Part shown: positions 1 through 64,000 of the stretch, in pieces | Position numbering within the stretch: the first letter of the stretch is position 1 | How the letters are laid out: every line of letters starts with the position of its first letter | Assembly: GCA_022820805.1 (NCBI GenBank) | Contig: JAJEEV010000037.1 | Coordinates: forward strand, 71,923 to 135,922 | Direction of reading: 5' to 3' | Source of the DNA: Acidimicrobiia bacterium | GTDB taxonomy: Bacteria > Actinomycetota > Acidimicrobiia > Acidimicrobiales > Aldehydirespiratoraceae | DNA length: 64,000 nt | Program-made: the position numbers and the translations under genes | Notes under the pieces: model-generated | The model's database searches: none | What the model was told of the DNA's origin: nothing | Seen by the model: only the letters and a program-made list of their open reading frames with translations

Positions 1-1834
1 GGTCAAGCAGATACCCGCTCCGGTCGAGTTCCGGATGCAGGACGGGCGCTTGGTGCGGGACGGCGTGCCCCTGGAGGTCAACGCCTACTGCCGCCGGGCC
101 AACGCCAAGGCCGTCGAGTTGGCCGGCTCCGGCGGCGAGGTCGTGGTGTTCACCATGGGCCCGCCCGCGGCCGCCGATGCCCTGCGCGAGATGATCGCCT
201 GCGGCGCCCACCGGGGGGTGCACCTGTGCGACCCCGCGCTCGCCGGCGCCGACACCCTCGCCACCGCGGTGGCGCTGGCGGCCGCCGTCCGGCGCGAGGG
301 ACCGTTCGACCTGGTGCTGGCCGGACTCAACTCGCTCGACTCCGACACCGGCCAGGTGCCCGTCGAGGTCGCCGAGCTGCTGGACCTGCCCTTCGCGGCC
401 GGGGTCCGCGAGCTCGATGTGGACGGAAGTGCCTTCACCGCCCGGTTGGAGACCGACGACGGCTACTGCACCGTCACCGGCGAGCTGCCGGTGGCGCTGT
501 CCACCGCGGAGCGGCTCTGCGCGCCCTCCAAGGCACCGCCCGAGGAGTACGCCGCGGTGGCCGACGCTCGCATCACGCGGCTGACCGCAGCCGACCTCGA
601 CGTAGCCCCCGGGCAGCTCGGCGCTCCGGGCTCGCCCACTTCGGTCGGCCCGATCCGGGTGCTGACGGCCAGCCGGAGGGCCTTGCGGGCCGCCTCGGTC
701 GCCCATGCGGTGGACCTGCTCGAGGAGTTCGGCGCCTTCTCGGACCCTGAAGAGTCCGACGACGCCGCTGAGGACGACGCCTCGCGGGCCAGCGCGGCCC
801 TGCTGAGCACCGGCAGCGACGGCGAGCACCTCGCGGGCGAGCGGTCGGTGTGGTGCTTCTTCACCGAGCCGGGGGTTGGCGCCGAGCTGCTGGGCGAGGC
901 GGCCGAGCTGGCTGCCTGGATCTCCGGGACGGTGACCGCGGTCACCACCGACGCCAACGCCGACACCGCGGGGCTGGGCGCGGCCGGCGCCGACCGGCTG
1001 CTGGTGATCGAGTCGGCATCGGAGCCCTCCGAGCAGGCCGACGCCCTGGCCGCGGCCGCGTCCCGCAGCCTGCCCTGGGCGCTGCTGGTGGAGGGAACCC
1101 GCTCCGGCCGGGTGGTGGCCTCCATCGTGGCGGCTCGCTGCGGCTGGGGGCTCACCGGCGACGCGGTGGGACTCGAGGTCAGCCCCGACGGTCGTCTGGT
1201 GGCCTGGAAGCCTGCGTTCGGCGGCCGTCTCCAGGTGCCGATCCTGTCGCGCTCGCCGGTGCAGATGGCCACGGTCCGGCCCGGCGTTCTGGCCACGCGC
1301 CCACCCCGGGCCGACGCCGTCGATCCCACCGCCGAGATTCTCCCGGCCCCCGCGCCGTCCCGGATCCGCACGGTGGAGGTCGAGCGCGACGACGACGACA
1401 CCGGCGAGCTGCGCCGGGCCCGCACCGTGGTGGCCGTGGGCGTGGGTGTCGACCCCGACGGCTACCCCGTGATCGACGACTTGCGGGCCGCGCTCGGGAA
1501 CGCCGCGCTGGGCGCCACCCGCAGGGTCACCGACCAGGGCTGGGTGCCCCGCGGCCGCCAGATCGGGGTCACCGGTCATGCGGTGTCGCCCCGGCTGCTG
1601 GTGGCGGTCGGTTCCAGCGGCCGGTTCAACCACACCGTCGGCATCCGCAACGCCGGGGTGCTCATGGCCGTCAACTCCAACCCCGACGCCGAGATCTTCG
1701 ACCAGGTCGACATCGGCCTGGTCGGCGACTGGCAGACGGTCGTGCCCGAGCTGACCGCCGAGCTTCAGGCCCGGGGCGTCGCCGACCGCATGCGCCACGA
1801 GGAGTCGGCCGCCGTCGCCGGAGTCGGCGCCTGA
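1..1834 (+). CDS. Fused electron transfer flavoprotein (EtfB-like half + EtfA-like half in one polypeptide), 5' end cut by window edge
   Basis: Frame open from nt 2 (VKQIPAPVEF). N-half EtfB-like (VVVFTMGPP, DLVLAGLNSLDSDTGQV), acidic linker, C-half EtfA-like with FAD-binding region (GATRRVTDQGWVPRGRQIGVTG, AVGSSGRFNHTVG, AVNSNPDAEIF). Confidence 0.85.
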   Translation, partial: VKQIPAPVEFRMQDGRLVRDGVPLEVNAYCRRANAKAVELAGSGGEVVVFTMGPPAAADALREMIACGAHRGVHLCDPALAGADTLATAVALAAAVRREGPFDLVLAGLNSLDSDTGQVPVEVAELLDLPFAAGVRELDVDGSAFTARLETDDGYCTVTGELPVALSTAERLCAPSKAPPEEYAAVADARITRLTAADLDVAPGQLGAPGSPTSVGPIRVLTASRRALRAASVAHAVDLLEEFGAFSDPEESDDAAEDDASRASAALLSTGSDGEHLAGERSVWCFFTEPGVGAELLGEAAELAAWISGTVTAVTTDANADTAGLGAAGADRLLVIESASEPSEQADALAAAASRSLPWALLVEGTRSGRVVASIVAARCGWGLTGDAVGLEVSPDGRLVAWKPAFGGRLQVPILSRSPVQMATVRPGVLATRPPRADAVDPTAEILPAPAPSRIRTVEVERDDDDTGELRRARTVVAVGVGVDPDGYPVIDDLRAALGNAALGATRRVTDQGWVPRGRQIGVTGHAVSPRLLVAVGSSGRFNHTVGIRNAGVLMAVNSNPDAEIFDQVDIGLVGDWQTVVPELTAELQARGVADRMRHEESAAVAGVGA

Positions 1835-1894
1835 GCAGCTGCACGACCCCGAACGGCACAACGACACCCACCGATCAGATCAGGAGGCACCGGA

Positions 1895-2761
1895 ATGAGA
1901 GTCGGCATCGGGCTGCCGGTCACTACCAAGGGCACCAGCGGCGAGCTGCTGCTGGCCTGGGCCCGCCGGGCCGAGGAGGCCGGGTTCGACGCCCTCACCT
2001 CCATCGACCGGATCGTGTACCCCGGGTTCGAGTCGATGACGGCCATGGCCGCGGCTGCGGCCGTCACCAGCCGCATCGGTCTGCGCACCAACGTGCTGCT
2101 GGCCCCGGCCCGCAGCGCGCCGATGGTCGCCAAGCAGGCCGCGGCCGTCGATCAGATCAGCGGCGGCCGTTTCATGCTGGGCATCGGCGTGGGCCGCCGC
2201 GCCGACGACTACGAGGCCACCGGCCGCGACTTCGGTACCCGGGGCCGCCGCCTCGACGCCGACCTGGAGGCCATGCACGCCGAATGGCGGGGCCGCCCCG
2301 CCGGCGACCGATCCCGGCCGTCGACCCTGCCGCCGGTGCGCGACGGCGCGGTGCCGGTCTTCTTCGGCGGCAGCCTGGATGCGGCCATCGGACGCATCGT
2401 GCGCTGGGGCGTCGGGTGGAGCGTCTCATCGAGGGGCCCCGGCGAGACTCACGACAGCGCCGAGCGGGTGCGGGCCGCGTGGAGGGAGGCGGGCCGCGAG
2501 GGCTCGCCCACCATCATGGTGATGCACTACTTCGCCCTCGGTGAGGACTCCAACGTCGACTACCTGCTGGACTACTACGGCTACCAGGGCGACCGGGCCC
2601 GCATGTTCGCCGACGGCGCCTACCGCCGCGCCGCCGACGTGACCGCGGCGGTGCGGGACTTCGCGGCCGTCGGCGTGGACGAGTACGTCTTCATCCCGAC
2701 CATGGCCGACCTCTCCCAGGTGGAGCTGCTGGCCGACGCCGTAGCTGCGGCCGATGTCTGA
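1895..2761 (+). CDS. Luciferase-like (LLM class) F420-dependent oxidoreductase
   Basis: AGGAGG 7 nt before ATG; LLM-type motifs (AEEAGFDALTSIDR, QISGGRFMLGIGVGRR). Confidence 0.8.
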   Translation: MRVGIGLPVTTKGTSGELLLAWARRAEEAGFDALTSIDRIVYPGFESMTAMAAAAAVTSRIGLRTNVLLAPARSAPMVAKQAAAVDQISGGRFMLGIGVGRRADDYEATGRDFGTRGRRLDADLEAMHAEWRGRPAGDRSRPSTLPPVRDGAVPVFFGGSLDAAIGRIVRWGVGWSVSSRGPGETHDSAERVRAAWREAGREGSPTIMVMHYFALGEDSNVDYLLDYYGYQGDRARMFADGAYRRAADVTAAVRDFAAVGVDEYVFIPTMADLSQVELLADAVAAADV

Positions 2762-4193
2762 CTCCCAGGCTCCCGGCGCAGCGGGCCCGCCCCCGGGCGG
2801 GCGAGCCGACCTGATCATCGAGGGCGCCTATGTCGTGACCCTCGATCCCCGCCGCCCGGTGATCGACAACGGATCGGTGGCGGTGGTGGGCACCAAGATC
2901 GCCGCCGCGGGCCCCGCAGGCGAGATCAGGGCGTCGTTCCCGGAGGCAGCCGAGCGGATCGACGCCTCGGGGTGCCTGGTGATGCCCGGGCTGATCGACA
3001 CCCACACCCACCTGTTCCAGGTCCTGGGCCGGGGGCTGGGCGACGGGCTGGAGCTGATGGCCTGGCTGGCTGACTTCATGCTCCCGATGGCGGTGCACAT
3101 GACCACCGACGACGTCGTGGCCGCGGTGAGGTTGAGCTCCCTTATGTCGGTCCTGGCGGGGACCACCGCGGTCGTCGACAACCACTACGCCCCCACCGAC
3201 ACGGCCACCACGCTGGCCGTGGCCGAGTCGGTGGAGAGCGTCGGGCTGAGGGGCGCCATCGCCCGCGGGGTGTTCGGCAGCCGCGTCGAGGGCAGCGACC
3301 GCATGGGCGTGCCCGACGAGCTGCACGCCTTTACCGCCGCCGAGGAACTGCAGATTCTCGACGAGTGCCTCGAGCAGCGCCCTCCCGGCTCCCGCGTCGA
3401 GGTCTGGCCCATGCCCGAGAACGTCGTCTACGTCGACCTGGACCTGATCGCGGCGTGCGCCGACCTGGCCGAGCGGCGCGACCTGCGCTGGCAGGCGCAC
3501 TGCAGCGAGGCCCAGGAGGAGGTCGTGATCTTCGGCGAGGTGCACGGCGAGCGGCCGGTCGAGTGGCTCAGCCGGGCCGGTCTGCTCGGGCCGCGGGCCA
3601 CCCTGGCCCACGCCATCTGGCTCGACGACGACGAGGTGGCCGCCATGGGCGCCTCCCGGGCGTGCGCGTTGCACCAGCCGGTGTGCAACCAGGTGATCTC
3701 ATCGGGGGTGATGCGGCTGCGCGAGCTCGTCGACGCGGGCGCCACCGTGGGGTTGGGCACCGACGGCCTGGCCGTCAGCGGTCAGAGCATGTTCGAGGCC
3801 ATGAAGTCGGCCTATGGCCTTCATCGACTGGCCCGCATGGATCCCACATGGCCTCCCGTAGAGCAGCTGCTCGAGCTGGTGTGCCGGCACGGGGCCCGGG
3901 TGCTGGGCAGGCCCGCGGGGGTCGTCTCCGAGGGTGCGCTGGCCGATCTGGTGGTGATCGACCTCCAATCGCCGAGGTTCCAGCCGGCGCACCGGCCGGT
4001 GGCCATGCTCGCCCTCGTGGGCCACGGCTCCGACGTGCGCGACGTGGTCGTGGACGGCGCTGTGGTTGTGCGCCGGGGCCGGCCCACCCTCGTCGATCAG
4101 GACGAGGTGATGGCCAAGGCGCGGGAGGCCGCCGAGCGTGTGGCCGGTGCTGCGGGCCTGGAGCCCTTGAGGGCTGCCTGGATCGACCGGTAG
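2754..4193 (+). CDS. Amidohydrolase, TRZ/ATZ-MtaD-SsnA-like deaminase family
   Basis: ATG overlaps upstream stop by 8 nt; HxH metal motif in PGLIDTHTHLFQ, later WQAHCSEA and GLGTDG motifs typical of this branch. Confidence 0.8.
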   Translation: MSDSQAPGAAGPPPGGRADLIIEGAYVVTLDPRRPVIDNGSVAVVGTKIAAAGPAGEIRASFPEAAERIDASGCLVMPGLIDTHTHLFQVLGRGLGDGLELMAWLADFMLPMAVHMTTDDVVAAVRLSSLMSVLAGTTAVVDNHYAPTDTATTLAVAESVESVGLRGAIARGVFGSRVEGSDRMGVPDELHAFTAAEELQILDECLEQRPPGSRVEVWPMPENVVYVDLDLIAACADLAERRDLRWQAHCSEAQEEVVIFGEVHGERPVEWLSRAGLLGPRATLAHAIWLDDDEVAAMGASRACALHQPVCNQVISSGVMRLRELVDAGATVGLGTDGLAVSGQSMFEAMKSAYGLHRLARMDPTWPPVEQLLELVCRHGARVLGRPAGVVSEGALADLVVIDLQSPRFQPAHRPVAMLALVGHGSDVRDVVVDGAVVVRRGRPTLVDQDEVMAKAREAAERVAGAAGLEPLRAAWIDR

Positions 4194-4229
4194 CCGACCC
4201 GGCGTCCCGCGGTCGTATCGGCGGCGAAA

Positions 4230-4853
4230 ATGCGGTTGAATAGGGGCATGAGGCTCCCGGTGTGGGCACGTGTCGCACCGCTGGTGCTGGCGGCGGCCGT
4301 GATGGTCGCGGGTTGCGGCCGGTCGGGTTACCAGTACGTCGAGAACACCGACGACACCGTCTTCATCAAGATCCCCGACGACTGGAGCGTCGTGTCCGAG
4401 GGGACCGTCAACTTCGTCCTCACCCCCGACGACGACATACAGCCGATACCCGGCGAGTTCGTCCTGCCCTGGAGGGCCGAGTTCGACGCCGCCCCGGGCG
4501 GCCTGCAGAGCTCGTCCGAATACGTTCGAGGATCGGTGGAGATCCAGCCCGTCGATCGGCGCATCCAGGAGAAGCTGCCGCTCACGTTCTTCTTCCCGGA
4601 GGTCTCCGGCGAGCAGGAGGGAGTGGAGCAGGTGCTTCACCACCTCGTCACCATCGGCGACGTCTCAGGCCACCGCTTCATCTGGACGGAGGCCACCGCG
4701 GACGGCCAGGTGCTGATGGGCGACCGGCTGGTCCTGACCGACAGCATCAACAGCGTGGTGTACAGCGTCGACGTCCAGTGCAGCGTCGGCTGCTACCAGG
4801 CCAACGCCGCCTCGATCGAGGAGATCATGAGCACCTTCACGGTGGAGGGCTGA
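4230..4853 (+). CDS. Putative lipoprotein, function unknown
   Basis: Signal peptide with lipobox (LVLAAAVMVAGC-GRS); alternative ATG at 4248; stop is 4 nt before the FtsH-like gene. Confidence 0.6.
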   Translation: MRLNRGMRLPVWARVAPLVLAAAVMVAGCGRSGYQYVENTDDTVFIKIPDDWSVVSEGTVNFVLTPDDDIQPIPGEFVLPWRAEFDAAPGGLQSSSEYVRGSVEIQPVDRRIQEKLPLTFFFPEVSGEQEGVEQVLHHLVTIGDVSGHRFIWTEATADGQVLMGDRLVLTDSINSVVYSVDVQCSVGCYQANAASIEEIMSTFTVEG

Positions 4854-4857
4854 GACG

Positions 4858-7350
4858 GTGCGGTTGTGGCCTAGACGTTCCCGGTCCTCGGCCCGGCCGG
4901 CCGAGCACGAGATGACTCTCGGCTCGACCACGTCGCGTCCCCGCGACGCCGACCGCAGGACCCGCCGGAAGCTCGATCCGTGGGACCGCTCCAAGTACCT
5001 GATCCTGGGGTCGATCCTGTTCGCCTTCTTCTGGTGGCAGAAGCTGAACGGCAACCCCATCAAGTCGGTGGCCGACGGGTTCTGGGAGACCATCGAGAAG
5101 CAGTCCTGGGTGTGGGTGCTGCTGGGACTGGAGGTTCTGCGCCAGCTGCACTTCGTGGTGGCCGAGCACTGGTCGGGCTACTACCGGTTCTGGAAGTTCA
5201 AGGTCTTCGCCCGGGTCGAGAACCGCCAGTCCCGCATGGACCCGTGGATCCGGTTCCGGATCGGCCGGGTTCTGCGGATCCTGTTCTGGGTGCTGCTGTT
5301 CGGGGTGATCGTCGGCCAGTTCACCGACCAGAACCCCGTGGCCGCCCTCATCGGCCTGCCCGGCCTGCTCCACAGCTGGCTGCCGTGGGCGGGCCGGCTG
5401 ATCATCTACCCGCTGCTGTTGATCAGCCAGTTCGTGCTGCTGTTCTGGTTCCTGTCCCGGGGCGGGGTGGAGACCTACTTCCCCGACGACATCGACACCC
5501 GCTTCGAGGACGTGTGGGGCCAGGACCCGGTGAAGGAGCGGGTACGGGAGAACCTGATCTTCCTGGAGAACCCCGAGGCCATCGAGGAGGTCGGGGGTTA
5601 CGCCCCCGGCGGGATCCTGCTGTACGGCCCGCCCGGCACCGGCAAGACGCTGCTGGCCGAGGCCGCCGCGGGCGAGACCGGCAAGCCGTTCGTGTTCGTG
5701 GAGCCCGGCGCGTTCATGAACATGTTCTTCGGGGTGGGCATCCTCAAGGTGAAGGGGCTGTTCCGCAAGCTGCGCAAGCTGGCGTTGCGCTACGGGGGCG
5801 TGGTGGCCTTCTTCGACGAGGCCGACGCGCTCGGCAACCGGGGCGCCGCGGTGGGCGGCGACGGCGGGTTCGGCTCGGAGCGGTTCGCAGCGTTCCTGCG
5901 CGACGCCACCGAGGCCGGTTCGTCGTACCCGTACCTGTCTCCGGGAGCGCAGCGGGCCCTTCAGGAGGTCGCGCTGGGCGGCTACGACCGGGCCGGCTCG
6001 ATGGGCGCCTACGGCGGCGACGGGTGGGGCGGCCCGCGGCGCGAGTCGATCATGATGATGGGCGGAGGCGGCGGCATGGGCACCCTGCAGGCGCTGCTGG
6101 CCGAGCTGTCGGGCCTCAAGAAGCCCCGTGGCTTCTTCAACCGGATCATTCGCAAGATGCTGGGCATGCGGCCCAAGCCGCCCCCGAAGTACCGCATCCT
6201 GGTGATGATGGCCTCCAACCTGCCCGAGGCCCTGGATCCGGCCATGCTGCGGCCGGGCCGCATCGACCGGATCTACAAGGTGGGCTATCCCACCCAGGAG
6301 GGCCGCAAGCGCACCTACGAGGGCTACCTCGAGAAGGTCGAGCACGTCCTCACCGACGACGACATCGAGAAGCTGGCCACCATCACCCCCTACGCGACGG
6401 GGGCCACCATCAAGGACATGGTCAACGAGGCTCTCATCACCTCCATCCGCGACGGCCGGCGGGTCATCACCTGGGCCGACATGATCAAGGCCAAGCAGCT
6501 CAAGGAGCACGGCCTGGCCGACGACTTCGACTACGTGGAGCACGAGCGCCACGCTCTCGCCATCCACGAGGCCTGCCATGCGGTCGCCCTGCACCGGGTG
6601 AGCCGCCACCGGATGATCGACCTGGCCACCATCGAGCGCCGGGGCAATGTCGGCGGTTTCGTGTCGCACATCCCGCCGGAGGACCGGTTCACCCATTGGC
6701 GTTCGGAGTACGAGGCCGATCTGGAGGTCTCGCTGGCGTCGCTAGCCGGGGAGCGCATGTTCTTCGGCGACGACAACTCCTCGGGCGTGGGCGGCGACCT
6801 GCGCAACGCCACCCAGCTGGCCACGATGATGGCCGGCTACTGGGGGATGGGCGACACGTTCGCCAGCCACGCGGTGCAGCGCCAGTTCGGCATCGGCGGC
6901 GGCCAGCGCAAGGGCGACGAGGACGACCCTGAGCGCGAGCTGCTGCGTTCCGGGCTCGGCGACCAGATCGAGCAGCGTCTGGCCGACCGCTACGACGCGG
7001 CCAGGGCCTTGCTGGAGGCCAACCGCGTCGAGGTCCTGGCCGTGGCCCACGCGCTGGAGACCCACAAGACCATCACCGGCGAGGACGTGAGCGCCATCGT
7101 CGAGCGCAAGGTCGGCCCCTTCCTGGACGGCCGGGGCTACTACACCCCCGACGCGGTCAGGGCTCTGGAGGAGTACCACGCCGCGGTGCTGGAGCTGCGC
7201 CGCACCGGCGGGATGGAGCTCCCGCCGCTGCCCAGGATCGCGGGCATCACCGGCCGCCTCGTCGAGGCCGTCGCCGTCCCCGTAGGAGCCGGCGCAGCAG
7301 CCGGCGCCGACTCCTCCACCACCAACGGCTCCCCCGACCAACCCGACTGA
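4858..7350 (+). CDS. Atypical FtsH-like membrane AAA+ zinc metalloprotease
   Basis: GGAGGG upstream of GTG; about four N-terminal hydrophobic segments; Walker A GPPGTGKT, Walker B FFDEAD, LRPGRIDR, protease HEACH (HExxH) and GVGGDLRNAT; long Gly/Met-rich insertions inside the AAA module. Confidence 0.85.
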   Translation: MRLWPRRSRSSARPAEHEMTLGSTTSRPRDADRRTRRKLDPWDRSKYLILGSILFAFFWWQKLNGNPIKSVADGFWETIEKQSWVWVLLGLEVLRQLHFVVAEHWSGYYRFWKFKVFARVENRQSRMDPWIRFRIGRVLRILFWVLLFGVIVGQFTDQNPVAALIGLPGLLHSWLPWAGRLIIYPLLLISQFVLLFWFLSRGGVETYFPDDIDTRFEDVWGQDPVKERVRENLIFLENPEAIEEVGGYAPGGILLYGPPGTGKTLLAEAAAGETGKPFVFVEPGAFMNMFFGVGILKVKGLFRKLRKLALRYGGVVAFFDEADALGNRGAAVGGDGGFGSERFAAFLRDATEAGSSYPYLSPGAQRALQEVALGGYDRAGSMGAYGGDGWGGPRRESIMMMGGGGGMGTLQALLAELSGLKKPRGFFNRIIRKMLGMRPKPPPKYRILVMMASNLPEALDPAMLRPGRIDRIYKVGYPTQEGRKRTYEGYLEKVEHVLTDDDIEKLATITPYATGATIKDMVNEALITSIRDGRRVITWADMIKAKQLKEHGLADDFDYVEHERHALAIHEACHAVALHRVSRHRMIDLATIERRGNVGGFVSHIPPEDRFTHWRSEYEADLEVSLASLAGERMFFGDDNSSGVGGDLRNATQLATMMAGYWGMGDTFASHAVQRQFGIGGGQRKGDEDDPERELLRSGLGDQIEQRLADRYDAARALLEANRVEVLAVAHALETHKTITGEDVSAIVERKVGPFLDGRGYYTPDAVRALEEYHAAVLELRRTGGMELPPLPRIAGITGRLVEAVAVPVGAGAAAGADSSTTNGSPDQPD

Positions 7351-7381
7351 CCCTCCCGGGTCACCGGGAGTAGGTTGGGGG

Positions 7382-7948
7382 TTGGTGCTTTCGTCGGCGG
7401 GTTCGGTCCATGTGGACGCCTCGCCGCGGGAGGTGCTGGAGTTCGTCTGCGATCTGCGGGCCTACATGCTGCTCGACCACAAGATCGTCAACGTCTACGA
7501 GTGCTCGCCGCCCGACGCCGCCGGCGACGGACACATCGTGATGCGGGGATCGATGCGAGGGATCCGCAGCCCCAAACAGCGGATGTCGCTCAGGCTCGAC
7601 CGGTGGAGATCGGTGGTCTTCGAGAGCGACGGACCCTGGTTGACGGATCGGGTCTTCTGGATGCGGGGTGAGGTTGACGCCGACCAGTACGGCGGCGGGT
7701 CGTTCGTCAGGCACAGCTATCGCTTCCGGTTCAAGGGCCCCTCCGGTCCCCTGATCGAGCGCTACCTGCGGGCCTGGTTGCAGCGCGACCTCGGCGACGA
7801 GCTCCAGCGGATCAAGACCCACTTCGACCGCCGGGCCGCTGGATTACCGCCGCTCGAGGTCGCACCCCGCCGGCCCGACCCCAGCGAGGAGCAGCGGACG
7901 CGGGCCAGGATCGGCCGCTGGAAGGACTACCGCCCGCCCACCGTGTAG
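7382..7948 (+). CDS. SRPBCC (START/Bet v1-like) superfamily protein
   Basis: N-terminus VHVDASPREVLEFVCDLRAYMLLD typical of SRPBCC/polyketide-cyclase-like proteins; high GC3; TTG/GTG start. Confidence 0.55.
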   Translation: MVLSSAGSVHVDASPREVLEFVCDLRAYMLLDHKIVNVYECSPPDAAGDGHIVMRGSMRGIRSPKQRMSLRLDRWRSVVFESDGPWLTDRVFWMRGEVDADQYGGGSFVRHSYRFRFKGPSGPLIERYLRAWLQRDLGDELQRIKTHFDRRAAGLPPLEVAPRRPDPSEEQRTRARIGRWKDYRPPTV

Positions 7949-7980
7949 CGCAGGCAATCACCCAGGCGGGCGGCGCGCCC

Positions 7981-9174
7981 TCAGGGGTTCGCGCCGATAC
8001 GGATGAGGCGGCGCCTGCTGGCGTCGATGGCGATGGCGGCCAGCAGGGCGCAGCCCGCCATGGCCAGAAACCCCGCCGCGTAGGAGACCTGGTCCACCAG
8101 CAGGCCGACCGCGAAGGGGCCGGCAACCCCGCCGACGTTGAGTCCGCCGAAGGTCATGCCGGAGGCCGCGCCGGGGGAGTCCCGGTAGGCCCGGATCACG
8201 GAGTGCAGCATCAGGCCGCTCCAGCCCCATCCGACCCCGAGTGCGAAGATCGCGCCCACCGGCACCAGCACCGTCGCGCCGGTGGCCGCGGCCACGTATC
8301 CTGCGGTGCTGGTGCCGAGCAGCACCGAGACGACCCGCAGATGGCCGGATTCGAAACGGTCCGCCAGGTATCCCGCCGCGATCCTCGAAGCGACCGGCGC
8401 ACCGCTTGCCACTGCGAGCAGGTTCCCGGCCAGGCCCTCGGCCAGACCGGCCTCGATCGCGGCGGACACGAAGAACGCGGCCATGGCTGTCGTCGCCGCG
8501 GAGCCGAGCCCCGCCGCCAGCCCGATCAGGTTCAACGGCCCGTAGTCGATCTCGCTGAGGCCCCGGGCCGCGCCCGCGGTCTTGACATTGGGAGCGGGCC
8601 GGGTCTCGTATGCCGGTGCCAGCACGAATCCTGCAAGCGGCATGGCGATTGCGATCCCGAAGGCCCAACGCCATCCGAGTGTGAGCCCGATCGTGGGAAC
8701 GGCCAGGCCGGCCAGCAGCACCGACAACGGCGCCGCAGCCGCCAGCACCCCGAACCCGGCGCCGTGACGGCGGACTGGGACGCCCTGGGCCACCATGGTG
8801 GAACACCCGGGGCCGGTGATGGCCAACCCGATCGCGCCGACCGCCAACGCCGCCAGCAGACCCCAGTACGAGTGCACGACGGTGGCAACGGCCAGCAGTG
8901 CCGCGCCGGAGAGGATGTTCGCGGCTCGCAGCGACCGCTGGGGACCGAGGCGGTCGGCCAGAGTTCCGGCGTGTGGCGACGCCACCGCGGCCAGCAGGAA
9001 CATGAAGGCGACCGCTGAGCCCAGGCCGGCCGCGCCGAAGCCCAGATTCTCGCCCATCAGCGGCGCCAGCGCGCCCACAGCGAACGCGGGAAACAGCGCG
9101 GCCGTCTGCGACGATGCCGACGACACGAGTGCGAGGGTCGGTCGGGCGCCGCCGCTGCGGGATGGGCTCGGCAT
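7981..9174 (-). CDS. MFS transporter (downstream paralogue of tandem pair)
   Basis: Multi-helix hydrophobic protein; ATG 9172-9174 shares one nt with TGA (9174-9176) of the upstream paralogue; the 626-aa track ORF is an upstream read-through. Confidence 0.85.
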   Translation of the reverse strand: MPSPSRSGGARPTLALVSSASSQTAALFPAFAVGALAPLMGENLGFGAAGLGSAVAFMFLLAAVASPHAGTLADRLGPQRSLRAANILSGAALLAVATVVHSYWGLLAALAVGAIGLAITGPGCSTMVAQGVPVRRHGAGFGVLAAAAPLSVLLAGLAVPTIGLTLGWRWAFGIAIAMPLAGFVLAPAYETRPAPNVKTAGAARGLSEIDYGPLNLIGLAAGLGSAATTAMAAFFVSAAIEAGLAEGLAGNLLAVASGAPVASRIAAGYLADRFESGHLRVVSVLLGTSTAGYVAAATGATVLVPVGAIFALGVGWGWSGLMLHSVIRAYRDSPGAASGMTFGGLNVGGVAGPFAVGLLVDQVSYAAGFLAMAGCALLAAIAIDASRRRLIRIGANP

Positions 9175-10370
9175 CAATTGGCGCTTGTCCTCAGGCGGCG
9201 CCGGCCGGCGTCCGCGGCAATGGCGGCCAGCAGGGCGCAGGCCGCGATCGTGAGGAACCCGGCGGTGTATGAGACCCGCTCCGCCAGCAGCCCGAACGCG
9301 AACGGTCCGACCACCCCGCCGACGTTGAGCCCTCCCGAGGTCATGCCGGTGGCCGCGCCGGGGGAGTCCCGGTAGGCCTTCACCACGGCGTGGACCATCA
9401 GCCCGCTCCAGGCCCACCCGACCCCGAGCGCGAACATCGCTCCCGCCGGGACCAGGACCTTGGAGCCGGTGGCCGCGGCCAGATACCCCAGCGTGCTGGT
9501 GCCCAGCAGCAGCGACACGATCCGCAGATGCCCGGACTCGAAGCGGTCGGCGAGGAATCCCGCCGCGATCCGGGTGGCGATGGGCAGCCCGCTGGCCACC
9601 GCCAGCAGGCCCCCGGCCAAGCCCTCGGCCAGGCCGGCGTCGGTGGCGGCCGACACGAAGAACGCGGCCATGGTGGTGGCCGCGGCCGAGCCCAGCGCGG
9701 CGGCCAGCCCGATCAGGTTCAGTGGCCCGTAGTCGATCTTGCTCAGGCCCCGGGACGCGCCCCCGGTCCGGACCGTATGGCCGGGCCGGGCCTGGTATCC
9801 GGGGGCGAGCAGCAGGCCGGTCAGGGGCACCGCCACCGCGAACCCGAACGCCCACCGCCATCCCAGCGTTCGCCCGATGGCGGGCACGGCCAGGCCGGCC
9901 AGCAGAACCGACAGGGGCACCGCTGCGGCCTGGATGCCGAAGAACAGGCCGTGCCGTCTGGCGTCGGTGCCTCGGGCCACCATGGTCTTGGTCCCCGGTC
10001 CGGCGATGGTCAGCCCTATCGCTCCGACGCCCAGCGCGGCCAGCAGCATCCAGTAGGACTGCACCACCAGCGCCATCCCCAGCAGCGCGGCGGCGCTGCA
10101 GGTGTTGGCCACCCGCAGCGACCGCTGCGGTCCGAGGCGGTCCGTGAGCGTCCCGGCGTGGGGGGACGTCACCGCGGCCAGCAGGAAGTAGAAGGCCACC
10201 GCCGAGCCCAGGCCGGCCTCGGTGAATCCCAGGTCGTCGCCCATCTGCAATGCCAGCGCGCCCGCCCCGAACGCCGGGAACATGGCCGCGGTCTGCGACG
10301 ACACCGACGATACGAGTGATGTGACCGGCCGCGTCGGCTCGCCGGCCAGCCCGCTGCCTGTCAGGGTCAC
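9174..10370 (-). CDS. MFS transporter (upstream paralogue of tandem pair)
   Basis: Collinear similarity along the full length to 7981-9174 (e.g. DRLGPQRSLR, LGWRWAFG, YGPLNLIGLAA, LADRFESGHLR); GTG start. Confidence 0.85.
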   Translation of the reverse strand: MTLTGSGLAGEPTRPVTSLVSSVSSQTAAMFPAFGAGALALQMGDDLGFTEAGLGSAVAFYFLLAAVTSPHAGTLTDRLGPQRSLRVANTCSAAALLGMALVVQSYWMLLAALGVGAIGLTIAGPGTKTMVARGTDARRHGLFFGIQAAAVPLSVLLAGLAVPAIGRTLGWRWAFGFAVAVPLTGLLLAPGYQARPGHTVRTGGASRGLSKIDYGPLNLIGLAAALGSAAATTMAAFFVSAATDAGLAEGLAGGLLAVASGLPIATRIAAGFLADRFESGHLRIVSLLLGTSTLGYLAAATGSKVLVPAGAMFALGVGWAWSGLMVHAVVKAYRDSPGAATGMTSGGLNVGGVVGPFAFGLLAERVSYTAGFLTIAACALLAAIAADAGRRRLRTSAN

Positions 10371-10419
10371 CGGGGAGATCTTGTTCCCTGGCGGCCGGGG
10401 ACGCGGTAGTGGGCGACCC

Positions 10420-11400
10420 TCATTCGGAGGGGTCGCGGTCGCCGAAGTTCTCCTGCAGCACTGTGCCGATCTCGGCGATGGCGCCGAGGTCGGTGGCGTC
10501 GTGCACGTTGAAGATCAGGCCGTCGAGTCCTGCCTCGAACAGGGCGGCCACCTGCTCGCACACGCTGTCGCGGTCGCCCTCCAGCGCGTACCCGCTGTAC
10601 TTGTCCATGCTCATGTTGCGGGTGGCTCGCAGCTCCGCGCCGAGGCGGGCGGCGTCGTCGGCGGTGTCGGCCATGACTATCGCGCCGAGGCGGGTCTTGG
10701 AGATCTCGGCCGGGTCGCGGCCGGCCTTCTCGCAGTGGGCCTCGAGCACGTCGAGTTTGTGGCGCACGCCGGCCGGGTCGCCGAAGATGTTGCAGGCGTC
10801 GGCGTGGCGGGCCGCGATCTGCAGGGTTCGCCGCTCGCCGCCCCCGCCCACCAGGATGGGAGGCCCACCGTCGGAGATGGGCCGGGGACGGTTCAGGGCT
10901 CCGGCCACCCGGTGGTGCGGGCCCGACACGGTTGCCGGGCCGCCGTCGAACATGGCCCGGCAGATCCGCACCGCGTCCTCCAGCCGGTTCATGCGCTCGC
11001 CCACGGGCGGGAAGTCGAAGCCGTAGGCGATGTGTTCGGCCTCGAACCAGGCCGCGCCGATGCCGAGCACCGCTCTGCCCCCGGACACGACGTCGAGGGT
11101 GGTGACCGTCTTGGCCAGCAGGGCGGGGTTGCGGTAGGTGACGCCGGTGACCAGTGCGCCCAGCCGGGCGGTCCGGGTCCACGGCGCGAGGGCGGCCAGC
11201 AGGGTGTAGGGCTCGAGCATCGGTTCGTGGTCCGAGCCCATCGCCGGTATCTGGTGGAAGTGGTCCATCACCCACAGCGAGTCGAATCCGCTGTTCTCGG
11301 CCGTGGCCGCGGCCGCGCACACCGCGTTGAACAGGTCGGCGTCGTCGATGCCGAGGTACGTGAAGCTGGGAATGTTGAACCCGAACCGAGTAAGCGTCAT
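10420..11400 (-). CDS. Luciferase-like (LLM class) F420-dependent oxidoreductase
   Basis: FGFNIPSF, ENSGFDSLWVMDHF, VSGGRAVLGIGAAWFE; start taken at MTLTRF (alternative ATG 11418). Confidence 0.85.
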   Translation of the reverse strand: MTLTRFGFNIPSFTYLGIDDADLFNAVCAAAATAENSGFDSLWVMDHFHQIPAMGSDHEPMLEPYTLLAALAPWTRTARLGALVTGVTYRNPALLAKTVTTLDVVSGGRAVLGIGAAWFEAEHIAYGFDFPPVGERMNRLEDAVRICRAMFDGGPATVSGPHHRVAGALNRPRPISDGGPPILVGGGGERRTLQIAARHADACNIFGDPAGVRHKLDVLEAHCEKAGRDPAEISKTRLGAIVMADTADDAARLGAELRATRNMSMDKYSGYALEGDRDSVCEQVAALFEAGLDGLIFNVHDATDLGAIAEIGTVLQENFGDRDPSE

Positions 11401-11405
11401 GATGC

Positions 11406-11415
11406 CTGTATACAG
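11406..11415. promoter_or_regulatory. Perfect palindrome CTGTATACAG in a 47-nt divergent intergenic region (candidate operator)
   Basis: One of four TGTATAC-core palindromes found in catabolic promoter regions of this window. Confidence 0.35.
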
Positions 11416-11447
11416 CATTCGGATCGACGCCTGAACCGTTACGGCCC

Positions 11448-12458
11448 ATGAGGACGGATCCGCGGACCCTTGATGAGCTCCCGACGCCGAGCCTGGTCGT
11501 GGAGCGCAGCCTGTTCGACGCCAACGTCGCGGCCATGGCCGCGGCCTGGCCCGGGTCGTCGCTGCGGCCCCATGTGAAGGCGTTCAAGTCCAGCGCCATC
11601 GCCCGGATCCTGGCGGCCGCAGGCCACGAGGGCTTCTGCGCGGCCACCGTCCGGGAGATGGAGGGCCTGGCCGCGGCCGGGCTCGGGCACGACCTGCTGC
11701 TGGCCAACGAGGTTCTGGACGCGTCGCGGCTCGGTCGTCTGGTCGATGCCGGTCACCGGGTGACGGTGGCTGTCGACTCCGACGCCACCGTCGCGGCTGC
11801 GGCTGCCGGGGGCGTGCGAGAGGTGCTGGTCGACGTGAACGTCGGTCTGGCGCGCTGCGGATGCGACCCGAGCGACGCCGGACGCCTTGCCGACACGGCC
11901 CGGGCCGCGGGGCTCGAGGTCCGCGGCGTGATGGGCTACGAGGGCCATCTGATGATGGTCGACGCCGACGCCAAGGCGGCCGGCGTGAAGGCTTCGATGG
12001 AGCTGCTGATCCAGGCCCACTCTGAGGTGGGGGGCGACGTGGTGTCGGGCGGCGGCACCGGCACCTTCGCGGTGAACCGGTGGGTGACCGAGCTCCAGGC
12101 CGGCTCCTACTGCCTGCTCGACACCGACTACGCCCGCCTCGACAGCCCCTTCGAGATTGCGGTGTCGGTGCTGGCCACCGTGATCTCGGTGACCGGCGGC
12201 CGGTGGGCTGTCGCCGATGCCGGCCTCAAGGCGTTCGGCATGGACCACGGCCCCCCGTCCTGGCCCGGCGGCGAGGTGATGTTCGTGTCGGACGAGCACA
12301 CCACCCTGCTCGACCCCGACCGCACCCTGGCCGTCGGCGACCGGGTGAGGCTGCTGCCCGGGCACCTCGACCCGACCGTGGCCCGCCACCAGTGCTTCTG
12401 GGTGGTGGACGGAGACGACGTGATCGACCGCTGGCCCATCGACCTGCGCCACTGGTGA
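11448..12458 (+). CDS. PLP-dependent D-serine deaminase / D-threonine aldolase-like enzyme (alanine racemase N-terminal fold)
   Basis: LPTPSLVVERSLFDANV and PLP-lysine context RPHVKAFKS; C-terminal HLDPTV-type domain. Confidence 0.8.
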   Translation: MRTDPRTLDELPTPSLVVERSLFDANVAAMAAAWPGSSLRPHVKAFKSSAIARILAAAGHEGFCAATVREMEGLAAAGLGHDLLLANEVLDASRLGRLVDAGHRVTVAVDSDATVAAAAAGGVREVLVDVNVGLARCGCDPSDAGRLADTARAAGLEVRGVMGYEGHLMMVDADAKAAGVKASMELLIQAHSEVGGDVVSGGGTGTFAVNRWVTELQAGSYCLLDTDYARLDSPFEIAVSVLATVISVTGGRWAVADAGLKAFGMDHGPPSWPGGEVMFVSDEHTTLLDPDRTLAVGDRVRLLPGHLDPTVARHQCFWVVDGDDVIDRWPIDLRHW

Positions 12459-12541
12459 CCGCCCTCAAGTTCTCTGACAGCTACACCGATAGGGTCCTCG
12501 GGCCGATCGCCTGAGGGCGCGAGTCAACCCAGGAGCCCACC

Positions 12542-12997
12542 ATGAACACCGCAGCCGCCGAGGGCCTGAACGCCGATCAGCAGTCCCTCAAGGAGTGGGT
12601 GGACCGGTTCTCGGGTCATGTGGCCGATCTCCGCTACGAGGACGCCGCGGCCATGATGGACGCTGAGGTGAACAGCTTCAGCACCTGGACCGATGTGGTG
12701 GTGGGGGTGGAGCATTTCGTCAACGCCCAGTGGCGCAACGTCTGGCCCACCATGACCGACTTCGTGCTGCTGACCGACAAGATGCGGTCCCGCGTCTCAC
12801 CGGACCGGCTTATGGCCGCGGTGATGGTCACCTGGACCTCGACCGGCTACGCGCAGGACGGCACACCGTTCGACCGCCCGGGCCGCTGCTCGTTCGTGCT
12901 GGTCCGGGACTCGCTCGACGGTCCGTGGCGGGGCGTCCAGGGCCATTTCTCGCTGATGCGAGGCGTCCCCCAACAGTCCTTCGGCCCCCGCGACTGA
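12542..12997 (+). CDS. SnoaL-like / NTF2-fold protein
   Basis: AGGAG 6 nt before ATG; 151 aa with the size and pattern of SnoaL/DUF4440-like proteins; function unknown. Confidence 0.55.
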   Translation: MNTAAAEGLNADQQSLKEWVDRFSGHVADLRYEDAAAMMDAEVNSFSTWTDVVVGVEHFVNAQWRNVWPTMTDFVLLTDKMRSRVSPDRLMAAVMVTWTSTGYAQDGTPFDRPGRCSFVLVRDSLDGPWRGVQGHFSLMRGVPQQSFGPRD

Positions 12998-13065
12998 TCC
13001 GATTGATCATCACGATACGGGCACCTCTGGGGTCCACCGGTGCCGGTAGCCTCGCTGCGTGCGTA

Positions 13066-13947
13066 GTGGTCTTGCCGGTGTTCGGCCGGATTGGGTGTCT
13101 GAGGAGTTGTTCCCCCTTCGAGAGTCGCTTCTCCACAACGCCCCGCGGCCAGGTCATGCACTATGTCGATGAGGGCTCGGGGGAGCCGATCGTCTTCGTG
13201 CACGGCAATCCGGCATGGTCTTTCGAGTTCCGGCACCTGATCGAGGGACTGCGGTCGGAGTTCCGTTGCGTCGCGCCCGATCACATCGGCTTCGGCCTCT
13301 CGTCCCGCAGTGACCGCAGGGACGACCACCATCCGGCGGCACACGCGGAGGCGTTCGCGGCGCTGCTGGACAACCTGGACCTGCGGGATGTGACGCTGTT
13401 GCTGACGGATTGGGGCGGGCCGATCGGGCTCGACTTCGCCCGCCGGAACCGGCACCGCGTCAAGCGACTGGTCCTCACCAACACCTGGTGCTGGCCTGTG
13501 AATCGCGACGCCCACTTCTGGTTCTTCAGCAGGATGATGGCCAGCCCGCTCGGGCAGTACCTCATCAAGCGGCGCAACTTCTTCGTCAACGGCGTCATGC
13601 CCAGAGCGGTCGGCAACAAGCAGGTGCTCACGTCGGAGGTGATGGAGCACTATCGCAACGCTCAGCCCAGCGCGGCGGCCCGCGCCGCCAACGCCGCCTT
13701 GCCGGGTCACATTGTCGGCGCCACCGGATGGCTGCAGGAGATCTGGCAGGATCGCGCCGCCTTCTGCGACAAGCCGGCGCTCATCTTCTGGGGCTCCAAG
13801 GACATCGCCTTCCGCACGAAGGAACTCGACCGCTGGCGCTCAGAGCTTGCCGACGTTGAGGTGCACGAGTTCGCCGACTGTGGCCATTTCCTCGCCGAGG
13901 AGGCCCCAGAGCGGATGCTGCCGGCCCTGCGGGCGTTCTTGGGATAG
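13066..13947 (+). CDS. Alpha/beta hydrolase, haloalkane dehalogenase-like
   Basis: FESRF..MHYVDEGSGEPIVFVHGNPAWSFEFRHLI, nucleophile elbow LLLTDWGGPIG; start uncertain (GTG 13066), possible frameshift at C5 run 13112-13116. Confidence 0.8.
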   Translation: MVLPVFGRIGCLRSCSPFESRFSTTPRGQVMHYVDEGSGEPIVFVHGNPAWSFEFRHLIEGLRSEFRCVAPDHIGFGLSSRSDRRDDHHPAAHAEAFAALLDNLDLRDVTLLLTDWGGPIGLDFARRNRHRVKRLVLTNTWCWPVNRDAHFWFFSRMMASPLGQYLIKRRNFFVNGVMPRAVGNKQVLTSEVMEHYRNAQPSAAARAANAALPGHIVGATGWLQEIWQDRAAFCDKPALIFWGSKDIAFRTKELDRWRSELADVEVHEFADCGHFLAEEAPERMLPALRAFLG

Positions 13948-13954
13948 GAACGCG

Positions 13955-14641
13955 GTGGTGGAGTCACATTTCACTCCCGAATTGTTCGAGTTCCTCCTCG
14001 ACCTGCGGGCCAACAACAACCGTGAGTGGTTCGGTGCGAACAAGGGGCGTTACGAGCGGCACCTGAAGGAGCCGCTGCTGGCGTTCATCGAGGACTTCGA
14101 GCCCCATCTGCACTCGATCAGTGAGCACTTCGTGGCCGATACCCGGGCCAACGGTGGCTCCATGTTCCGGATCTACCGGGACGTACGCTTCTCCAAGGAC
14201 AAGACGCCATACAAGACCCAGGCTGCTGTCCAGTTCCGTCACGAGGCCGGGAAGTCGGTCCACGCACCGGGCTTCTATCTGCATCTGGCTCCCGACGAGG
14301 TCTTCGCCGGGGTCGGTCTGTGGCGGCCCGACTCGGCGGCGCTGGGACGGATACGCGAGCGCATCGTCGCCGATCCGCCGGGCTGGGAGGCGGCGGTCAC
14401 CGATTTCGGGTTCGTCGAGGAGTTCGACCTGGAGGGTGACTCGCTGAAGCGCCCGCCCAAGGGGTTCGATGCCGAGCACCCCCGCATCGAGGACCTCAAG
14501 CGCAAGGACCACGTGGCCACATGCTTCTTCGACGAGGAGGAGGTCACCCAGCCGGGATTCATCGACTACTTCGCCGACGCCTGCCGCACGGCCTCGCCCT
14601 ACATGGAGTTCCTGACACAGGCGGTAGACCTGCCGTTCTGA
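13955..14641 (+). CDS. DUF2461 (TIGR02453-like) family protein
   Basis: FTPELFEFLLDLRANNNREWF, GGSMFRIYRDVRFSKDKTPYKT; GTG start 8 nt after upstream stop. Confidence 0.8.
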   Translation: MVESHFTPELFEFLLDLRANNNREWFGANKGRYERHLKEPLLAFIEDFEPHLHSISEHFVADTRANGGSMFRIYRDVRFSKDKTPYKTQAAVQFRHEAGKSVHAPGFYLHLAPDEVFAGVGLWRPDSAALGRIRERIVADPPGWEAAVTDFGFVEEFDLEGDSLKRPPKGFDAEHPRIEDLKRKDHVATCFFDEEEVTQPGFIDYFADACRTASPYMEFLTQAVDLPF

Positions 14642-14650
14642 GCCTTGCGA

Positions 14651-14679
14651 ATCGGCCGGCCCAACGTCGGGCGGCCGAT
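14651..14679 (+). terminator. GC-rich hairpin after DUF2461 gene
   Basis: ATCGGCCG...CGGCCGAT inverted repeat starting 10 nt after the stop, followed by an AT-rich tract (ACATTTTGTG). Confidence 0.4.
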
Positions 14680-14829
14680 CCTTACCACATTTTGTGATCA
14701 AAAAAGACAGAATAAGTGGCAAACAGTGATTCTTGCTGAGTTATTGACAGCAAATATGTGGAGACGGGACGGCCGTGCATATGGCGAATGGGATCCAGAG
14801 TGTTCGCAGGACCTGTGAAGGGCCCTCGT

Positions 14830-15252
14830 TCAGGCGAGGGCGGCTTGAAGGCCGGCGGCGTACTTCTTGCGCTGGGCCTTGACCATCATCGGCACGAACG
14901 GCCGCATGACGATCCACGGACCGGACGGCGTCATCTCGAGGTCCATGGTGATACGGGTGCCGCCGTCGCCGGTGTCGCTGAGCCGGTAGGTGCCCGCCAC
15001 GGGCCACGATGTTTCCTCGGCGCACACCCAGGTGATCGACGAACCGGCCTCCACGGCGGTGATGCGGAACTCGACCTCCTGGCCGCGGTTGGTCTGGCGG
15101 TAGACGGCTCCCACCGTGCCGGCGGTGCCCGACGTCAGCTCGCAGGTGCCGATGTCGTGGCGCCACTCGGCCTGGTTGGCTGCCTCGGCCAGGTAGGCGA
15201 ACGTCCGCTCCCGGTCGGCGGCCACATCGATCTCGACAGTGCAGGTGCTCAT
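14830..15252 (-). CDS. SRPBCC (polyketide cyclase/dehydrase-like) protein
   Basis: 140 aa; ATG overlaps the upstream stop (ATGA at 15249-15252); last gene of the operon. Confidence 0.65.
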   Translation of the reverse strand: MSTCTVEIDVAADRERTFAYLAEAANQAEWRHDIGTCELTSGTAGTVGAVYRQTNRGQEVEFRITAVEAGSSITWVCAEETSWPVAGTYRLSDTGDGGTRITMDLEMTPSGPWIVMRPFVPMMVKAQRKKYAAGLQAALA

Positions 15253-16193
15253 GCGGTGGAACCGTACCGGCCTTCGGCCCGCTGGTGGGCGAGAGTGGCG
15301 ATCACCACGTCCTGGAGCGCCACCCCCTGCGACTCGAACAGCACGATGCCGCTGCCGGGTTGCGGCGGGGTGACCGTGCCTGCGATCACGTCGGCCAGGT
15401 CGGCCAGATCGTCCCAGTCGAAGATCCCGTCGGCCGCGGCGTGTGTCAGGTCTCCGGCTTCGGTGCGGGCCCCCTCGGCGCTGTCGCTCACCACGAAGGA
15501 GGCCCGCTCCACGGTGGCGCCGTCCACCTCGCGGCGGTCCGCCTTGGTGGATCCCACCGCGCACACCAGCGCGCCGTCGTGCAGCTTGGTGCCGTCGAAG
15601 ACGGGGGTGTAGCTGGCGGTCACGGTGGCCACCACCGCGGCGCCGGCGACGGCCTCGTCGGCGTCGCCGACAGCTCGGGCCGGGATGCCGCGGTCCCGAC
15701 CCCAGGACGCCACATCCTCGGCCTTGTCGGGATTGCGGCCCCACACCCGCAGGTCGCGCAGCGGCAGCTCCTGGGCCAGGGCCTCCAGGTGCGGCCTGCT
15801 CTGGATGCCGGTTCCGAACACGGCCGCAGTGCCGGCGCCGGGCGGCGCCATGTGCCTCACGGCCAGCGCGGAGGCCGCCGCGGTGCGGATGGCGGTGAGG
15901 CCCAGCCCGTCGAAGGTGGCCACCAGGCCTGCATCGGGGCTGAACAGGCCCACCAGGAAGGCGAACCCGTCGGGATGGGTGAGGTAGAGCTTGCCGCCCA
16001 CCACCCGGTGCCGGGGCCACGACGCGGCCATGGCGCTGCCCATCAGCCCGCCGGCTGCGGCCCGCACCCGCAGGGTGGTGGCCGCCTCGCCCGAGCCGAG
16101 GTCCCGCCAGGCCTGCTCCAGCCAGTCGGTGACGGTGGCCAGGTCGCACAGCTCGGCGATCCGCTCCTCGGTGTAGTGGGGCACAGCGCTCAT
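15249..16193 (-). CDS. Ornithine cyclodeaminase / mu-crystallin family protein
   Basis: Family-typical length and pattern (AAVFGTGIQSRPHLEAL Rossmann region, VCAVGSTKADRREVD). Confidence 0.85.
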   Translation of the reverse strand: MSAVPHYTEERIAELCDLATVTDWLEQAWRDLGSGEAATTLRVRAAAGGLMGSAMAASWPRHRVVGGKLYLTHPDGFAFLVGLFSPDAGLVATFDGLGLTAIRTAAASALAVRHMAPPGAGTAAVFGTGIQSRPHLEALAQELPLRDLRVWGRNPDKAEDVASWGRDRGIPARAVGDADEAVAGAAVVATVTASYTPVFDGTKLHDGALVCAVGSTKADRREVDGATVERASFVVSDSAEGARTEAGDLTHAAADGIFDWDDLADLADVIAGTVTPPQPGSGIVLFESQGVALQDVVIATLAHQRAEGRYGSTA

Positions 16194-16239
16194 GTCTGCT
16201 CCTTGGCGATCAGTTCGGCGGTGAAGAGGGGCTCGGCGC

Positions 16240-17346
16240 TCACAGCAGCTCCTCCAGGCGGGGGAGGGCCCGGGCGTTGACGGCGGCCGCGAACGACTCG
16301 GTGGTGGCCGGATCGGTGCCCGCGGGCGCCAGGTCGTAGGTGAGCGGACCGGCCTGGAGCGCCTCCGAGAGCGCCCCGGTGACCACGGGACCGAGCTCTG
16401 CGGTCTCGTTGAACCATTCCAGCAGCGCGGCCAGCGCCAGGTAGGCCCCCGACGGGTTGACCCGCCCCTGACCGGCGTGGCGGGGCGCGGAGCCGTGCAC
16501 CGGCTCGAACAGACCCACGCAGCGGCCCTGCACCGGCTCGCCCGGGTTGACGCTGGCCGATCCGCACAGCGCGATCGAGCCGGCCCGGCCTGCGGCCAGG
16601 TCGCTGAGCATGTCGCCGAAGATGCCCTCGGTGAGCACGACCGTGTCGGCCACCACGTCGTCGTGGGCCAGCTCGAAGGCCATGCGGTCGACGTAGGTGT
16701 GGCGCAGCGGCACCCCCCGGTCGCCGGCCACCGTGCCGGTGATCGAGCGCCACAGCCGGCTGGTGGCCATCAGGTTGGCCTTGTCGGCCGACACGATGCT
16801 CGAGGCCAGACCCCGCTCGACCAGGTCGCAGGCCATCGCGGCCAGCTCGGTGATCTGGTCGGGGGTGAGGATCACCTCGTCGCAGGCGGCTTCGGACCCG
16901 TCGCTCTCGGTGCGGGTGGAGGCCGCGCCGTAGGCGCCTCCCAGCAGGTTGCGCAGCACGATCAGCGGGCGGGCCGCCGCGCCGTCGCTGCTGGTGCCGG
17001 AGTCGACCCGCACGATGTTGCGGATGCTGACCCGCAGGTCGTAACGCTGGCGCAGCCCGATGATGGAGTGCTCGGGCCGGTAGTCGTCGAGTGACACGCC
17101 CGGATGCTCCCCGGCTGCGCCGAAGAACATGGCGTCGCTGTCGTCGCAGGCGGCCAGGGTGGGCTCGGGCAGCCCGGTGCCCAGCTCGCCGAACGCCGAA
17201 GCGCCGACGGGCCACGGTCCGGTCAGCTCGATGCGGCCCGCGGCCGCGATGGCCTCCAGCAGCTCGGCCGGCCCGGCCACCACCTCCGCGCCCACGCCGT
17301 CGCCGGGCAGCACCGCGATGCGCCGTACTCTCCCGTCGCCGGTCAT
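16240..17346 (-). CDS. Isocitrate/isopropylmalate/tartrate dehydrogenase family protein
   Basis: RIAVLPGDGVGAEV, LTEGIFGDMLSDLAA, FEPVHGSAP; ATG overlaps upstream stop (ATGA). Confidence 0.85.
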   Translation of the reverse strand: MTGDGRVRRIAVLPGDGVGAEVVAGPAELLEAIAAAGRIELTGPWPVGASAFGELGTGLPEPTLAACDDSDAMFFGAAGEHPGVSLDDYRPEHSIIGLRQRYDLRVSIRNIVRVDSGTSSDGAAARPLIVLRNLLGGAYGAASTRTESDGSEAACDEVILTPDQITELAAMACDLVERGLASSIVSADKANLMATSRLWRSITGTVAGDRGVPLRHTYVDRMAFELAHDDVVADTVVLTEGIFGDMLSDLAAGRAGSIALCGSASVNPGEPVQGRCVGLFEPVHGSAPRHAGQGRVNPSGAYLALAALLEWFNETAELGPVVTGALSEALQAGPLTYDLAPAGTDPATTESFAAAVNARALPRLEELL

Positions 17347-18164
17347 GCCAGCATCGCCTCGGCGCTGGAGCGGGCGACCATCTCGAGCCCGGTGTCGCCC
17401 AGGATCGGGTCGAGCCGCTCCACCCAGTCCTTGATCCCCTGCGAGATGGGCGGGTAGTCGCGGTGCCCGAGATCGCTGCCGAACACCAGCAGCTCGTGGG
17501 GGTAGGAGGCCACGAGGTCCTCGGTGCGGGGCCCGGCCTCGCTGGCCAGGATGTCGGCCAGCACCCCGATCTCGAGGTGTGCGTCCAGGGCCCGGAACTG
17601 CTCCAGGTGCTCGTCGCGCCAGTTGAGGAACGCCATGCCCGGGTGGTTGACCATCAGCCGTTGCACGCCCCGCCGCCGGGCGGTGTCCAGGGCCACCACC
17701 GCCTCGTCCATGGTGACATGGCCCGATGCCAGCACCATGTCGTTGCGGGCGATCTCGTCGAACACCTCCAGCCACTCGGCACGCACCTCGCCGTCCTCCA
17801 CCACCGGGACCTCACGGAACGAGATGCCCTTGTGCGGGCTCAGCTCGGGGTTGCTGCTGGCCGCGATGTGAGCCGGCGACGAGATGGTGGGCAGCCACAC
17901 CACCCGGGCCCCGAGGGCGGCGGCCACCGCCACCGCGTCGGGGTTGGCTCCCCCGACCGGTGAGTTGAGCACCACACCGCCGATGGCCTCGTCGCCGAGC
18001 AGCGCGGCTCGCTCGGCCGAGGACCCCTCATGGGCCTTGAGCACGAACTTGGCGACTCCCGCAGCCCGGGCCTCGTCCAGGGTGACGGGGTCGTGGCTGT
18101 GGCGCGGCGCCAGGCTCGGCGCCGAGTGCACGTGGAAGTCGATGATCCCGTCGATGACCGTCAC
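17343..18164 (-). CDS. Amidohydrolase-fold (TIM-barrel metal hydrolase-like) protein
   Basis: N-terminal IDFHVHSAP HxH motif; GTG overlaps ligase stop (GTGA 18161-18164). Confidence 0.65.
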   Translation of the reverse strand: MTVIDGIIDFHVHSAPSLAPRHSHDPVTLDEARAAGVAKFVLKAHEGSSAERAALLGDEAIGGVVLNSPVGGANPDAVAVAAALGARVVWLPTISSPAHIAASSNPELSPHKGISFREVPVVEDGEVRAEWLEVFDEIARNDMVLASGHVTMDEAVVALDTARRRGVQRLMVNHPGMAFLNWRDEHLEQFRALDAHLEIGVLADILASEAGPRTEDLVASYPHELLVFGSDLGHRDYPPISQGIKDWVERLDPILGDTGLEMVARSSAEAMLA

Positions 18165-19684
18165 GAGCGGGCTGCCTCCAGGTCGATCCACTCCACCACG
18201 GCCACGTCGTTGAGCAGCCGCCGCCGGACCTTGCCCACGCCCGAGTCGCGGGGGATCTCGACGACCCGCGCCGCCGCCGACGGCTGCATGAACCGCGGCA
18301 GGCCGTCGCTCACCGCCATTATCGCCTCGGTCGGGATGGCGTCGCCGGTGAGGTAGAGCACGATCTCGTCGTCGACCAGCTCGTTGCTGCGGCGCCAGAC
18401 GGCCACGTCGCGGATGCCGTCCACGGTCCCGAAGCGCTGTTCCACGTAGCCGATGGGCACGAACTCGCCCTTGACCCTGATCGACTCGCTGGCCCGCTCG
18501 ATGAACACCAGGTTGCCGTTGTCGTCCACCCGGCCCAGGTCGCCGGTGGCGAACCAGCCCTGGTCGTCGAAGGGCCGCACCAGCCCGTCCGGCCGCCGGT
18601 AGCCCGAGAACAGCACGCCGTCGCGGTCGGCTCGCACGTGGATCTCGCCGCCGGCGTCGACCCGCCACTGGACCTCGTGGCGGGGCCGGCCGCCGTAGCG
18701 CGACATGCCCTCGGCCAGGTCGGGACGCTCGCCCCGCCGCCAGTTCCAGATGTGGCACAGCCCGCCTGCCTCGGTGGAGCCGTAGGCCGAGAACCCCAGC
18801 GGCACGCCGAAGGTCTCCAGGAAGTCGGCGTCGGCGAAGAACACCCGGCTCACCCGGTGGCCGGCCGCGTCGGCCGCGGTGGTGGCCCGCTTGAGGATCT
18901 CCACCGGAGGAGCGTGGAGGATCAGCACCGTCGCTCCGGTCTCGCGCACCAGCGGCCAGAAGCCGCTGGCCGAGAAGCGTTCCAGGCCGAGCACGTCGAC
19001 CCCACCGGTGAGCCCGCCGATCACCCCGTAGCCGAGGGGGTTGATGTGGAACATCGGCAGCGGCGCCAGCACCGTGTCGGCCTCCGAGAAGCACATCGAG
19101 TCGGCGATGAACCGGCCGAGGCGCAGGAAGTACTCGTGGGTCTGCTCGCAGAACTTGGGCAGGCCGGTGGTTCCCGACGTGTGCATCCAGCCGGCCACGT
19201 CGAACCGGTCACGGGCCAGTCCCGGCGCGCCGGCCAGGTCCTCGAACCCGTCCGTCAGCTGGATCTCGGACCCCGGCCCGTCGCCAAGTCCCAGCAGGCT
19301 CCGGTCGAGGCGGCCGGCGTCGATGTGGGCCGCGCCCGGGGCCACCGCCGTCGAGACCTCCCGGCCCACCCACACCACCGCTTCGGGTGCGAGCTGGGCC
19401 AGCATCTCGGCCAGCAGCTCGTCGGGGTAGTCGGGGTTGACCATGGCCACCTCGGCGCCGGCCAGCACCAGCGCCATCCAGGCCGTCAGGTAGGAGTCCG
19501 AGGTGGTCCCTATCAGCGCCACCCGCCGGCCGAGGCCGGCGCCGGCGGACTCCAGCGCGCCGGTCGCCCCCATCGCCCGGCCGGCGGCCTGCTCCAGCGT
19601 GGGGGTGGTGCCGCCGGCGATGCCGAAACGGGCCCCGGGACGGCGCCGCACCCGGTCACAGACCAGCTCGGCCAGGTTCCTCAT
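18161..19684 (-). CDS. AMP-dependent acyl-CoA synthetase/ligase
   Basis: AMP-binding motif HTSGTTGLPKF, AYGSTEAGG, GDLGRVDDNGNLVFIER. Confidence 0.9.
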   Translation of the reverse strand: MRNLAELVCDRVRRRPGARFGIAGGTTPTLEQAAGRAMGATGALESAGAGLGRRVALIGTTSDSYLTAWMALVLAGAEVAMVNPDYPDELLAEMLAQLAPEAVVWVGREVSTAVAPGAAHIDAGRLDRSLLGLGDGPGSEIQLTDGFEDLAGAPGLARDRFDVAGWMHTSGTTGLPKFCEQTHEYFLRLGRFIADSMCFSEADTVLAPLPMFHINPLGYGVIGGLTGGVDVLGLERFSASGFWPLVRETGATVLILHAPPVEILKRATTAADAAGHRVSRVFFADADFLETFGVPLGFSAYGSTEAGGLCHIWNWRRGERPDLAEGMSRYGGRPRHEVQWRVDAGGEIHVRADRDGVLFSGYRRPDGLVRPFDDQGWFATGDLGRVDDNGNLVFIERASESIRVKGEFVPIGYVEQRFGTVDGIRDVAVWRRSNELVDDEIVLYLTGDAIPTEAIMAVSDGLPRFMQPSAAARVVEIPRDSGVGKVRRRLLNDVAVVEWIDLEAARS

Positions 19685-19705
19685 GCGACTACCGCGGCCT
19701 TGGGC

Positions 19706-20848
19706 TCAACCGAGGCCCTCGTAGTCGTCGGCTCTCAACACCCGGCGGGCCACATAGTTGCGCAGCACCTCCAGCGAGCCGCCGGCCACCCGCAGCACCT
19801 TCATGTCGTGCAGGATCTGGCCGTAGTCGGTGTCGGTGTACAGGCCGTGGCCCCCGGTGAGGGCGAACGCCTCGTTCACGGCGTGCTCCGACGCCCTGAT
19901 GGCCATCTTCTTGGCCAGCGTGGTGGCCAGGGCGACGTCGGTGCCGGCGTCGTGCAGGTTGGCTGCGTGGTCGCGGGCCAGCGACGCCCCGTAGAGGTCG
20001 CTGTAGCAGTCGGCCACCGTCCACTGGATGCCCTGGAAGTCGGTGACCACCGAGTCGCCGACCTCCCGGCCGGACCCGTAGGCGATGGCGTCGGCCAGGG
20101 CCCTCCGCCCGAAGCCGATCAGCTCGGAGGCGTTGCCCAGCCGGCTCATGTTGAAGGTGGAGAAGAACGTGTCCATACCCCTTCCGGCCTCTCCCAGCAG
20201 GGCCGAGTCGGGCACCCGCACGTCGTCCAGCCACACATCGGCGGTGGGGATGAGGCGCAGCCCGATCGGGTCGGTGTGGCGGGTGGACACGCCGGGCAGG
20301 TCGGTGTCCACCAGGAAGGCTGTGATTCCCTCCGGTGCGATGGCGTACACCAGGGTCACCTGGCTCTCGGCCCCCAGGTTCACGTGGGTCTTGGCGCCGT
20401 TGATGATCCAGTCGTCGCCGTCAGGGGTAGCGGTGGTGCGCATCAGCTTCATGGACGAGCCCACACCCGGCTCCGAGATCGACTCCGAGAAGATCAGCGT
20501 GCCCTGGGCCATGCCGGGGAGGTAGCGCTCCCGCTGCTCCGGTGTGGCCCAGTCGATCAGCCACCGCTGGCCCTGGATCGAGATCTGGGGGGACACCAGT
20601 CCCAGCCGTCCCACCTCCTCCTCGATCAGGCAGTATTCGGCCACGCCGAGCCCGCTGCCGCCCTCGGTGACCGGCGTGAACGGGCCGACCCAGCCCCGGG
20701 TGCCCATCGCCGCGTAGATCTCGGCCGGGAAGCGGGCCTCGCGCTGGCAGGACCGCAACTCCTCCCGGTGCTCCTCCGCGAAGCCGGCCATGGCCGCGAT
20801 CGTGGACTGGGGCCAATCCGGGTCCTTGAAGGTCAGGTTCACGTACAT
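19706..20848 (-). CDS. Acyl-CoA dehydrogenase
   Basis: ISEPGVGSS, WIINGAKTHV, ALTGGHGLYTD; start at MYVNL (track ORF begins 42 nt upstream at TTG). Confidence 0.85.
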   Translation of the reverse strand: MYVNLTFKDPDWPQSTIAAMAGFAEEHREELRSCQREARFPAEIYAAMGTRGWVGPFTPVTEGGSGLGVAEYCLIEEEVGRLGLVSPQISIQGQRWLIDWATPEQRERYLPGMAQGTLIFSESISEPGVGSSMKLMRTTATPDGDDWIINGAKTHVNLGAESQVTLVYAIAPEGITAFLVDTDLPGVSTRHTDPIGLRLIPTADVWLDDVRVPDSALLGEAGRGMDTFFSTFNMSRLGNASELIGFGRRALADAIAYGSGREVGDSVVTDFQGIQWTVADCYSDLYGASLARDHAANLHDAGTDVALATTLAKKMAIRASEHAVNEAFALTGGHGLYTDTDYGQILHDMKVLRVAGGSLEVLRNYVARRVLRADDYEGLG

Positions 20849-20879
20849 CGGTCGTCCTGCGGGGCGGGTTCGACCCATG

Positions 20880-20890
20880 TTGTATACCAA
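20880..20890. promoter_or_regulatory. TTGTATACCAA near-palindrome upstream of the ACAD operon (candidate operator)
   Basis: 32 nt upstream of ATG 20848; shares the TTGTATAC core with 28010, 33550 and 11406. Confidence 0.3.
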
Positions 20891-20971
20891 CCCGCGAGCC
20901 GACAGCGAAGCGCGGTCCGTCCGCGGTCGCGGTGCCGCAGGAGTGCCGTGGTTCTCTCGGATCGTGCGGAT

Positions 20972-21517
20972 TCATGCCTCGGAAAAGCCCGACAGCATGG
21001 TCATGCGATCGGCGAGACGCTTGCGGGCCCGGTGGACCCGGATGGCCACCGCGTTGGGCGAGATGCCCATGGCCTCTCCGATCTCGGCGTGCGACATCTC
21101 CTCCCACGCCACCAGCATCAGGATCTCGCGGTCCGTCTCGCGCAGGCTCTGCAGCGCCGGCAGCAGGGCGCTGGCCCGGTCGGAGATCTCCGATGCGCAG
21201 GCAGCCCAGGGCGGCAGGATGGTGCTGCGCATCTTGTCCCTGAGCCTGGTGAGACGGCGCGCGGACCGCGCTGCGGTCAGGATGGTGTTGCGGGCCACTC
21301 CGAACAGCCAGGCACGCTCGAACCCCTCGGGTACCTCGTCGCGCCGGCGCCAGGCAACCAGAAGGGTGTCGGCGACGACCTCGTCGGCCGTCTGTTCATC
21401 GACGCGCCTTCTGGCGTAGGCGAGCAGCGTCCGGTAGTTGTCGTGATACAGGTCGGTGAACCAGTCCTTGTCTCGACCGTCGGTCGTTCCGACGCCCATC
21501 ACTTCTGCTCTGTCCAC
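20972..21517 (-). CDS. ECF-type sigma-70 family RNA polymerase sigma factor
   Basis: Region 2 (DWFTDLYHDNYRTLLAYARRRV, AWLFGVARN) and region 4 HTH (EMSHAEIGEAMGISPNAVAIRVHRARKRL). Confidence 0.85.
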   Translation of the reverse strand: MDRAEVMGVGTTDGRDKDWFTDLYHDNYRTLLAYARRRVDEQTADEVVADTLLVAWRRRDEVPEGFERAWLFGVARNTILTAARSARRLTRLRDKMRSTILPPWAACASEISDRASALLPALQSLRETDREILMLVAWEEMSHAEIGEAMGISPNAVAIRVHRARKRLADRMTMLSGFSEA

Positions 21518-21767
21518 TCTTCTTCCCTACCTTTCTCCTCCGACCGTCGAGCCGGCGCGGCGCGCCGACTCGCTGGCATCCCCCTCTCCAGGCTCCGTGA
21601 GGGTTCCGACCGGGTTCACTGCCGCGGCTGCCGCCTTCTGGCCGCGGTGTCCGCCCGGCTCTCGGAAGCAACATCGAGAGAGGCGGTGTTCGGTCGTGGC
21701 CTCAGTCTTTCTGATGCCCCGCCTGACGTAAACGTGTCATTCGTCACACGGCCTTGTCACAGGGCCT

Positions 21768-21902
21768 AGAGGCCGAGCGGATAGGCGGGACACGCAGCCC
21801 ATACGCCGCGAGGCCGTGGCCCGAGCGGCCCGTGAGCGCAGCGAACAAGAGCGGGAATGACACCGCTGCGGCGCGACAGGCTCACACCCAGCCGCGTGGC
21901 CC
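21768..21902. mobile_element. MITE-like 135-bp dispersed element, copy A
   Basis: Shares left end AGAGGCCGAGCGGATAGG and an identical 53-nt core (21809-21861) with copy B; bracketed by direct repeat GTCACAGGGC(C)TAG (21756-21769, 21910-21922). Confidence 0.5.
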
Positions 21903-21910
21903 AGTAGGCG

Positions 21911-23443
21911 TCACAGGGCTAGGGCGGCGCCTCCCGAGCGGGGGTCGCTGGCCAGCTCGACCTCGGTCCGGCTTCCGTGGCCGGCGGTGCTCGAACCGGT
22001 GACCACCTGCAGACCGCCGCCGACGTTTGCGCTGGCGCGCACCTCGTAGCCGGACAGGCGGGCGTCGTCGCGCCATTCGATGCCGGGTTCCGCGAAGGCG
22101 TACCACGGCTGGCCGATCCCGGCGGGCACGCCGAAGCGGTCGCCGGTGGGGCAGACGAACCAGCGGGACCCGGACGCGATCTCGGCTGTGTCCGCCCCCC
22201 TCCGGAAGCGCTGGATGGCCTGGGCCAGCCACTGCACCTGCCGGTCGCCGCCCGGCGTGGCCAGTGTCATCCAGCCCGGTCCGGAGCGGCGCCGCACGTG
22301 AGCCGCGCTGAGCGTGTGGGGCAGGACCGCACCGGGTCGGGGGTTGCAGGCGGGCAGGTCGGCACGGTCCGACAGCGCGGTGCCCACCCGGTTGCTGAAC
22401 GCCACGCCGGTGTCGCCCGCCACCCAGCCGGTACCGAACTGCACCCCGGCGAGGCTGTGGACCACCGTCGCGGAGAGCCCGTGCCGGTCCAGCGCGGTGG
22501 CCACTGCGGTGCCGGAAGCCAGTGCCGGACCCTGCCGGCAGAACTCGGTGAGCTCGTTCTGGGCGAGCGGCGCGGTCGCCTCGGCGTACTCCCGCGATGC
22601 CGGGTCGGCGCCCGGTGGCGCCGTGGCCAGCAGCGCCGCAGTGATGGCGGCCTGGCTCGGTGCCGGCGTCAGCCATCCCTCTATGTCTTCGAGTTCGAAG
22701 TGCCGGGCCGGCTCGACGGCCGCTTCCACCGCCTGCAGGTCGTCGTGGGTCAGAGCCGCACCCTCCCGGCTGGCCGCGGCCACCAGCCGGTCGGCCAGCT
22801 CGCCGCGGTAGAAGGCGTCGGGTCCTCGCTGCGCCACGGTCTCGAGGGTGGCCGCCAGGTCCGGCATGCGGATGGTCGCGCCCTGCTGAGGCGCTTCGTC
22901 GGCCCCCAGCATCCTTTGCAGAGCCTGGACGTGGCCCCGGCTCTCCACCCGCCGGTACACGTCGGCCATGCGGGCCGTCACGATGTGGCCTGCGGCCGCG
23001 GCTCGGGCGCCGGTGAACAGCTCAGCCCAGTCGAGGCGCCCGTGGGCCTGCCAGGCCGCTTCCGCGCCCCGCAACGAGCCGGGTACCACCGCGTTGCGGG
23101 GACCGCTGGTCGGCGGCCACGGACCGCTGTCTCCGTCGCCTGCCGCCGCCGGGGCCCGCCCGTCGCGGTCTGCTGGAGCCGCCCGGCCCAGCGGCGTCCG
23201 CGACCAGCCGCCGTAGGCCTGCACACCGGAGTCGGTCCGGTCGTCCCCGGGGGCCACCAGGGCCACCATCTCCCCGCCGGGGCCGCTCTGGGGGGCGTTC
23301 ACAACCCACTGGGTGAACGCTGCGGCCAGCACGGCATCGACCGCCGAGCCGCCGCTGCGCAACGCCTCGATCCCGGCCTGGGTGGCCAGCCGGTGCCCGC
23401 TGGCGACCCCAGCCGCCCCGCTCACCGACCGGGCGGGCTGCAT
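21911..23443 (-). CDS. Gamma-glutamyltransferase family protein
   Basis: N-terminal GHRLATQAGIEALRSGGSAVDAVLAAAF and overall GGT-like pattern; starts 7 nt after the AAA ATPase stop. Confidence 0.8.
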   Translation of the reverse strand: MQPARSVSGAAGVASGHRLATQAGIEALRSGGSAVDAVLAAAFTQWVVNAPQSGPGGEMVALVAPGDDRTDSGVQAYGGWSRTPLGRAAPADRDGRAPAAAGDGDSGPWPPTSGPRNAVVPGSLRGAEAAWQAHGRLDWAELFTGARAAAAGHIVTARMADVYRRVESRGHVQALQRMLGADEAPQQGATIRMPDLAATLETVAQRGPDAFYRGELADRLVAAASREGAALTHDDLQAVEAAVEPARHFELEDIEGWLTPAPSQAAITAALLATAPPGADPASREYAEATAPLAQNELTEFCRQGPALASGTAVATALDRHGLSATVVHSLAGVQFGTGWVAGDTGVAFSNRVGTALSDRADLPACNPRPGAVLPHTLSAAHVRRRSGPGWMTLATPGGDRQVQWLAQAIQRFRRGADTAEIASGSRWFVCPTGDRFGVPAGIGQPWYAFAEPGIEWRDDARLSGYEVRASANVGGGLQVVTGSSTAGHGSRTEVELASDPRSGGAALAL

Positions 23444-23450
23444 GGTGTCG

Positions 23451-25526
<2,076 letters not shown>

Positions 25527-25566
25527 CGCTCCGTCGCCTTCCGGTCTGCCGGGGCCGCGGAGCCCG

Positions 25567-26058
25567 CTAGCCGTGCTGGGCCTGCCACTCCGGGCACGGC
25601 TCGAGCACGTCCATGGCGACGCCGCCCTCCGGGCTGATGGCCGAGTCGAGGTTGGCCCAGCACACCAGCATCCGGGTGGGCCCCACCCCCGTGTTGAAGT
25701 GCTGGTAGGTCACGCCCGACTCCCTGATCGGGATGGCGATCACGTCGCCCTCCTCCCATTCGTGGGCCCGGCCGTCGAGCACGGTGTGGCCGCTGCCGGC
25801 CATCACGAAGTGGATGATCCCGCCCTGGCAGTAGAGCTTGCCGCTGTTGGATCCCTGCGGGATCTCGAGCTCGTGGAAGTACAGGGCCCTGGTGCTGGGG
25901 GTCTCCAGGTGGGGGTGCAGGTACCACCGCATGGTCCCCATGCGGTTGAGTTCGGGCTCGCAGTCCTCGCGGCCGATCAGGTTCTTGGCCGCGGCCCGGC
26001 GGTCGCGCTCGGCCCGCGACTCTGCGAAGGTCTTGTCGTAGAGCGTCTGATCAGCCAT
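25567..26058 (-). CDS. Cupin protein (C-terminal-like half of a split bicupin dioxygenase; lacks HxH)
   Basis: Cupin core GKLYCQGGIIHFVMAGSGHTVLDG..WEEGDVIAIP; ATG 26058 overlaps upstream gene by 8 nt. Confidence 0.7.
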   Translation of the reverse strand: MADQTLYDKTFAESRAERDRRAAAKNLIGREDCEPELNRMGTMRWYLHPHLETPSTRALYFHELEIPQGSNSGKLYCQGGIIHFVMAGSGHTVLDGRAHEWEEGDVIAIPIRESGVTYQHFNTGVGPTRMLVCWANLDSAISPEGGVAMDVLEPCPEWQAQHG

Positions 26059-26677
26059 CGCCGGCCCTCTCGCCGATGATGCGGGTGACGGCCACGATCG
26101 GGTCCTCGGCGGCGTCATCGGAGCCGTCGCCGCCGTCGTCGCTGCCGGTGTCCTTGGCCGCCATCTCCCGCCAGTTCGACTGCTCCTTCACCTGGGCCAG
26201 CATCGAGCCGGTCTGGAACAGGAAGGGGATGTAGATGAAGGCGATCCACTGCGAGCTCTGGGAGTCGTCGTAGTTGAAGTGCTGGTGCTCGACGCCGCCG
26301 GGCTTCACCGGCAGGATCAGCAGGTCGCCGGGCTTCCAGTGGTACTCGACCCCGTCGAACACGCTGTAGCCCGCGCCCCGGGTCACGTAGATCACCAGCC
26401 CGCCCTGGTGGGTGTGGGCCCCGGACTCGGTCTGGATGTCCTTGCGGAACACCATCCAGTCCTGCACGGCCCGGTTCTCGGCCCGCATGTGCAGGTAGTA
26501 CTTGCTGCGGCCCTGGCGGGACTGCTGCCAGGGCAGGTCCTTGCCCTTGATCACGACCTGGCCGTCGTTGGCCAGGTCGCGCCTCTCCTTGAACGTCGAG
26601 AAGAACACCTCGTAGGGGTGGCGGTCCTCCTCGCTGCGGTCACGCTCCCGCAGCCGCGTCTGCTCTCGTTCGACCAT
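26051..26677 (-). CDS. Cupin protein (gentisate 1,2-dioxygenase-like catalytic half)
   Basis: Cupin metal motif SGAHTHQGGLVIYVTRGAGYSVFDG..WKPGDLLILP..HQHFN; start at MVEREQ. Confidence 0.7.
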   Translation of the reverse strand: MVEREQTRLRERDRSEEDRHPYEVFFSTFKERRDLANDGQVVIKGKDLPWQQSRQGRSKYYLHMRAENRAVQDWMVFRKDIQTESGAHTHQGGLVIYVTRGAGYSVFDGVEYHWKPGDLLILPVKPGGVEHQHFNYDDSQSSQWIAFIYIPFLFQTGSMLAQVKEQSNWREMAAKDTGSDDGGDGSDDAAEDPIVAVTRIIGERAGDG

Positions 26678-26747
26678 CGCTTGCAGTCCTGTCTGTTGGT
26701 TTGGTGCTACTGGGCGCACGGCAGCGCCCCGGCCCCGGCGCAGGAAG

Positions 26748-27944
26748 TCAGGCTGCCATGCGCAGGAATCGGGTGGCGTTGCCTGAGAACAGTTTCTCGC
26801 GTTTGGCGCCGTCTTCAATGCCCCATGCCAGCGCGGCTCCCGGTGAGTCGGGGAAACGGCACTGGGCGTGGGGGAAGTCCGACTGGTACATGAGCACGCC
26901 GTCGCCGAGCACGCTGTCGACGTAGTCGTAGATCTTGCGGCCCTCGTACAGCTCGATCCCGCAGTAGACGTGGCCGGCCTGCGCGTACTCCGAGGGCAGC
27001 ATCGACAGTGCCGGGCCCTTGCTCTTGAGGTGGCGGGACTGGCCGTCGAGGCGCAGCAGCCACTCCGGCAGCCATCCGCAGCCGGTCTCGGAGAACCCGA
27101 CCCGGAAGTTCGGGTGCCGGTCGAACACGCCCGACAGCAGCAGGTAGGCCAGGCGCAGTTGCGCGCCCCACGGGTGGGCCGCGGTGCGGGCCACCACGAT
27201 GTTGTCCCAGACGTCGCGGTATCCGGGGAAGTAGGGGGGCTCGTAGAAGAACGAGTGGTGCAGCAGCGGCAGGTCGGCGGCGGCCATCGCGGCCCAGACG
27301 GGCTCCAGGTCGGGATCGTCGATGGGGTAGCCCTCGGCCAGCGCCAGCATGGCCCCGGCCACCGACGGCTGGTCGGCGCACTCCTCGATATGGCGCACCG
27401 ACCATTCGACGTCCTCGCCGGTGAGTTGCAGCAGGCTCTTGAGCCGGCCGGTGTCGATGGAGCAGAAGTCGTCCATGTAACGGGCGTAGGACTCGTACAG
27501 CCCGGTGGCCACGTCGGTGGGGCAGACCGTCACCGACTGGGGCCAGGTGCCGGGGATCAGCAGGTGGACGTCGACGCCCTCGCGGTCCATGTCGGCGATG
27601 CGGCCCTCGGCGTTGTCGTGGCCGACGCCGTAGCGGGGGGAGTCCTCGGTCACCACCAGGCCCCGGATCTTGCCCTCGAGGGCGGCCCGGCCACCCGCGC
27701 CCAGCTGCTCCTCCAGGTGCGACTTCTCACCGATCTCGCGCAGGTAGCCCCGAGGCTCGATGCTGAGGTTGGTCCACGGGCCCTCGGGGTCGCCGTAGGT
27801 GAGCGGCAGCTCCACCCGGCGCTCGTAGTGGGCCAGCTCGTCGTCCCAGCGGTCGAGCAGTCTCCGGTCGGCGTAGCGCTTGAGCACCTCCACCGACGGC
27901 CACACATGGGTGTCGGTGTCGATGATGGTCAGCCCGTCGCGCAC
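26748..27944 (-). CDS. Amidohydrolase_2 (ACMSD-like decarboxylase/hydrolase) family protein
   Basis: IIDTDTHVWP N-terminal metal motif, family-typical C-terminus (YQSDFPH); AGGAGGAG before GTG. Confidence 0.8.
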   Translation of the reverse strand: MRDGLTIIDTDTHVWPSVEVLKRYADRRLLDRWDDELAHYERRVELPLTYGDPEGPWTNLSIEPRGYLREIGEKSHLEEQLGAGGRAALEGKIRGLVVTEDSPRYGVGHDNAEGRIADMDREGVDVHLLIPGTWPQSVTVCPTDVATGLYESYARYMDDFCSIDTGRLKSLLQLTGEDVEWSVRHIEECADQPSVAGAMLALAEGYPIDDPDLEPVWAAMAAADLPLLHHSFFYEPPYFPGYRDVWDNIVVARTAAHPWGAQLRLAYLLLSGVFDRHPNFRVGFSETGCGWLPEWLLRLDGQSRHLKSKGPALSMLPSEYAQAGHVYCGIELYEGRKIYDYVDSVLGDGVLMYQSDFPHAQCRFPDSPGAALAWGIEDGAKREKLFSGNATRFLRMAA

Positions 27945-28009
27945 GAGGCTCCTCCTGGTTTCGCTTTGCGCTCCGGCAGCCCCAGCTCCCGGCCGACCCG
28001 CAGCAGCGG

Positions 28010-28020
28010 ATTGTATACCG
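28010..28020. promoter_or_regulatory. ATTGTATACCG near-palindrome in divergent promoter region (candidate operator)
   Basis: Between amidohydrolase_2 start (27944) and FAD oxidoreductase start (28133). Confidence 0.3.
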
Positions 28021-28132
28021 TTTGCTCCGGCACGCTTAATCGGGACCGGATATCCCCAGCTAACGGGGCCTATGGGCCGGCGTTCGGCTCGACAACGACC
28101 GCGTGCGCCGGTGGGCGTGGCAGGCTGATCCG

Positions 28133-29245
28133 ATGCGGGTGGTTGTCATAGGTGCCGGGATTGCCGGCGCGGCCGCGGCCTGGCATCTGGCTGAGCACGC
28201 CTCGGTCGTCATGGTCGAGCGGGAGGCACACCCGGGCGCCCACGCCACCGGCCGGTCCGCCGCCCTGCACACCGAGACTTCGGGCGCCCCGGTGGTCAGC
28301 GCGCTGGCCGCGGCCAGCCGCCCGTTCCTGGTCGAGCCGCCCGACGGGTTCGCCGACCATGAACTGCTGTCGCCCCGGGGCCTTCTGTGGATCGCCCGGG
28401 CCGGCGAGCAGGACCGGCTGGAGGACAAGGCGACCGCCGCCGAGGCTCACGGGGTGGAGGTCCATCGCCTCGACTCGTCCCGATGCTGCGAGCTGGTCGG
28501 CGTGCTCCGCCCCGAGGCTGCGGTCGCCGGGGTCTTCGAGCCCGGTGCCATGAACATCGATGTGGACGGGCTCCTGCAGGGGTTCATGCGGGGTGCTCGC
28601 CGCCGGGGCGCCGAACTGCATGTGAGCGCCGGGGTCACAGCGCTCACGCCCCGGACCGGCGGTTGGCGGGTTGAGGCGGGCGACCAGCTTTGGGACTGCG
28701 ACGTGGTGGTGAACGCGGCGGGGGCGTGGTGCGATCCGGTTGCCGAGTTGGCCGGCGTGCCGCCGTTGGGCCTGAGGCCGCTGCGGAGATCGGTGTTCGT
28801 GTTCCCCCCGCCGGAGGGCGTCTCCGTTTCGGGCTGGCCGATGGCGTGGGACATCGGCAACCGCTTCTACTTCGAGCCGGAGGGACCGATGCTGCTGGTG
28901 TCGCCCGTCGACGAGACCCCGAGCGAGCCCTGCGACGCCCGGCCGGAGATGGAGGACATCGCCCTGGGGGTCGAGGAGCTGGAAGCGGCCACCACCCTCG
29001 AGGTCCGTGGAGTGCGCCGCACGTGGGCCGGTCTGCGCACCTTCGCCGCCGACAGCGTTCCCGCGGCCGGCTTCGACCCGGACCATCCGGGCTTCTTCTG
29101 GCTGGCCGGCCAGGGCGGTTACGGCATCAAGACGTCACCGGCGCTCGGGCGGCTGTGCGCGGCCCTCATCCTGGGCCAGGAGCCGCCGCTGAGGCCTGAT
29201 GACGTGAAGGCGCTGGACCCGGCCCGCTTCCGAGCCCGCGCCTAG
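28133..29245 (+). CDS. FAD-dependent oxidoreductase (DAO/glycine oxidase-like)
   Basis: MRVVVIGAGIAGAAAAWHL dinucleotide-binding motif; C-terminal GQGGYGIKTSPA. Confidence 0.8.
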   Translation: MRVVVIGAGIAGAAAAWHLAEHASVVMVEREAHPGAHATGRSAALHTETSGAPVVSALAAASRPFLVEPPDGFADHELLSPRGLLWIARAGEQDRLEDKATAAEAHGVEVHRLDSSRCCELVGVLRPEAAVAGVFEPGAMNIDVDGLLQGFMRGARRRGAELHVSAGVTALTPRTGGWRVEAGDQLWDCDVVVNAAGAWCDPVAELAGVPPLGLRPLRRSVFVFPPPEGVSVSGWPMAWDIGNRFYFEPEGPMLLVSPVDETPSEPCDARPEMEDIALGVEELEAATTLEVRGVRRTWAGLRTFAADSVPAAGFDPDHPGFFWLAGQGGYGIKTSPALGRLCAALILGQEPPLRPDDVKALDPARFRARA

Positions 29246-29259
29246 AGGCGTCGCCCCTC

Positions 29260-29396
29260 AGAGGCCGAGCGGATAGGCACGCGAATCCGGCCCATACGGG
29301 CGAGGCCGTGGCCCGAGCGGCCCGTGAGCGCAGCGAACAAGAGCGGGAATGACCCCGCCACACCGCGACCGGCCCTCACTTATCCGCGTGGCCCCT
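29260..29396. mobile_element. MITE-like dispersed element, copy B
   Basis: Terminal inverted repeats AGAGGCCGAGCGGATAGG / CTTATCCGCGTGGCCCCT (14 of 18 complementary); 53-nt core 29301-29353 identical to copy A; 9-nt direct repeat GCCCCTCAG at 29253 and 29391. Confidence 0.55.
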
Positions 29397-29408
29397 CAGG
29401 CCGCGGGG

Positions 29409-29780
29409 TCAGTCCTCGTCGTCCGGGTCGGCGAGCGGCAGTCGGGTCACTTCCACCGGGTCGTGCTCCGCCACATCGTGGTGCCGGCTGCTGGTGATGA
29501 GCGAGCGGGCCACGGCTCGGGCTGCAAGCTCCTCCAGGTCGTCGCGGCGCGGGTCGGTGAGGTAGGCCTCGACGGCTTCACCGGTGGGGAATGACAGCAC
29601 CAGCACGGTGTCGGGGGCGCGGCGGCCGGTGGCAACTTCGCTGGCCCTGCGCTCGGTCCTGCCCTCATGCTCGCGCGCCAGCTTCAGCAACCGCCGCACG
29701 TACTTCTCGAACTGGCGCTTCGACCCGCTGCGCCAGAGTCGGAGAGTCAGCTCCACTCGCTGGTCGGCGACGGCGTTCAC
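29409..29780 (-). CDS. Small protein, tentatively DUF1330-like (dimeric alpha/beta barrel)
   Basis: High GC3; LVLSFPTGEAVEAYLTDPRR resembles the DUF1330 FPS..a..wy.sp.Y pattern; 36 nt downstream of the FrhB-like gene. Confidence 0.5.
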   Translation of the reverse strand: MNAVADQRVELTLRLWRSGSKRQFEKYVRRLLKLAREHEGRTERRASEVATGRRAPDTVLVLSFPTGEAVEAYLTDPRRDDLEELAARAVARSLITSSRHHDVAEHDPVEVTRLPLADPDDED

Positions 29781-29816
29781 GTACCGATTCTAAGTGCTGG
29801 CCGCTGCGGGGAATGG

Positions 29817-31016
29817 CTAGTGCAGCCGGGCGGCCCGGCGGCTGGCGCCGGCCCGCTCGTGGTCGAAGTGCTCGGGGTCCAGTCGCCGTCCGAGCTCCTC
29901 GATGCGCAGGCCCCGGGTCTCGATGGGGGCGACGCCGGAGTCGGCCAGGCCCTGGTAGCGGGCCGCCAGCGCCTCCTTCTTGCGCACCTGGTGGGGCTGG
30001 AAGTCGTCGAACTCCCCGGTCGTGATCGGCCCGCCGAGCACCAACTCGCCCGCGGTCACCGCCGAGGCCACCAGTTCCTCGCCGGCCGCGGTGCGCACGA
30101 TGATCCCGTTGAACCCCTCGTCCTCGCCGGTGGGGGCGCCGCCGGGCCAGATGTCGGCCGCGGCCACGTCGGCGGCCTCGCCCAGGGCGTCGGGGCAGAA
30201 CTTGCAGCGGGTCTCGACGTCCCAGCCGGCCTCGTCTTCCCACAGCTCCAGATACGTCTTGGAGAACCGGCGCCCGTCGAGGGTCTCCACCGCCGTGGGC
30301 CCGGGGTTGCCGTGCCCCCGGTACCGGAACAGGGCCAGATCGTCCTCGTCGAGGTCGAACTCGTCCAGCACGGCCTGTGACTTCGACAGCCGCGACTGGC
30401 CGCCGCACACCAGGGCTAGGCGGAGCGTGCACAGCTCGTCCACCCGGGGGTCCGACCTCGACAGCGAGTGCACCGCGCCCAGGTCGCAGGGCTTGGCGAT
30501 GATGGCGAAGGGCTGGCCCCGGTCCAGGGCGGCGGCCATGCCCGCCAGCGGCGCCGTCGGCCCGTAGCGCGACCCGGTGCTGGCCCTTACCGACTCCGGC
30601 GTCTCCGAGATCACCCAGCGGCTGCGCATCGGCTGCTGCGGGTCGGCGCCCACGTGGAGCACGAAATCGACCCGGCCGGTGTCCAGGGCGTGCATGCCCA
30701 GCGCGGTGAGCACCCCGCCGGTGGCGGCCTCGTAGCGCACGTCCGGATCGCCGGCCCAGGCTCGGGCCATCGAGCGGAAGGCGCCCCACACCGGGTCGGT
30801 GCTGTTGCCGTCCTCGACCCGGGCCTCGGCCACCGCGCCCGGGCAGGCCTCCACCAGCAGGGCCTCCTCGCGGGCCGTGAAACCGTCGGCCGGCGAGGGT
30901 CGCAACGATCCGGCGGAGGTCATGGCCATCTTGACCCGGCCCCCGCTGAGCGCCTCGCACAGCCCGCAGCCGATACACATGTCGGTGGCGACGATCTGGG
31001 CGATGGTGTGCTTCAC
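29817..31016 (-). CDS. Coenzyme F420 hydrogenase/dehydrogenase beta subunit (FrhB/FdhB)-like protein
   Basis: N-terminal Fe-S motif CIGCGLCE, GGVLTALGMHALDTGRVDFVL, IAKPCDLGA, C-terminal KFCPDALGEAADVAAADIWPG. Confidence 0.75.
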   Translation of the reverse strand: MKHTIAQIVATDMCIGCGLCEALSGGRVKMAMTSAGSLRPSPADGFTAREEALLVEACPGAVAEARVEDGNSTDPVWGAFRSMARAWAGDPDVRYEAATGGVLTALGMHALDTGRVDFVLHVGADPQQPMRSRWVISETPESVRASTGSRYGPTAPLAGMAAALDRGQPFAIIAKPCDLGAVHSLSRSDPRVDELCTLRLALVCGGQSRLSKSQAVLDEFDLDEDDLALFRYRGHGNPGPTAVETLDGRRFSKTYLELWEDEAGWDVETRCKFCPDALGEAADVAAADIWPGGAPTGEDEGFNGIIVRTAAGEELVASAVTAGELVLGGPITTGEFDDFQPHQVRKKEALAARYQGLADSGVAPIETRGLRIEELGRRLDPEHFDHERAGASRRAARLH

Positions 31017-31071
31017 GTTCGGCCGGTTCAGAGGTCGCGGGCCGCGATCTCCGCGATGGTGCGGCCGGCGG

Positions 31072-31860
31072 TCATCCCAGCGTCGACAGGAGGTGCCCGT
31101 AGCCGGGCGCGGCGGCCAGCCCGAGATGCTTGAGCATGGCCCAGTAGAGGGCCCCGTCGGAGGCCACCAGGGGCGTGCCGGTGTGGCCCTCGACCATGTC
31201 CAGCACCCGCACCATCCGCATGCCGGCTCCGGTCTGCACGATGGCGTCGGCCTGCGGGGCCCGGGCGTGGGCGTCGACCGCGGCCGCGAACATCATGTGG
31301 TCGGGGTAGTCCCACAGCGTCTCGTCCTCGAGTCGCAGCATCTCGTCGTGGTCGGCGACGAAGCCCTGGTCGATGATGTTGCCGGCCCACAGCACCCGGA
31401 ACCCGGCCGCCTCCAGGTAGCCGTTGATGCCTGCGGACCAGTCGGGCCGGAAGTATCCGTTGGCGATGGTGATCGTCTCGGCGCCGAGCTCGCGCAGGCC
31501 CTCCACGATGGCCTGGCCGGCCATCACGAACGGCGCGCCCGCCTTGGCCGAGATGTCGGCGCAGATCCGCTCGATGTCGCTGGGGCTGGTGCCGGTGCAG
31601 TGCACCCAGTTGGTGCCCACCTGGCCGATGACCTGGCAGTAGGAGCGGCCCAGGCAGACGGCCGACTCCTCCAGCACCCCGAAGTTGCGGGCCCGCTCGT
31701 CGAGGGTGTACTCGTAGCTGTCGATGTGGTTGACCCGCTGGATGATCCCGGTGCCCGGCGGGGCGACCTTCACGAACTGGCTGGGCGAGTCGTCGAAGAA
31801 CTGCGGCGTGGTCACGAACCCCGCAAAGGCCCGGTACTGGCGGCGCGCCGATGAGTCCAT
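31072..31860 (-). CDS. Asp/Glu/hydantoin racemase superfamily protein (maleate isomerase / arylmalonate decarboxylase-like)
   Basis: AAGGGGAG 7 nt before ATG 31860; family-like pattern with two conserved Cys regions (ESAVCLGRS, NWVHCTGTS). Confidence 0.7.
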   Translation of the reverse strand: MDSSARRQYRAFAGFVTTPQFFDDSPSQFVKVAPPGTGIIQRVNHIDSYEYTLDERARNFGVLEESAVCLGRSYCQVIGQVGTNWVHCTGTSPSDIERICADISAKAGAPFVMAGQAIVEGLRELGAETITIANGYFRPDWSAGINGYLEAAGFRVLWAGNIIDQGFVADHDEMLRLEDETLWDYPDHMMFAAAVDAHARAPQADAIVQTGAGMRMVRVLDMVEGHTGTPLVASDGALYWAMLKHLGLAAAPGYGHLLSTLG

Positions 31861-31941
31861 GGCCAGGCTCCCCTTCACGATCCGGTAGTCGGGCCGCACC
31901 TTATCCGCGGGAGCCGCCGCCCCTGACGAGAGCTAGGCCCG

Positions 31942-32286
31942 TCAGTCTGGCGTGTCGGGGCCTCGCTTGGCGGGCAGCTCTATGAAGATCTGGCCGTCGC
32001 GCACTTCCAGCGAGTAGCGGGGCTGGTAGCGCTCCCGGGCCGCGCAGTAGCCGGTGGTCACCTCGTAGGCCCACTGGTGGCCGGCGCACACGAGCCGGGT
32101 GCCCAGCATCACGCCCTCGGTCAGCTTGCGGCCCCGGTGGATGCACACGTTGGACAGCGCCACCGGCTCACCGTCGTTCCAGAGCAGCAGGATCTCGTGG
32201 CGGTGCAGGCTCACCACCAGCTTCCCCGCCGAGGCCAGGGCCTCCGCGGTGGCCTCGGTCTCGAACCATCCCCTCGGTGGCGCCAT
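31942..32286 (-). CDS. Rieske [2Fe-2S] ferredoxin
   Basis: 114 aa with CIHRG ... CAGHQW (CxH...CxxH). Confidence 0.85.
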   Translation of the reverse strand: MAPPRGWFETEATAEALASAGKLVVSLHRHEILLLWNDGEPVALSNVCIHRGRKLTEGVMLGTRLVCAGHQWAYEVTTGYCAARERYQPRYSLEVRDGQIFIELPAKRGPDTPD

Positions 32287-32315
32287 GGCCCGGTCCGTCC
32301 CCGCCCGTCAGCCGC

Positions 32316-32669
32316 TCAGCCGGTGCCGGCCCAGCCCGCCCGCGACCCGCCGCCGCTGCCCGGCTCGTCGTCGAGGCCGACCTGGTCGGGGTCCCAGCTG
32401 AAGGTCACGTCGCCGCGGGTGTAGGTCTGGCAGGCCAGGCGGTAGCCGGCATCCACCAGGTCGCCCAGCCGGGCCCGTTCTCTCCGTCGGGGCGGGTCGA
32501 GGTTCTCGGCCCCGTCCTCAACCAGCAGCCGGTCGGTGCCGCAGTTGCCGCTGGCGCACTGCCAGGGCACGTCGCAGTGCTCCCGGATGGCCATCCGCAG
32601 CACGTTGACCTCTTCGCCCTCGGCGAACTCGACGTAGCGGTCGACGGTCTTGAAGTAGATGCGCGGCAC
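32316..32669 (-). CDS. Fer2-type [2Fe-2S] ferredoxin-like protein with non-canonical ligand spacing
   Basis: QCASGNCGTD...LACQ: Cys38, Cys43, Asp46 (in place of the third Cys), Cys80, plus Cys32; AGAAGG before GTG. Confidence 0.6.
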   Translation of the reverse strand: MPRIYFKTVDRYVEFAEGEEVNVLRMAIREHCDVPWQCASGNCGTDRLLVEDGAENLDPPRRRERARLGDLVDAGYRLACQTYTRGDVTFSWDPDQVGLDDEPGSGGGSRAGWAGTG

Positions 32670-32705
32670 GCCTTCTGGAGCCCCGCGCCCGTGTTCCTGG
32701 CTTGA

Positions 32706-33455
32706 TCAGCCGACGAGCGCGGGCTGGCGCTCGTCCTCTTCCACCCACGGGCCGAGGTCGGGCTCGACGTACGTCTGGTACAGCGCCCTGGTGTAGGCGA
32801 AGCGCATGTCGGCCGCCTCCCGCACGTAGTGCAGGCACCGCTGCTGCAACTCGGGGGTGTCGGCGTACTTGAGCACGATCTGGTAGCCCCGCTCGCCGTG
32901 GATCTCGTCGGAGGTGATGTGCAGGTCGAAGAACTCGGCCTCCCACTCGGAGAACCCGTACTCGTTGATCAGGGTCGGGTACTGGGTGCGGTAGATGGAC
33001 GGGACCTGCGACTCCAGGCCGACGATCAGCGCGGCCGACGACACCACGAAGTTCTCCCGGCCCGACACGTAGTACATCCAGCCCTGCATGCCCTTGGCGA
33101 ACGGCATGGCGTTGTTGCGGTCCTGCACGTAGGCCCGGGTGCCGCCGCACGCCTCGGCGAAGCGGATCAGCAGGTCGGTGTGGCGGTCGTCGCTCAGCTC
33201 CTCCTCGTACATGTTCTGCAGCAGGAAGTCCTTGGCGTCGCGGGCGTGGTCGGGGGTGTTGGCGTACATGAGGCCGAGGTAGTCGCCGAACGGGCCGATG
33301 TAGTGGTAGTGGTTGGTGGCCCAGTGCACGAAGTGCTGCTTGTGCAGCTTGCCGGCGGCCCAGGCGCGGCTGAAGGAGGCGTCCTTGGCCATCGTGCCGG
33401 CGAAGGCCTGCTCGAGAGCCACTCGAAAATCGCTGTGGGACATCAGTTCAGCCAT
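32706..33455 (-). CDS. Heme-oxygenase-fold PqqC/TenA-like (iron-containing redox enzyme family-like) protein
   Basis: AGGAG 5 nt before ATG 33455; PqqC/TenA-like helical pattern (WAAGKLHKQHFVHWATNHYHY, YEEELSDDRHTDLLIRFAEACG, FFDLHITSDEIHGE). Confidence 0.7.
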   Translation of the reverse strand: MAELMSHSDFRVALEQAFAGTMAKDASFSRAWAAGKLHKQHFVHWATNHYHYIGPFGDYLGLMYANTPDHARDAKDFLLQNMYEEELSDDRHTDLLIRFAEACGGTRAYVQDRNNAMPFAKGMQGWMYYVSGRENFVVSSAALIVGLESQVPSIYRTQYPTLINEYGFSEWEAEFFDLHITSDEIHGERGYQIVLKYADTPELQQRCLHYVREAADMRFAYTRALYQTYVEPDLGPWVEEDERQPALVG

Positions 33456-33549
33456 GGCACTGCTCCTGGTTCGGCTGGTTCGGCTGCTAGGTGGGGGTTG
33501 CTGGAACGGAAGGGGCGCCGGGGAGAGGTCGGAATCCCCGGCGCCCGCC

Positions 33550-33561
33550 ATTGTATACAAT
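33550..33561. promoter_or_regulatory. Perfect 12-bp palindrome ATTGTATACAAT in divergent promoter region (candidate operator)
   Basis: 95 nt upstream of 33455 (minus operon) and 55 nt upstream of 33616 (plus operon); AT-rich palindrome in about 70% GC DNA. Confidence 0.4.
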
Positions 33562-33615
33562 ACTGAGCGTTCGGATCGGGCTCAAATCGGGCGGGCTCGG
33601 GAGACGGAGACGGCC

Positions 33616-34578
33616 GTGCACGAGACCCAGGTTGCCTTCTTCAGCGAGGGTGTCAAGCTGAGCGGGCTGCTCCGCTCCCCGGACCGGGTCGCCGGCCCGG
33701 CGCCGGCCATTGTGCAGGGACCGGGATGGCTCGGGCTCAAGGACGCCAAGCTCTACCTGCCGTACCACGAGGCCCTCACCGCGGCCGGCTTCCACGTGCT
33801 GATCTTCGACTACCGGGGCTTCGGCGACTCCGGGGGCGACCGGGGGATCCTGCTTCCCCAGTACCAGCTCGAGGACCTGGTCAACGCGGTCACCTACCTG
33901 TGCACCCGCGACGACGTCGACTCCGACAACATCGGGGCCTTCGGCAGCGGCGGCACCGGCGGCGGCAACGCGGTGCTGCTGGCCGCGGCCGACCGCCGGG
34001 TGCGGGCCGCGGTGTCGCAGGTGCCGGTGGCCGACGGCAGGGACTGGCTGCGGCGGATGCGCCGCGAGTACGAGTGGTACGAGTTCCTGGACCGCCTCGA
34101 GGCCGACCGCAACCGGCGGGTGCTCACCGGCACCGGCGAGATGGTCCATCCCCGCGAGGACATCATGGTCCCCACCCCCGAGCGCAGGGCCTCGAAGGTG
34201 AAGGCCGACGTCGACGACCGGATCCCGTCGTCGGTGCCGCTGCGCTGCGCCGAGGCGATCATGGACTACCGGCCCATCGACGTGGTCCACCAGGTGGCCC
34301 CGGCCGCGCTGATGATCATCGCGGTGGCCGACGACGCCACCACCCCCACCGACCACGCCGAGCGCCTCTACGAGCGGGCCAACGCCCCCAAGAAGCTGGT
34401 CATGCAGCGCCACACCACCCACTATGCGGCCTACAAGCAGTACGGCGACGCGGTGATCCCCCAGATGGTCGACTGGTACCGCACCCACTTCTGTGGCGGC
34501 GCGGTCGAGGTGCACGCCAGCACACCCGCCGAGCCGGCCGAGCTGCTGGTCAAGGACCCCGACGGCGCCTCCGGCTAG
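33616..34578 (+). CDS. Alpha/beta hydrolase
   Basis: GTG start after GGGAGACGGAGACGG; HVLIFDYRGFGDSGG, nucleophile region GAFGSGGTGG. Confidence 0.8.
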   Translation: MHETQVAFFSEGVKLSGLLRSPDRVAGPAPAIVQGPGWLGLKDAKLYLPYHEALTAAGFHVLIFDYRGFGDSGGDRGILLPQYQLEDLVNAVTYLCTRDDVDSDNIGAFGSGGTGGGNAVLLAAADRRVRAAVSQVPVADGRDWLRRMRREYEWYEFLDRLEADRNRRVLTGTGEMVHPREDIMVPTPERRASKVKADVDDRIPSSVPLRCAEAIMDYRPIDVVHQVAPAALMIIAVADDATTPTDHAERLYERANAPKKLVMQRHTTHYAAYKQYGDAVIPQMVDWYRTHFCGGAVEVHASTPAEPAELLVKDPDGASG

Positions 34579-34597
34579 CTGAACGGAGGCTTTGCCT

Positions 34598-35992
34598 GTG
34601 ACTTCTTCCTTGCCCACTGTCGACCGGGTCGTGGCCGGCGGCACTGTCGTGTCGGGGACGGGCACCCAGGTAGCCGACGTGCTGATCGCCGGCGAGCAGA
34701 TCGCGGCCATCGCCGCCCCCGGGGTGGTCCCGCTTCCCGATTCGGTCGAGCGCATCGACGCTGCCGGCAAGTGGGTTTTGCCCGGCATGGTCGACGTGCA
34801 CGTGCATCTGCGTGAGCCCGGCTACGTCCACAAGGAGGACATCTCCACCTGCACCGCCGCGGCCGCGGCCGGGGGAGTGACCACCGTGTTCGGGATGCCC
34901 AACCTGAACCCGGTCACCAAGAACCTGCAGGTGCTCGAGGAGCTGTTCGACCTCTACGACTCCAAGAGCATCGTGGACTGGAACCACAACCCGGTGCCCA
35001 GCGTGCTGCACGAGGTGGAGCCCATGGCCGGCGCCGGGGTGGCCGCCTTCAAGATCTACATGGTGGTCGACACCGGCCGCGACTACCCCCATCCCAGCGG
35101 CACCGGCATCCACGACCACGGCCACCTGCTGCGCATGTTCGAGGCCATCGGCCCCACCGGGCTGCCGTTCATGATCCACCCCCACGACCAGGCCATCATG
35201 GACGTCACCGAGCAGACCCACTGGGACCGGGGCGACCGCAGCCCGGCCGCCTACGCCCAGACCCTGGCCACCCACAACGGGCTGATCTGGGACGCCGCCA
35301 TCGCGGTGATCCTCCAGATGGCCGAGGCCACCGGCACCAAGCTCCACATCGTGCACATGCAGACCGAGGGCTCGGTCGAGCTGGTGCGCCGGGCCAAGGA
35401 GCGGGGCGTGCCGGTGAGCTGCGAGGTCAACCACTGGGCGCTGTTCCTGTCGCGCTGGCAGGACATCGAGAAGCTCGGCCCCTACGCCCTGTCGTACTGG
35501 GTGCCCGACCACCACCGCGAGGCTGTGTGGGGCGCCCTCAACGACGGCACTATCGACATGCTGTCGTCGGACCATGCCCCCCATACCCGGGCCGAGAAGG
35601 AGGTCGGGTGGGAGGACTGCTGGGCCTGCCACACCGGCACTCCCGGCATCCAGGAGCAGTACCCGATGCTGCTGGACTGCCACATGGACGGGATGATCTC
35701 GCTGCCGAGGGTGGCCGAGGTGGTGGCCGAGGAGCCGGCCACCGAGTTCAGGCTGCCGTCCAAGGGCTTCCTGCGGCCCGGCTACGACGCCGACATCGTG
35801 ATCTTCGACCCGAACGACCAGACCCGCCACTCGGCCGACACCGTGCTGTCGAAGTGCGGCTGGACTCCTTATGACGGCCGGGTCACCAAGGGCCGGATCC
35901 ATCGCACGATCGTGCGGGGCCGCGACGTGTACGTCGACCGCAAGGTGGTCGGCGAGCCCGGCTGGGGCCGCCTGGCCCGCCCCTCACTGTGA
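34598..35992 (+). CDS. Cyclic amidohydrolase (dihydroorotase/allantoinase/hydantoinase-like)
   Basis: GGAGG 8 nt before GTG 34598; PGMVDVHVHLREPG, GGVTTVFGMPN, SSDHAPH. Confidence 0.85.
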   Translation: MTSSLPTVDRVVAGGTVVSGTGTQVADVLIAGEQIAAIAAPGVVPLPDSVERIDAAGKWVLPGMVDVHVHLREPGYVHKEDISTCTAAAAAGGVTTVFGMPNLNPVTKNLQVLEELFDLYDSKSIVDWNHNPVPSVLHEVEPMAGAGVAAFKIYMVVDTGRDYPHPSGTGIHDHGHLLRMFEAIGPTGLPFMIHPHDQAIMDVTEQTHWDRGDRSPAAYAQTLATHNGLIWDAAIAVILQMAEATGTKLHIVHMQTEGSVELVRRAKERGVPVSCEVNHWALFLSRWQDIEKLGPYALSYWVPDHHREAVWGALNDGTIDMLSSDHAPHTRAEKEVGWEDCWACHTGTPGIQEQYPMLLDCHMDGMISLPRVAEVVAEEPATEFRLPSKGFLRPGYDADIVIFDPNDQTRHSADTVLSKCGWTPYDGRVTKGRIHRTIVRGRDVYVDRKVVGEPGWGRLARPSL

Positions 35993-36048
35993 CCCGGGCC
36001 GTGACCCGCGCTGTGACCCGGGCCGTGACCCGGGCTAGACCGTGACTC
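35989..36048. repeat. 12-bp tandem repeat GTGACCCGGGCC x4-5 that reiterates the stop codon
   Basis: Units at 35989, 36001, 36013, 36025 (+ degenerate 36037); the first contains the TGA of 34598-35992 and each later unit has an in-frame TGA. Confidence 0.8.
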
Positions 36049-36070
36049 TGCTCAGGAGGACACCACTGCC

Positions 36071-37066
36071 ATGACTGACACTTCTGCCATGAAGTTCGGC
36101 CTGCTGATGCCCCATTTCGGCGGCCATGCCAGCCGCCGGGCCGTGCTCGACGGGGCCGTGCTGGCCGAGAGCTTCGGCTTCGACTCGCTGTGGGTGCGCG
36201 ACCACCTGGTGTTCGAGCCCCACTCCGAGATGGAGGCGGCCAACATCACCTTCTACGAGGCTCTCACCACCCTCACCGCCATCGGGGCGGTCACCGAGAG
36301 CATCACCCTGGGCACCGGTTCGCTGATCCCGTTCCGGCACCCGGTCCACACCGCCATCAGCATCGGCACCCTGTGCAACCTGGTCGGCGACCGGGTGGTG
36401 CTCGGCTTCGGGGCCGGCACCTTCGACCACGAGTTCGACGTGATCGACATGGCGGGCATCGACCGGGTGGGGCTGGTGCGGTCCAACGCCGAGATCCTGC
36501 GCCGCCTGCTGGCTGAGGACGGCGTCACCTACCACGACGACGTGTACTCCTTCGAGAACATCTCCATCGAGCCCAAGCCGGGGGCGCCGGTGCCGTTCTG
36601 GTACTGCGGGGCCACCCCCCGCTCGGCCCGCCTGGCCGCCGAGTACTGCGACGGCTGGATGCCGGGGCGCACCACCCTGCTCACCATCGCCGAGCGGGTG
36701 GCCACCATGCAGCGGATGACGGCGGACAACGGCCGGCCCATGCCGACGGTGGCGGTGATCCCGCCCACGTCGATCGCGGCCACCCATGACCTCGCTCTGG
36801 AGGGCGTGAACCTGGAGGGCCTGCTGGCGTGGGCCAACCTGCGGGGCAAGTGGTGGGCCAAGCCCCCGTCGGGCAGTTTCGCCACCGCCACCGACATCGA
36901 GGGCTCGCTCATCGCGGGCACCCCCGACGAGGTTGTCGAGCAGGTGGGGCGCTTCGCCGATGTGGGCGTGGAGCACCTGGTGTTCGACCTGCGCATGAAC
37001 TTCGACCGCTGGTTCGCCTCCGTCGAGCTGCTCGGCCGGGAGGTCCTCCCCGCCCTGCGAGCCTGA
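36071..37066 (+). CDS. Luciferase-like (LLM class) F420-dependent oxidoreductase
   Basis: AGGAGGA 10 nt before ATG; ESFGFDSLWVRDHL, LVGDRVVLGFGAG. Confidence 0.85.
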   Translation: MTDTSAMKFGLLMPHFGGHASRRAVLDGAVLAESFGFDSLWVRDHLVFEPHSEMEAANITFYEALTTLTAIGAVTESITLGTGSLIPFRHPVHTAISIGTLCNLVGDRVVLGFGAGTFDHEFDVIDMAGIDRVGLVRSNAEILRRLLAEDGVTYHDDVYSFENISIEPKPGAPVPFWYCGATPRSARLAAEYCDGWMPGRTTLLTIAERVATMQRMTADNGRPMPTVAVIPPTSIAATHDLALEGVNLEGLLAWANLRGKWWAKPPSGSFATATDIEGSLIAGTPDEVVEQVGRFADVGVEHLVFDLRMNFDRWFASVELLGREVLPALRA

Positions 37067-37130
37067 CCCGGCTGGCTGCCGGCACGTGTGCAGCTTGCAT
37101 TGAAACTCAGCGGCGAGCCTTGTCTTAGGG

Positions 37131-37159
37131 TTGCACTACAATAAATCTGAAGCTATTTT
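37131..37159 (+). promoter_or_regulatory. Candidate sigma-70-type promoter TTGCAC-17-TATTTT in an AT-rich island
   Basis: Hexamers at 37131-37136 and 37154-37159, about 100 nt upstream of ATG 37264. Confidence 0.35.
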
Positions 37160-37263
37160 AGCTGAGGAGCTTCGCCACCGGGCCATACAGCGGTGCGCCA
37201 CCGTCCTTCGTTAGCGTACGACATGCATCGCATCCGTACCGCTTGGCCCCGGGGAGAAGCCCC

Positions 37264-37830
37264 ATGACAGCAACCGCCCCCGCCCACCGGGTAGCGCCGC
37301 AAGTGACCCAAACCCCCGATCCGGACACACCCCCGCAATCGCAGGCCGCGGGCTCGGCCGTGGAGGCCGGGACCGCCAGGCCCAGGCTGCGAGACCAGAT
37401 CGCAGAGAACCCCCTGCTGAGCCTCGTCGGTGCATTGCTGACGCTCGGCGGCACTGCGATAGTCGCGCTGCTTCTCTTCACACTGACCAGCATCAACACC
37501 CGCATCGACGGTGTTGAGGTGAGCCTCGGTGACCGCATTGATCGTCTGGACGCGAGGCTCAGTGACCGTATCGATGGTGTTGTGGTGAGCCTCGGTGACC
37601 GCATTGACGGTGTTGAGGTGAGCCTCGGTGAACGTATCGATCGCGTCGAGATGAGGCTCAGCGCACGCATGGACCGCCTTGAGGACAAGATGGACGCCGG
37701 CTTCGCGGCCCAGGGCGCCGCGATCGCCGAGAACGACCGGAAGTTGACCGCGCTGGTCGCCATGCTGAACGTGACTGCTGAAGTCGACGCCGCGCTCGAA
37801 GGCAGGCTGCTGATCCCCGGCGGGAGCTGA
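37264..37830 (+). CDS. Membrane-anchored coiled-coil repeat protein (Pro-rich N-terminus, one TM helix, RIDxL repeats)
   Basis: GGGGAGAAG before ATG; TM LLSLVGALLTLGGTAIVALLLF; repeats SLGDRIDRLDARLSDRIDGVVVSLGDRIDGVEVSLGERIDRVE; RMDRLEDKMD resembles 56555-57067. Confidence 0.65.
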   Translation: MTATAPAHRVAPQVTQTPDPDTPPQSQAAGSAVEAGTARPRLRDQIAENPLLSLVGALLTLGGTAIVALLLFTLTSINTRIDGVEVSLGDRIDRLDARLSDRIDGVVVSLGDRIDGVEVSLGERIDRVEMRLSARMDRLEDKMDAGFAAQGAAIAENDRKLTALVAMLNVTAEVDAALEGRLLIPGGS

Positions 37831-37873
37831 TCGAGCCTGCTCCCGGTTGTGTGCCAATGCGTACAATCGTGAG

Positions 37874-38353
37874 GTGAAGGAAGCAGTTGACCGGGAGTTC
37901 GTGGTAGCGGCCGCCCGTGACGAGGTGTGGCCCCGCCTGCTGGACGTGCAGGCGGTGGCGTCGTGGCTGCCGATCATGCACTCGGTGACCGAGATGTCGT
38001 CGAGCCCCGCCGGGATCGACGGCTCCAGCTTCCAGGCCGCTTTCGAGGACAAGGTCGGCCCGTTCTCGCTGCGAGCCGACCTGCACATCGAGGTTGCCGG
38101 TGTGAGCGAGCCCGAGGAGGTGGCCATCCGTGCCCGGGGCGAGGACCGCCAGATCCGCTCCCGCATCATGATCGACGCCGCCTGCCGCCTGTCCGACGCC
38201 GGTCCCAAACAGACCCGGGTCCGACTCAGCGGCTCCTACGAGATCACCGGTCGGGTCGCCACCCTCGGCGCCGGCGTCATCCGCTCCAAGGCCAACAAGC
38301 TAATAGACACCTTCTGCACCAACGCCGCCTCGGGCCTCGCCACTGGGGGCTGA
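37874..38353 (+). CDS. CoxG-like SRPBCC protein
   Basis: CoxG pattern (VDREFVVAAARDEVWPRLLDVQAVASWLP, GRVATLGAGVIRSKANKLIDTF); start GTG 37874 (ORF opens at TTG 37847). Confidence 0.75.
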   Translation: MKEAVDREFVVAAARDEVWPRLLDVQAVASWLPIMHSVTEMSSSPAGIDGSSFQAAFEDKVGPFSLRADLHIEVAGVSEPEEVAIRARGEDRQIRSRIMIDAACRLSDAGPKQTRVRLSGSYEITGRVATLGAGVIRSKANKLIDTFCTNAASGLATGG

Positions 38354-38365
38354 CTCCCTGAGCTG

Positions 38366-38430
38366 AGAGGCCGAGCCGCGCAGGCACGCGAATCCGGCCT
38401 GCTCCGACTCCGCTCTCGCAGGAATACGCC
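38366..38430. repeat. Degenerate partial copy (C) of the MITE-like element
   Basis: AGAGGCCGAGC and AGGCACGCGAATCCGGCC shared with copy B; starts 12 nt after the coxG-like stop. Confidence 0.4.
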
Positions 38431-38461
38431 ATTCGGGCCGTTCTCGACAAAGATCGGGCCT

Positions 38462-39253
38462 GTGACGGTGTTGCCTGAGTTGGGGCTGGTCCGGTCTGAC
38501 GACCTGGACGGGGTGCTGGCTGCGGTCGACTACGACCATGCCCCCTACGCCGGCGGGACCGAGTTGGTGCCGGCCATGGGGCTGGGTCTGCGCCGTCCGG
38601 CGGCCGTTGTGGACCTCAAGCGGGTCGAGGCCCTGAGGGGGATCGACGTCGACGCCGGGGCCGCCACGGTGACTATCGGGGCGGCGGTGACCCATCGCCG
38701 GCTGTCGGACCATCCGGCTGTCCGCGAGCACCTGCCCACGCTGGCCGCCGCGGCGTCCCGGGTGGGCAACGCCCGGGTGCGCTCCACCGGAACCGTGGGC
38801 GGCAACCTCTGCTTCGCCGAGCCCCGCTCCGACCTGGGCTGCGTGCTGGTCGCGCTGGGTGCCACCGCCGAGGTTCGCTCCGCCCGGGTCACCCGCACCC
38901 TCAGCATCGACGAGCTGATCGTGGGCGCATTCGAGACCTCGCTAGAGCCGGACGAGATCCTCACCACCATTGCTGTGCCGTTCGAGCCGCCCGGCATGTC
39001 GTACTGGAAGCTCCAGAGCTACGAGCGGCCCACCCTCGGCGTCGCCCTGGTGGTCTCCGAGTCCCGGTGGGAGGTCACTGTGGGCGCGGCCACCGAGCGG
39101 CCCACCCGGGCCGTGCTCGCTGCGGGCGACACTGCCGGGCTGGCCGCCTTCGTCGACGGGTTGGAGCTCAGCGACGACATGACCGGCCCGCCCGAGTACA
39201 AGCGTTCGGTGTTGCGGTCCCACCTCGGACGGAACCTGGGGGCGACGGCATGA
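38462..39253 (+). CDS. Molybdenum hydroxylase FAD-binding (medium, CoxM-like) subunit
   Basis: YAGGTELVPAM, TVGGNLCFAEPRSD, PPEYKRSVL C-terminus. Confidence 0.85.
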   Translation: MTVLPELGLVRSDDLDGVLAAVDYDHAPYAGGTELVPAMGLGLRRPAAVVDLKRVEALRGIDVDAGAATVTIGAAVTHRRLSDHPAVREHLPTLAAAASRVGNARVRSTGTVGGNLCFAEPRSDLGCVLVALGATAEVRSARVTRTLSIDELIVGAFETSLEPDEILTTIAVPFEPPGMSYWKLQSYERPTLGVALVVSESRWEVTVGAATERPTRAVLAAGDTAGLAAFVDGLELSDDMTGPPEYKRSVLRSHLGRNLGATA

Positions 39254-39393
39254 CCGCCCTCGCGGCTACAAGCGATCGGTGCTGTGGGTTTGTCTCGAAC
39301 GGAACCTGGGGGCGACGGCATGACCGCCCGCCCGAGTACAAGCGCTCAGTGTTGCGGACCCACCTCGAGCGCGCATTAGGGGCGACCCGATGA
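39179..39393. repeat. Junction minisatellite: coxM 3' end repeated 3x (71/70/70 bp)
   Basis: Units start 39179, 39250, 39320 (ATGACCG..CCCGAGTACAAGCG..GGGGCGAC..), a fourth ATGACCGCC at 39390. Confidence 0.85.
39250..39393 (+). CDS. Junction-repeat mini-ORF (47 aa), stop/start-overlapped on both sides
   Basis: ATG overlaps coxM TGA (ATGA 39250-39253); its TGA overlaps the next ATG (39390-39393); C-terminus PPEYKRSVLRTHLERALGATR mimics the coxM end. Confidence 0.3.
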   Translation: MTALAATSDRCCGFVSNGTWGRRHDRPPEYKRSVLRTHLERALGATR

Positions 39394-39485
39394 CCGCCGC
39401 ATCTCACGTGCGTGGGGTTGGTGCCGGCCCAACAGGCAGCCAGTGGCCGAACCACGGACCCAGCAGCCCCGGAGCGGTTCGGTGA
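39390..39485 (+). CDS. Junction-repeat mini-ORF (31 aa)
   Basis: ATGA overlap at 39390-39393, GTGA overlap with the coxS start at 39482-39485. Confidence 0.3.
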   Translation: MTAASHVRGVGAGPTGSQWPNHGPSSPGAVR

Positions 39486-40000
39486 CCGGTTCCCCGGCCG
39501 CGACCTCGACTGTGGTCCGGGTGCGGGTCAACGGCCGCGCCATCGAGATGTTGGTGCCGGTGCGGCTCACCGTGGCCGAACTGCTGCGGGACCGGCTCGG
39601 GCTCACCGGTACCAAGGTCAGCTGCGAGATGCAGGTGTGCGGCGTGTGCACGGTGCTGGTGGACGGCAACCCGGTCAGTTCATGCGCCACCCTGGCCTGC
39701 GACCTCCACGGCTCCGAAGTGCTCACCGTCGAGGGCCTGGCCCGGGGCCGGGACCTGCACCCGGTGCAGGAGGCCTTCATGGCCGCCAACGCCCTGCAGT
39801 GCGGCTTCTGCACGCCCGGTCTCATCATGATGGCCGTCGCCCTACTCGAGGATCATCCCGGCGCCGAGCCCGACGAGATCCGCGAGTGGATGGACGGGAA
39901 CCTGTGCCGCTGCACCGGCTACGCGCCCATCGAGACCGCAGTAACCGTCGCCGCGGCGCGCATGGCCGCCACTACCGCTCCGCCGGAGGGCGACCAGTGA
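39482..40000 (+). CDS. Molybdenum hydroxylase [2Fe-2S] (small, CoxS-like) subunit
   Basis: CEMQVCGVCTV, CGFCTPG, CRCTGY; start set at GTG 39482 (coupled); ORF opens at 39443. Confidence 0.85.
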   Translation: MTGSPAATSTVVRVRVNGRAIEMLVPVRLTVAELLRDRLGLTGTKVSCEMQVCGVCTVLVDGNPVSSCATLACDLHGSEVLTVEGLARGRDLHPVQEAFMAANALQCGFCTPGLIMMAVALLEDHPGAEPDEIREWMDGNLCRCTGYAPIETAVTVAAARMAATTAPPEGDQ

Positions 40001-40041
40001 TCGCGGCGGTCGGCGCGGCGTGTTGGGACGGCGACCGGTGA
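39997..40041 (+). CDS. Junction-repeat mini-ORF (14 aa)
   Basis: GTG overlaps coxS TGA (GTGA 39997-40000); ends ..CWDGDR with TGA overlapping the next GTG (40038-40041). Confidence 0.25.
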   Translation: MIAAVGAACWDGDR

Positions 40042-40133
40042 GGGTACGGCTCCGGCTCCGGTGGCGGCTCGCACCGGCGCGGTGGTCGACTGGGTGCCCG
40101 ATGGGCGCGGCGTGTTGGGAGGGCGACCAGTGA
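40038..40133 (+). CDS. Junction-repeat mini-ORF (31 aa)
   Basis: Ends ..CWEGDQ-TGA overlapping coxL GTG (GTGA 40130-40133); 40104-40133 repeats 40012-40041. Confidence 0.25.
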   Translation: MRVRLRLRWRLAPARWSTGCPMGAACWEGDQ

Positions 40134-42478
40134 GCGTCCCCACTGGCAGCGTGCCTCGCAGCGACGGCTGGGAGAAGGTCACCGGCCGGGCCCGTTACGC
40201 CGTCGACATGGCCTTGCCCAACATGGCCCACGCAGCGGTGGTGCGCTCCGAGCGGGCCCACGCCCGCATCACCGGCATCGACCGGGCCGAGGCCCAAGCC
40301 GCCCCGGGTGTGATCGCGGTGGTCACCGCCGACGACCTCGGCTACCTCGGCCGCCGCTTCGGCCACATCGTCTGTGACCACCCGATCCTGGCCGTCGACA
40401 AGGTCCGCTACTACGGCGAACCGGTAGCGGTGGTGGTGGCCGAGACCCCCCAACAGGCCGCCGACGCGGCCGAGCTGGTGTGGGTCGACTACGACGACCT
40501 GCCCGCCCTCACCGGCGCGGCCGGCGCCCTCGCCTCCGATGCCCTCATCCACGAGCAGTCTTATCCCCCGCCCGGCGAGGCGTTCCTGGGCGTGGCTCCG
40601 GCCGCCTCCACCGACAACGTCGCCCACCATGACGAGCTGGCCTGGGGCGACGCCGGGGCCGCCCTGGCCGCGGCCGCCACCGTGGTCGAGACCACCGCCA
40701 GCTTCCCGCTGGTCTACGGCTACGCCATGGAGACCTACAACGCGGTGGCCGACTGGCAGCACGGCTCCCTGCACGTGATCTCCACCGCCCAGCACCCGCT
40801 GATGGTCCGCAAGGAGCTGGCCCGCATCTTCTCGCTGCCGCTGGCCGCGGTGCGCGTCGAGGTGCCCTACATCGGCGGCGGCTACGGCTCCAAGTCCTAC
40901 ACCAAGCTCGAGCCCCTGGCGTCGGTGGTGTCGTGGGCCGCGGGACGGCCCATCAAGGTCACCACTGACATCGAGGGGGCCATGAACACCACCCGGGCCG
41001 ACGGCGCCGTCGTCACCGTGCGCACCGGCTTCGACGCCGGCGCCCGCATCTGCGCCCGCGACATCGAGATCCGTTTCGACACCGGCGCCTACGCCGACAA
41101 CAGCCCTCTAGTGCTCACCAAGAGCATCAACCGCAGTTTCGGCCCCTACCGGGTGCCCAACCTGCGGGTGCGGGGGACCGCGGTGTACACCAACACCTCC
41201 CCGGCGTCCTCGTACCGGGGTTTCGGCGCGCCCCAGGGTGCGCTGGCCGGCGAGCTGAACATGGACATGGCTGCCGAGCGGCTCGGCATCGACCCCGTCG
41301 AGCTGCGCCGCCGCAACCTGCTTGCCCCCGGCGACACGATCATCGACGGCAAGCGCCCCCTCGACGCCGACCTGGTCGCCGACCTCGACGCCATCGTCGC
41401 CGCGCTCGAACGCCCCGCCCCCAGCGGTGCGCACGCACCCGCTGATGTGGCCGGCAGGGTCCGTGCCGCTGATTCCGCTTCGGCCCCGGCCACAGATGGC
41501 GGCCACGACGCTGGCAGCGGCCCTCTCCGGGGTTGGGGGGTGGCCGTGTCCGCCAGCGACGCCGGCGCGTCGCCGATCTCCACCGCCCAGGTCCGCATGC
41601 ACGCCGACGGGTCGGTCACGCTGCTGGTGAGCAGCACCGAGATGGGTCAGGGCAGCCGCACCGCGCTGGCCCAGATCGCGGCCCGGGAGCTGGGCGTGCC
41701 GATGGAGGCGGTGGCCGTCGGCCAGAGCGACACCCGGTTCACGCCCTTCGAGTGGACCACCGGCGCCAGCCGCACCACCACCGTGGTCGGCCTGGCCGTG
41801 CAGGCCGCCTGCACCGACCTGTGGAACAACCTGCGAGCCAAGGCCGCCGAATCCGCCGGCGTCTCCCTCGACCGCACCGAGGTCCACGACGGCCGGGTCT
41901 ATGTCGACGGCGAGGCGCTGACCCCGGCTGAGGTGATCCGGCAGTGGTTCGGCGCCGACGCCGGCGAGGTCGTGGGCGTGGGGGTGATCCGCCGTGACGG
42001 CGCCACCGAGATGCTGCCCCCGTTCTGGGAGATCGGCGCCGTCGGGGTGGAGGTGTCGGTCGATACCGCCACCGGCGAGGTCACCGTCGAGCACCTGGTG
42101 ACCGTGGGCGACGTCGGCCATGCCGTGAACCCCGACCTGGTCAAGGGCCAGGATTTGGGCGCGGCCACCCAAGGTCTGGGCATCGCCCTGTGGGAGGAGA
42201 TGGTCTACGACGGCGAGCAGCTCACCAACCCCAACCTGATCGAGTACCGGGTGCCCCGCCTGCGCGACACTCCCCGCCGGATCACGTCGGTGCTGGCCGA
42301 GCGGGGCGACGGGGCCGGACCCTACGGCGTGAAGGGCGCCGGCGAGGGCGCCCTCAACCCGGTCCCGGCCGCTGTGGCCGCCGCCGTCGGCCGGGCCGTC
42401 GGCGTATGGCCCACCGAGGTGCCCCTGACCCCGCCGAGGGTCTGGTCCCTCCTCCAGGAAGCCGCCAACGAGGTCTGA
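40130..42478 (+). CDS. Molybdopterin-binding (large, CoxL-like) subunit of a xanthine dehydrogenase-family hydroxylase
   Basis: EKVTGRARYAVDM, SSYRGFGAPQGA, GAGEGALNPVPAA; no CO-dehydrogenase VAYRCSFR-type signature seen. Confidence 0.9.
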   Translation: MSVPTGSVPRSDGWEKVTGRARYAVDMALPNMAHAAVVRSERAHARITGIDRAEAQAAPGVIAVVTADDLGYLGRRFGHIVCDHPILAVDKVRYYGEPVAVVVAETPQQAADAAELVWVDYDDLPALTGAAGALASDALIHEQSYPPPGEAFLGVAPAASTDNVAHHDELAWGDAGAALAAAATVVETTASFPLVYGYAMETYNAVADWQHGSLHVISTAQHPLMVRKELARIFSLPLAAVRVEVPYIGGGYGSKSYTKLEPLASVVSWAAGRPIKVTTDIEGAMNTTRADGAVVTVRTGFDAGARICARDIEIRFDTGAYADNSPLVLTKSINRSFGPYRVPNLRVRGTAVYTNTSPASSYRGFGAPQGALAGELNMDMAAERLGIDPVELRRRNLLAPGDTIIDGKRPLDADLVADLDAIVAALERPAPSGAHAPADVAGRVRAADSASAPATDGGHDAGSGPLRGWGVAVSASDAGASPISTAQVRMHADGSVTLLVSSTEMGQGSRTALAQIAARELGVPMEAVAVGQSDTRFTPFEWTTGASRTTTVVGLAVQAACTDLWNNLRAKAAESAGVSLDRTEVHDGRVYVDGEALTPAEVIRQWFGADAGEVVGVGVIRRDGATEMLPPFWEIGAVGVEVSVDTATGEVTVEHLVTVGDVGHAVNPDLVKGQDLGAATQGLGIALWEEMVYDGEQLTNPNLIEYRVPRLRDTPRRITSVLAERGDGAGPYGVKGAGEGALNPVPAAVAAAVGRAVGVWPTEVPLTPPRVWSLLQEAANEV

Positions 42479-42858
42479 CCCGCCCCGAGATTGGGTCCCT
42501 CAGATCTCGGGTGCGCAACCTGTCGTATACCCGGACAACTCGCCCCGAGATTGCGTCCCCCCAGATCTCGGGTGCGCAACGTGTCGTATACCTGTGCTGC
42601 TCGCCCCGAGATTGCGTCCCCCCAGATCTCGGGTGCGCAACGTGTCGTATACCCGTACTGCTCGCCCCGAGATTCTGTCCCCCAGATCTCGGGTGCGAAA
42701 CGTGTCGTATGCCCGCATTACTCGCCCCGAGATTGCGTCCCCCAGATCTCGGGCGCGAAACGTGTCGTATGCCCGCATTACTCGCCCCGAGATTGGGTCC
42801 CTCAGATCTCGGGCGCGATACCGGTTGTATGCCTGTGCTGTTCGCCCCGAGATTCTGC
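42479..42858. repeat. Tandem array, 6.3 copies of a 60/61-bp hairpin-containing unit (family 2a)
   Basis: Units start 42481, 42541, 42602, 42663, 42723, 42783, 42843; each has inverted repeat CCCGAGAT..ATCTCGGG and GTGTCGTAT(A/G)CC. Confidence 0.9.
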
Positions 42859-42867
42859 GGGGGACGG

Positions 42868-43998
42868 TTACGGGTCGCTCTCCAGCAGGGCCAGCGCGGC
42901 TCCCAGGTACTGCTCGGCGGCCTGGGTCATGCGGATCAGCCCGTACGTGTCGAGCACGGCCCGCTTGAGCCGGTCGGGGCTGGCCCGGCGCAGCGCGGCC
43001 TGCTGGATCACGCCGGCCACCGCATGGGCCGGCTGCTCACCGCTACCGGCCCGCCCCAGCAACTCCTGGCGCTTGTGGCCCATGAGCTCGGCGATCTCGT
43101 TGAGGGGCACCTCGTACAGCGACCGCTCGCCCAGTTCCCGGACCACCACCGCAGCGGTGCCGGTCATCCGCAGCACCTGCTGGACCTCGCCCGCGTTGTC
43201 GAGTTCGTCGACCTCCACCTGCCCTCGCAGCTTGAGCCGGCCGAGGGCCTGCTCCATCGGGGCCCGGGCCCTCTGCGTGACCTTCGAGGACCCGGACGCC
43301 CGGATGTACAGCCGGTAGGCCCGGTCGGCGGTGACCGGTCCCTCCGTGCCCACGATCTCGAGCAGGAACGAGGCCACCTGAGCCACCGCCGCGGTGCGAG
43401 GGTCGGGGAGTTCGCTGCCCTGCCACGCCACATGAGCCCGCGGCGCGCCATCAGCGGCCGGGTCCGGGGTCCCCGGGCCGGTTGCCGCCGGTTGGGCTGC
43501 AGTCCCGGGGCCGATCGCCTCTCCGAGTGCAGCGTCACCACCGGATCGGGCCTCCGAGTCGGGCACTCGCTCCATGAACCGCCCGGGCTGGGGCAGTTCG
43601 GAGAACCCCGCAGGCCGGTACAGCTCGTGGGCGTCGGCGGTGATGAGCATCAGCCGCCTGATCCCGGCAACGGACGGGTGCTCGCAGGCCGCCGCCACCA
43701 GCGCCTTGCCCAGCCCTCGCCCCCGGTGCTCAGCCAGCACGTACACGTCGGCCAGCCATCCGAACGTGGTCCGGTCGGTCACGATCCGGGCCCCGCCCAC
43801 CATCGAACCGTCGGCCCCGTAGATGCCGATTACCACGCTGTTGGCCGCGGCCACCTCGGTCTCCTGCCGGCTGCGGTCCCGGGCCCAGTACGCCTCTCGC
43901 ACCAGGAAGTCGTGCATGGCACCGGCGTCGAAGCGCGCCGGGTCGTCGGAGATCAGATACTCCCCGCACTGCCGCTGAAACAGACCCGCCGCACTCAC
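42868..43998 (-). CDS. GNAT N-acetyltransferase fused to a C-terminal domain of unknown function
   Basis: GNAT core VYVLAEHRGRGLGKALV; C-terminal about 200 aa (LLEIVGTEGPVTADRAYRLYIRASGSSKV..) unassigned; start GTG 43998 tentative. Confidence 0.7.
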   Translation of the reverse strand: MSAAGLFQRQCGEYLISDDPARFDAGAMHDFLVREAYWARDRSRQETEVAAANSVVIGIYGADGSMVGGARIVTDRTTFGWLADVYVLAEHRGRGLGKALVAAACEHPSVAGIRRLMLITADAHELYRPAGFSELPQPGRFMERVPDSEARSGGDAALGEAIGPGTAAQPAATGPGTPDPAADGAPRAHVAWQGSELPDPRTAAVAQVASFLLEIVGTEGPVTADRAYRLYIRASGSSKVTQRARAPMEQALGRLKLRGQVEVDELDNAGEVQQVLRMTGTAAVVVRELGERSLYEVPLNEIAELMGHKRQELLGRAGSGEQPAHAVAGVIQQAALRRASPDRLKRAVLDTYGLIRMTQAAEQYLGAALALLESDP

Positions 43999-44227
43999 GG
44001 CGCCAGACGCTACCCGTTGCCGCGGTCCGACCTGGGCCTGGCGCTTGCTCTGTAGCGCGAGATCGGTAGTATCGAAGCGGGTAAGCGGGCCGTTTTGGCC
44101 GTAGTCCGGCGCGACCGTCTGCACACCACCCCGACCAGCGGCGCCGATCTTGGTTGATGTGTCGAATGACACGAATGGAATACTAAACAGTACCAATCCA
44201 TGCTAAATTAGTAGTTACGGTGGCTGG

Positions 44228-45052
44228 CTAGAGGGTGGGGAGTAGCTCGTCGAAGAGGGCGCTGAAGCGTTCGGAGGCGGCGGCTGCGGTCTCGATGACC
44301 TCGGTGTGCGACAGCGGCTGATCGGAGATGCCGGCGGCCAGGTTGGTGCACAGCGAGATGCCCAGCACCTGGGCGCCCATGTGGCGGGCCGCGGTGGCCT
44401 CGGGCACCGTCGACATGCCCACCATCGACCCGCCCAACGCCTTGGCCATGCGGATCTCGGCCGGGGTCTCGAACATCGGGCCGTGGAACCAGAAGTACAC
44501 GCCCTCCCGCAGCGTCTGACCGAGCCGGGCCGCGGCCGCGTGGGCCTTGGCCTGCAGCGCGGGCGTGTACACGTCGGTCATGTCGGTGAAGCGGGGGCCG
44601 AGCCGCTCGTCGTTGGGTCCGGCCAGCGGGCTGATCCCGGCCAGGTTCACGTGGTCGGTGATCACGGCCAGGTCGCCTGCGGCCATGCCGTCGCCGCAGG
44701 CTCCGGCCGCGTTGGTGAGCACCACCACTCGGCATCCGGCCGTGATCGCGGTCCGCACCGCGAACGTGACGGCGTCGATGTCGTAGCCCTCGTAGGCGTG
44801 GGCCCGGCCCGACAGCATCAGCACCCGGTTGCCGCCCATCTGCGTCGAGTAGGCCGTGCCCGCATGGCCCACTGCGGTGGGGATCGGGAATCCGGGCAGG
44901 TCCCGGTACGACACCGCCACCTTGTCGCCGATCCGGTCCGGATAGCTGCCCAGCCCCGACCCCAGCACCACGCACACGTCGTGGCCCGCGCACCCGGCCC
45001 GCTCGGCCAGCACCCCCGCAGCCGCCTGCAACCGCTCATACAGATCCGTCAT
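44228..45052 (-). CDS. punA: Purine nucleoside phosphorylase / MTAP-family phosphorylase
   Basis: GGAGGAA 4 nt before ATG 45052; VVLGSGLG, RAHAYEG, GMSTVPE motifs. Confidence 0.85.
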   Translation of the reverse strand: MTDLYERLQAAAGVLAERAGCAGHDVCVVLGSGLGSYPDRIGDKVAVSYRDLPGFPIPTAVGHAGTAYSTQMGGNRVLMLSGRAHAYEGYDIDAVTFAVRTAITAGCRVVVLTNAAGACGDGMAAGDLAVITDHVNLAGISPLAGPNDERLGPRFTDMTDVYTPALQAKAHAAAARLGQTLREGVYFWFHGPMFETPAEIRMAKALGGSMVGMSTVPEATAARHMGAQVLGISLCTNLAAGISDQPLSHTEVIETAAAASERFSALFDELLPTL

Positions 45053-45090
45053 CGGTTCCTCCAATCACTTCGGGCTCGCAGCCGTTGTGG

Positions 45091-45543
45091 TCACGGGGTG
45101 GGGTGGGTGAAGCGGGCGATGTCGGTGGCGGCCTCCGGGTAGGTGGCGGTCAGCTCATCGCGGTCGCCCAACTCGAAGCCGTCGTCCTGGTAGGCGGGGG
45201 CCAGGGTGGCGCCGGTCAGCGACCAGTCGCCGGTGGTGGTGGCCGCCATCCACACCCCCGCGGGCACGGCCACCATCGGTCGCTGGCCCTGGGCCAGGTC
45301 GTCGCCCAGCACGGGCCGGCTCACGGCGCCGTCGGGCGCCAGCAGCAGCATCTCCACGGCCGCGCCCGCGTAGTGGTGCCACAGCTCGGGCCCCGGCAGG
45401 CGGTGCAGGGCCGAGAAGTCGCCCGGCCTCATCACGAAGTAGATGGCCGACGAGTGCTCGTCACGCCAGGTCTGGGTCCACATCCCGCCCTCCTGCAGCA
45501 GCGGCTCCAGTCCCAGCAGTTCGATCACGTCGTCAGCGTTCAT
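45091..45543 (-). CDS. Cupin_5 (DUF985) family protein
   Basis: LLQEGGMWTQTWR, AIYFVMRPGDFSALHRLPGPELWHHYAG, ATLAPAYQDDGFEL. Confidence 0.8.
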   Translation of the reverse strand: MNADDVIELLGLEPLLQEGGMWTQTWRDEHSSAIYFVMRPGDFSALHRLPGPELWHHYAGAAVEMLLLAPDGAVSRPVLGDDLAQGQRPMVAVPAGVWMAATTTGDWSLTGATLAPAYQDDGFELGDRDELTATYPEAATDIARFTHPTP

Positions 45544-45614
45544 GGTTGTGTCCTTGCCGCGGTTGCTGTGGGGTGAGGGGCGGACGGGGGCTCGATCACG
45601 TCGTCAGCGTTCAT
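45540..45614 (-). CDS. Junction-repeat mini-ORF (24 aa, MNADDVIEPPS..)
   Basis: ATGA overlaps at both ends (45611-45614 and 45540-45543); N-terminus copies the cupin N-terminus. Confidence 0.3.
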   Translation of the reverse strand: MNADDVIEPPSAPHPTATAARTQP

Positions 45615-45694
45615 GGTTGTGTCCTTGCCGCGGTTGCTGTGCGTTGAGCGTTGAGGGAGGTGGACGGCAGTTCGATCACGTAGTCAGCGTTCAC
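45611..45694 (-). CDS. Junction-repeat mini-ORF (27 aa, VNADYVIEL..)
   Basis: GTGA overlap at 45691-45694, ATGA overlap at 45611-45614. Confidence 0.3.
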   Translation of the reverse strand: MNADYVIELPSTSLNAQRTATAARTQP

Positions 45695-45717
45695 GATGCG
45701 CTCTGCCGGCCGGTCAT
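45691..45717 (-). CDS. Junction mini-ORF (8 aa)
   Basis: ATG overlaps mtaD TGA (ATGA 45714-45717); its TGA overlaps the next GTG. Confidence 0.2.
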   Translation of the reverse strand: MTGRQSAS

Positions 45718-47039
45718 CGGGCCAGTCGCCGGGCCCGGGCCTGGGCGTCGGCCACGGCCGCGGCCACGTCCACCGTCAGCACCCGGTCGCCGTCCACCAC
45801 CTTGCGTCCGGCCACCCACACCCCGCTGACCGCGCCGGGCGAGCCCGACCAAACGATCCTCGAGAGCGGGTCGTCCTCGCCGTCGATCACCGGGTTCAGC
45901 GCGGGCTCGGACCCCGACAGTTCCATCATGTCGGCCCAGCATCCCGGCGCCAGCCGGCCCAGCTCGTCGCCCCAGCCCAGCACCTCGGCGGCCCCGGCAG
46001 TCGTCATCCGCAGCGCCTCGGCCGGAGGCAGGGTCTGGGCGTCACCGGAGCGGATCCGGGCGGTGCGGATGGCGGTGCGCATCTCCTCGAACAGGTCGAG
46101 GCGGTGATGCGACGCCGGCCCGTCGGTGCCGATCGCCACCCGCAGTCCGGCCGCCCGCATCTGGGTCACCGGCGCCACCCCCGAGGCGTGCTTGGCGTTG
46201 GAGCACGGGCAGTGGACCACGGCGGTGTCGTTGCGGGCCAGCACCTCGATGTCGTCGGCGGTGAGCCACACGCCGTGGGCCGCGATCACGTCGCCCTCCA
46301 GCAGCCCGAGCGACTCCAGGTACTCGGGTGCGGCCAGCCCCCCGGACCGTTCCCGCACGGCGGCGTCCTCCCACTGCTGCTCGGCGAGGTGGATGTGCAC
46401 CGCCATGCCGGTGTCGGCGGCCCGGGCCGCGATGGCGCTGAGGCACTCCTTCGACACCGAGTAGGCCGCATGGGCCGCGATCCCGGCCCTGATCCGGTCG
46501 CTGGCGGACCAGCGGTCCCGCAGCGCCACCATCTCGTCGAGCTGCTCGGGCCACGGTCCGGTCAACGTGAAGTCGGCGTCCTCGATCACGCCCGGGGTGA
46601 CGAGGCATCGCATCCCGGCCTGATCGACGGCTTCGGCCATGGCCTGCCCGGCGAAGTACATCTCGACGGAGGTGGTGATGCCGTTGGACAGCATCTCGGC
46701 CGCTCCCAGCAGCATCCCGGCTCGCACGTCGTCGTCGGTGAGCTTCGACTCGCGGGGCCACATCACCTCGTGCAGCCACCGGTCCACCGGCAGCCCCTCG
46801 CCCGCGCCCCGCAGCAGCACCATCGGGGTGTGGCAGTGGGCGTTGATGAGGCTGGGCATGAGGATCCCGGCCCGGTGCACGTTGGTGCCGGGTTCGAGCC
46901 GGGGCGCGTCGGCGGCCGGTCCGCACCAGGTGATGCGCCCGTCGTCGTCGACGTCCACGGCCCCGCCCGTTACCGGCGCGGGCACTCCGCCGGCCGGCCC
47001 GTCCATGGTGACGAGCACGTCGCACAGGTACCGGTCCAT
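45714..47039 (-). CDS. mtaD: 5'-methylthioadenosine/S-adenosylhomocysteine deaminase-like amidohydrolase
   Basis: LINAHCHTPMVLLRGAGEGLPVDRWL, GTDGPASHH; adjacent to mtnA and a PNP-family gene. Confidence 0.8.
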   Translation of the reverse strand: MDRYLCDVLVTMDGPAGGVPAPVTGGAVDVDDDGRITWCGPAADAPRLEPGTNVHRAGILMPSLINAHCHTPMVLLRGAGEGLPVDRWLHEVMWPRESKLTDDDVRAGMLLGAAEMLSNGITTSVEMYFAGQAMAEAVDQAGMRCLVTPGVIEDADFTLTGPWPEQLDEMVALRDRWSASDRIRAGIAAHAAYSVSKECLSAIAARAADTGMAVHIHLAEQQWEDAAVRERSGGLAAPEYLESLGLLEGDVIAAHGVWLTADDIEVLARNDTAVVHCPCSNAKHASGVAPVTQMRAAGLRVAIGTDGPASHHRLDLFEEMRTAIRTARIRSGDAQTLPPAEALRMTTAGAAEVLGWGDELGRLAPGCWADMMELSGSEPALNPVIDGEDDPLSRIVWSGSPGAVSGVWVAGRKVVDGDRVLTVDVAAAVADAQARARRLAR

Positions 47040-47133
47040 CGCCCCACCCTAGAGAACCGCTAGCCCTCCGGATTCCCTGCGAGCGCGATTGGCAGCGGGT
47101 TGCACGCATACGGCGCATATCCTCCCGCGGCCC

Positions 47134-47258
47134 TCCCCTCAGATCTCGGGTGTGGAACCGGTTGTATGCCGGTGCTGTTCGCCCCGAGATTGCGTCCCTC
47201 AGATCTCGGGTGTGGAACCGGTTGTATGCCCGTGCTGTTCGCCCCGAGATTACGTCCC
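47134..47258. repeat. Family-2 hairpin repeat, about 2 units (60-bp period)
   Basis: CAGATCTCGGGTGTGGAACCGGTTGTATGCC at 47140 and 47200; CGCCCCGAGATT at 47180 and 47240. Confidence 0.85.
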
Positions 47259-47347
47259 CGGGCTGCCAGTTCGTGTGGGCCGTGGGCGGGCCGTTCCGAG
47301 GTCGTCGGCCGGGATTTCGGCGACATCCGGGCGACAACTAGCCTGCC

Positions 47348-48373
47348 GTGCGCATGAACGAGAGCGGGCTGAGGACGCTGGACTGGGTCGGCGGGGCCGG
47401 CGGCGCGGTCGAGATGGTCGACCAGACCCGGCTGCCGGCCGCCTACACCGTGCTGCGCATCGACACCGTGCCCGACATGGTGGCCGCCATCCAGCGGCTG
47501 TCGGTGCGGGGCGCTCCCGCCATCGGCGTGGCCGGCGCCTTCGGGGTGGCGCTGGCGGTGCAGGCCCACGGCACCAGCGGTCCGGCCTTCGACACCGCCG
47601 TCGCCTCGTTACGCCAGGCCCGCCCCACCGCCGTGAACCTGGCCCGAATGGTGGACCGGGCCGCGGCCCGTGCCCCCGACGGCTTCGACGCAGTCCTGGC
47701 CGAGGCCCAAGCCATCCGCGACGAGGAGTTGGCCGCCTCGGTCGCCATGGGCAACCTGGGCGCCGACCTGGTGCTGGACCTGGTGGGCCGCCCCGACGTG
47801 CGGGCCATGACCATCTGCAACACCGGCGGGCTGGCCACCGTGGAGCGGGGCACCGCCCTGGCCGTGATCCAGACCCTGCATGAGCGGGGCCGGCTGGCCG
47901 AGGCCCTGGCCCTGGAGACGAGGCCGCTGCTCCAGGGCGCCCGGCTCACCGCCTGGGAGCTCGACCGCATGGGCGCCCCCCACCGCCTGCTGGTGGACTC
48001 GGCCGGGCCGTTCATGCTGGCCAGGGGCCAGGCCGACGTGGTGCTCACCGGCGCTGACCGGGTGGCCGCCAACGGCGACACCGCCAACAAGATCGGCACG
48101 TTCTCGCTGGCGCTGGGAGCCCGCCACGCCGGCGTGCCGTTCATCGTGGTCGCGCCCGAGTCCACCGTCGACGCCGACACCCCCGACGGCGCTGGCATCG
48201 CCATCGAGGACCGGGGCACCGACGAGGTGGTGTCCCTGGCCGGCGTGGCCACCGCCCCCGACGGCACCGAGGCCGCCAACCCCGCCTTCGACGTCACCCC
48301 GGCCGACCTGATAACCGCGGTCGTCACCGACCAGCGCATAGTCCGCTTGGACCAGAACCAAACCCCCGCCTGA
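47348..48373 (+). CDS. mtnA: S-methyl-5-thioribose-1-phosphate isomerase
   Basis: VRGAPAIGVAGAFG, TICNTGGLAT, GADRVAANGDTANKIGT; GTG 47348 or ATG 47354. Confidence 0.9.
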   Translation: MRMNESGLRTLDWVGGAGGAVEMVDQTRLPAAYTVLRIDTVPDMVAAIQRLSVRGAPAIGVAGAFGVALAVQAHGTSGPAFDTAVASLRQARPTAVNLARMVDRAAARAPDGFDAVLAEAQAIRDEELAASVAMGNLGADLVLDLVGRPDVRAMTICNTGGLATVERGTALAVIQTLHERGRLAEALALETRPLLQGARLTAWELDRMGAPHRLLVDSAGPFMLARGQADVVLTGADRVAANGDTANKIGTFSLALGARHAGVPFIVVAPESTVDADTPDGAGIAIEDRGTDEVVSLAGVATAPDGTEAANPAFDVTPADLITAVVTDQRIVRLDQNQTPA

Positions 48374-48427
48374 CCGCACCGCGCCCGCCCCCCGAGGAGC
48401 ACCGGATCACCTAGCGCTGAGGCCCTC

Positions 48428-49606
48428 TCAGTCGCTGGCCTTCGGCCTCGTGTACTCCGCTAGGCCCATGCCCCTCCATAGCAGGCCGCCGATCAGCGTC
48501 AACGCCATCAGCGCCGGGATCACCGTCCACACCAGGCCCCGGCCGGAGATGTCGTAGAGCCAGGCCCCCAGTACCGACGCCACCCCGCCCAGCAGCACCT
48601 CGGTGGCGCCCATGAGCCCCTGCGACGACGCCTGGCGGTCGTTGCTCACCGTCTGCGAGTAGGCGTAGAGGCCGGCGGTGAAGCCCATGCCCGCGCCGAT
48701 GCCCATCACCATCGATGCCGCCACCAGGGTCCACATCGAGTCGAACACGCCCAGCAGCACTCCCACCGCGGCCGACGCCAGCAGCCCACCGGCGCACAGC
48801 CGCGTCCCGCCGGTGCGCTGGCCCCATACCCCCGCCACCGGGGCCAGGACTCCCATCGGGATGGCGAACAGGGTGAAGCTCACCCCGACCTCCCACGTGG
48901 CCGCGCCGAGGTCGACGAGGCTGACCGCCCACACCGCCTCCCACGCCCCGACCATCACGAACTGGCTGGTGACCAGCACCAGCGTGCCGGCCACCACCCG
49001 GTCTCGCAGCAGCCGCAGCGAGCTTGTGGTGCGGGTGCCGACGGCGCCCTCGTCGGTCTCGAGGCGGCCCATCATCACTACGGTCGCACCGGCGACGACC
49101 GCCAGCACATAGAAGGGCACGTCCAGGTTGAAGGCGTCGGCCAGCAGGGCCGCCGCGGCCGGGGTGAGCGCGAACCCGATGATCTCGACCACGCCGAGCC
49201 GGCCGAGGTTGCGGCCGGTGTGGGCCGGGTCGGCCAGGATGACGGTGCGGCGGATGGCGGGCTGGGCCGCCCCGATGGCGATGCCGAGGACCGCTCTCGC
49301 CCCGAGCATCGTCCAGAAGCCGGTGCTGGCCGCGAACCCGACCATGCTGACCGCCGCGGCCACCAGCCCGAGCCGTACCATCAGGGGCGCATGCCCCCGG
49401 TCGGCTACCCGGGCCAGGGTGATCTGGGTGACGAAGGCGGTGAAGAACCCGGCGCCGACGATCAGCCCGAGCTGGGTCTCGCTCAGCCCGAACTCGTCCC
49501 GCAGGTCGCCGAGCAGGGTGACGACCGAGGCCAGCGACCCTATGCACAGGCCCTGGGCCAGGTAATAGGAGAGCAGCCGAGGCTCCCGAGCCCTCTCGGT
49601 CAGCAT
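48428..49606 (-). CDS. MFS transporter
   Basis: 12-helix-type hydrophobic profile, ARVADRGHAP loop motif. Confidence 0.8.
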   Translation of the reverse strand: MLTERAREPRLLSYYLAQGLCIGSLASVVTLLGDLRDEFGLSETQLGLIVGAGFFTAFVTQITLARVADRGHAPLMVRLGLVAAAVSMVGFAASTGFWTMLGARAVLGIAIGAAQPAIRRTVILADPAHTGRNLGRLGVVEIIGFALTPAAAALLADAFNLDVPFYVLAVVAGATVVMMGRLETDEGAVGTRTTSSLRLLRDRVVAGTLVLVTSQFVMVGAWEAVWAVSLVDLGAATWEVGVSFTLFAIPMGVLAPVAGVWGQRTGGTRLCAGGLLASAAVGVLLGVFDSMWTLVAASMVMGIGAGMGFTAGLYAYSQTVSNDRQASSQGLMGATEVLLGGVASVLGAWLYDISGRGLVWTVIPALMALTLIGGLLWRGMGLAEYTRPKASD

Positions 49607-49644
49607 GTCGCGGCGTCAGCGGGACTGCTTGCGGGGCCTCACGG

Positions 49645-49715
49645 AGCGGATGACGAGAATCGAACTCGCATTCTCAGCTTGGGAAGCTGATGTTCTACCA
49701 TTGAACTACACCCGC
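49645..49715 (-). tRNA. tRNA-Gly (anticodon CCC)
   Basis: Cloverleaf read by hand: acceptor GCGGGTG/CATCCGC, D arm GTTC-AATGGTA-GAAC, anticodon arm TCAGC-TTCCCAA-GCTGA, T arm GCGAG-TTCGATT-CTCGT, discriminator T; CCA not fully encoded. Confidence 0.9.
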
Positions 49716-49753
49716 GGAAGGCCCCGATCGTAGCCATCGCAGAGTCCCCTGCA

Positions 49754-50030
49754 CCGTCCTGGGCTGGTTCTCGGGTGTGTTGTGTGTCGTACACCCGCCG
49801 CTGCGCTCCCGAGAATTGGTGGGTCCGTCCTCGGCTGGTTCTCGGGTGTGTTGTGTGTCGCACACCCCCTGCTGCGCTCCCGAGAATTGGTGGGTCCGTC
49901 CTCGGCTGGTTCTCGGGTGTGTTGTGTGTCGTACGCCCGCCGCTGCGCTCCCGAGAATTGGTGGGTCCGCCCTCGGCTGGTTCTCGGGTGTGTTGTGTGT
50001 CGCACGCCCCCTGGTGCGCTCCCGAGAATT
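49754..50030. repeat. Tandem array, 4 copies of a 71-bp hairpin-containing unit (family 2b)
   Basis: GGCTGGTTCTCGGGTG at 49762, 49833, 49904, 49975; each unit also has GTGTGTCG(T/C)AC(A/G)CC and CTCCCGAGAATT. Confidence 0.9.
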
Positions 50031-50050
50031 CGTCGGCCGGCGGCGAACCG

Positions 50051-50830
50051 CTAGGTGTAGCGGACGTAGACCGGGCGATCGGTGGACGAGCGGTCGGCGT
50101 CGAACCCGTAGCCGAGGCCGTCGAAGTCCCGCAGGCCCCGCACCGACTTCACCCGGTTGCGGATGATCCAGCCCGCCATCGACCCCCGGGCCCGCTTGGC
50201 GAAGAACGAGATCATCTTGGGCTCCTTGTCGCCCCGCCCGTCGAGGAACGCCGGCGTCACCAGCCGCCCCTCCAGCCGCCGGGTGTCCACCGAGCGGAAG
50301 TACTCGTTGGACGCCAGGTTCACCACCACCGCCGGCCCCGGGCTCTCGGCCAGGTCGGCGTTGAGCATGTCGGTGATGCGCTCGCCCCAGTAGTCGTAGA
50401 GGTCGCGGCCCCGGTCGGTGGCCAGCTTCGACCCCATCTCCAGCCGGTAGGGCTGCATCAGGTCCAGTGGGCGCAGCACCCCGTACAGCCCCGACAGGAT
50501 GCGCAGCACCTTCTGGGCGTGGGTGTAGTCGCGCTCGGTGAAGGTGGCCGCCGCGTCCATGCCCTGGTACACGTCGCCGGCGAAGGCCAGCAGCGCGGGC
50601 CGGGCGTCGGCGGTTGTGAAGGGCTCCTGGAAGTCCTGGTATCGCTCGAAGTTGAGCTCGGCCAGCTCGGCGGAGATGTCCATGAGCCTGGCGATCTCGT
50701 CGGGAGACTTCTGGCGCATCACGTCCACCAGCGGCGACGCCTCGTCCAGCATCCGGGGCTGGGAGTGCTTGCGGGTGGGCAGCGCCGAGCTGTAGTCGAG
50801 CGCCTTGGCCGGTGAGACCACGATCAGCAT
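50051..50830 (-). CDS. yaaA: Peroxide stress protein YaaA (DUF328/UPF0246)
   Basis: MLIVVSPAKALD, PALLAFAGDVYQG, NLASNEYF. Confidence 0.9.
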   Translation of the reverse strand: MLIVVSPAKALDYSSALPTRKHSQPRMLDEASPLVDVMRQKSPDEIARLMDISAELAELNFERYQDFQEPFTTADARPALLAFAGDVYQGMDAAATFTERDYTHAQKVLRILSGLYGVLRPLDLMQPYRLEMGSKLATDRGRDLYDYWGERITDMLNADLAESPGPAVVVNLASNEYFRSVDTRRLEGRLVTPAFLDGRGDKEPKMISFFAKRARGSMAGWIIRNRVKSVRGLRDFDGLGYGFDADRSSTDRPVYVRYT

Positions 50831-50913
50831 CGTGCCGTTATACCCCGACCAACGCCCGTCCCCGAAATTGGTGCGGATTGTGGGTGTCCAGTAGCCGTTT
50901 CGTCGCCAGTTTC

Positions 50914-50970
50914 GGGGGGGGGGACCGGTTCGGGCTGGGCTGGTTCGGGCTGGGCTGGTTCGGGCGGGAC
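50914..50970. repeat. G10 homopolymer followed by a short GGGCTGGTTCGGGCT-type tandem repeat
   Basis: G run 50914-50923; GGTTCGGGCTGGGCT repeated 2.5x; lies between the aminotransferase stop and the yaaA start. Confidence 0.8.
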
Positions 50971-50974
50971 CGGT

Positions 50975-52225
50975 TCAGGCGGCGGTGGCCTTCTCCGCGT
51001 CGGCCTTGTCGGCGCCCGACTCCCCGGCACCGGCACCGGCCCCGGCGCTCGGCTCTAGCTCTGGCAGGCAGCGGCGCAGGTTGCGGATCCCCTGGCCGAT
51101 GCGCTGGCGGTTCTCGATCAGCGCGAACCGCACATGACCCTCACCGCCGGGCCCGAACCCCACGCCCGGCGAGACGGCCACATGGGCCTCCCGCACCAGC
51201 TTCGACGCGAACTCGATGGAATCCATGTGCTGGTACGGCTCGGGGATCCTGGCCCACACGAACATGGTCCCCTTGGGCGGCTCCACCTCCCAGCCGATGC
51301 GGTTGAGGCCCTCGCACAGGGCGTCCCGCCGGCGCTCGTACACCGCGCACGCCTCCAGCGGGTAGTCGGGCTGCTCCAGCAGCGTGACCGCCGCCGCGAT
51401 CTGGATCGGTTGGAACGACCCGTAGTCGAGGTAGCTCTTGAGCTTGGCCAGCGCGGCCACCACCTCGGCGTTGCCCAGCATGAACGCCATCCGCCACCCG
51501 GCCATCGAGAACGACTTGGTGCACGAGTAGAACTCCACCGCGCACTCCTTGGCCCCGTCCACCTGCAGGATCGACGGCGGCTGGTACCCGTCGAAGCCGA
51601 GGTCGGCGTAGGCGTTGTCGTGCACGATCAGCATGTCGTGCTCGCGGGCCCAGTCCACCACCTTCTGCATGAAGTCGAGGTCGACGCAGGTGGTGGTGGG
51701 GTTGTGCGGGAACGAGATCACCGCCACCCGGGGCTTGGGCCGGCTGTAGTGCCAGGTGAGCTGCATCCGGTGGACGAACTCGTCGCCGCCGGCGAGGGGC
51801 ACCTCCCGGATCTGGGCGCCCGCGAACAGCGGTCCGTAGATGTGGATCGGGTAGCTGGGGGTGGGCACCAGGCAGGTGTCGCCGGGCTGGAGCAGCACCC
51901 ACATAAGGTGGCTGAACCCCTCCTTGGCGCCGATGGTGTTGATGACCTCGGTGTCGGGGTCGAGCTCCACCCCGAAGCGGCTCTGGTACAGCGCGGCGAT
52001 GTTGCGGCGCAGCGCGGGCAGGCCCCGGCTGGACGAGTAGCGGTGGTTGCGGGGGTTGCGGGCCGCCTCGCACAGCTTGTCGACGGCGATGTCGGGCGAC
52101 GGCAGGTCGGGGTTGCCGAACCCGAGGTCGATGATGTCGGCGCCGTCGTGGCGGAGCTTGATCTTCAGGTCGTTGATGATCGTGAAGACGTATGGGGGCA
52201 GGCCGTTGATCCGGCGGAACTCCAT
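50975..52225 (-). CDS. Class I/II PLP aminotransferase, AlaC-like
   Basis: FRRINGLPPYVF, DLGFGNPD, SYPIHIYG, SCTKSFSMAGWR (PLP lysine); codons between 52225 and ATG 52267 have low GC3, so the start is set at 52225. Confidence 0.85.
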   Translation of the reverse strand: MEFRRINGLPPYVFTIINDLKIKLRHDGADIIDLGFGNPDLPSPDIAVDKLCEAARNPRNHRYSSSRGLPALRRNIAALYQSRFGVELDPDTEVINTIGAKEGFSHLMWVLLQPGDTCLVPTPSYPIHIYGPLFAGAQIREVPLAGGDEFVHRMQLTWHYSRPKPRVAVISFPHNPTTTCVDLDFMQKVVDWAREHDMLIVHDNAYADLGFDGYQPPSILQVDGAKECAVEFYSCTKSFSMAGWRMAFMLGNAEVVAALAKLKSYLDYGSFQPIQIAAAVTLLEQPDYPLEACAVYERRRDALCEGLNRIGWEVEPPKGTMFVWARIPEPYQHMDSIEFASKLVREAHVAVSPGVGFGPGGEGHVRFALIENRQRIGQGIRNLRRCLPELEPSAGAGAGAGESGADKADAEKATAA

Positions 52226-52260
52226 CAGCCGAAAACTAACAGCCCGCTTGCGGCGATCAA

Positions 52261-52274
52261 GTGACATTTGTCAC
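52261..52274. promoter_or_regulatory. Palindrome GTGACATTTGTCAC (GTGA-N6-TCAC, CRP/GlxR-type core)
   Basis: 36-49 nt upstream of the aminotransferase start 52225. Confidence 0.3.
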
Positions 52275-52366
52275 GGCTCGCCGGGCCTGGCGGCGGATCC
52301 GGGGGGCCGGCGGCGCCGTGCTGGCCTACGCTCCTCGCATGGACGGCGGATCGATGAGCCCGGCCC

Positions 52367-52430
52367 GTGCTGGTGATGGCGGTGCTGGTGATGGCGGTGC
52401 TGGTGCTGGCGGTGCTGGTGCCGGCGGTGG
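52367..52430. repeat. 15-bp tandem repeat GTGCTGGTG(A/C)(T/C)GGCG x4
   Basis: Units at 52367, 52382, 52397, 52412. Confidence 0.85.
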
Positions 52431-52449
52431 GCTCCGCTGCACCTCCCCC

Positions 52450-52584
52450 GGCTGGTTCTCGGGAGTGTTGGGTGTCGTACACCCCCCGGTGCGCTCCCGA
52501 GAATCGGTGGCCCCGCCCTCACCTGGTTCTCGGGAGTGTTGGGTGTCGTATAGCCGCCTCCACGCTCCCGAGAAATCTCGGGGC
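52450..52584. repeat. Family-2 hairpin repeat, about 2 units (71-bp period, family 2c)
   Basis: CTGGTTCTCGGGAGTGTTGGGTGTCGTA at 52452 and 52523; ends in tight palindrome CCCGAGAAATCTCGGGG. Confidence 0.85.
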
Positions 52585-52631
52585 GGTGGAGCGGCCGGTG
52601 CCGGCGTCGGCTGCGGGCCGGGAGCGGCTCG

Positions 52632-53195
52632 GTGATCCTGTCGGACCGCTCGATCCGGGAGGCGCTCGACGCGGGCCGCATCGTCATCGACCCGCTCGGC
52701 GAGGGCGCGGTGCAGCCGTCGTCGGTGGACCTGCGCCTCGACGACAGTTTCCGGGTGTTCCGCAACCACTCGCTGGGCCACATCGACGTGAAGCGGGACC
52801 TGTCGGAGCTGACGACGCTGGTGGGCGCCGACGACGACAACCCGTTCATCCTGCATCCGGGCGAGTTCGTGCTGGGGGCCACCCTGGAGCGGGTGGCGCT
52901 GGCCGACGATCTGGTGGCCCGCCTGGAGGGCAAGTCGTCGCTGGGCCGCCTGGGCCTGCTGATCCACTCGACCGCGGGGTTCGTCGATCCCGGCTTCGAG
53001 GGGCAGCTCACCCTGGAGTTGTCGAATGTGGCCAACCTGCCGATCACCCTGTATCCGGGCATGCGCATCGGCCAGATCAGCTTCCAGATGATGACCACTC
53101 CGGCCGACACGCCATACGGGTCGGGGGAGTTGGGTTCGAAGTACCACGGCCAGCGGGGGCCGGTCCCGTCCCGCTACTGGGAGAACTTCAGCTAG
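52632..53195 (+). CDS. dcd: dCTP deaminase
   Basis: [40 protein letters not shown]. Confidence 0.9.
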
Positions 53196-53199
53196 CGCA

Positions 53200-53395
53200 G
53201 CCCGCAGCCCGGAGCCCGTGGCCTGTGGCCGGCAGCCTGTGGCCGGCAGCCCGTGGCCTGTGGCCGGCAGCCCGGAGCCCGTGGCCTGTGGCTCGGAGCC
53301 CGTGGCCTGTGGCCGGCAGCCTGTGGCTCGGAGCCCGGGGCCTGTGGCCGGCAGCCCGTGGGCCGGCAGCCCGTGGCCCGGCTTGGCCTGGGTGG
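53200..53395. repeat. Degenerate GC-rich short tandem repeats (GCCCGTGGCCTGTGGCCGGCA-type)
   Basis: Fills the convergent gap between the dcd stop (53195) and the P450 stop (53409). Confidence 0.8.
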
Positions 53396-53408
53396 GCCGG
53401 GCCGAGGG

Positions 53409-54626
53409 TCAGCCGGTGAGGACCGGCAGGCTCTCCCAGCCTCGTACCGTGGACGTGCGGGCCTGCACCGCGTTGTCCCAGTCGACGTCCCATTCGGGCC
53501 AGCGCTTGAGCACCTCGTCGAGCACGATCCGTCCCTCGATGCGGGCCAGGGCCGCGCCCAGGCAGAAGTGGATGCCGTAGCCGAAGGCCAGGTGGAAGTC
53601 GATGGCGCGGTGGATGTCGAAGGTGTCGCCGTTGACGAACTTGCGGTCGTCGCGGTTGGCTGATCCGTTGATCAGCAGCATGACGCTGCCGGCGGGCACC
53701 GTCTGGCCGTGGAGCTCGATGTCGGCGGTCACCCAGCGGCCCTGTACCGGCGAGGGCGACTCGTAGCGGAGGATCTCCTCGATGGCCTGGCCGATGAGGC
53801 TGCGGTCGTCGACCAGGTCCCGTCGCTGGTCGGGGTGTTCGGCCAGCAGCATGCCGGTCCAGCCGATGAGGCGGGTGGTGGTCTCGTGGCCGGCGCCGTT
53901 GAGGAGCGCCACGAAGTTCAGGACCTCTTTGCGGGTGAGCCGGCGCAGGGTGCCGGTCTCATCCTCGAACTCCGCGTGGAGCAGCTCGGTCATCAGGTCG
54001 TCGGCGGGGTGGTCGGTCCGCCAGTCCATGTACTCGCGCAGGAGCTCGGCCGAGTTCTTGTTGCCGTCACGCCGGTAGGTGAAGTCCGGCATCGTGCCGT
54101 CGTCGAGTTTGATGCTGTCGTCGACCCGGTCGCGCAGCGTGTCCTGGTCCTGCTCGGGGATGCCCAGCAGCATGCCGATGGCCCGCATGGGCACCTGGGC
54201 GCCGAGGTCGGCGATGAAGTCGAAGCGGCCGGTGCCGACGTGGGGGTCGAGGCTGCGGGCGCAGAACTCGCGCAGCTTGGCCTCCAGGGCGTTCATCTTC
54301 TTGGGGGTGAACACTCTCGACACGAGGCCGCGGTGGTAGTCGTGCACGGGCGGGTCCTCGAAGATGATCATCCCCGGGGGGACCCGCAGCCCGCTCCGCA
54401 TGATCTCCAGGACGGTGCCCTTGGCCGAGCTGTAGGTACGCCAGTCCTTGAACGCCGCGGCCACGTCGTCGAACCGGCTGAGCGCATAGAAGTCGTAGCG
54501 CTCGTTGCGGTACAGCGGCTCCTCCTCGCGCAGCCGGCGCCAGACCGGGTACGGGTCGGCGTCGATCTCGAAGTCGAACGGGTCGTAGTACGGGCCGGGG
54601 GCGACCGCTGCCTCGGTGGTAGACAT
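53409..54626 (-). CDS. Cytochrome P450
   Basis: Heme-binding FGYGIHFCLG, EILRYESP (ExxR), AGHETT I-helix. Confidence 0.9.
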   Translation of the reverse strand: MSTTEAAVAPGPYYDPFDFEIDADPYPVWRRLREEEPLYRNERYDFYALSRFDDVAAAFKDWRTYSSAKGTVLEIMRSGLRVPPGMIIFEDPPVHDYHRGLVSRVFTPKKMNALEAKLREFCARSLDPHVGTGRFDFIADLGAQVPMRAIGMLLGIPEQDQDTLRDRVDDSIKLDDGTMPDFTYRRDGNKNSAELLREYMDWRTDHPADDLMTELLHAEFEDETGTLRRLTRKEVLNFVALLNGAGHETTTRLIGWTGMLLAEHPDQRRDLVDDRSLIGQAIEEILRYESPSPVQGRWVTADIELHGQTVPAGSVMLLINGSANRDDRKFVNGDTFDIHRAIDFHLAFGYGIHFCLGAALARIEGRIVLDEVLKRWPEWDVDWDNAVQARTSTVRGWESLPVLTG

Positions 54627-54632
54627 TTCCCC

Positions 54633-54812
54633 GGTCACGCTAGGCAGGAAGGGTTGATTGTCGCAATGAGCGCCTCGGGGACGACCAGGTCCCGGCAGGC
54701 GTGCGGTCACGCTAGGCAGGAAGGGCTGATTGTCGCAATAGACGCCTCGGGGACGACCAGGTCCCGGCAGGCGTGCGGTCACGCTAGGCAGGAAGGGTTG
54801 ATTGTCGCAATG
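54633..54812. repeat. 72-bp tandem repeat x2.5 of the SDR gene 5' region in the P450/SDR divergent promoter
   Basis: GGTCACGCTAGGCAGGAAGGG(T/C)TGATTGTCGCAAT at 54633, 54705, 54777; the third copy ends in the SDR ATG. Confidence 0.9.
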
Positions 54813-55637
54813 GCGCTGTTCGATGCGTTCCGGTTCGACGGCAGGCGGGTGCTGGTGGTGGGGGGTGCCACCGGGATGGGCGCCGCCGCGGCTGAGCTGG
54901 CCCTGGCCGCCGGTGCGGAGGTGGTGGTCATGGACCGGGCCGAGGTGACCCTGGCCGGGGCGACCGCCATCGGCTTGGACTTGGCCGAGCAGGCGTCGAT
55001 CGAGGCCGCGGTGGACGCTTGCGGCGGGCCGGTGCACGCCCTGCTGGCGTGCGCGGGAGTGGCCGACGGCACGCCGGGCCTCGAGCGGATCAACTTCGTC
55101 GGGCATCGTCACCTGATCGATCGCATGCTCGATGCCGGGATGCTGGCTGCGGGCTCGGCCATCGGCTTCATCTCGTCGTCGGCGGGCCTGGGCTGGGAGT
55201 CGAACCTCGAGGAGTTCAAGGAGGTGCTGGCCATCACCGACTTCGACGAGGCCGCGGCCTGGTTCGTGGCCCATCGCAAGGCCGACTACTTCCACACCAA
55301 GCAGGCGGTGTGCGCCTATGTCGCTGCCCAGGCCTACCCGATGCTTCAGCGGGGGGTTCGCATCAACGCCATCTGCCCGGGCCCGACGGTGACCCCGCTG
55401 GCCGAGGCCAACAGGGATCTGTGGCTGGAGTTCGGCGCCGACTACCGGTCCGACGCGGGGGTGGAGGCTTCCACGCCCATGGAGCAGGCCTACCCGCTGC
55501 TGTTCCTGTGCAGTGACGCCGCCGCGTACGTCACCGGGGTGACGTTGATCAGCGACGCCGGCTACATCAGCGCGGGAGTCACGGGGTCGTATCCCTCGGC
55601 CACCGACCCGGCCAACTTCCTCCTGGGCCGTTTCTGA
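54810..55637 (+). CDS. Short-chain dehydrogenase/reductase (SDR)
   Basis: VLVVGGATGMG cofactor motif, YFHTKQAV (YxxxK), INAICPGP; in-frame alternative ATG at 54666. Confidence 0.85.
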   Translation: MALFDAFRFDGRRVLVVGGATGMGAAAAELALAAGAEVVVMDRAEVTLAGATAIGLDLAEQASIEAAVDACGGPVHALLACAGVADGTPGLERINFVGHRHLIDRMLDAGMLAAGSAIGFISSSAGLGWESNLEEFKEVLAITDFDEAAAWFVAHRKADYFHTKQAVCAYVAAQAYPMLQRGVRINAICPGPTVTPLAEANRDLWLEFGADYRSDAGVEASTPMEQAYPLLFLCSDAAAYVTGVTLISDAGYISAGVTGSYPSATDPANFLLGRF

Positions 55638-55696
55638 GCGTGGGCGTGCCGGGCGTCAGCTTCTTGTTGGGCTGTTTTTGAGCGTGGGCGTGCCGG
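55624..55696. repeat. 44-bp duplication of the SDR stop region
   Basis: TGGGC(C/T)GTTT(C/T)TGAGCGTGGGCGTGCCGG at 55624 and 55668. Confidence 0.8.
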
Positions 55697-55739
55697 AGGC
55701 CGGTCACGGCCGGACCCGGTGGCGTCTATCCTCGGTGCC

Positions 55740-56021
55740 ATGCCGAGACCCACCAAGCGCCGTGTGCCGGCTGGTCGTGTGACGGCCAAGGGCACCCGCC
55801 CCGACAACTACAAGCCCGACCAGCAGAGCCACACCGGGTTTGATGCGCAGCCTCCGAGCCCGATCTGGGTGCCGATCCTGCTGTTCAGCCTGCTCGGGGC
55901 AGGCGTGGCACTGATCATCGTCAACTACCTGGCCGTGTTCTGGGACACCTCGAACGTGGTGCTGCTCGGAGGTCTGGCCCTGATCCTGGCCGGGATCGTC
56001 ACAGCCACCCAGTACCGCTGA
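55740..56021 (+). CDS. crgA: Cell division protein CrgA
   Basis: MPRPTKRRV basic N-terminus, two TM helices (IWVPILLFSLLGAGVALIIVNYL, VVLLGGLALILAGIV), about 93 aa. Confidence 0.8.
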   Translation: MPRPTKRRVPAGRVTAKGTRPDNYKPDQQSHTGFDAQPPSPIWVPILLFSLLGAGVALIIVNYLAVFWDTSNVVLLGGLALILAGIVTATQYR

Positions 56022-56132
56022 CGCTCCGTCCCCTCGGGGGTAGCCGGACGGCAGGGGCCTGATCACACCCTTGTAATTTTCCCCCGATTTGCCCACAGCC
56101 TGTGGATAACTGTCGGATCGGGTATCGGGTCG

Positions 56133-56459
56133 TCACTCAATGGGAGTGACCAGGTCCATCTCGTCCTGGCAGTGACGAGGCGGTTCGGGGTCCTCGTCGG
56201 GGGCGACGGTCATGCGCACCTCGGCGCCGCAGATGCTGCACCGGTACTCGATCTTGACCTTGCGCAGGATGCCCGGGTCGGGTGGCTCGGGCAGCGGCCG
56301 GGCCAGGTTGCGCAGCATGGCCAGCCCCAGCCGCAGCACCGCGTAGGCGATCACCACCGCGATCAGAACCTTCAGCAGGTCGGCCAGGACGGCGCCGAGC
56401 ACCAGGCCGCCAAGCGCCAGCACGATCAGCCCGATGTTGACGGCCTTCTCTCGCTGCAT
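56133..56459 (-). CDS. Small membrane protein with C-terminal CxxC..HC zinc-ribbon-like tail
   Basis: Two hydrophobic helices, then YRCSICGAEV...PRHCQDE; high GC3. Confidence 0.55.
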   Translation of the reverse strand: MQREKAVNIGLIVLALGGLVLGAVLADLLKVLIAVVIAYAVLRLGLAMLRNLARPLPEPPDPGILRKVKIEYRCSICGAEVRMTVAPDEDPEPPRHCQDEMDLVTPIE

Positions 56460-56554
56460 CCCTGTGACGGCCTCCCGCCTGCGGACGACCCGCCGCCCCG
56501 ATGCTACGCCACGGTCCGCCGGCGGCCCTAGCGATTGCTCCCGGCCCCGTCGAG

Positions 56555-57067
56555 TCAGGCAGGCGCCGCCGTGGGCCCAAGCGGGTCGGCCGGTGGGGAT
56601 CGGAACGGTTGCTCCACTGACGGCCGATCGTCCGCCATTGGTGGCGCCCGGGGAGGATCAGCGATCTCGGTGCCCGCCTCAGGTGGCAGTGGCCTCTCCG
56701 TGAGCGCCTCCGTGGGTGCCGGGTCGGGCTCCTGCAGTTGTGGGGCCACCGTGGGCTCGGGTGCTGGCGACGGTGGTCGAGGTGCTGCATGCCGAGGCTC
56801 GATCGAGAGCCCGCCGCGGGCCAGCGCCGTGATCAGTTCGTCGACCTTTTGCTCGAGTCGGTCGAACCTGTGTTCAAGTCTGTCGAGGCGTGTGTTGACT
56901 TCGCTGAAGCGTTCGTTGGTGGTCGTGATCTGTTCGGTGAACCGGGTGTCGACGTGGCTGCGCAGGTCGCGGAAGTCAGTACGCATCCACCGGAAGCCCG
57001 CGCCGCATGCTGCTACGAGCGCGGCTAGCGCAACTCCCAACAGCGTGGTGAGGACTTCGACTTCCAT
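56555..57067 (-). CDS. Membrane-anchored coiled-coil protein with Pro-rich C-terminus (paralogue type of 37264-37830)
   Basis: TM LLGVALAALVAACGAGF, coiled coil NTRLDRLEHRFDRLEQKVDEL; ATG 57067 lies 7 nt after a TACGGT -10-like hexamer (possible leaderless start); ORF opens at GTG 57076. Confidence 0.6.
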   Translation of the reverse strand: MEVEVLTTLLGVALAALVAACGAGFRWMRTDFRDLRSHVDTRFTEQITTTNERFSEVNTRLDRLEHRFDRLEQKVDELITALARGGLSIEPRHAAPRPPSPAPEPTVAPQLQEPDPAPTEALTERPLPPEAGTEIADPPRAPPMADDRPSVEQPFRSPPADPLGPTAAPA

Positions 57068-57074
57068 AGGGGCC

Positions 57075-57103
57075 ACCGTAACAGATCACTATGACATAGA
57101 CAA
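57075..57103 (-). promoter_or_regulatory. Candidate promoter TTGTCT-17-TACGGT in an AT-rich island
   Basis: Hexamers at 57098-57103 and 57075-57080 (minus strand), just upstream of ATG 57067. Confidence 0.3.
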
Positions 57104-57122
57104 CTTGAAAATGACTTAAATA

Positions 57123-58265
57123 TCAGGAATGCCACATTATGGCGACGGAACCGGTGGGGCCGGCGCTGATGGTGAGCAGCAGCCGCCCCGCGCCCGGTCC
57201 GGTCAGCCCATCGGTGATGAGGCGCAGTTCCTCTGCCGCTGCCGCGTTGCCGGTGGCCACCGCCCCGCCGGACCGGTTGAGACGGCTCGCATCCGTCCCC
57301 AGAGCGCGGGCAACCAGCTCGACAGTGGCCGCGTCGTGCTCGACGACCGCGATGTCGTCCACGTCGTCGAGCTCCCCGCCAGCCTCTGCGACCGCCTGTG
57401 CTACTGCCGCGGCCACATTGCCGGTCGGATCGAACGGGTCGCCCGCAGCCCGCCCCGTTCCCGTCACTCTGGCAACCCGGTCGGACGGTGCGGGCGAGGT
57501 GACGGCTTGCAGCAGCACTGCGGCCACCGCGTCGGCGGGGGGAGCGAAGGTGGCCGCGGTCAGCAGGCCTTCGTCGTCGAAGGCCGGGGGCAACTCCGCG
57601 GTGTCGCCCCAGGCGCGCACCACATCGACAGCCACCGGATCGCCCGGGTACACGCCTGGCCCGGCCGCGTCGCCCGGCCGAGCCGCCACCGCCACGATGG
57701 CCGGGCTGGCCCCGGCGGCCGACCGCCTCCGCCGGGACTCCCCGGCCGCGCCATCAAGATCGATCCGGCCGATGCCCGCCGCCACAGCGGCACGCTCCGA
57801 CAGCCGGGGCGCGGGCAGCAGCCCGCCCGTCGCCGCGAACCGTTCGGCCACCCCGCCCCACGGCGCGCCGTAGGTGCGGTTGAGGGCGGCCGCGCCCGGC
57901 GGCACCACCGAGCACAGGCCCAGCCCGACCACCAGCACCGTGCGGACCTGCCCGGCCCGGATCGACGCCGCCGCGGTCTGCACCGCAGCCAGGCCGCTGG
58001 TCTCGCCCCGGTCGACTACCAGGCCGCCTACCGCCACCGGCCAGCCGGCGGCCAGCACGATCGCCCGGGCTGCGTCGGCTCCGCAGGCCCCGACCGGGTC
58101 GGCGCAGCCCACGACCAGCTCGTCCAGGTTCTCGGCCGAGAGCCGGGCACGTTCCAGTGCTTCCCGGCCCACCACGCCAGCCAGCTCCACCGGGGTCCAC
58201 CCGGCCAGCTCGCCGTCCACCGGCCGCACCGCAGTCCGGGCCACCGCCACCGCCGCCACGCTCAC
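57123..58265 (-). CDS. Thiolase-fold protein lacking the canonical catalytic residues
   Basis: Thiolase-like pattern (ETSGLAAVQTAAASIRAG, NRSGGAVATGNAAAAEE, LTISAGPTGS) but Cys/His/Cys positions read as Glu-Thr/Asn/Ser; GTG start tentative. Confidence 0.65.
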   Translation of the reverse strand: MSVAAVAVARTAVRPVDGELAGWTPVELAGVVGREALERARLSAENLDELVVGCADPVGACGADAARAIVLAAGWPVAVGGLVVDRGETSGLAAVQTAAASIRAGQVRTVLVVGLGLCSVVPPGAAALNRTYGAPWGGVAERFAATGGLLPAPRLSERAAVAAGIGRIDLDGAAGESRRRRSAAGASPAIVAVAARPGDAAGPGVYPGDPVAVDVVRAWGDTAELPPAFDDEGLLTAATFAPPADAVAAVLLQAVTSPAPSDRVARVTGTGRAAGDPFDPTGNVAAAVAQAVAEAGGELDDVDDIAVVEHDAATVELVARALGTDASRLNRSGGAVATGNAAAAEELRLITDGLTGPGAGRLLLTISAGPTGSVAIMWHS

Positions 58266-58314
58266 GTCCGCACCCACGGACTGAATGTCTACTCCCCGCC
58301 GTCGCCCGGCTGCT

Positions 58315-58439
58315 CTGTGTGTCGTCGGGTCGTCCCGCACCGACCTGGACGGCCTGGCGCCGTGCGTCGTCGGGTCGTACCGAGCCCGCATTGATCTGTG
58401 GTGGCGCTGTGTGTCGTCGGGTCGCCCCGGCACCGACTC
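58315..58439. repeat. About 46-bp tandem repeat x3 (TGTGTCGTCGGGTCG..CCGCACCGAC)
   Basis: TG(T/C)GTCGTCGGGTCG at 58318, 58363, 58410, in the divergent intergenic region. Confidence 0.75.
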
Positions 58440-58612
58440 CGCACGGGACCCGTGGTGGCTTGGCCCCGGTTGCCAGCACCACCCGAGGCCACCGGCCCAG
58501 CCGATGCTGCACGCTGCACGGCGGCCGGGGGACCACGGCGGTGAGCGCTAAGGCGCCGTGCCTACACTCGCACCGTCCGCCGCCCGTCGACGCACGCAAC
58601 CAGGAGGTCACC

Positions 58613-59230
58613 GTGAGCAAGCGCACAGCCGACATCGTCATCAGGGCGCTCACTGCGCTCACGATCCTCGGCCTGGTCCTGGCTGCGGTCCTGTACGAGC
58701 CGTCGGACGCCGCCCGGGAGGTCGACATCGCCCTGATGATCCTGCGGGCCGGGCTGGGGATGATGATCTTCGTCCACGGCTTCAACAAGGCCTTCAGGGG
58801 CGGCAAGCTCGCCGGCACCGGCCGCTGGTTCGAGTCGATGGGGATGCGACCAGGCAGGGTCCACGCCACCTTGGCGGCCGGCTCCGAGATGGGTGTGGGC
58901 GCACTGCTCGTGGTCGGCCTGATCACCCCGGTGGCCGCGGCCGGCCTGATCGGCCTGATGGTGGTGGCGTTCTGGACCGTCCACCGTGACAAAGGCTTCA
59001 TGATCACCGGCGAGGGCTGGGAGTACGTCGCCCTGATCGCGGTCATGAGCCTGGTGTCGGCCGTGCTCGGCCCCGGCGACATATCCCTCGACGCCGCCCT
59101 GGACATCACCGCCAACCTCGACGGCTGGACCGGCCTGTGGATCGCCCTGCTGCTCGGCGTCGGCGCCGGAGCGGCCCAGCTCCTGCTCTTCTTCCGCCCG
59201 CCCGAACCCGAACCCGCCGAGGATGGCTGA
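58613..59230 (+). CDS. DoxX family membrane protein
   Basis: AGGAGG 6 nt before GTG; ILRAGLGMMIFVHGFNK, four hydrophobic helices. Confidence 0.8.
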   Translation: MSKRTADIVIRALTALTILGLVLAAVLYEPSDAAREVDIALMILRAGLGMMIFVHGFNKAFRGGKLAGTGRWFESMGMRPGRVHATLAAGSEMGVGALLVVGLITPVAAAGLIGLMVVAFWTVHRDKGFMITGEGWEYVALIAVMSLVSAVLGPGDISLDAALDITANLDGWTGLWIALLLGVGAGAAQLLLFFRPPEPEPAEDG

Positions 59231-59498
59231 CGCTGCGGAAGTGCTCAGGAGTTTGCGGCGGCTCCTCATCGGGAGGTTGAAGTACCGGAGCCGCCGGGAG
59301 CGGGTGGGTCACGGCATCAGCACAGGCGCGGTGTTCGCGTTCATCATGTTCCCGGCCGCCCACTTCGAGTGGTTCGACTCAAGCATCTCGCTGGCTCTGT
59401 GGGCCATATTCGCGAGCGTCGGCCTGAACGCCATCGGCTGGCTGTTGTGGGAGTTCTGGGGTCGCCAGCGGTTCCCCCTGAGCCCTGGCGACGGCTAG
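59223..59498 (+). CDS. Small two-helix membrane protein
   Basis: ATG overlaps the DoxX stop region by 8 nt; high GC3; two hydrophobic segments. Confidence 0.5.
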   Translation: MADAAEVLRSLRRLLIGRLKYRSRRERVGHGISTGAVFAFIMFPAAHFEWFDSSISLALWAIFASVGLNAIGWLLWEFWGRQRFPLSPGDG

Positions 59499-59505
59499 CG
59501 CACTC

Positions 59506-60462
59506 CTAGACCCTGGGGCGGGTCCGGGGACGTAGCCACGGGCGGCTGACCCGGCCGGCGGCAAGGTCGGCCCCGGCGTGGCCGAAGATGGCCCCCAGCA
59601 CCAGCAGCCCGCCGGCCACGGTCACCAGCGGGGGCGCCTCGGCCAGCACAATCCACGCCAGCAGGATCGAGAACGGCGTCTCGCTGGAGGTCAGCAGCCC
59701 GGCCTCGGCGGCCGGGATCAGCCGCACCCCCTCGGTCCACAGCACCAGCGACACCGCGAACACCGTCCCGAAGAACACCAGGAGCGGCATCTGGTCGGCG
59801 GCCACCCCCAGCGGGTCGGCCACCGCCAGCGCCACCACGAACAGCAGCACGCCGGCCGAGCCCAGAGCGAGCACCGCGTCGGCGCCCTCGAATCGGCGTA
59901 TCAGCACGATCAGCAGGGCCAGGGTCAGCGCCAGGATGACGGCCCGCAGGTTGCCGTCGAGGTCGCCGGGTCCGAGGTTGCCGGCCACGGTCAGGGTCAC
60001 GCCGCCCAGGGCCACCAGACCCGCCACCACCGTCGAGCGTCGCAGCCGCTCACGCAGGATCAGCCACGCCAACCCGGCGGCCAGGAACGGAACGGTGGCC
60101 GCGATCACGCTGACGTTGGCCACCTCTGTCCTCTGGAGCGCGTCGATGTACAGGATCATCGAAAGGCCCGACAGGCCGACCAGCAGCAGGCCCTGGGGTC
60201 CCAGGGTGGCGCTCACCCGCAGGCGGGCATGCGAACCACTCATGCGGCCCCGCAGCCACACGTAGACCAGCGTGCCGCCGCCGCCGATCAGGCTCCGCCA
60301 GCTGGCGAGCTGCCAGGCGTCGGCGTCGATGCTGCGGGAGATGGCGCCGGTGGCGCCGAACCCGAACCCCGACACCAGCATCATGGCCACGCCCAGCCGG
60401 CGCGACCGTTGCGACCGCGCCGGGGGCGTCCCCCGACCTGCGGCCCCCGACTCGGCCGTCAA
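59506..60462 (-). CDS. DMT (EamA-like) family transporter
   Basis: Ten-helix hydrophobic profile with duplicated EamA-type halves. Confidence 0.8.
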   Translation of the reverse strand: MTAESGAAGRGTPPARSQRSRRLGVAMMLVSGFGFGATGAISRSIDADAWQLASWRSLIGGGGTLVYVWLRGRMSGSHARLRVSATLGPQGLLLVGLSGLSMILYIDALQRTEVANVSVIAATVPFLAAGLAWLILRERLRRSTVVAGLVALGGVTLTVAGNLGPGDLDGNLRAVILALTLALLIVLIRRFEGADAVLALGSAGVLLFVVALAVADPLGVAADQMPLLVFFGTVFAVSLVLWTEGVRLIPAAEAGLLTSSETPFSILLAWIVLAEAPPLVTVAGGLLVLGAIFGHAGADLAAGRVSRPWLRPRTRPRV

Positions 60463-60466
60463 CTAC

Positions 60467-60664
60467 AGGACCGGCCGTCGACTCGGGCCCGGCGGTCCAT
60501 CGAGGACCGGCCGTCGACTCGGGCCCGGCGGTCCATCGAGAACGGGCGGTCCATCGAGGACCGGCCGTCGACTCGGGCCCGGCGGTCCATCGAGAACCGG
60601 CGGTCCATCAAGAACCGGCCGTCTGTCAAGAACCGGTCGTCTGTCAAGGACCGGTCGTCATCTA
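60467..60664. repeat. 18-bp-based tandem repeat (AGRACCGGNCGTC...), about 11 units, some paired into 36-bp units
   Basis: AGGACCGGCCGTCGACTCGGGCCCGGCGGTCCATCG x3 interleaved with AGAAC(C/G)GGCGGTCCATC(G/A) etc. Confidence 0.85.
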
Positions 60665-60680
60665 CGGGCTCGACGGACGG

Positions 60681-61337
<657 letters not shown>

Positions 61338-61371
61338 GTCTGGACTGTACTCGCCACCACAACCCCCCATA

Positions 61372-61492
61372 TTTCTCGGGAGTTCCGGCCCCGCTGTGTG
61401 ACACGCAGCGCTCCCGAGATCCAGCGGGGTGCGGTGTGGCGGTTTCTTGGGAGTTCTGGCCCCGCTGTGTGACACGCAGCGCTCCCGAGATT
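61372..61492. repeat. Family-2 hairpin repeat, 1.7 units (71-bp period, family 2d)
   Basis: TTTCT(C/T)GGGAGTTC(C/T)GGCCCCGCTGTGTGACACGCAGCGCTCCCGAGAT at 61372 and 61443. Confidence 0.85.
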
Positions 61493-61540
61493 CGGCGGCA
61501 GACGGATCGGGCCAACGCGGCCACGGCTACCCTCTGCGCA

Positions 61541-63289
61541 ATGCTTGACACGCTGATAACCGGCGGCACGCTGATAGACGGCACCGGCGCCCCCGCCCGC
61601 CCGGCCGACATCGGAATCGCCGACGGCCGGATCGTGGCCGTGGCCGACCCCGGCACCCTCGCCGCCACCGGAGCCACCGACACCATCGACGCCACCGGCC
61701 TGGTGGTGTGCCCCGGCTTCATCGACCCCCACACCCACTACGACGCCCAGATCTTCTGGGACCCCAGAGCCACCCCGTCAAACCTGTTCGGCGTCACCAG
61801 CGTGGTCGGCGGCAACTGCGGCTTCTCGCTGGCCCCGCTCACCCACCCCGACGACGGCGAGTACCTCAAGCGCATGATGGTGAAGGTCGAGGGCATGGAG
61901 CTGGCCGCGCTGGAGGAGGGCGTGCCCTGGGACTGGGAAAGCTTCGCCGACTACCTGCGGGCCGTCGAGTCCCGCGGCATAGGCGTGAACGCCGGCTTCA
62001 TGGTGGGCCACTGCGCCCTGCGCCGGGCCGTGATGCGCGACGACGCCGTGGGCCACGAGGCCAACGACGACCAGATCGCCCTGATGCGGGCCCTGCTGGC
62101 CGAGTCGCTGGCCGCCGGCGGGCTGGGCTTCTCCACCGGCCGCAGCTACACCCACAACGACTGGGACGGTCAGCCCGTGCCCAGCCGCTGGGCGTCCGAG
62201 CACGAGGTGCTGGAGCTGTGCCGGGAGACGTCCGCCCACCCCGGCACCACCCTGGAGTGGGTGGCCGACGGCTGCATGAAGGGCTTCAGCGACGACGAGG
62301 TCGACCTGATGACCCGCATGTCGCTGCAGGCTCAGCGCCCCCTCAACTGGAACGTGCTCACCATCGACTCGGCCCGCCCCGACGACTACCGCAACCAGAT
62401 CGCCGCCTGCGAGCGGGCCGCCGAGGCGGGGGCGGTGGTGGTGGCGCTCACCATGCCGATCCTGGTGGGGATGAACATGAACCTGGGCACGTTCTGCGCG
62501 CTGCACATGCTGCCGGACTGGCCCGACACGTTCGGCCTCCCGATCCCCGAGCGCATGCAGGCCCTTCGCAACAAAGAGACCCTGATCGCCCTGGAGAACT
62601 CGGCGGCCAGCCCGGAGGCCGGCGTGTTCAGCCGCCTCACGGGCTGGTCGGACTACCGCATCGGCGACACCTACTCGGCCGCCAACGAGGGCCTGAAGGG
62701 CCGCCGCATCGGCGACATCGCCCGCGAGCGGGGCCAGCGGGATTTCTTCTGCCTGGTGGACATCTGCCTGAACGACGACCTGCGCACCGTGCTGTGGCCG
62801 GCCCCCACCGACGACGATCCCGAGAGTTGGCGCCTGCGGGCCGAGGCCTGGGAGCATCCGGCGGTGATGATCGGCGGCAGCGACGCCGGGGCCCACCTCG
62901 ACCGCATGGCCGGCGCCTGCTACACCACCGCCTGGATCGACGACTGCCTGCGGGGCCGGCGGCTCACCACCCTCGAGAACGCCGTCCATCACCTCACCGA
63001 GGCACCGGCCCGGCTGTTCGGCCTCAAGGGCCGGGGCCGCATCGCCGAGGGCTGCTTCGCCGATGTGGTGCTGTTCGATCCCGACACCGTGGGCGCCACC
63101 GAGCCGGTGCTGGTGGCCGACCTGCCCGGCGCGGGCCGGCGCCTGTGGGCCGAGGCCACGGGTGTGCGCCGGGTGATGGTCAACGGGGTCACCACCGTGG
63201 TGGACGGCGAGGCCACTGAGGCGCTGCCGGGCACGGTGCTGCGCTCGGGACGCCACACCGACACGGTGCCGGCCGGAGCCGCCGCCTAG
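61541..63289 (+). CDS. N-acyl-D-amino-acid deacylase (D-aminoacylase) family amidohydrolase
   Basis: ITGGTLIDGTG, PGFIDPHTHYD, GGSDAGAHLD. Confidence 0.85.
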   Translation: MLDTLITGGTLIDGTGAPARPADIGIADGRIVAVADPGTLAATGATDTIDATGLVVCPGFIDPHTHYDAQIFWDPRATPSNLFGVTSVVGGNCGFSLAPLTHPDDGEYLKRMMVKVEGMELAALEEGVPWDWESFADYLRAVESRGIGVNAGFMVGHCALRRAVMRDDAVGHEANDDQIALMRALLAESLAAGGLGFSTGRSYTHNDWDGQPVPSRWASEHEVLELCRETSAHPGTTLEWVADGCMKGFSDDEVDLMTRMSLQAQRPLNWNVLTIDSARPDDYRNQIAACERAAEAGAVVVALTMPILVGMNMNLGTFCALHMLPDWPDTFGLPIPERMQALRNKETLIALENSAASPEAGVFSRLTGWSDYRIGDTYSAANEGLKGRRIGDIARERGQRDFFCLVDICLNDDLRTVLWPAPTDDDPESWRLRAEAWEHPAVMIGGSDAGAHLDRMAGACYTTAWIDDCLRGRRLTTLENAVHHLTEAPARLFGLKGRGRIAEGCFADVVLFDPDTVGATEPVLVADLPGAGRRLWAEATGVRRVMVNGVTTVVDGEATEALPGTVLRSGRHTDTVPAGAAA

Positions 63290-63329
63290 CCGCCTAGCCA
63301 CCACCCTCAGAGCAACCAGGAGGACCGCC

Positions 63330-64000
63330 ATGGCCGAAGGGTCGATCGAGATCTACGAGACCGAGGACCGCACCTTCCCGCCGCCGCCGGACTTCGCGGC
63401 CAGAGCCCAGGCGCAGGACCGGTCCATGTACGACGAGGCCGACGCCGACTTCGAGGCGTTCTGGGCCGGCCAGGCCCGCGACCTCCTCGACTGGGACGAC
63501 GACTTCCACACCACCCTGGAGTGGGACCTGCCCTTCGCCCAGTGGTTCGTGGGCGGCAAGCTCAACGTGTCCTACAACTGCCTCGACCGCCACGTCGCCG
63601 CCGGCAGGGGCGACAAGGTGGCCTTCCACTGGGAGGGCGAGCCCGGCGACACCCGCACCATCACCTACGCCGAGCTCCTCGACGACGTGCAGCGCTTCGC
63701 CAACGTGCTGCTGCGCCTGGGCCTGCGCCAGGGCGACCGCATCGCGGTGTACATGCCGATGATCCCCGAGCTGGCGGTCACGATGCTGGCCTGCACCCGC
63801 ATCGGGGTGGCCCATTCGGTGATCTTCGGCGGGTTCTCGCCCGACGCCATCACCGACCGCTGCGCCGACGCCGAGGCCCGGCTGGTGGTCACCGCCGACG
63901 CCGGCTACCGCCGGGGCGCCCCGTCGGCCCTGAAGCCCAACGTGGATCTGGCCCTGAGCGCAGGCGCGCCGTCGGTGGAGCATGTGGTGGTGGTGGACCG
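63330..64000 (+). CDS. acs: Acetyl-CoA synthetase, 3' end runs off the window
   Basis: AGGAGG 6 nt before ATG; FWAGQARDLLDW, WFVGGKLNVSYNCLDRH, ITYAELL; frame open to the window end. Confidence 0.85.
   Translation, partial: MAEGSIEIYETEDRTFPPPPDFAARAQAQDRSMYDEADADFEAFWAGQARDLLDWDDDFHTTLEWDLPFAQWFVGGKLNVSYNCLDRHVAAGRGDKVAFHWEGEPGDTRTITYAELLDDVQRFANVLLRLGLRQGDRIAVYMPMIPELAVTMLACTRIGVAHSVIFGGFSPDAITDRCADAEARLVVTADAGYRRGAPSALKPNVDLALSAGAPSVEHVVVVD

Follow-up and report, generated by a model that had tools for sequence, protein, structure and literature searches.

In the literature searched, the sole example of a heme-oxygenase-like dimetal oxygenase (HDO) paired with a dedicated reductase is MboA/MboB of mangotoxin biosynthesis, where the HDO is served by an NAD(P)H/flavin/Fe2S2 reductase (PMC13185094, 2026). 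The system described here, in which genes for an HDO, a Fer2-type ferredoxin and a Rieske ferredoxin form a trio, appears by analogy to share with MboA/MboB an HDO-fold dimetal enzyme and a genetically dedicated protein electron donor, and proteobacterial relatives of our HDO co-encode the reductase class of MboB. It differs in having two small, free-standing ferredoxins as partners, in lacking a reductase in the actinobacterial clusters, and in its catabolic context, whereas MboA/MboB belongs to a peptide natural-product cluster. It is also widespread, with 420 relatives confirmed when genomes representing 185,579 species were scanned.

The four-component toluene/alkene monooxygenases (T4moH/C/D/F) offer a similar chain logic, in which a Fer2-containing donor feeds a Rieske protein of ~110 residues and this in turn a carboxylate-bridged dimetal hydroxylase. 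The likeness extends to the proteobacterial HDO clusters, which add a Fer2-FNR reductase and a cofactor-less protein of ~110 residues in the position of the effector. In contrast, the locus studied here has a catalytic subunit of heme-oxygenase-like fold instead of a ferritin-like αβγ hydroxylase, it has no effector protein, and its Fer2 is free and not fused to an FNR module. The closest solved sequences and structures are those of the p-aminobenzoate (pABA) synthases CADD and NE1434 (1rcw, 8va9, 9pj4), which have an identical six-ligand dimetal site; unlike these, our HDO comes with dedicated redox partners and does not have the self-sacrificed Tyr and Lys, and it scores below the NCBIfam family cut-off.

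Two further groups bear on the neighbouring genes. A FrhB-like protein shares the FrhB_FdhB_N and FrhB_FdhB_C domains and the conserved Cys set for the family [4Fe-4S] cluster with FrhB, FdhB, FpoF, Fsr and HCAR, and an N-terminal ferredoxin-like cluster with FpoF and Fsr. However, it stands outside any hydrogenase, dehydrogenase or sulfite-reductase complex, scores below every curated equivalog cut-off, and is encoded by a stand-alone gene whose small-molecule catabolic surroundings vary, in bacteria of 28-72% GC. AibH1H2/AibG and the SfbO-type systems, amidohydrolase-related dinuclear oxygenases (AROs), likewise combine a non-ferritin oxygenase with a small Rieske ferredoxin, and a candidate ARO is encoded 4 kb away; here, though, the Rieske gene co-varies with the HDO gene and not with the Amidohydro_2 gene.

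Layout of the six-gene run

The trio lies in a run of six co-directional ORFs, all on the minus strand of the window, by which we mean the whole 64,000-nt stretch of DNA analysed (Table 1). Gaps between the genes measure 29-81 nt. Third-position GC is 0.87-0.97 in each ORF, as is typical of real genes in this ~70% GC window. The start of the HDO gene at 33455 matches the starts of 15 homologues, and a ribosome-binding site (GAAGGGGAG) precedes the Amdase-like start at 31860 by ~8 nt. Coordinates, gaps and coding signal all bear out the preliminary description of the run, and Pfam profile searches agree with its assignment of HO-fold, Fer2, Rieske, Asp/Glu-racemase-superfamily and FrhB/FdhB domains. 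For its DUF1330-like call the Pfam match is below cut-off, yet some 20 relatives keep the gene at 62-79% identity.

Table 1. Genes of the six-gene run and two neighbouring genes.
Feature	Coordinates	Strand	Basis and remarks
HDO	32706..33455	-	Pfam Haem_oxygenas_2 (PF14518) 108 bits, plus TENA_THI-4
Fer2-type [2Fe-2S] ferredoxin	32316..32669	-	Pfam Fer2 29 bits; trio gene 2
Rieske ferredoxin, 114 aa	31942..32286	-	Pfam Rieske 48 bits; trio gene 3
Amdase-like protein (Asp/Glu-racemase superfamily)	31072..31860	-	Pfam Amdase 56 bits; pair gene 1
FrhB/FdhB-family flavo-iron-sulfur protein	29817..31016	-	FrhB_FdhB_N 67.5 bits, FrhB_FdhB_C 79.6 bits; pair gene 2
Small DUF1330-like protein	29409..29780	-	Pfam DUF1330 20.3 bits, under cut-off 23
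Amidohydro_2 protein, ARO-resembling	26748..27944	-	Best PDB sequence matches are AROs
DAO-family FAD-dependent oxidoreductase	28103..29245	+	Pfam DAO 189 bits

In the window and in at least 10 close relatives the trio and the Amdase-like/FrhB-like pair are co-directional and 81 nt apart, and a search of this gap detected no terminator; the two may therefore be co-transcribed, or functionally linked in this lineage. Where the pair is missing, the DUF1330-like gene directly follows the Rieske gene (loci L011, L018 and L032) or is separated from it by an unassigned interval of ~1 kb (L022), and it is absent from distant trio loci. Next to the run, between genes of opposite orientation, stands the DAO gene, which separates the six genes from an Amidohydro_2/cupin/AAA/GGT block and holds the same place in relatives, whether or not these carry the trio. 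The window also holds three LLM genes (1895-2761, 10420-11418 and 36071-37066), as had been noted; they had been called F420-type, but the one scored against NCBIfam reached 146.6 bits, below the F420-LLM cut-off of 166.9.

The HDO, Fer2 and Rieske genes form a conserved module

Of 80 genome loci from Acidimicrobiia, other Actinomycetota and Gemmatimonas, 76 carry all three genes; HDO identity across the set falls to 66%, and the Fer2 gene follows the HDO gene in 77 of the 80. These data support a trio genetically locked across phyla, as would be expected of a multicomponent O2-activating enzyme.

The ligands are equally well kept. HDO residues E85, H92, E148, H179, D183 and H186 align with the six CADD-type dimetal ligands, and this 3-His/3-carboxylate set is invariant among 16 homologues, in line with the earlier proposal of an HO-fold oxygenase. 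The protein is not an orthodox PqqC or TenA. We regard it as the trio's catalytic component and, from its sequence, as a predicted diiron/dimetal oxygenase. In the Fer2 protein, Cys38, Cys43 and Asp46 are invariant (78/78 sequences) and Cys80 is kept in 77 of the 78, with Asp standing at the position of the third Cys ligand; Cys32, which had been listed with them, is present in just 46 and is not conserved. The proteobacterial orthologue ‘Fer2b’ (41-44% identity) has a normal Cys where this Asp stands. The Rieske CxH…CxxH residues reported earlier (Cys48, His50, Cys67, His70) are invariant in 77 sequences. Thus the trio is a conserved module with intact metal and cluster ligands, and its make-up fits a multicomponent HDO oxygenase.

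Electron supply

The clusters that encode proteobacterial homologues of the HDO (60-63% identity; Caballeronia, Skermanella and C. metallidurans CH34) also encode two Fer2 proteins, a Fer2-FAD_binding_6-NAD_binding_1 reductase of the BenC/T4moF-like Fer2-FAD-NAD class, and a 107-116-aa protein without a Pfam match. In keeping with the preliminary description, tblastn with a reductase of these clusters and Pfam searches of ~45 ORFs recovered no FNR-type reductase from the window, and none of the actinobacterial trio loci yielded a reductase for the trio. By analogy with the proteobacterial clusters, this reductase would most plausibly be an NAD(P)H-dependent ferredoxin reductase.

A different donor had been put forward earlier, namely the FrhB-like protein, acting as the dedicated reductase of this lineage and passing a hydride from F420H2 through FAD and two [4Fe-4S] clusters to Fer2, Rieske and HDO; in a broader version it would be a generic reductase for Rieske-centre-dependent oxygenases. 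The tight, co-directional packing of the six genes and the want of an FNR-type reductase in the window and the actinobacterial trio loci would agree with this, as would the invariance of C14/C17/C20/C58 and C177/C204/C271/C274 in 16 sequences, an extra N-terminal CxxCxxC...CP cluster motif, and a fold whose top Foldseek matches include the F420-reducing modules 8riu_B, 8rja_E, Frh and Fsr. However, the ferredoxin-dependent HCAR (5dqr), an F420-independent relative of FrhB, matches about as well, and scores against the NCBIfam equivalogs are far below their cut-offs (FrhB, 53 versus 269 bits; FpoF, 36 versus 444 bits). Moreover, homologues with 42-48% identity reside on plasmids of Pseudomonas and Rhizobium, genera that to our knowledge do not make F420, and others on contigs of 28% GC; the proteobacterial HDO clusters are served by a Fer2-FNR reductase instead.

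Genomic distribution weighs further against the FrhB-like protein as electron entry point. Among 68 trio loci with enough flank its gene adjoins the trio in 10 and lies more than 2 kb off in 2; the other 56, all 34 distant loci among them, lack it. The earlier model had been made to depend on conservation of the gene order in relatives, and we found the order of trio plus FrhB-like gene kept in 10-12 of these 68 loci, which all belong to very close relatives. In one close relative (L018) a clean 2.1-kb deletion has taken the Amdase gene and nearly the whole frhB-like ORF, of which the last ~40 nt remain; the trio and the DUF1330 gene are whole. In two genomes (loci L093 and L094) the FrhB-like gene lies elsewhere than the trio, the pair being ~45 kb from the trio in OY759762.1 and ~150 kb in OZ244029.1. 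Conversely, neither an HDO nor a window-type Fer2 nor a small Rieske gene was found near FrhB-like genes in any of 80 metagenome loci.

The company that the FrhB-like gene does keep points the same way. In the Acidimicrobiia contexts recovered it is nearly always found with an Amdase-like gene, and its usual companions there are Amdase and/or Sulfotransfer_5, proteins that are not electron carriers; the Amdase-like gene has no obvious electron-transfer role. The best PDB match of the Amdase-like protein is 4IX1, a ‘hypothetical protein’ (1.7e-35), maleate isomerase reaching just 1e-7, and no invariant Cys was seen in 28 sequences. Trio-less Ilumatobacter-type clusters (L081-L085) have an orthologous Amdase (72-74%) beside an orthologous FrhB (67-68%). 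A second trio-less block (L093 and L095) reads RHO-alpha, SnoaL, Amdase, FrhB, DAO, Amidohydro_2, cupin, AAA, GGT; the RHO alpha upstream of the pair is likewise without a visible reductase, which speaks for the FrhB-like model. RHO-alpha genes also adjoin FrhB-like genes in ~10 of the 80 metagenome loci, directly so in L126, L144, L146 and L171, an arrangement that would fit FrhB-like proteins acting as reductases. Overall, an F420-driven chain is not supported, because the pair adjoins the trio only in some close relatives, and we consider such a role in this locus unlikely. From its gene contexts the pair is separable and no obligate partner of the HDO. Of the multicomponent oxygenase originally envisaged, the trio and its co-occurrence stand, and the FrhB-like entry is not supported.

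Other candidate functions for the ferredoxins and the HDO

Slightly less probable still is that the two ferredoxins supply the ARO-like Amidohydro_2 protein, as an enzyme of AibH2/SfbO type, either exclusively or besides the HDO. The best PDB sequence matches of this protein are AROs (8SM8, 8SM7, 8SM9, 8SM6), with PtmU3 and AibH2 next; its gene lies near the Rieske gene in a syntenic block, and co-encoded small Rieske proteins led to the discovery of the AROs (PMC10811679). Yet the two ferredoxin genes keep with the HDO gene, Amidohydro_2 is not a recurrent neighbour of the trio among 42 distant loci, and in the trio-less L093 and L095 the gene remains with Amdase, FrhB, DAO, cupin, AAA and GGT. 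Judged by this synteny, it is part of the block that moves together with Amdase-FrhB.

That the HDO is a CADD-type self-sacrificing pABA synthase of the folate pathway, with ferredoxins that merely re-reduce its cofactor, is very improbable: pABA synthases are the closest solved relatives by sequence (9pj4, 5e-18) and CADD is both the top Foldseek match of the AF2 model (1rcw, TM 0.80/0.92; pLDDT 92) and the best NCBIfam family, but the HDO's TIGR04305 score of 80.7 does not reach the cut-off of 200, the sacrificial Tyr27 and the amine donor Lys152 of CADD give way to Ser29 and Gln158, each invariant across the family, and the genomic context (GntR, transporters, aldehyde dehydrogenase, OCD) is catabolic.

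Two units and their proposed roles

Our data favour, on balance, a six-gene run that is the junction of two functionally separable units, an HDO-Fer2-Rieske oxygenase and an independent Amdase-FrhB pair. The pair would combine a flavin/Fe-S oxidoreductase with a racemase-superfamily protein, and its hydride donor or acceptor might be F420, NAD(P)H, or the substrate itself as in HCAR. In sponge-associated Acidimicrobiia it would belong with the DAO/ARO-like Amidohydro_2/cupin/AAA/GGT block, and in Ilumatobacter-type genomes with a putative betaine-like or N-methyl-amino-acid catabolic cluster (DAO-GCV_T, Sulfotransfer_5, MR_MLE, M24 peptidase).

The trio, for its part, would constitute a multicomponent heme-oxygenase-like dimetal oxygenase. 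Electrons from a reductase encoded elsewhere would reach the Asp-ligated [2Fe-2S] Fer2, pass to the Rieske ferredoxin and from there to the dimetal site of the HDO, which once reduced would activate O2 and oxidise a small nitrogenous metabolite. Recurrent neighbours of the trio are an aldehyde dehydrogenase of the alpha-ketoglutarate-semialdehyde type, an ornithine-cyclodeaminase/imine-reductase homologue (OCD), a GlcG/HbpS-like protein, gamma-glutamyltransferase, a GntR regulator and transporters (sometimes TauE), and the aldehyde dehydrogenase, OCD, HbpS-like and GntR families also mark the proteobacterial clusters. The trio's neighbours suggest a catabolic route for a cyclic or secondary amine, or for an amino-acid derivative, with hydroxylation adjacent to the nitrogen that would yield an aldehyde.

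The six-gene run and its probable separation into two units

All six minus-strand open reading frames named in the preliminary description are present, with a third-position GC of 0.87-0.97 in a window of ~70% GC, and the gaps of 29-81 nt between them, like their start codons, are borne out by homologues and by a ribosome-binding site visible in the sequence. Pfam agrees with the domains first proposed for all six proteins (DUF1330 only below threshold), whereas a search for equivalog-level NCBIfam assignments returned none for any of them, the Rieske protein included. The motifs quoted at that stage are correct and prove to be family hallmarks, with the exception of Cys32 of the Fer2 protein, which is not conserved among 78 sequences. 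A promoter and terminator scan of 29200-33800 returned zero sites, a result that is uninformative for a high-GC actinobacterium. The closest relatives of the window are sponge-associated Acidimicrobiia MAGs ('Ca. Aldehydirespirator'), whose homologues of the dimetal oxidase/oxygenase with a heme-oxygenase-like fold (HDO) are 96-97% identical to that of the window. As judged by comparative genomics, the run would consist of two units, namely an HDO-Fer2-Rieske trio and a pair formed by the Amdase-like and FrhB-like genes.

Features of the window discussed in the text
Feature	Position	Strand	Remarks
HDO	32706-33455	-	Pfam Haem_oxygenas_2 (PF14518), 108 bits
Fer2 ferredoxin	32316-32669	-	Pfam Fer2, 29 bits
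Rieske ferredoxin	31942-32286	-	PF00355, 48 bits
Amdase-like (Asp/Glu-racemase superfamily)	31072-31860	-	Pfam Amdase
FrhB-like	29817-31016	-	PF04422 (FrhB_FdhB_N), 67.5 bits; PF04432 (FrhB_FdhB_C), 79.6 bits
DUF1330-like	29409-29780	-	Pfam DUF1330 below threshold
Amidohydro_2 protein	26748-27944	-	best PDB sequence matches are AROs (8SM6-9 SfbO group, PtmU3, AibH2), not decarboxylases
CDC48-like double-AAA ATPase	23451-25526	-	end of catabolic block, conserved in all close relatives
Gamma-glutamyltransferase	21911-23443	-	end of catabolic block, conserved in all close relatives
OCD homologue	15249-16193

The trio is conserved across genomes

In a pattern scan across 185,579 species, each represented by one genome, 420 HDO relatives were confirmed, and the best 80 of these loci were retrieved with 10-kb flanks for context counts. 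HDO, Fer2 and Rieske genes occur together in 76 of these best 80, nearly always in the same order, and the taxa concerned span the Acidimicrobiia (Ilumatobacteraceae, Iamia, Microthrixaceae and Desertimonas), Mycobacteriales, Frankiales, Jatrophihabitans and Gemmatimonas. Next to the trio, Ilumatobacteraceae and further Actinomycetota repeatedly carry genes for aldehyde dehydrogenase, OCD, HbpS-like, MFS, GntR, GGT, SnoaL and TauE proteins. In Ilumatobacteraceae a distant GGT (26-30% identity) lies upstream of the trio in the opposite orientation. Our literature search on the trio and its neighbours found no paper describing this HDO family or cluster.

The Amdase-like and FrhB-like pair is not tied to the trio

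The presence of the pair was scored in the 68 trio loci whose downstream flank is 2.5 kb or longer. In 10 of them it lies directly downstream of the trio, and in 2 it is present at a distance above 2 kb. The other 56, made up of every one of the 34 distant loci and of 22 very close relatives, lack it; the order of trio and frhB-like gene is thus not conserved, an outcome that the preliminary description had listed as refuting its model. In one close relative of the window (L018) the 2.1 kb corresponding to window positions 31957 to 29858 are replaced by 46 bp, a deletion that takes away the Amdase gene and the frhB-like open reading frame except for its last ~40 nt, while HDO-Fer2-Rieske-DUF1330 stays intact. 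Elsewhere the pair is about 45 kb from the trio (OY759762.1, trio locus L009) or about 150 kb from it (OZ244029.1). In L093 (OY759762.1) and L095 (ERZ21830300:ctg717556c) the pair stands in a block without a trio that reads Rieske oxygenase (RHO) alpha, SnoaL_4, (AMP-ligase), Amdase, FrhB, DAO, Amidohydro_2, cupin, AAA and GGT, and therefore in this clade it goes with the right-hand block and not with the trio.

Orthologues of the Amdase-like (72-74%) and FrhB-like (67-68%) proteins are also encoded together in Ilumatobacter-type clusters from which HDO is absent, and which carry DAO-GCV_T, Sulfotransfer_5, MR_MLE, M24 peptidase and RpiR genes. From metagenomes, a scan that started with the FrhB-like family gave 80 loci (37-100% identity to an Ilumatobacter-type member, 28-72% GC), and all 80 lack genes for HDO, Fer2 of the window type, small Rieske proteins and FNR-type reductases. 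Their neighbours are variable and include Sulfotransfer_5, Amdase, RHO alpha, SDR, class II aldolase, PEP-mutase-like, 3-hydroxyacyl-CoA dehydrogenase, Zn-ADH and PurD genes. Further FrhB-like homologues, carried on plasmids of Pseudomonas sp. MPC6 (48%) and Rhizobium gallicum (42%), adjoin M24 peptidase, MR_MLE and betaine or ectoine ABC-transporter genes.

Between or beside the Amdase-like and FrhB-like genes Sulfotransfer_5 (PF19798) recurs in nine of the loci retrieved for comparison (L081, L084, L094, L099, L152, L155, L159, L162 and L172). This arrangement suggests that the three genes could form a functional unit; the Sulfotransfer_5 gene is missing from the window. As for the Amdase-like protein itself, maleate isomerase and Asp-Glu racemase work by a two-thiol mechanism that uses a conserved pair of catalytic Cys residues. 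An alignment of 28 homologues (32-91% identity, paralogues included) shows no invariant Cys, and the best structural relative of the protein is the uncharacterised 4IX1 (1.7e-35), similarity to maleate isomerase being weak (1e-7). For these reasons it may not be a maleate isomerase of the classical kind.

The HO-fold protein carries a complete set of dimetal ligands

The AF2 model of the HDO (pLDDT 92) superposes on the pABA synthase CADD (1rcw) with TM 0.80/0.92 in Foldseek, which matches it with a probability of 1.00 to each of CADD, PqqC, UndA, HrmI, FlcD and BesC, and its best solved sequence relatives are likewise pABA synthases/CADD (9pj4, 5e-18; 1rcw). The alignment of 3-His/3-carboxylate ligands that had been proposed as a check recovered all six: E85, H92, E148, H179, D183 and H186 align with E81, H88, E142, H174, D178 and H181 of CADD, and all are invariant in 16 homologues. 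In CADD Tyr27 is sacrificial and Lys152 is the amine donor (C. trachomatis numbering). These two residues are replaced in the HDO by Ser29 and Gln158, both invariant in the family, and the CADD model TIGR04305 gives 80.7 bits (cut-off 200), so that a self-sacrificing pABA synthase of this type is rejected. PqqC, an enzyme with a cofactor-less active site, is dismissed on the score of TIGR02111 (39 bits, cut-off 240) and on the full metal-ligand set. Since the six ligands align and are invariant, and the CADD and PqqC models stay below their cut-offs, the objection foreseen earlier, that this might be an orthodox PqqC/TenA protein without a metal site, does not apply. The HO-fold protein is thus predicted to be a true dimetal HDO, and neither a pABA synthase of the CADD type nor PqqC or TenA.

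The ferredoxins and the supply of electrons

Each of the 78 actinobacterial Fer2 sequences has C38, C43 and D46, and 77 of them also have C80. The protein departs from the canonical plant-type set C-x4-C-x2-C...C in having Asp46 at the third Cys; the proteobacterial orthologue keeps the normal third Cys. It is uncommon for a whole lineage to have a Cys3Asp [2Fe-2S] ferredoxin. Binding of a [2Fe-2S] cluster is nevertheless plausible by analogy, because such a Cys3Asp site is known from SdhB of E. coli. The Rieske protein, a stand-alone protein of ~110 residues, has the CxH...CxxH pattern, and its C48-I-H50...C67-A-G-H70 residues are invariant in 77 sequences.

HDO homologues of 60-63% identity were found in the Proteobacteria Caballeronia, Skermanella and Cupriavidus metallidurans CH34. 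Their clusters carry two small Fer2 proteins, one of them orthologous to the Fer2 of the window, a 107-116-aa protein without Pfam match or cluster motif, and a 334-343-aa Fer2-FAD_binding_6-NAD_binding_1 reductase of the BenC/MmoC/T4moF class. They also contain an aldehyde dehydrogenase most like alpha-ketoglutarate-semialdehyde dehydrogenase and ornithine-cyclodeaminase-family, GlcG/HbpS-like, GntR regulator and transporter genes (TauE in Skermanella). These accessory families are the ones met again next to the actinobacterial trio. The 107-116-aa protein is encoded between both Fer2 genes (L087, 8078-8428, minus strand; L088, 10157-10480, plus strand), the position that the Rieske gene has in Actinomycetota. 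It may be an effector-like component.

As the preliminary description had stated, no NAD(P)H:ferredoxin reductase gene can be recognised nearby: tblastn with the Caballeronia reductase found none in the window, and near actinobacterial trios neither neighbour clustering nor the same tblastn query detected an FNR-type reductase. Gene content thus indicates that electron supply would be NAD(P)H-linked and cluster-encoded in Proteobacteria, with the reductase presumably encoded outside the cluster in Actinomycetota. Electrons would pass from the reductase to the Cys3Asp Fer2, from there to the Rieske ferredoxin and on to the dimetal site of the HDO, where O2 would be activated.

Taken with its accessory families, the trio looks like a multicomponent oxygenase that serves a conserved catabolic pathway. 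The neighbours (the alpha-ketoglutarate-semialdehyde-dehydrogenase-like aldehyde dehydrogenase, OCD, GGT and TauE) define a loose substrate class only, and point to an amine, or a compound of imino-acid type, that would be oxidised to an aldehyde.

A second client for the ferredoxins, and other genes of the window

The Amidohydro_2 protein may be a second O2-activating dinuclear enzyme of the block, as its matches to amidohydrolase-related dinuclear oxygenases (AROs) indicate. AROs use small Rieske partners (PMC10811679), and by this resemblance the protein could be a second client of the trio ferredoxins, a reading against which stands the co-variation of the Rieske gene with the HDO. The protein opens with 'DTDTH', where HxH is usual. 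Two adjacent minus-strand cupin genes (25567-26118 and 26051-26818) have longest open reading frames that overlap by 68 nt, and the upstream one, which shows a weak match to 5-aminosalicylate 1,2-dioxygenase, probably starts further downstream than its longest frame.

Other observations concern more remote parts of the window. A 33/66-bp tandem repeat (37504-37659; 3.7 / 2.4 copies, 76-81% matches) is intergenic, between an LLM gene and CoxG/CoxMSL molybdenum-hydroxylase genes, and a 12-bp tandem repeat, GTGACCCGGGCC, is present in 3.9 copies at 35987-36036, between the stop codon of Amidohydro_1 and the start codon of an LLM gene. At 35-1834 (plus strand) a single open reading frame appears to be an ETF beta-like and alpha fusion (ETF + ETF_alpha), and LLM and amidohydrolase genes follow it.

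Could the FrhB-like protein be the reductase?

The preliminary description had electrons flowing from F420H2 through the FrhB-like protein to the ferredoxin, the Rieske protein and the HO-fold oxygenase. Its multicomponent HDO oxygenase holds, given the conserved trio and the intact ligands; its FrhB entry point does not, as the gene order is unconserved. That the FrhB-like protein is a dedicated reductase feeding the trio in the lineage of the window is, in our judgement, quite unlikely: this idea draws on the tight co-directional spacing there, on the failure to find another reductase, on the finding that the pair repeatedly has a reductase-less oxygenase, either RHO alpha or the HDO trio, upstream of it, and on four metagenome loci in which RHO alpha is directly adjacent to FrhB-like genes, but the lack of a conserved gene order argues against it.

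F420 specifically as the donor is less likely still. Membership of the FrhB-like family is clear at the level of Pfam and fold (Foldseek 8riu_B, 6e-18; AF2 pLDDT only 73), and C177, C204, C271 and C274 together with the N-terminal C14, C17, C20 and C58 are invariant in 16 sequences. However, the curated F420-enzyme models score far under their cut-offs (PRK09325, 53 against 269 bits; NCBIfam frhB, 40.5 against 331.5; FpoF, 36 against 444 and 31.5 against 475), the F420-independent HCAR matches in Foldseek about as well as the F420-dependent members do, and homologues of 42-48% identity reside on the Pseudomonas and Rhizobium plasmids. To our knowledge neither genus is known to produce F420.

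Although very unlikely, a broader version deserves mention: in sponge-associated Acidimicrobiia the FrhB-like protein would be a new oxygenase reductase, passing electrons from a hydride donor (F420H2 being a candidate) to one-electron carriers, interchangeable between HDO trio and Rieske oxygenases and replacing the FNR-type reductases of Proteobacteria. If true, it would serve HDO-Fer2-Rieske in the window and Rieske oxygenases in L093, L095 and several metagenome loci.

The nearby Mo-hydroxylase, Amidohydro_2, alpha/beta-hydrolase and maleate-isomerase-like genes had raised the idea of a picolinate (pic) pathway in which the trio replaces the 6-hydroxypicolinate monooxygenase PicB, a classical four-component Rieske oxygenase according to the pic paper; it is rejected, as nothing ties the trio to PicB and the conserved neighbours of the trio elsewhere differ.

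Comparison with known systems and significance

On the evidence of sequence and gene context, we regard the trio as most likely a multicomponent dimetal oxygenase, an HDO with dedicated partners. A 2026 review (PMC13108848) states that a protein effector is not required by the HDOs examined to date, and MboA/MboB of mangotoxin biosynthesis (2026) is possibly the first dedicated pair of HDO and redox partner, MboB being an NAD(P)H/flavin/Fe2S2 reductase (PMC13185094). The trio resembles MboAB as an HDO with dedicated redox partners, and the four-component toluene monooxygenases in its wiring; it differs from both in using free Fer2 and Rieske ferredoxins, in the Asp ligation of its Fer2 and in being catabolic and widespread. 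With the T4mo type it shares the Rieske ferredoxin, whereas the hydroxylase of the window has the HDO fold and not that of a ferritin-like diiron protein, and an effector and a Fer2-FNR reductase were not found in the window. A T4mo-like Fer2-FNR reductase and the 107-116-aa protein occur only in the proteobacterial clusters.

The class of O2-activating dimetal catalysts formed by the HDOs is growing quickly, and almost all of those studied belong to natural-product pathways and have been driven in vitro by chemical reductants. The family described here would be one conserved across phyla and hard-wired to its own electron carriers in a catabolic setting, the partner set being a Cys3Asp Fer2 and a Rieske protein in Actinomycetota, and two Fer2 proteins, a small cofactor-less protein and a Fer2-FNR reductase in Proteobacteria. 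FrhB-family genes in aerobic bacteria, for their part, ought not to be taken as a marker of F420 without further evidence. Cupriavidus metallidurans CH34 and Caballeronia are tractable hosts in which the physiological reduction of an HDO and a possible gating by an effector are open to study, and the system could yield a new catabolic reaction.

Follow-up and report, generated by a model that had tools for sequence, protein, structure and literature searches.

A 64,000-nucleotide stretch of DNA from a member of the Acidimicrobiia (Aldehydirespiratoraceae), referred to here as the window, contains three genes resembling coxM, coxS and coxL whose two junctions are occupied by repeats and by very short open reading frames (mini-ORFs). 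The stop codon of each of these reading frames overlaps the start codon of the next one. The locus raises the question of what keeps such a relay intact in DNA that is repeatedly duplicated, and whether the mini-ORFs matter for the peptides that they could encode or for the nucleotide on which they end. The operon, which has a CoxG-like gene upstream, is, judged from profile matches, that of a xanthine-dehydrogenase-family molybdoenzyme and not of a proven CO dehydrogenase, since the coxL-like product scores below every NCBIfam equivalog cutoff. It reaches 246.6 bits against TIGR02416, the CODH equivalog model, for which the cutoff is 991; its best NCBIfam matches, to XdhA and 4-hydroxybenzoyl-CoA reductase models, are all below cutoff. 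The genes, units and mini-ORFs of the relay are the following.

38462..39253, + strand, coxM-like gene for the FAD-binding subunit (Pfam FAD_binding_5, E=2.9e-38)
39179..39389, + strand, minisatellite of three tandem copies of the coxM 3' end (71/70/70 nt; TRF and alignment), with unit 1 (71 nt) at 39179-39249, unit 2 (70 nt) at 39250-39319 and unit 3 (70 nt) at 39320-39389
39250..39393, + strand, mini-ORF 1, 47 aa, covering units 2 and 3 (ATGA overlap with the coxM stop; SD-like dG -8.4 kcal/mol)
39390..39485, + strand, mini-ORF 2, 31 aa, a 92-nt unit whose stop overlaps the coxS GTG at 39482
39482..40000, + strand, coxS-like gene for the 2Fe-2S subunit (Pfam Fer2_2, E=2.8e-31; a Fer2 domain is also present)
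39997..40041, + strand, mini-ORF 3, 14 aa, a 41-nt unit
40038..40133, + strand, mini-ORF 4, 31 aa, a 92-nt unit
40130..42478, + strand, coxL-like gene for the molybdopterin-binding subunit (Pfam MoCoBD_1/2, Ald_Xan_dh_C)

The initial annotation had described three tandem copies of the coxM end, of 71, 70 and 70 bp, and an unbroken series of ATGA/GTGA overlaps through mini-ORFs of 47, 31, 14 and 31 aa. Both descriptions were borne out, the former by TRF and the unit boundaries, and all the coordinates and motifs agreed on recheck. The 3' terminal 71 nt of coxM (39179-39249) constitute unit 1, the stop of the gene is the TGA within the ATGA at 39250-39253, and the start of a fourth unit, ATGACCGCC, is found at 39390. 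On positions 39171-39368 TRF reported a period of 70 with 2.8 copies, 76% matches and a score of 261, and the pairwise identities among the three units are 56/71, 58/71 and 48/70. The history of the units was read from an alignment with the 71-nt units of loci L012, L025 and L030 and the coxM ends of L013 and L027. Units 2 and 3 have a 1-nt deletion in common, and unit 3 retains the ancestral C-terminal peptide PPEYKRSVLRTHLERALGATR. NTGA motifs occur at 39250, 39320, 39390, 39482, 39997, 40038 and 40130. With a period of 70 at that point, the ATGA at 39320 does not serve as a link; units 2 and 3 are read jointly as one 140-nt ORF, which terminates at the ATGA at 39390. An example of a predicted mini-ORF peptide is MTAASHVRGVGAGPTGSQWPNHGPSSPGAVR.

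At the junction between coxS and coxL the end of coxS, GCGACCAGTGA (39990-40000), had been said to recur twice. The recurrence is exact at 40123-40133 but carries one mismatch (GCGACCGGTGA) at 40031-40041, and the true repeat is longer, 30 nt, with two mismatches between 40012-40041 (the 3' part of mini-ORF 3) and 40104-40133. At the end of mini-ORF 4 the coxS 3' end is copied exactly (GGAGGGCGACCAGTGA), and this copy bears the Shine-Dalgarno (SD) motif for coxL. The start-to-start distances are indeed all 2 mod 3, as had been pointed out, although this is trivial on its own because it is automatic for any chain of 4-nt overlaps; the non-trivial part is that the chain is never broken. No promoter- or terminator-like sites were found in 38300-40300.

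The start sites on which the relay depends are favoured by comparative data. For coxS these data favour the GTG at 39482 over the longest-ORF start at 39443: ortholog starts read (A/G)TGACC at the same position as 39482, and the SD dG is -6.2 kcal/mol at 39482 against -2.5 at 39443. Likewise, the N-termini of the coxL orthologs align to the GTG at 40130 and not to the longest-ORF start at 40061 (SD dG of -10.7 and -3.9 kcal/mol, respectively), and annotation by longest-ORF callers mis-starts both genes, coxS at 39443 and coxL at 40061. Moreover, an SD-like motif is present at every link. The mean complementarity is -6.3 to -8.6 kcal/mol at the links and -3.05 at coding positions drawn at random. 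As each link has such a motif, coupling is not separable from SD-driven initiation.

The operon was compared in 34 orthologous copies from Aldehydirespiratoraceae (the window, 29 genomes and 4 metagenome contigs), all of sponge-associated Acidimicrobiia, the closest genomes to the window being Acidimicrobiales and Ca. Aldehydirespirator MAGs. The coxM-like orthologs are 74-92% identical across 33 loci. The length of the junction ranges from 0 to 355 nt between coxM and coxS and from 0 to 536 nt between coxS and coxL, with 11 and 16 distinct non-zero totals and with 0-5 and 0-7 units, respectively. The mini-ORFs have 23 distinct periods from 32 to 230 nt, and the junction-spanning periods are 2 mod 3 throughout. 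Despite these hypervariable lengths the relay is intact at 68 of 68 junctions, 45 of them expanded, counts which overstate the number of independent events owing to the shared ancestry of the 34 operons. Unrelated unit types (32, 41, 47, 65, 74, 86, 92 and 182 nt) all obey the relay rule. In the 89/92-nt family of the coxS-coxL junction at least 10 indels separate the species, every one of them a multiple of 3, and the internal repeat periods of this family are 45 nt (L023) and 69 nt (L029 and L042). Locus L012 has two units of 71 nt and L029 two of 86 nt. The units of L030 (five of 71 nt and six of 74 nt) are near-identical, from which it follows that the expansion is recent and ongoing. Nine loci (L010, L013, L014, L015, L017, L019, L026, L028 and L040) have direct overlaps at both junctions, and this condition is therefore indicated as the ancestral state; the coxS-coxL junctions of L004 and L028 are direct NTGA overlaps. 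Distant coxMSL operons, in which CoxS is at most 66% identical, are without such relays.

Two further relays were located in the window.

35989..36074, + strand, second relay, four copies of GTGACCCGGGCC (18-aa ORF) and a 10-aa ORF
45540..45717, - strand, third relay, mini-ORFs of 8, 27 and 24 aa (periods of 23, 80 and 71 nt)

The second relay joins a dihydroorotase/hydantoinase-like gene to the gene of an LLM-class oxidoreductase and is retained, with differing unit numbers, in 6 of 11 orthologous junctions. In 3 of the 11 species an uncoupled TAG and an AT-rich spacer replace it, so that a relay is not obligatory at every junction. In the third relay the 80- and 71-nt units reproduce the 5' end, SD motif included, of the 150-aa gene downstream (MNADDVIE...).

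The excess of relays over chance is modest within the window alone, where five relays with mini-ORFs were counted in 26 same-strand junctions and shuffling gave a mean of 2.1 (P ~0.007), and overwhelming across the relatives. A gap-shuffle null that preserves both NTGA motifs is uninformative because the fixed motifs reduce it to a 1-in-3 frame chance, and an indel-fragility simulation was used in its place. After simulated 1-nt indels the relay was kept in 8.8% of cases, an N-terminal fusion resulted in 40% and an overshoot in 47%, whereas 3-nt deletions kept the relay in 98.6% of cases and substitutions in 96.9%. At the same loci 37 of 39 tandem repeats within genes have residue 0 mod 3, and repeats between convergent or divergent genes have residues 0, 1 and 2 in five, three and five cases; these residue counts are qualitative only, since the GC3-based gene caller is crude and coding repeats (period 21/33, in a DRIDxVxxSLG-repeat protein) were miscalled as junction repeats. 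The proposal of the initial annotation that junction duplications persist only if the relay is kept is thus strongly supported, by the unbroken junctions, by mini-ORF indels that are all 3n and by the loss of the relay in ~91% of the simulations with random 1-nt indels.

The observations can probably be explained by minisatellites that are generated locally at the junctions, driven by microhomology, and then filtered by selection for the stop-on-start relay, that is, for translational coupling. The ancestor would have had direct 4-nt overlaps (coxM-NTGA-coxS-NTGA-coxL). Short direct repeats, through slippage or unequal recombination, would have led to the duplication of segments that span a junction; one such pair consists of ATGACCGGCCC, in frame in coxM, and, 71 nt further downstream, the (A/G)TGACCGCC start. 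With each copy would come an upstream 3' end with its SD-like motif, an NTGA and often the first downstream codons, and the reading frame of the copy would matter because every copy offers ribosomes a start site. With a period of 2 mod 3 the junk ORF should terminate on the next start and the ribosomes be passed on by termination-reinitiation or by SD-assisted coupling; a period of 0 mod 3 would fuse a junk N-terminal extension onto the next protein, and with a period of 1 mod 3 ribosomes would cross the true start out of frame. Given these consequences, selection would remove the variants that break the relay. Later indels within the units would survive solely as multiples of 3, and each mini-ORF would have its function in being translated and in stopping on the correct nucleotide. 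De novo SD initiation could suffice, however, and the frame constraint might reflect the avoidance of start-site occlusion or of junk fusions rather than positive coupling. The conservation of frame lends indirect support to a dependence of downstream translation on the translation and termination of the ORF before it.

The relay may instead be a by-product of mutation alone, the NTGACC microhomologies happening to be spaced 2 mod 3 in a stop-poor, high-GC sequence where every frame yields long ORFs. The 71-nt period is indeed fixed by the NTGACC start together with the ATGACCGGCCC that coxM conserves in frame, and the recurrence of this unit may be a mutational bias because the position of the microhomology sets the period at 2 mod 3; moreover, shuffled gaps with both NTGA motifs reach the gene in about one third of cases. 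Nevertheless this leaves unexplained why later indels within units are 3n only and why unrelated unit types of 32-182 nt keep the rule. In addition, the 1-nt indels that break the relay in 91% of simulations are never seen in the 45 expanded junctions, and the non-coupled intergenic repeats of the same loci show all three residues. We consider a purely mutational origin unlikely. An artefact of assembly or sequencing, with collapsed or expanded repeats or frameshift errors, is very improbable. Short-read assemblies do break at junction repeats: the Logan unitig of SRR16351697, 99.6% identical, ends at position 39258 of the window, a single base short of the divergence between copies 2 and 3 (39260). 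This break is where the repeat predicts it, as it should be if that sample has the repeat too. The same architecture is found in ~25 independent assemblies and in older short-read metagenomes, and the chromosome-level complete MAGs that have it include OZ252146.1 (L030) and OZ241903.1 (L023). Exact-protein look-up with CoxG gave this one Logan unitig, of 1.7 kb, and look-ups with the CoxM and CoxS of the window (three start variants) gave no match. Copy number differs widely between species, and the strain-level data consist of one unitig, breaking at the repeat.

The content of the units bears on the other explanations. Functional micropeptides, for instance molybdoenzyme assembly factors or regulators, are rather less probable than a mutational origin. 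The 31-aa ORF between coxM and coxS (mini-ORF 2) has exactly the same length in 10 species, and its pN/pS is 0.57 in its own frame against ~1.0 in the two other frames; being confined to one family, this signal is weak, and the micropeptide candidate was rejected. The pN/pS of the coxS-coxL mini-ORFs is 0.85-0.93, that of coxS itself is 0.20, and the GC3 of the mini-ORFs is 0.66 against 0.86-0.90 in the flanking genes. The peptides, of 11-77 aa, are highly divergent in sequence and length and missing in many species; there were no Pfam matches among them, and many units copy the flanking genes in part or out of frame. By these sequence measures the peptides appear essentially unconstrained. 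A mobile, MIRU-like dispersed element inserting at start codons is more improbable again, although the range of unit sizes, the operon-internal site and the -4 coupling fit the description of MIRUs (PMC12548453) and a 92-nt length is found at both junctions. Searches with blastn and nhmmer profiles in 772 kb of sequence from the clade, the 64-kb window being part of it, placed the units only at orthologous junctions, each 92-nt family at its own, and gave no cross-match between the two. Moreover, the units start with copies of the 5' end of the downstream gene and end with copies of the 3' end of the upstream gene. The earlier view that they are local copies of gene ends and not, unlike MIRUs, a dispersed family holds in these searches and in the unit alignments. 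The nhmmer output also contains a few matches (E~0.4-2) located ~3.4 kb downstream in several loci. Finally, a structured RNA acting in cis, whether attenuator, processing site or REP-like element, with the ORFs incidental to it, is as improbable as an artefact. REP-like hairpin minisatellites do exist elsewhere in the window (42481-42854 and 49754-50030), but RNAalifold on nine 92-nt units gave an unfavourable covariation term (+1.33) with compensatory change in 3 of 24 pairs, no terminator-like hairpins were found, and a triplet-frame constraint is not expected from structure. A conserved RNA fold or REP-like element was rejected for want of covariation support.

If selection for the relay is the correct explanation, the cox-like junctions represent a natural mutation-accumulation experiment on translational coupling, in which independent duplications and indels, dozens in all, at two junctions would without exception have been filtered for stop-on-start. 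This would be unusually direct evolutionary evidence that the termination site of an upstream ORF matters for the next gene, even if that ORF is junk. It also suggests a genome-wide rule in which repeat periods are 0 mod 3 within genes and 2 mod 3 where they span coupled junctions, with no constraint in other places. For uncultured sponge symbionts, strains could be typed by means of the junction arrays. More speculatively, and on balance doubtfully, the number of relay mini-ORFs may act as a fast-evolving, heritable translational rheostat. Each added termination-reinitiation step would then attenuate the ribosome flow to the next cistron, and slippage would tune the CoxM:CoxS:CoxL ratio, and that of other operons, with promoters and coding sequence untouched. 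Such a rheostat would correspond to phase-variable contingency loci, but with the frame preserved, and may be of adaptive value to sponge symbionts.

The arrays are minisatellites (VNTRs) in the usual sense, with head-to-tail units of at least 10 bp and a copy number that varies among relatives. A literature search for a non-mycobacterial equivalent found nothing relevant, and the closest known system is that of the MIRUs. In the account of Supply et al. (1997) given in PMC12548453 these are tandem units of tens of bp between co-directional operon genes, each with a small ORF that overlaps the adjacent stop at one end and the adjacent start at the other, at a spacing of -4. Their copy number varies among lineages, insertion is presumed to be tolerated because coupling is preserved, and they form a dispersed, apparently mobile Mycobacterium family with a consensus common to many loci. 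The repeat of senX3-regX3 measures 77 bp and is thus 2 mod 3 (PMC9392950). The cox-like units (41, 70/71 and 92 nt) similarly lie between co-directional coxM, coxS and coxL, and every link is an ATGA or GTGA with a -4 overlap, as in all 34 operons. However, the host belongs to the Acidimicrobiia (Aldehydirespiratoraceae) and not to Mycobacterium, each junction has its own unit derived from the adjacent gene ends with none elsewhere in the 772 kb, and several unrelated unit types arose at one junction in different species. The cox-like relay is not a MIRU because its units are not, in the 772 kb searched, a dispersed family; host and local origin also set them apart from MIRUs as these are described. 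The principle would thereby be extended past mycobacteria and mobile elements, since ordinary junction duplications can yield a relay.

The NTGA (-4) overlap is the commonest prokaryotic coupling architecture (reviewed in PMC12548453), and each cox-like link is the same, a same-strand NTGA with an upstream SD-like motif. Coupled pairs usually have one overlap between two real genes, whereas here up to seven consecutive non-functional mini-ORFs are chained. The upstream short ORFs that deliver ribosomes and the bicistronic-design cassettes (PMC12548453) are single ORFs in 5' leaders, in contrast to the cox-like mini-ORFs, which are operon-internal, repeated and variable in copy number. With VNTRs and contingency repeats the cox-like junctions share a slippage-prone array and a rapid change in copy number, as in the identical copies of L030. 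Contingency repeats, however, act as on/off switches of genes through loss of frame, whereas the cox-like junctions occur in frame-preserving states only.

Pfam assigns CoxM, CoxS and CoxL to a xanthine-dehydrogenase-family enzyme, of which they are the FAD, 2Fe-2S and molybdopterin subunits, and a CoxG-like gene (also by Pfam) lies upstream of the coxMSL operon. In NCBIfam all three proteins score under every equivalog cutoff, including that for CO dehydrogenase, and it is fair to call the operon 'cox-like' without assigning a substrate. The initial annotation had described gene-end repeats and a chain of mini-ORFs in it, and re-reading of the window bore out all their coordinates. Each stop overlaps the next start as ATGA or GTGA at every link of the following chain:

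38462-39253, + strand, coxM-like gene
39250-39393, + strand, 47-aa mini-ORF
39390-39485, + strand, 31-aa mini-ORF of the coxM-coxS junction
39482-40000, + strand, coxS-like gene
39997-40041, + strand, 14-aa mini-ORF
40038-40133, + strand, 31-aa mini-ORF of the coxS-coxL junction
40130-42478, + strand, coxL-like gene

Downstream of the final 71 nt of the coxM-like gene (39179-39249) come two 70-nt copies of this segment (39250-39319, 39320-39389), and the next unit, at 39390, opens with ATGACCGCC, as do the preceding coxM-end units. TRF gave a period of 70 with 2.8 copies and 76% matches at 39171-39368; the pairwise identities of the units are 56/71, 58/71 and 48/70. A 1-nt deletion common to units 2 and 3, by comparison with all 71-nt units of other species, puts the ATGA at 39320 out of register, so that both units are read as one 140-nt ORF (2 mod 3). 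Read as part of the 47-aa ORF, unit 3 encodes PPEYKRSVLRTHLERALGATR, and orthologous CoxM C-termini (e.g. ...HLERALGTTR in L027, one of the orthologous loci of Aldehydirespiratoraceae relatives, which carry L numbers here) resemble this peptide more than they do the window CoxM end, ...SHLGRNLGATA. By this resemblance unit 3 is the ancestral coxM end, the present CoxM protein ending in the most upstream repeat copy. After coxS, GGCGCGGCGTGTTGGGA(C/G)GGCGACC(G/A)GTGA is present twice (40012-40041 and 40104-40133), and the coxS end GGAGGGCGACCAGTGA (39985-40000) has an exact second copy at 40118-40133.

A CoxL-based scan with one genome per species yielded ~30 orthologous operons (CoxL 69-88% identical) from MAGs of Acidimicrobiales and 'Ca. 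Aldehydirespirator', including many complete chromosomes; sponge symbionts belong to this family (PMC11706023). Four close contigs and ~75 distant coxMSL-like operons were added by a CoxS-based metagenome scan. When the NTGA links between coxM and coxS and between coxS and coxL were traced in 34 orthologous operons, starting at the stop of the upstream gene, the relay chain was intact at all 68 junctions, 45 of which are expanded, with insert totals of 47-355 nt between coxM and coxS and 32-536 nt between coxS and coxL. At nine loci both junctions are direct overlaps, probably the ancestral state, and in L004 and L028 an NTGA direct overlap at the coxS-coxL junction leaves the chain unbroken. 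The mini-ORFs have 23 distinct periods (32, 41, 47, 50, 65, 71, 74, 77, 86, 89, 92, 95, 104, 125, 134, 140, 143, 164, 167, 182, 203, 227 and 230 nt). L030 carries five 71-nt units at the coxM-coxS junction, each repeating the CoxM C-terminus as 24 aa (VTGPSAFKRSVLRVHLKRALGAEL), and, ahead of coxL, one 92-nt unit together with six identical ones of 74 nt; arrays of 2x71 nt occur in L012 and L025 and of 2x86 nt in L029, L041, L042 and L043, and L023 has a 76-aa ORF with four internal 45-nt repeats. In the distant operons the genes either overlap directly by NTGA or are set apart by ordinary spacers, mini-ORF relays being rare, so the phenomenon is specific to this clade.

As 2 mod 3 is built into the definition of a chain link, the real test is whether chains ever break. 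A simulated random 1-nt indel within an expanded junction left the relay intact in 8.8% of trials, 40% ending in an N-terminal fusion to the next gene and 47% entering it out of frame, while survival was 98.6% with 3-nt deletions and 96.9% with substitutions. None of the 27 distinct expanded junction states is broken, and neutral evolution is thus excluded, even with a heavy discount for shared ancestry. At least 10 indels separate species in the 89/92-nt family of the coxS-coxL junction, every one a multiple of 3, and unrelated junction-spanning unit types have periods of 2 mod 3 without exception. Two internal controls from these loci use crude gene calls: 37 of 39 intragenic tandem repeats were 0 mod 3, and those between convergent or divergent genes had mixed residues (0/1/2 = 5/3/5). 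This comparative evidence is much stronger than the modest excess in the window alone, where 5 relays at 26 same-strand junctions compare with a shuffle mean of 2.1 (P ~0.007). It backs the earlier proposal that junction duplications persist only if the relay is kept.

Unit starts resemble the 5' end of the downstream gene (L030 units beginning MTTVP... match the CoxL N-terminus, and those of L023 and L025 open with ATGACCGCCCCGGC..., matching the coxS start), and unit ends resemble the 3' end of the upstream gene (...SPEGDR or ...SPEALR match the CoxS C-terminus, including its GGAGG). A dispersed element as their source was ruled out: the two 92-nt families, searched by blastn and with nhmmer profiles, matched the orthologous junction only, in 772 kb, and the families of the two junctions showed no cross-match to each other by either method. 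Such confinement, along with the gene-end copies in the units, argues for local duplications. The 71-nt unit is bounded by a conserved in-frame ATGACCGGCCC of coxM and the (A/G)TGACCGCC start, and microhomology between these two could explain repeated duplication in separate sub-clades.

The mini-ORFs do not show gene-like codon usage (GC3 0.66 vs 0.86-0.90 in flanking coding sequence) and have zero Pfam matches. With pN/pS of 0.57 for the 31-aa family of the coxM-coxS junction and 0.85-0.93 at the coxS-coxL junction, compared with 0.20 for coxS, their peptides are under weak constraint or none. RNAalifold found no covariation support for RNA structure, and no promoter- or terminator-like sites were found in the relay region. 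SD-like complementarity is present at every link, before mini-ORFs and genes alike (means -6.3 to -8.6 kcal/mol vs -3.05 at random coding positions; -5.6 to -10.7 kcal/mol for the window links), and the sequence therefore fits termination-reinitiation and SD-assisted de novo initiation equally well. The longest-ORF starts at 39443 and 40061 have just -2.5 and -3.9 kcal/mol; SD strength and ortholog alignments support 39482 and 40130 as the true starts of coxS and coxL.

Three additional relays were observed at other operon junctions of the window, two of them consisting of tandem repeats:

35989->36042->36071 (35989-36074), + strand, relay from a dihydroorotase-like gene to an LLM oxidoreductase gene, GTGACCCGGGCC x4
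45717->45694->45614->45543 (45540-45717), - strand, relay with periods of 23, 80 and 71 nt
10423->10370 (10367-10423), - strand, relay, mini-ORF at an operon junction

Orthologs of the dihydroorotase-like to LLM junction retain the relay in 6/11 species with differing unit counts, and 3/11 have an uncoupled TAG and an AT-rich spacer; relays are thus common in the clade and not obligatory. At this junction L007 absorbed an 11-nt unit because each unit carries its own GTGA, and L010 (~260-495) has about three 72-nt REP-like hairpin repeats spanned by one 78-aa ORF, which opens on the GTGA that contains the upstream stop and closes with TGATG, a -1 overlap with the downstream start. In the 45540-45717 relay the downstream gene's 5' end recurs in the 80- and 71-nt units as copies. 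The 150-aa gene at 45091-45543, downstream of a TRZ/ATZ amidohydrolase gene, is missing in L004 and L021, where a single 23-nt mini-ORF (MNIDEATI) joins the amidohydrolase gene to a 275-aa gene; this arrangement indicates that a relay junction has gained or lost a gene.

The genome of the window is unusually minisatellite-rich. Directly after the coxL stop, in the intergenic space between convergent genes, a 60-nt hairpin-containing repeat (CCCGAGAT...ATCTCGGG; 42481-42854) is present in 6.2 copies, with two more 4.3 kb away (47136-47258). Within the window it makes up a dispersed family of REP-like or terminator-like type, of which no copy was found in the loci of other species. A 71-nt palindromic repeat (x3.9, 49754-50036) lies directly upstream of a tRNA-Gly(CCC) gene (49643-49715, - strand), with further copies 2.4 kb off (52446-52574). 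Repeats after TAG stops (49754-50030 by the tRNA-Gly gene, and the 18/36/54-nt minisatellite at 60467-60659) are outside coupled junctions and form no relay. Other minisatellites are a 7/14/21-nt repeat between convergent genes (53196-53382) and, within a 628-aa ORF, a 72-nt repeat of 2.6 copies (54632-54816). Between the LLM oxidoreductase gene and coxG, the ORF at 37243-37830 has 11-aa/22-aa coiled-coil-like repeats (DRIDGVEVSLGDRIDRLDARLS; TRF periods of 33 and 66 nt at 37504-37659), and the homologous region of other loci has 21/33-nt repeats of variable copy number. In many species coxL itself carries hypervariable in-frame tandem-repeat insertions at two sites (periods 21-69 nt, up to ~120 aa added), at ~5780-6350 in L020-L023 and L026 and ~5200-6300 in many loci (window CoxL residues ~592-597).

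Slippage or unequal recombination at NTGACC-type microhomologies might generate the junction-spanning duplications, every copy of which would offer ribosomes an SD and a start. Only with a period of 2 mod 3 would the junk ORF terminate on the next start; 0 mod 3 would extend the next protein by a junk N-terminus, and 1 mod 3 would carry ribosomes across the true start out of frame. Selection would then purge the period 0/1 variants and any subsequent non-3n indel. The comparison across species supports this relay-selection interpretation, with translation of the mini-ORFs being putative.

A clade-wide, frame-exact relay through dozens of length changes should be striking to the specialist and is experimentally tractable; its underlying principle (MIRU, -4 coupling) is already known. 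The nearest known system is the mycobacterial interspersed repetitive unit (MIRU), for which a literature search with incomplete journal coverage turned up no equivalent outside the mycobacteria or of local derivation. The initial annotation had contrasted MIRUs with these local gene-end copies that form no dispersed family, a distinction upheld by the blastn and nhmmer matches: interspersion defines the MIRU family and is not shared by the Acidimicrobiia repeats, whose host moreover belongs to another class of Actinomycetota than the mycobacteria. The senX3-regX3 MIRU unit is 77 bp, i.e. 2 mod 3 (PMC9392950), and by analogy the Acidimicrobiia junction repeats would work in the same way.

What the first reader, a model, noticed from the sequence alone, without database searches (positions are those of the whole stretch)
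42479..42858. Array of 6.3 tandem 60/61-bp hairpin units filling a convergent intergenic gap (founding locus of repeat family 2)
Seen: the 389-nt gap between the coxL stop (42478) and the GNAT-fusion stop (42868) is almost entirely repeats. Unit starts are 42481, 42541, 42602, 42663, 42723, 42783 and 42843. Each unit reads CGCCCCGAGAT - C-rich loop - ATCTCGGGTGCG..GTGTCGTAT(A/G)CC plus about 8 variable nt. CCCGAGAT/ATCTCGGG form an 8-bp inverted repeat. Clearly related units (TCTCGGG..GTGTCGTAYRCC..CCCGAGA; 60 or 71 bp) form arrays at 47134-47258, 49754-50030, 52450-52584 and 61372-61492; four of those are in divergent promoters or upstream of a tRNA. Because the stems recur in every unit, hairpins can form within or across units. 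Inference: a REP/BIME-like structured repeat family. It may act as a bidirectional terminator or mRNA stabiliser here, and as protein-binding or supercoil-absorbing arrays in promoters. I do not recognise the family.
Basis: partly seen in the sequence, partly recalled or inferred. Interest (0 to 1): 0.65.

Follow-up and report, generated by a model that had tools for sequence, protein, structure and literature searches.

The report
Tandem hairpin repeats in sponge Acidimicrobiia
A 46-bp hairpin-forming DNA element, found only in a small group of sponge-associated Acidimicrobiia, has been copied head-to-tail into short, copy-number-variable arrays between genes; it is an undescribed family of an ordinary kind of bacterial repeat, and no function has been shown.

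Summary
Window 42481-42854 holds 6.2 head-to-tail units of 60/61 bp, and related arrays lie at the four other places named.

The conserved module is not the 60-bp unit. It is a 46-bp imperfect palindrome ("E"): TCTCGGG-N32-CCCGAGA, with a conserved 5' inner half (G9, TTG, GTGTCGTAYAG) and a variable 3' inner half. Spacers of 14-15 or 25 bp give the 60/61- and 71-bp periods.

The window holds 16 copies at 5 intergenic sites, all within 42.4-61.5 kb. The fifth array is inverted.

E occurs only in close relatives, which are sponge-associated Acidimicrobiia with 92-97% protein identity. There it is single-copy or in arrays of a different copy number or period, and it is present at some sites and absent at others. 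The given locus is a recent gain: three relatives carry other hairpins in that gap. One relative carries E in frame inside an Lhr helicase gene. Array length varies between samples.

E has no Rfam, phage or plasmid match, no U-tract and no transposase nearby. Each subfamily sits at only two neighbouring loci, so the family is low-copy.

Best reading: a lineage-specific palindromic element (REP/MITE/TRIT-like) amplified as a minisatellite. Its function is untested.

The parts
42481..42854 (+). Array 1: a partial 3' arm (CGCCCCGAGAT, 42481-42491) followed by six 46-bp E elements at 42505-42550, 42566-42611, 42627-42672, 42687-42732, 42747-42792 and 42807-42852. Spacers are 14-15 bp (TTGCGTCCCC(C)CAGA). 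It lies in the convergent gap between the dehydrogenase large-subunit gene and the GNAT gene.
   Evidence: unitig support and a 4-unit-shorter allele; absent in relatives L031/L032/L034
47144..47249 (+). Array 2: two E elements (47144-47189, 47204-47249), period 60, same subfamily as unit 6 of array 1. It lies in the divergent gap between the amidohydrolase gene (-) and mtnA-like gene (+).
   Evidence: absent in L003, L006, L012, L032, L034
47088..47115 (.). Left arm and inner part of a second palindrome family (ATTGGCAGC...CATACGGCG). In relatives this element is intact as GAACTGGCAGC-N26-GCTGCCAGTTC. In the window, array 2 splits it.
47262..47272 (.). Right arm (GCTGCCAGTTC) of the same split palindrome.
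49769..50027 (+). Array 3: four E elements (49769-49814, 49840-49885, 49911-49956, 49982-50027), period 71, in an ABAB pattern. It lies between the yaaA stop codon and the tRNA-Gly(CCC) promoter.
   Evidence: 3 copies in L027, 1 copy with the same flanks in L032, none in L005/L007
52457..52573 (+). Array 4: two E elements (52457-52502, 52528-52573), period 71. It lies in the divergent gap between the aminotransferase gene (-) and dcd (+). About 24 bp of its left flank is shared with array 3.
   Evidence: orthologous 2-copy arrays in L005, L007, L027
61374..61490 (-). Array 5: two E elements in the opposite orientation (61374-61419, 61445-61490), period 71. They lie between two inferred leaderless promoters, msrA (-10 TACAGT) and amidohydrolase (-10 TACCCT).
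   Evidence: 1 copy in L002, 3 copies at period 60 in L017, at least 3 copies with an N gap in L026
50860..50917 (+). Related palindrome 'F' (CCCCGAAATTGGTG...CGCCAGTTTCGGGG). Its inner sequence TTGTGGGTGTCCAGTAGCCG resembles the E inner sequence GTTGGGTGTCGTATAGCCG. It lies between the aminotransferase gene and yaaA. The same F family fills the dehydrogenase/GNAT gap in L031 and L032.

Best explanation
E is a lineage-specific, non-coding, hairpin-forming DNA element with a 46-bp core and an invariant 7-8-bp foot, TCTCGGG/CCCGAGA. It belongs to the general class of small palindromic intergenic repeats (REP, MITE, TRIT-like). It is gained, lost and overwritten at intergenic sites between close relatives. 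Together with a short spacer it is amplified head-to-tail into minisatellite arrays whose copy number varies between strains. I infer that the amplification occurs by slipped-strand or unequal recombination, helped by the hairpins.

At the given locus, an E array replaced an ancestral single palindrome (F) that sat between the two convergent stop codons. Any transcript crossing the array therefore carries up to six stable stem-loops. The most likely effect there is 3'-end protection or transcription attenuation, as for REP or TRIT hairpins, rather than canonical intrinsic termination. In the divergent gaps E lies upstream of the inferred core promoters. There it is probably tolerated cargo, or acts only through DNA structure (cruciform).

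Shown: the anatomy, the restriction to one clade, presence/absence between relatives, copy-number variation, hairpin potential, and the lack of coding or Rfam identity. Inferred: the mode of spread, the mode of amplification, and any effect on transcripts.
For: Anatomy: there are 16 copies. Every window copy is 46 bp and the termini are invariant.

Hairpin: each copy folds into a nearly full-length hairpin. RNA energies are -13 to -30 kcal/mol with z-scores of -2.2 to -6.9. DNA energies are -8 to -15 kcal/mol. The pair just outside the foot covaries (AU 11, UA 10), and inner pairs at alignment columns 22/41 and 20/43 show several pair types.

Clade restriction: a strict pattern scan of 185,579 species genomes gave 7 hits, all in Acidimicrobiia MAGs. 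A looser metagenome scan gave true members only on high-G+C contigs syntenic with the window. There were 0 hits in viral contigs, plasmids and phages, and no Rfam match.

Gain and loss among relatives with 92-97% protein identity:
- Arrays 1 and 2 are absent from L032, L031 and L034.
- The yaaA/tRNA site has 4, 3, 1 or 0 copies in different genomes.
- The msrA site has 1, 2, at least 3 (L026), or 3 copies at a different period.
- E lies in frame inside an Lhr helicase linker in L001.

Copy-number polymorphism: run X3 has an allele 241 bp (4 units) shorter.

The ancestral F palindrome overlaps the GNAT stop codon in L031 and L032.

The genome is generally prone to 60-72-bp intergenic tandem duplication.
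Against: The family is low-copy. Unitig censuses at 80% identity or more find subfamily 1 only at arrays 1 and 2, and subfamily 2 only at arrays 3 and 4. This is unlike classical REPs or MITEs.

No target-site duplication is visible, no transposase lies within reach, and no clean empty-site/filled-site pair could be defined.

Three of the five sites are divergent promoter gaps, where a 3'-end role is impossible.

No U-tract follows the hairpins.

The invariant foot, the fixed length and the conserved 5' inner half, kept in orthologous copies, point to sequence-specific recognition by something not identified here.

Units of array 1 differ by up to 12 of 46 positions. That is more than the 7-9% third-codon-position divergence from L032, the closest relative in these comparisons, which lacks the array. 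Simple recent slippage does not explain this.
Confidence: 0.6

Rival explanations
1. E is primarily an RNA element. The stem-loops are selected as factor-dependent terminators or as 3'-end stabilisers, or they make a small RNA. They would be the functional analogue in this clade of mycobacterial TRIT hairpins.
For: F and E occupy convergent or co-directional gene ends. F overlaps the GNAT stop codon in L031 and L032. E overlaps the stop codon of an ORF of at least 71 aa that runs off the contig end in L022. RNA folds are very stable. The G/U-rich 5' arm tolerates transitions in the 3' arm through G-U pairs. TRIT is a precedent for sequence-conserved palindromes at gene ends in Actinobacteria (PMC3152330).
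Against: There is no strand asymmetry in folding: the plus strand is better in only 18 of 30 copies. Only the 8-bp foot is a consensus structure. There is no U-tract, and mycobacterial RNA polymerase is reported to need one (title and abstract of PMC3993855). At the msrA/amidohydrolase gap E lies upstream of both inferred leaderless promoters, so neither mRNA would contain it. E orientation relative to flanking transcription is mixed. RNA data are absent.
Confidence: 0.18
2. E is a cis-regulatory DNA site, either an operator or a binding array for a transcription factor or nucleoid protein. The arrays would be multiplied binding sites.
For: The foot half-sites and the 5' inner motif are invariant, and the length is strictly conserved without indels. 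Four of the five sites lie just upstream of inferred core promoters: E starts about 21 nt upstream of the msrA -10, 36 nt upstream of the tRNA-Gly -10, and about 37 nt upstream of the amidohydrolase -10. E is retained at orthologous sites upstream of msrA and dcd.
Against: The spacing to promoters is variable. Half-sites 39 bp apart are atypical for an operator. The largest array lies between convergent stop codons. E is present or absent at the same promoter among close relatives, for example yaaA/tRNA in L005/L007 against the window. E occurs in frame inside the Lhr coding sequence. The flanking genes share no functional theme.
Confidence: 0.12
3. E is a true non-autonomous mobile element, moved as a single-stranded hairpin by a trans-acting HUH (RAYT or IS200/IS605-type) or other transposase encoded elsewhere in the genome. 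The arrays would be built by repeated insertion next to existing copies.
For: E has been gained at new sites, including inside two other palindromes and inside an ORF. The hairpin foot is invariant and the conserved motif is asymmetric, as expected for a protein-recognised hairpin. Adjacent units diverge more than recent slippage would predict. Modules of E plus spacer are shared between different loci and species: arrays 3 and 4 share flanks, and the 60-bp module occurs in array 1 and in L017.
Against: No transposase is in the window or in any of the relatives' loci for which gene calls with Pfam hits were returned. There is no GTAG-like motif and no target-site duplication. The family is low-copy and spreads only locally. 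Insertion boundaries are not clean.
Confidence: 0.25
4. This is an assembly artefact, or a neutral minisatellite in which the palindrome has no significance.
For: Short-read scaffolds break inside such arrays: L026 has an N gap there.
Against: Unitigs from independent runs tile the array exactly. Three assemblies agree. The termini are invariant across orthologous and paralogous copies while the inner 3' half diverges.
Confidence: 0.03

Closest known systems
REP / BIME / REPIN-RAYT systems of Proteobacteria (PMC3116915, PMC3337134, PMC5581495)
   Same: They are short, imperfect palindromes confined to extragenic space. They are vertically inherited within a narrow lineage, retained at orthologous sites, clustered, and able to form hairpins in DNA and RNA.
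   Different: E is low-copy, with each subfamily at two neighbouring loci, rather than tens to hundreds of dispersed copies. Its units are strictly head-to-tail, not alternating as in BIMEs. It has no GTAG-type 5' motif. No RAYT was found within reach. RAYT groups associated with REPs are described from Enterobacteria and Pseudomonas.
MIRU-type VNTR minisatellites of mycobacteria (own knowledge; reviewed in PMC3184786)
   Same: They are 40-100-bp units repeated head-to-tail in intergenic regions of a high-G+C actinobacterium, with copy number that varies between strains.
   Different: MIRUs are not palindromes. They typically sit inside operons, with small ORFs that overlap the neighbouring genes. 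E units do not encode such junctions. Another array in this window (39171-39368) does look MIRU-like.
TRIT, the sequence-conserved palindromic terminator-like motif of Mycobacterium (PMC3152330)
   Same: It is a genus-restricted actinobacterial palindrome with both sequence and structure conserved. It is bidirectional, sits at gene ends and often overlaps the stop codon. The related F element does this in L031 and L032, and E does so in L022.
   Different: No sequence similarity was tested or is claimed. TRIT has 147 dispersed single copies, whereas E is low-copy and tandem. Three of the five E sites are divergent promoter gaps.
MITEs (miniature inverted-repeat transposable elements; PMC3184786)
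   Same: They have terminal inverted repeats, are non-coding, lie in intergenic regions, and show presence/absence between relatives.
   Different: At 46 bp, E is below the usual MITE size. No target-site duplication is seen, no parent IS is known, and E forms tandem arrays.
Rickettsia palindromic elements (RPE; own knowledge)
   Same: A palindromic repeat that can sit in frame inside a protein-coding gene without breaking it, as E does in the Lhr linker of L001.
   Different: Only one such case was seen here. RPEs are 100-150 bp, and there is no sequence relationship.

Membership tests
REP / REPIN-RAYT | Short imperfect palindrome restricted to extragenic space | tested here: met
   The 46-bp hairpin lies in intergenic gaps. 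There is one exception, inside an ORF in L001.
REP / REPIN-RAYT | Tens to hundreds of dispersed copies per genome | tested here: not met
   The window has 5 loci, all within 19 kb, and none in the other 42 kb. Unitig censuses at 80% identity or more find each subfamily at only two loci. More diverged copies elsewhere cannot be excluded.
REP / REPIN-RAYT | Conserved GTAG-type tetranucleotide at the 5' foot of the hairpin | tested here: not met
   The flanks are GGAA, CAGA or GGTT.
REP / REPIN-RAYT | Cognate single-copy RAYT (Y1 HUH transposase) flanked by the repeats | tested here: inconclusive
   No PF01797 or other transposase hit was found among about 50 window proteins or in the called genes of the relatives' loci.
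BIME | REPs in alternating orientation separated by defined linker motifs | tested here: not met
   All units within an array are in direct orientation.
MITE | Terminal inverted repeats | tested here: met
   TCTCGGG/CCCGAGA is invariant, and extends to 8-10 bp in many copies.
MITE | Target-site duplication and a parent IS with matching ends | tested here: not met
   The flanks are GAA...TTC or AAT, which extend the palindrome and are not direct repeats. A parent IS could not be tested.
MIRU-like VNTR minisatellite | Head-to-tail 40-100-bp intergenic units with copy number varying between strains | tested here: met
   TRF result. Run X3 has an allele 4 units shorter. Array 3 has 4 copies in the window, 3 in L027 and 1 in L032. 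Array 5 has 2 copies in the window and at least 3 in L026.
MIRU-like VNTR minisatellite | Units carry overlapping stop/start codons that link flanking ORFs | tested here: not met
   No coding signal by third-position G+C. The 60/61-bp periods break the reading frame.
Canonical intrinsic terminator | G+C-rich hairpin followed directly by a U-tract | tested here: not met
   The hairpin is present. The tail is AUU, AAU or UUC only. The consensus scan found no site at arrays 1, 2, 4 and 5, and only weak internal matches in array 3.
TRIT-like conserved terminator palindrome | Sequence-conserved palindrome placed narrowly at or over stop codons | tested here: inconclusive
   This holds for F in L031/L032 and for E in L022 and array 1. 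It does not hold for the three divergent-gap arrays.
CRISPR array | Identical repeats separated by unique spacers; cas genes nearby | tested here: not met
   The spacers are 14-25 bp and are themselves repeated. No cas domains were found.
Any Rfam family | Covariance-model match at or near the gathering score | tested here: not met
   At the gathering threshold the only hit is the tRNA. In E-value mode only chance-level hits appear.

The most novel reading that the evidence does not exclude
E, F and the TGGCAGC palindrome may be members of one superfamily of 46-52-bp hairpins. The members would share a centrally placed, relatively A+T-rich motif (GTTGNGTGTC-GTAYAG) and differ by wholesale compensatory change of the foot. 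A dedicated hairpin-binding protein of these Acidimicrobiia would recognise them. That protein could be an HUH/RAYT-like enzyme or a termination or processing factor. It would copy or convert one palindrome into another at neighbouring sites and build arrays by self-targeted insertion. This would be a TRIT/REPIN-like system in an uncultured symbiont clade, with local rather than genome-wide spread.
Probability: 0.15. Interest if true: 0.6.

Novelty: new member of a known kind. Interest (0 to 1): 0.35.

Why it matters
Small palindromic repeats are well studied in Proteobacteria (REP/REPIN) and mycobacteria (MIRU, TRIT). I found no description of one for Acidimicrobiia or for sponge symbionts, although the literature library covers open-access papers only.

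In practice, the arrays are strain-level length markers (VNTR) for an uncultured symbiont. They also break short-read assemblies: L026 has an N gap inside one.

Biologically, three observations would be worth following up if complete genomes and stranded RNA data become available. One palindrome family has overwritten another between the same two stop codons. The spread is local. One copy sits in frame inside Lhr. Together these offer a small natural experiment on how hairpin elements turn over. Nothing here points to a new kind of system.

Tried and rejected
- Known RNA family: rejected. Rfam finds only the tRNA at the gathering threshold, and only chance hits in E-value mode on the arrays.
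- tRNA-like or tmRNA: none apart from tRNA-Gly at 49643-49715.
- CRISPR: rejected, because the spacers are themselves repeated and there are no cas genes.
- Coding repeat: rejected by third-position G+C and by the 60/61-bp periods.
- Sigma-70 promoter or canonical terminator inside the units: none. My hand attempts to read -35/-10 or ECF-type motifs in the conserved core did not fit the required spacing.
- Strand-specific RNA structure: no asymmetry. Only the foot is a consensus structure.
- Transcription evidence: the one metatranscriptome run holds relatives only, as undirected contigs, and no contig lies on the sub2 unit. No RNA run holds the array words.
- Phage or plasmid origin: no match.
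- Transposase or RAYT in the window: none. One Pfam call failed on bad coordinates and was repeated.
- Replication-strand bias: GC skew is uninformative.
- Inversion sites for dcd: no second E or matching inverted repeat at the other boundary.
- Inner motif outside E: a fuzzy search found only chance hits in coding sequence, so the superfamily idea rests on a few hand comparisons.
- Structure-count one search was mis-registered by 2 columns. One search is the correct one.
- The genome and metagenome collection scans used exact patterns, so diverged members were missed.

Full report
**1. Observation**

Tandem Repeats Finder reports 42481-42854 as period 60, 6.2 copies, 89% matches, score 499. 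It also lists the four other arrays: 47136-47258 (60 bp x 2.0), 49754-50030 (71 bp x 3.9), and two weaker ones that I confirmed by reading the sequence.

Gene calling by third-position G+C, with Pfam, places array 1 between two convergent genes. These are a molybdopterin dehydrogenase large-subunit gene (40061-42478, +) and a GNAT gene (42868-44196, -).

**2. The conserved module**

Re-phasing the units shows that the invariant module is a 46-bp element, which I call E: TCTCGGG-N32-CCCGAGA.
- It is 46 bp in all 16 window copies and in most copies from relatives (45 bp in two diverged ones).
- Conserved positions are G9, TTG at 12-14 and GTGTCGTAYAG at about 16-26. The 3' inner half is variable.
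- The 60/61-bp and 71-bp periods come from spacers of 14-15 or 25 bp.
- A degenerate pattern for E gives 16 hits in the window against 0 in 100 shuffles. It also shows that the fifth array (61374-61490) is in the opposite orientation.
- A covariance model built from 25 copies finds no further copy in the window. All five loci lie within 42.4-61.5 kb.

**3. The array is real**

- Unitigs of two independent sponge-metagenome runs (X1, X2) tile the array with no mismatch.
- A third run (X3), with somewhat diverged flanks, has a contig that skips 241 bp, which is exactly four units.
- Two other metagenome assemblies (L027, L028) carry the identical 389-bp gap.
- Copy number differs elsewhere too. 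Array 3 has 4 units in the window and 3 in L027. Array 5 has 2 in the window and at least 3, with an N gap, in L026.

**4. Source organism and distribution**

The window words occur almost only in sponge metagenomes. An exact-pattern scan of one genome per species (185,579 species) gave seven hits. All are in Acidimicrobiia MAGs, and one is named Candidatus Aldehydirespirator sp.. That family is described as sponge-associated (PMC11706023).

A looser pattern in the metagenome collection gave 18 hits. About six are true members (L012, L017, L019, L022, L023). The rest lack every other family feature and look like chance. Viral contigs, plasmids and phages gave nothing.

The E-bearing genomes are close relatives. 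Orthologous proteins are 92-97% identical, and third codon positions differ by 7-17%.

**5. Turnover between relatives**

- *Dehydrogenase/GNAT gap.* Three relatives have only 57-74 bp here. L031 and L032 carry a different palindrome, F (CCCGAAATTGATG-N26-CATCAATTTGGGG), which overlaps the GNAT stop codon. L034 has yet another hairpin. Array 1 is therefore a recent gain, not a founding locus.
- *Amidohydrolase/mtnA gap.* L003, L006 and L012 carry a third palindrome, GAACTGGCAGC-N26-GCTGCCAGTTC, in two or three tandem copies. In the window that palindrome is split by the two-unit E array. L032 has neither element.
- *yaaA/tRNA-Gly gap.* The window has 4 copies and L027 has 3. L032 has 1 with the same flanks. 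L003, L006 and L012 have 1 of another subtype. L005 and L007 have none.
- *msrA/amidohydrolase gap.* L002 has 1 copy, the window has 2 at period 71, and L017 has 3 at period 60.
- *Inside a gene.* In L001, E lies in frame inside an Lhr helicase ORF. It sits in a linker that is about 53 residues longer than in the solved M. smegmatis Lhr.

**6. Relationships within the window genome**

Arrays 3 and 4 lie 2.5 kb apart. They share the element, the spacer and about 24 bp of left flank. Unit 6 of array 1 is closest to the units of array 2, which lies 4.3 kb away.

Unitig censuses at 80% identity or more in X1, X2 and X3 recover subfamily 1 only at arrays 1 and 2, and subfamily 2 only at arrays 3 and 4. 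The family is therefore low-copy and spreads locally, unlike classical REPs.

**7. Structure**

- Every copy folds into a nearly full-length hairpin. As RNA the energies are -13 to -30 kcal/mol, with z-scores of -2.2 to -6.9. As DNA they are -8 to -15 kcal/mol.
- Across copies only the 8-bp foot is a consensus structure. One of its pairs covaries (AU 11, UA 10, broken 4).
- Counting symmetric pairs shows 74.7% of cells paired against 71.1 +/- 1.2% in shuffles. Inner pairs show several pair types (GC 10, AU 7, UA 1 at columns 22/41). Because the copies are related, this is only modest support.
- Neither strand folds consistently better.
- In arrays, the 3' arm of one unit and the 5' arm of the next form an alternative short-loop hairpin of about the same energy.

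**8. Position relative to signals (inferred)**

At the msrA/amidohydrolase gap, two blocks are conserved in three species. They read as -10 hexamers (TACAGT, TACCCT) placed 6-7 nt before the start codons, which implies leaderless mRNAs. E lies between them, upstream of both.

At the tRNA-Gly site, E starts 36 nt upstream of a conserved TACGAT/TACGCT hexamer.

The distances are not constant, which argues against a dedicated operator. No U-tract follows the hairpins, and the consensus scan finds no promoter or canonical terminator in the units. No usable RNA data exist.

**9. What it is not**

- Not a known RNA family.
- Not CRISPR.
- Not coding.
- No transposase or RAYT lies among about 50 window proteins or in the annotated relatives' loci.

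**10. Interpretation**

The best-supported reading has three parts.
- E is a lineage-specific palindromic intergenic element of the REP/MITE/TRIT kind.
- It turns over between close relatives.
- Together with a spacer, it is amplified into minisatellite arrays that vary in copy number.

The window shows the same habit at unrelated sequences: 39171-39368, 54632-54816, 60467-60659 and 53196-53382.

At the given locus the array replaced a single ancestral hairpin between two stop codons. The most plausible effect is therefore on the 3' ends of the two convergent transcripts (protection or attenuation). This is inferred, not shown.

**11. What remains unexplained**

- The foot is invariant, the length is fixed, and one inner half is conserved.
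- Array-1 units diverge from one another by up to 12 of 46 positions. That exceeds the divergence from L032, the closest relative in these comparisons, which lacks the array.
- All loci are clustered within 19 kb.
- Both recent insertions lie inside other palindromes. The left junction of array 1 (CCCCGAGATTG) resembles the F arm (CCCCGAAATTG).

These points keep alive a more interesting reading in which a dedicated hairpin-recognising protein copies or converts such elements locally. I give that reading about 15%.

**12. Comparison with known families**

REP/BIME/REPIN-RAYT: E shares the palindromic, extragenic, lineage-restricted character. It fails on copy number, on the GTAG motif and on alternating orientation. 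The RAYT test is inconclusive (PMC3116915, PMC3337134, PMC5581495).

MIRU-type VNTRs: E shares the tandem, polymorphic, intergenic character but not the ORF-linking structure.

TRIT (PMC3152330): this is the nearest actinobacterial analogue for F, and for E at gene ends. It does not fit the three divergent-gap arrays.

Overall, E is a new member of a known kind and is of moderate interest.

Noticed in passing
window 39171-39368: A 70-bp x 2.8 tandem array lies at the junction of the FAD-binding and 2Fe-2S subunit genes of the dehydrogenase operon. Each unit carries 'gggcgacggcATGAccgcc', which is an RBS-like stretch plus an overlapping start/stop. This arrangement is MIRU-like and is unrelated in sequence to E.
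   Followed up: partly
window 54632-54816: A 72-bp x 2.6 tandem duplication of a 5' leader ('cggtcacgctaggcaggaagggttgattgtcgcaATG') lies between the P450 gene start (54626, -) and the next plus-strand start.
   Followed up: no
window 60467-60659: An array with 18/36/54-bp periods lies between the EamA transporter gene and the 3' end of msrA. Its unit contains the palindrome GGACCGCCGGTCC (consensus AGGACCGGCGGTCCATCG).
   Followed up: no
window 37504-37659: A 33/66-bp repeat is made of 42-bp palindromes with arms TGAGCCTCG/CGAGGCTCA in alternating orientation, which is a BIME-like layout. It lies in a 780-bp stretch with no ORF of high third-position G+C. Relatives have a called 188-190-aa gene of unknown function at this position, so the repeat may be coding.
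   Followed up: no
window 53196-53382 and 52367-52429, 50917-50982: G+C-rich short-period tandem repeats (7/21/35/49 bp, 15 bp, 15 bp) lie next to arrays 4 and 3 and to the F element. Together with the arrays above, they show that intergenic DNA in this genome is generally prone to tandem duplication.
   Followed up: no
window 50860-50917; L003 1487-1538; L005 4931-4982; L031 2536-2583; L032 7119-7166: A second palindrome family, F (CCCGAAATTG...CAATTTCGGG, 48-58 bp), is conserved between the aminotransferase gene and yaaA. In L031 and L032 it fills the dehydrogenase/GNAT gap and overlaps the GNAT stop codon. Its inner sequence in the window resembles the conserved inner half of E.
   Followed up: partly
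L003 5973-6082; L006 86-124; L012 71-190; remnants at window 47088-47115 and 47262-47272: A third palindrome family (GAACTGGCAGC-N26-GCTGCCAGTTC, centre GTAYRS) occurs in 2-3 tandem copies in the amidohydrolase/mtnA gap of relatives. In the window it is split by E array 2.
   Followed up: partly
L001 6489-6534 (contig JAJEHD010000019.1): An E copy of subfamily 1 lies in frame inside an Lhr-type helicase ORF. It sits in the linker between the ARRLAERL motif and HHGS, which is about 53 residues longer than in M. smegmatis Lhr (5v9x).
   Followed up: yes
window 52632-53195 compared with L023 6546-7106: The dcd gene alone is inverted in the window, L005 and L007 relative to L023 and L006. The genomes with the inversion carry the E pair at one junction. 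No matching repeat was found at the other junction.
   Followed up: partly
window 61337-61352 and 61528-61543; 47318-47338: Conserved TANNNT hexamers lie 6-9 nt before the start codons of msrA, the 61541 amidohydrolase gene and mtnA. This suggests that leaderless or near-leaderless mRNAs are common here. This is inference from conservation only.
   Followed up: partly
window 55719-56021: A crgA homologue is present. In mycobacteria crgA lies close to oriC (own knowledge), so the window may be origin-proximal. GC skew gave no signal.
   Followed up: no
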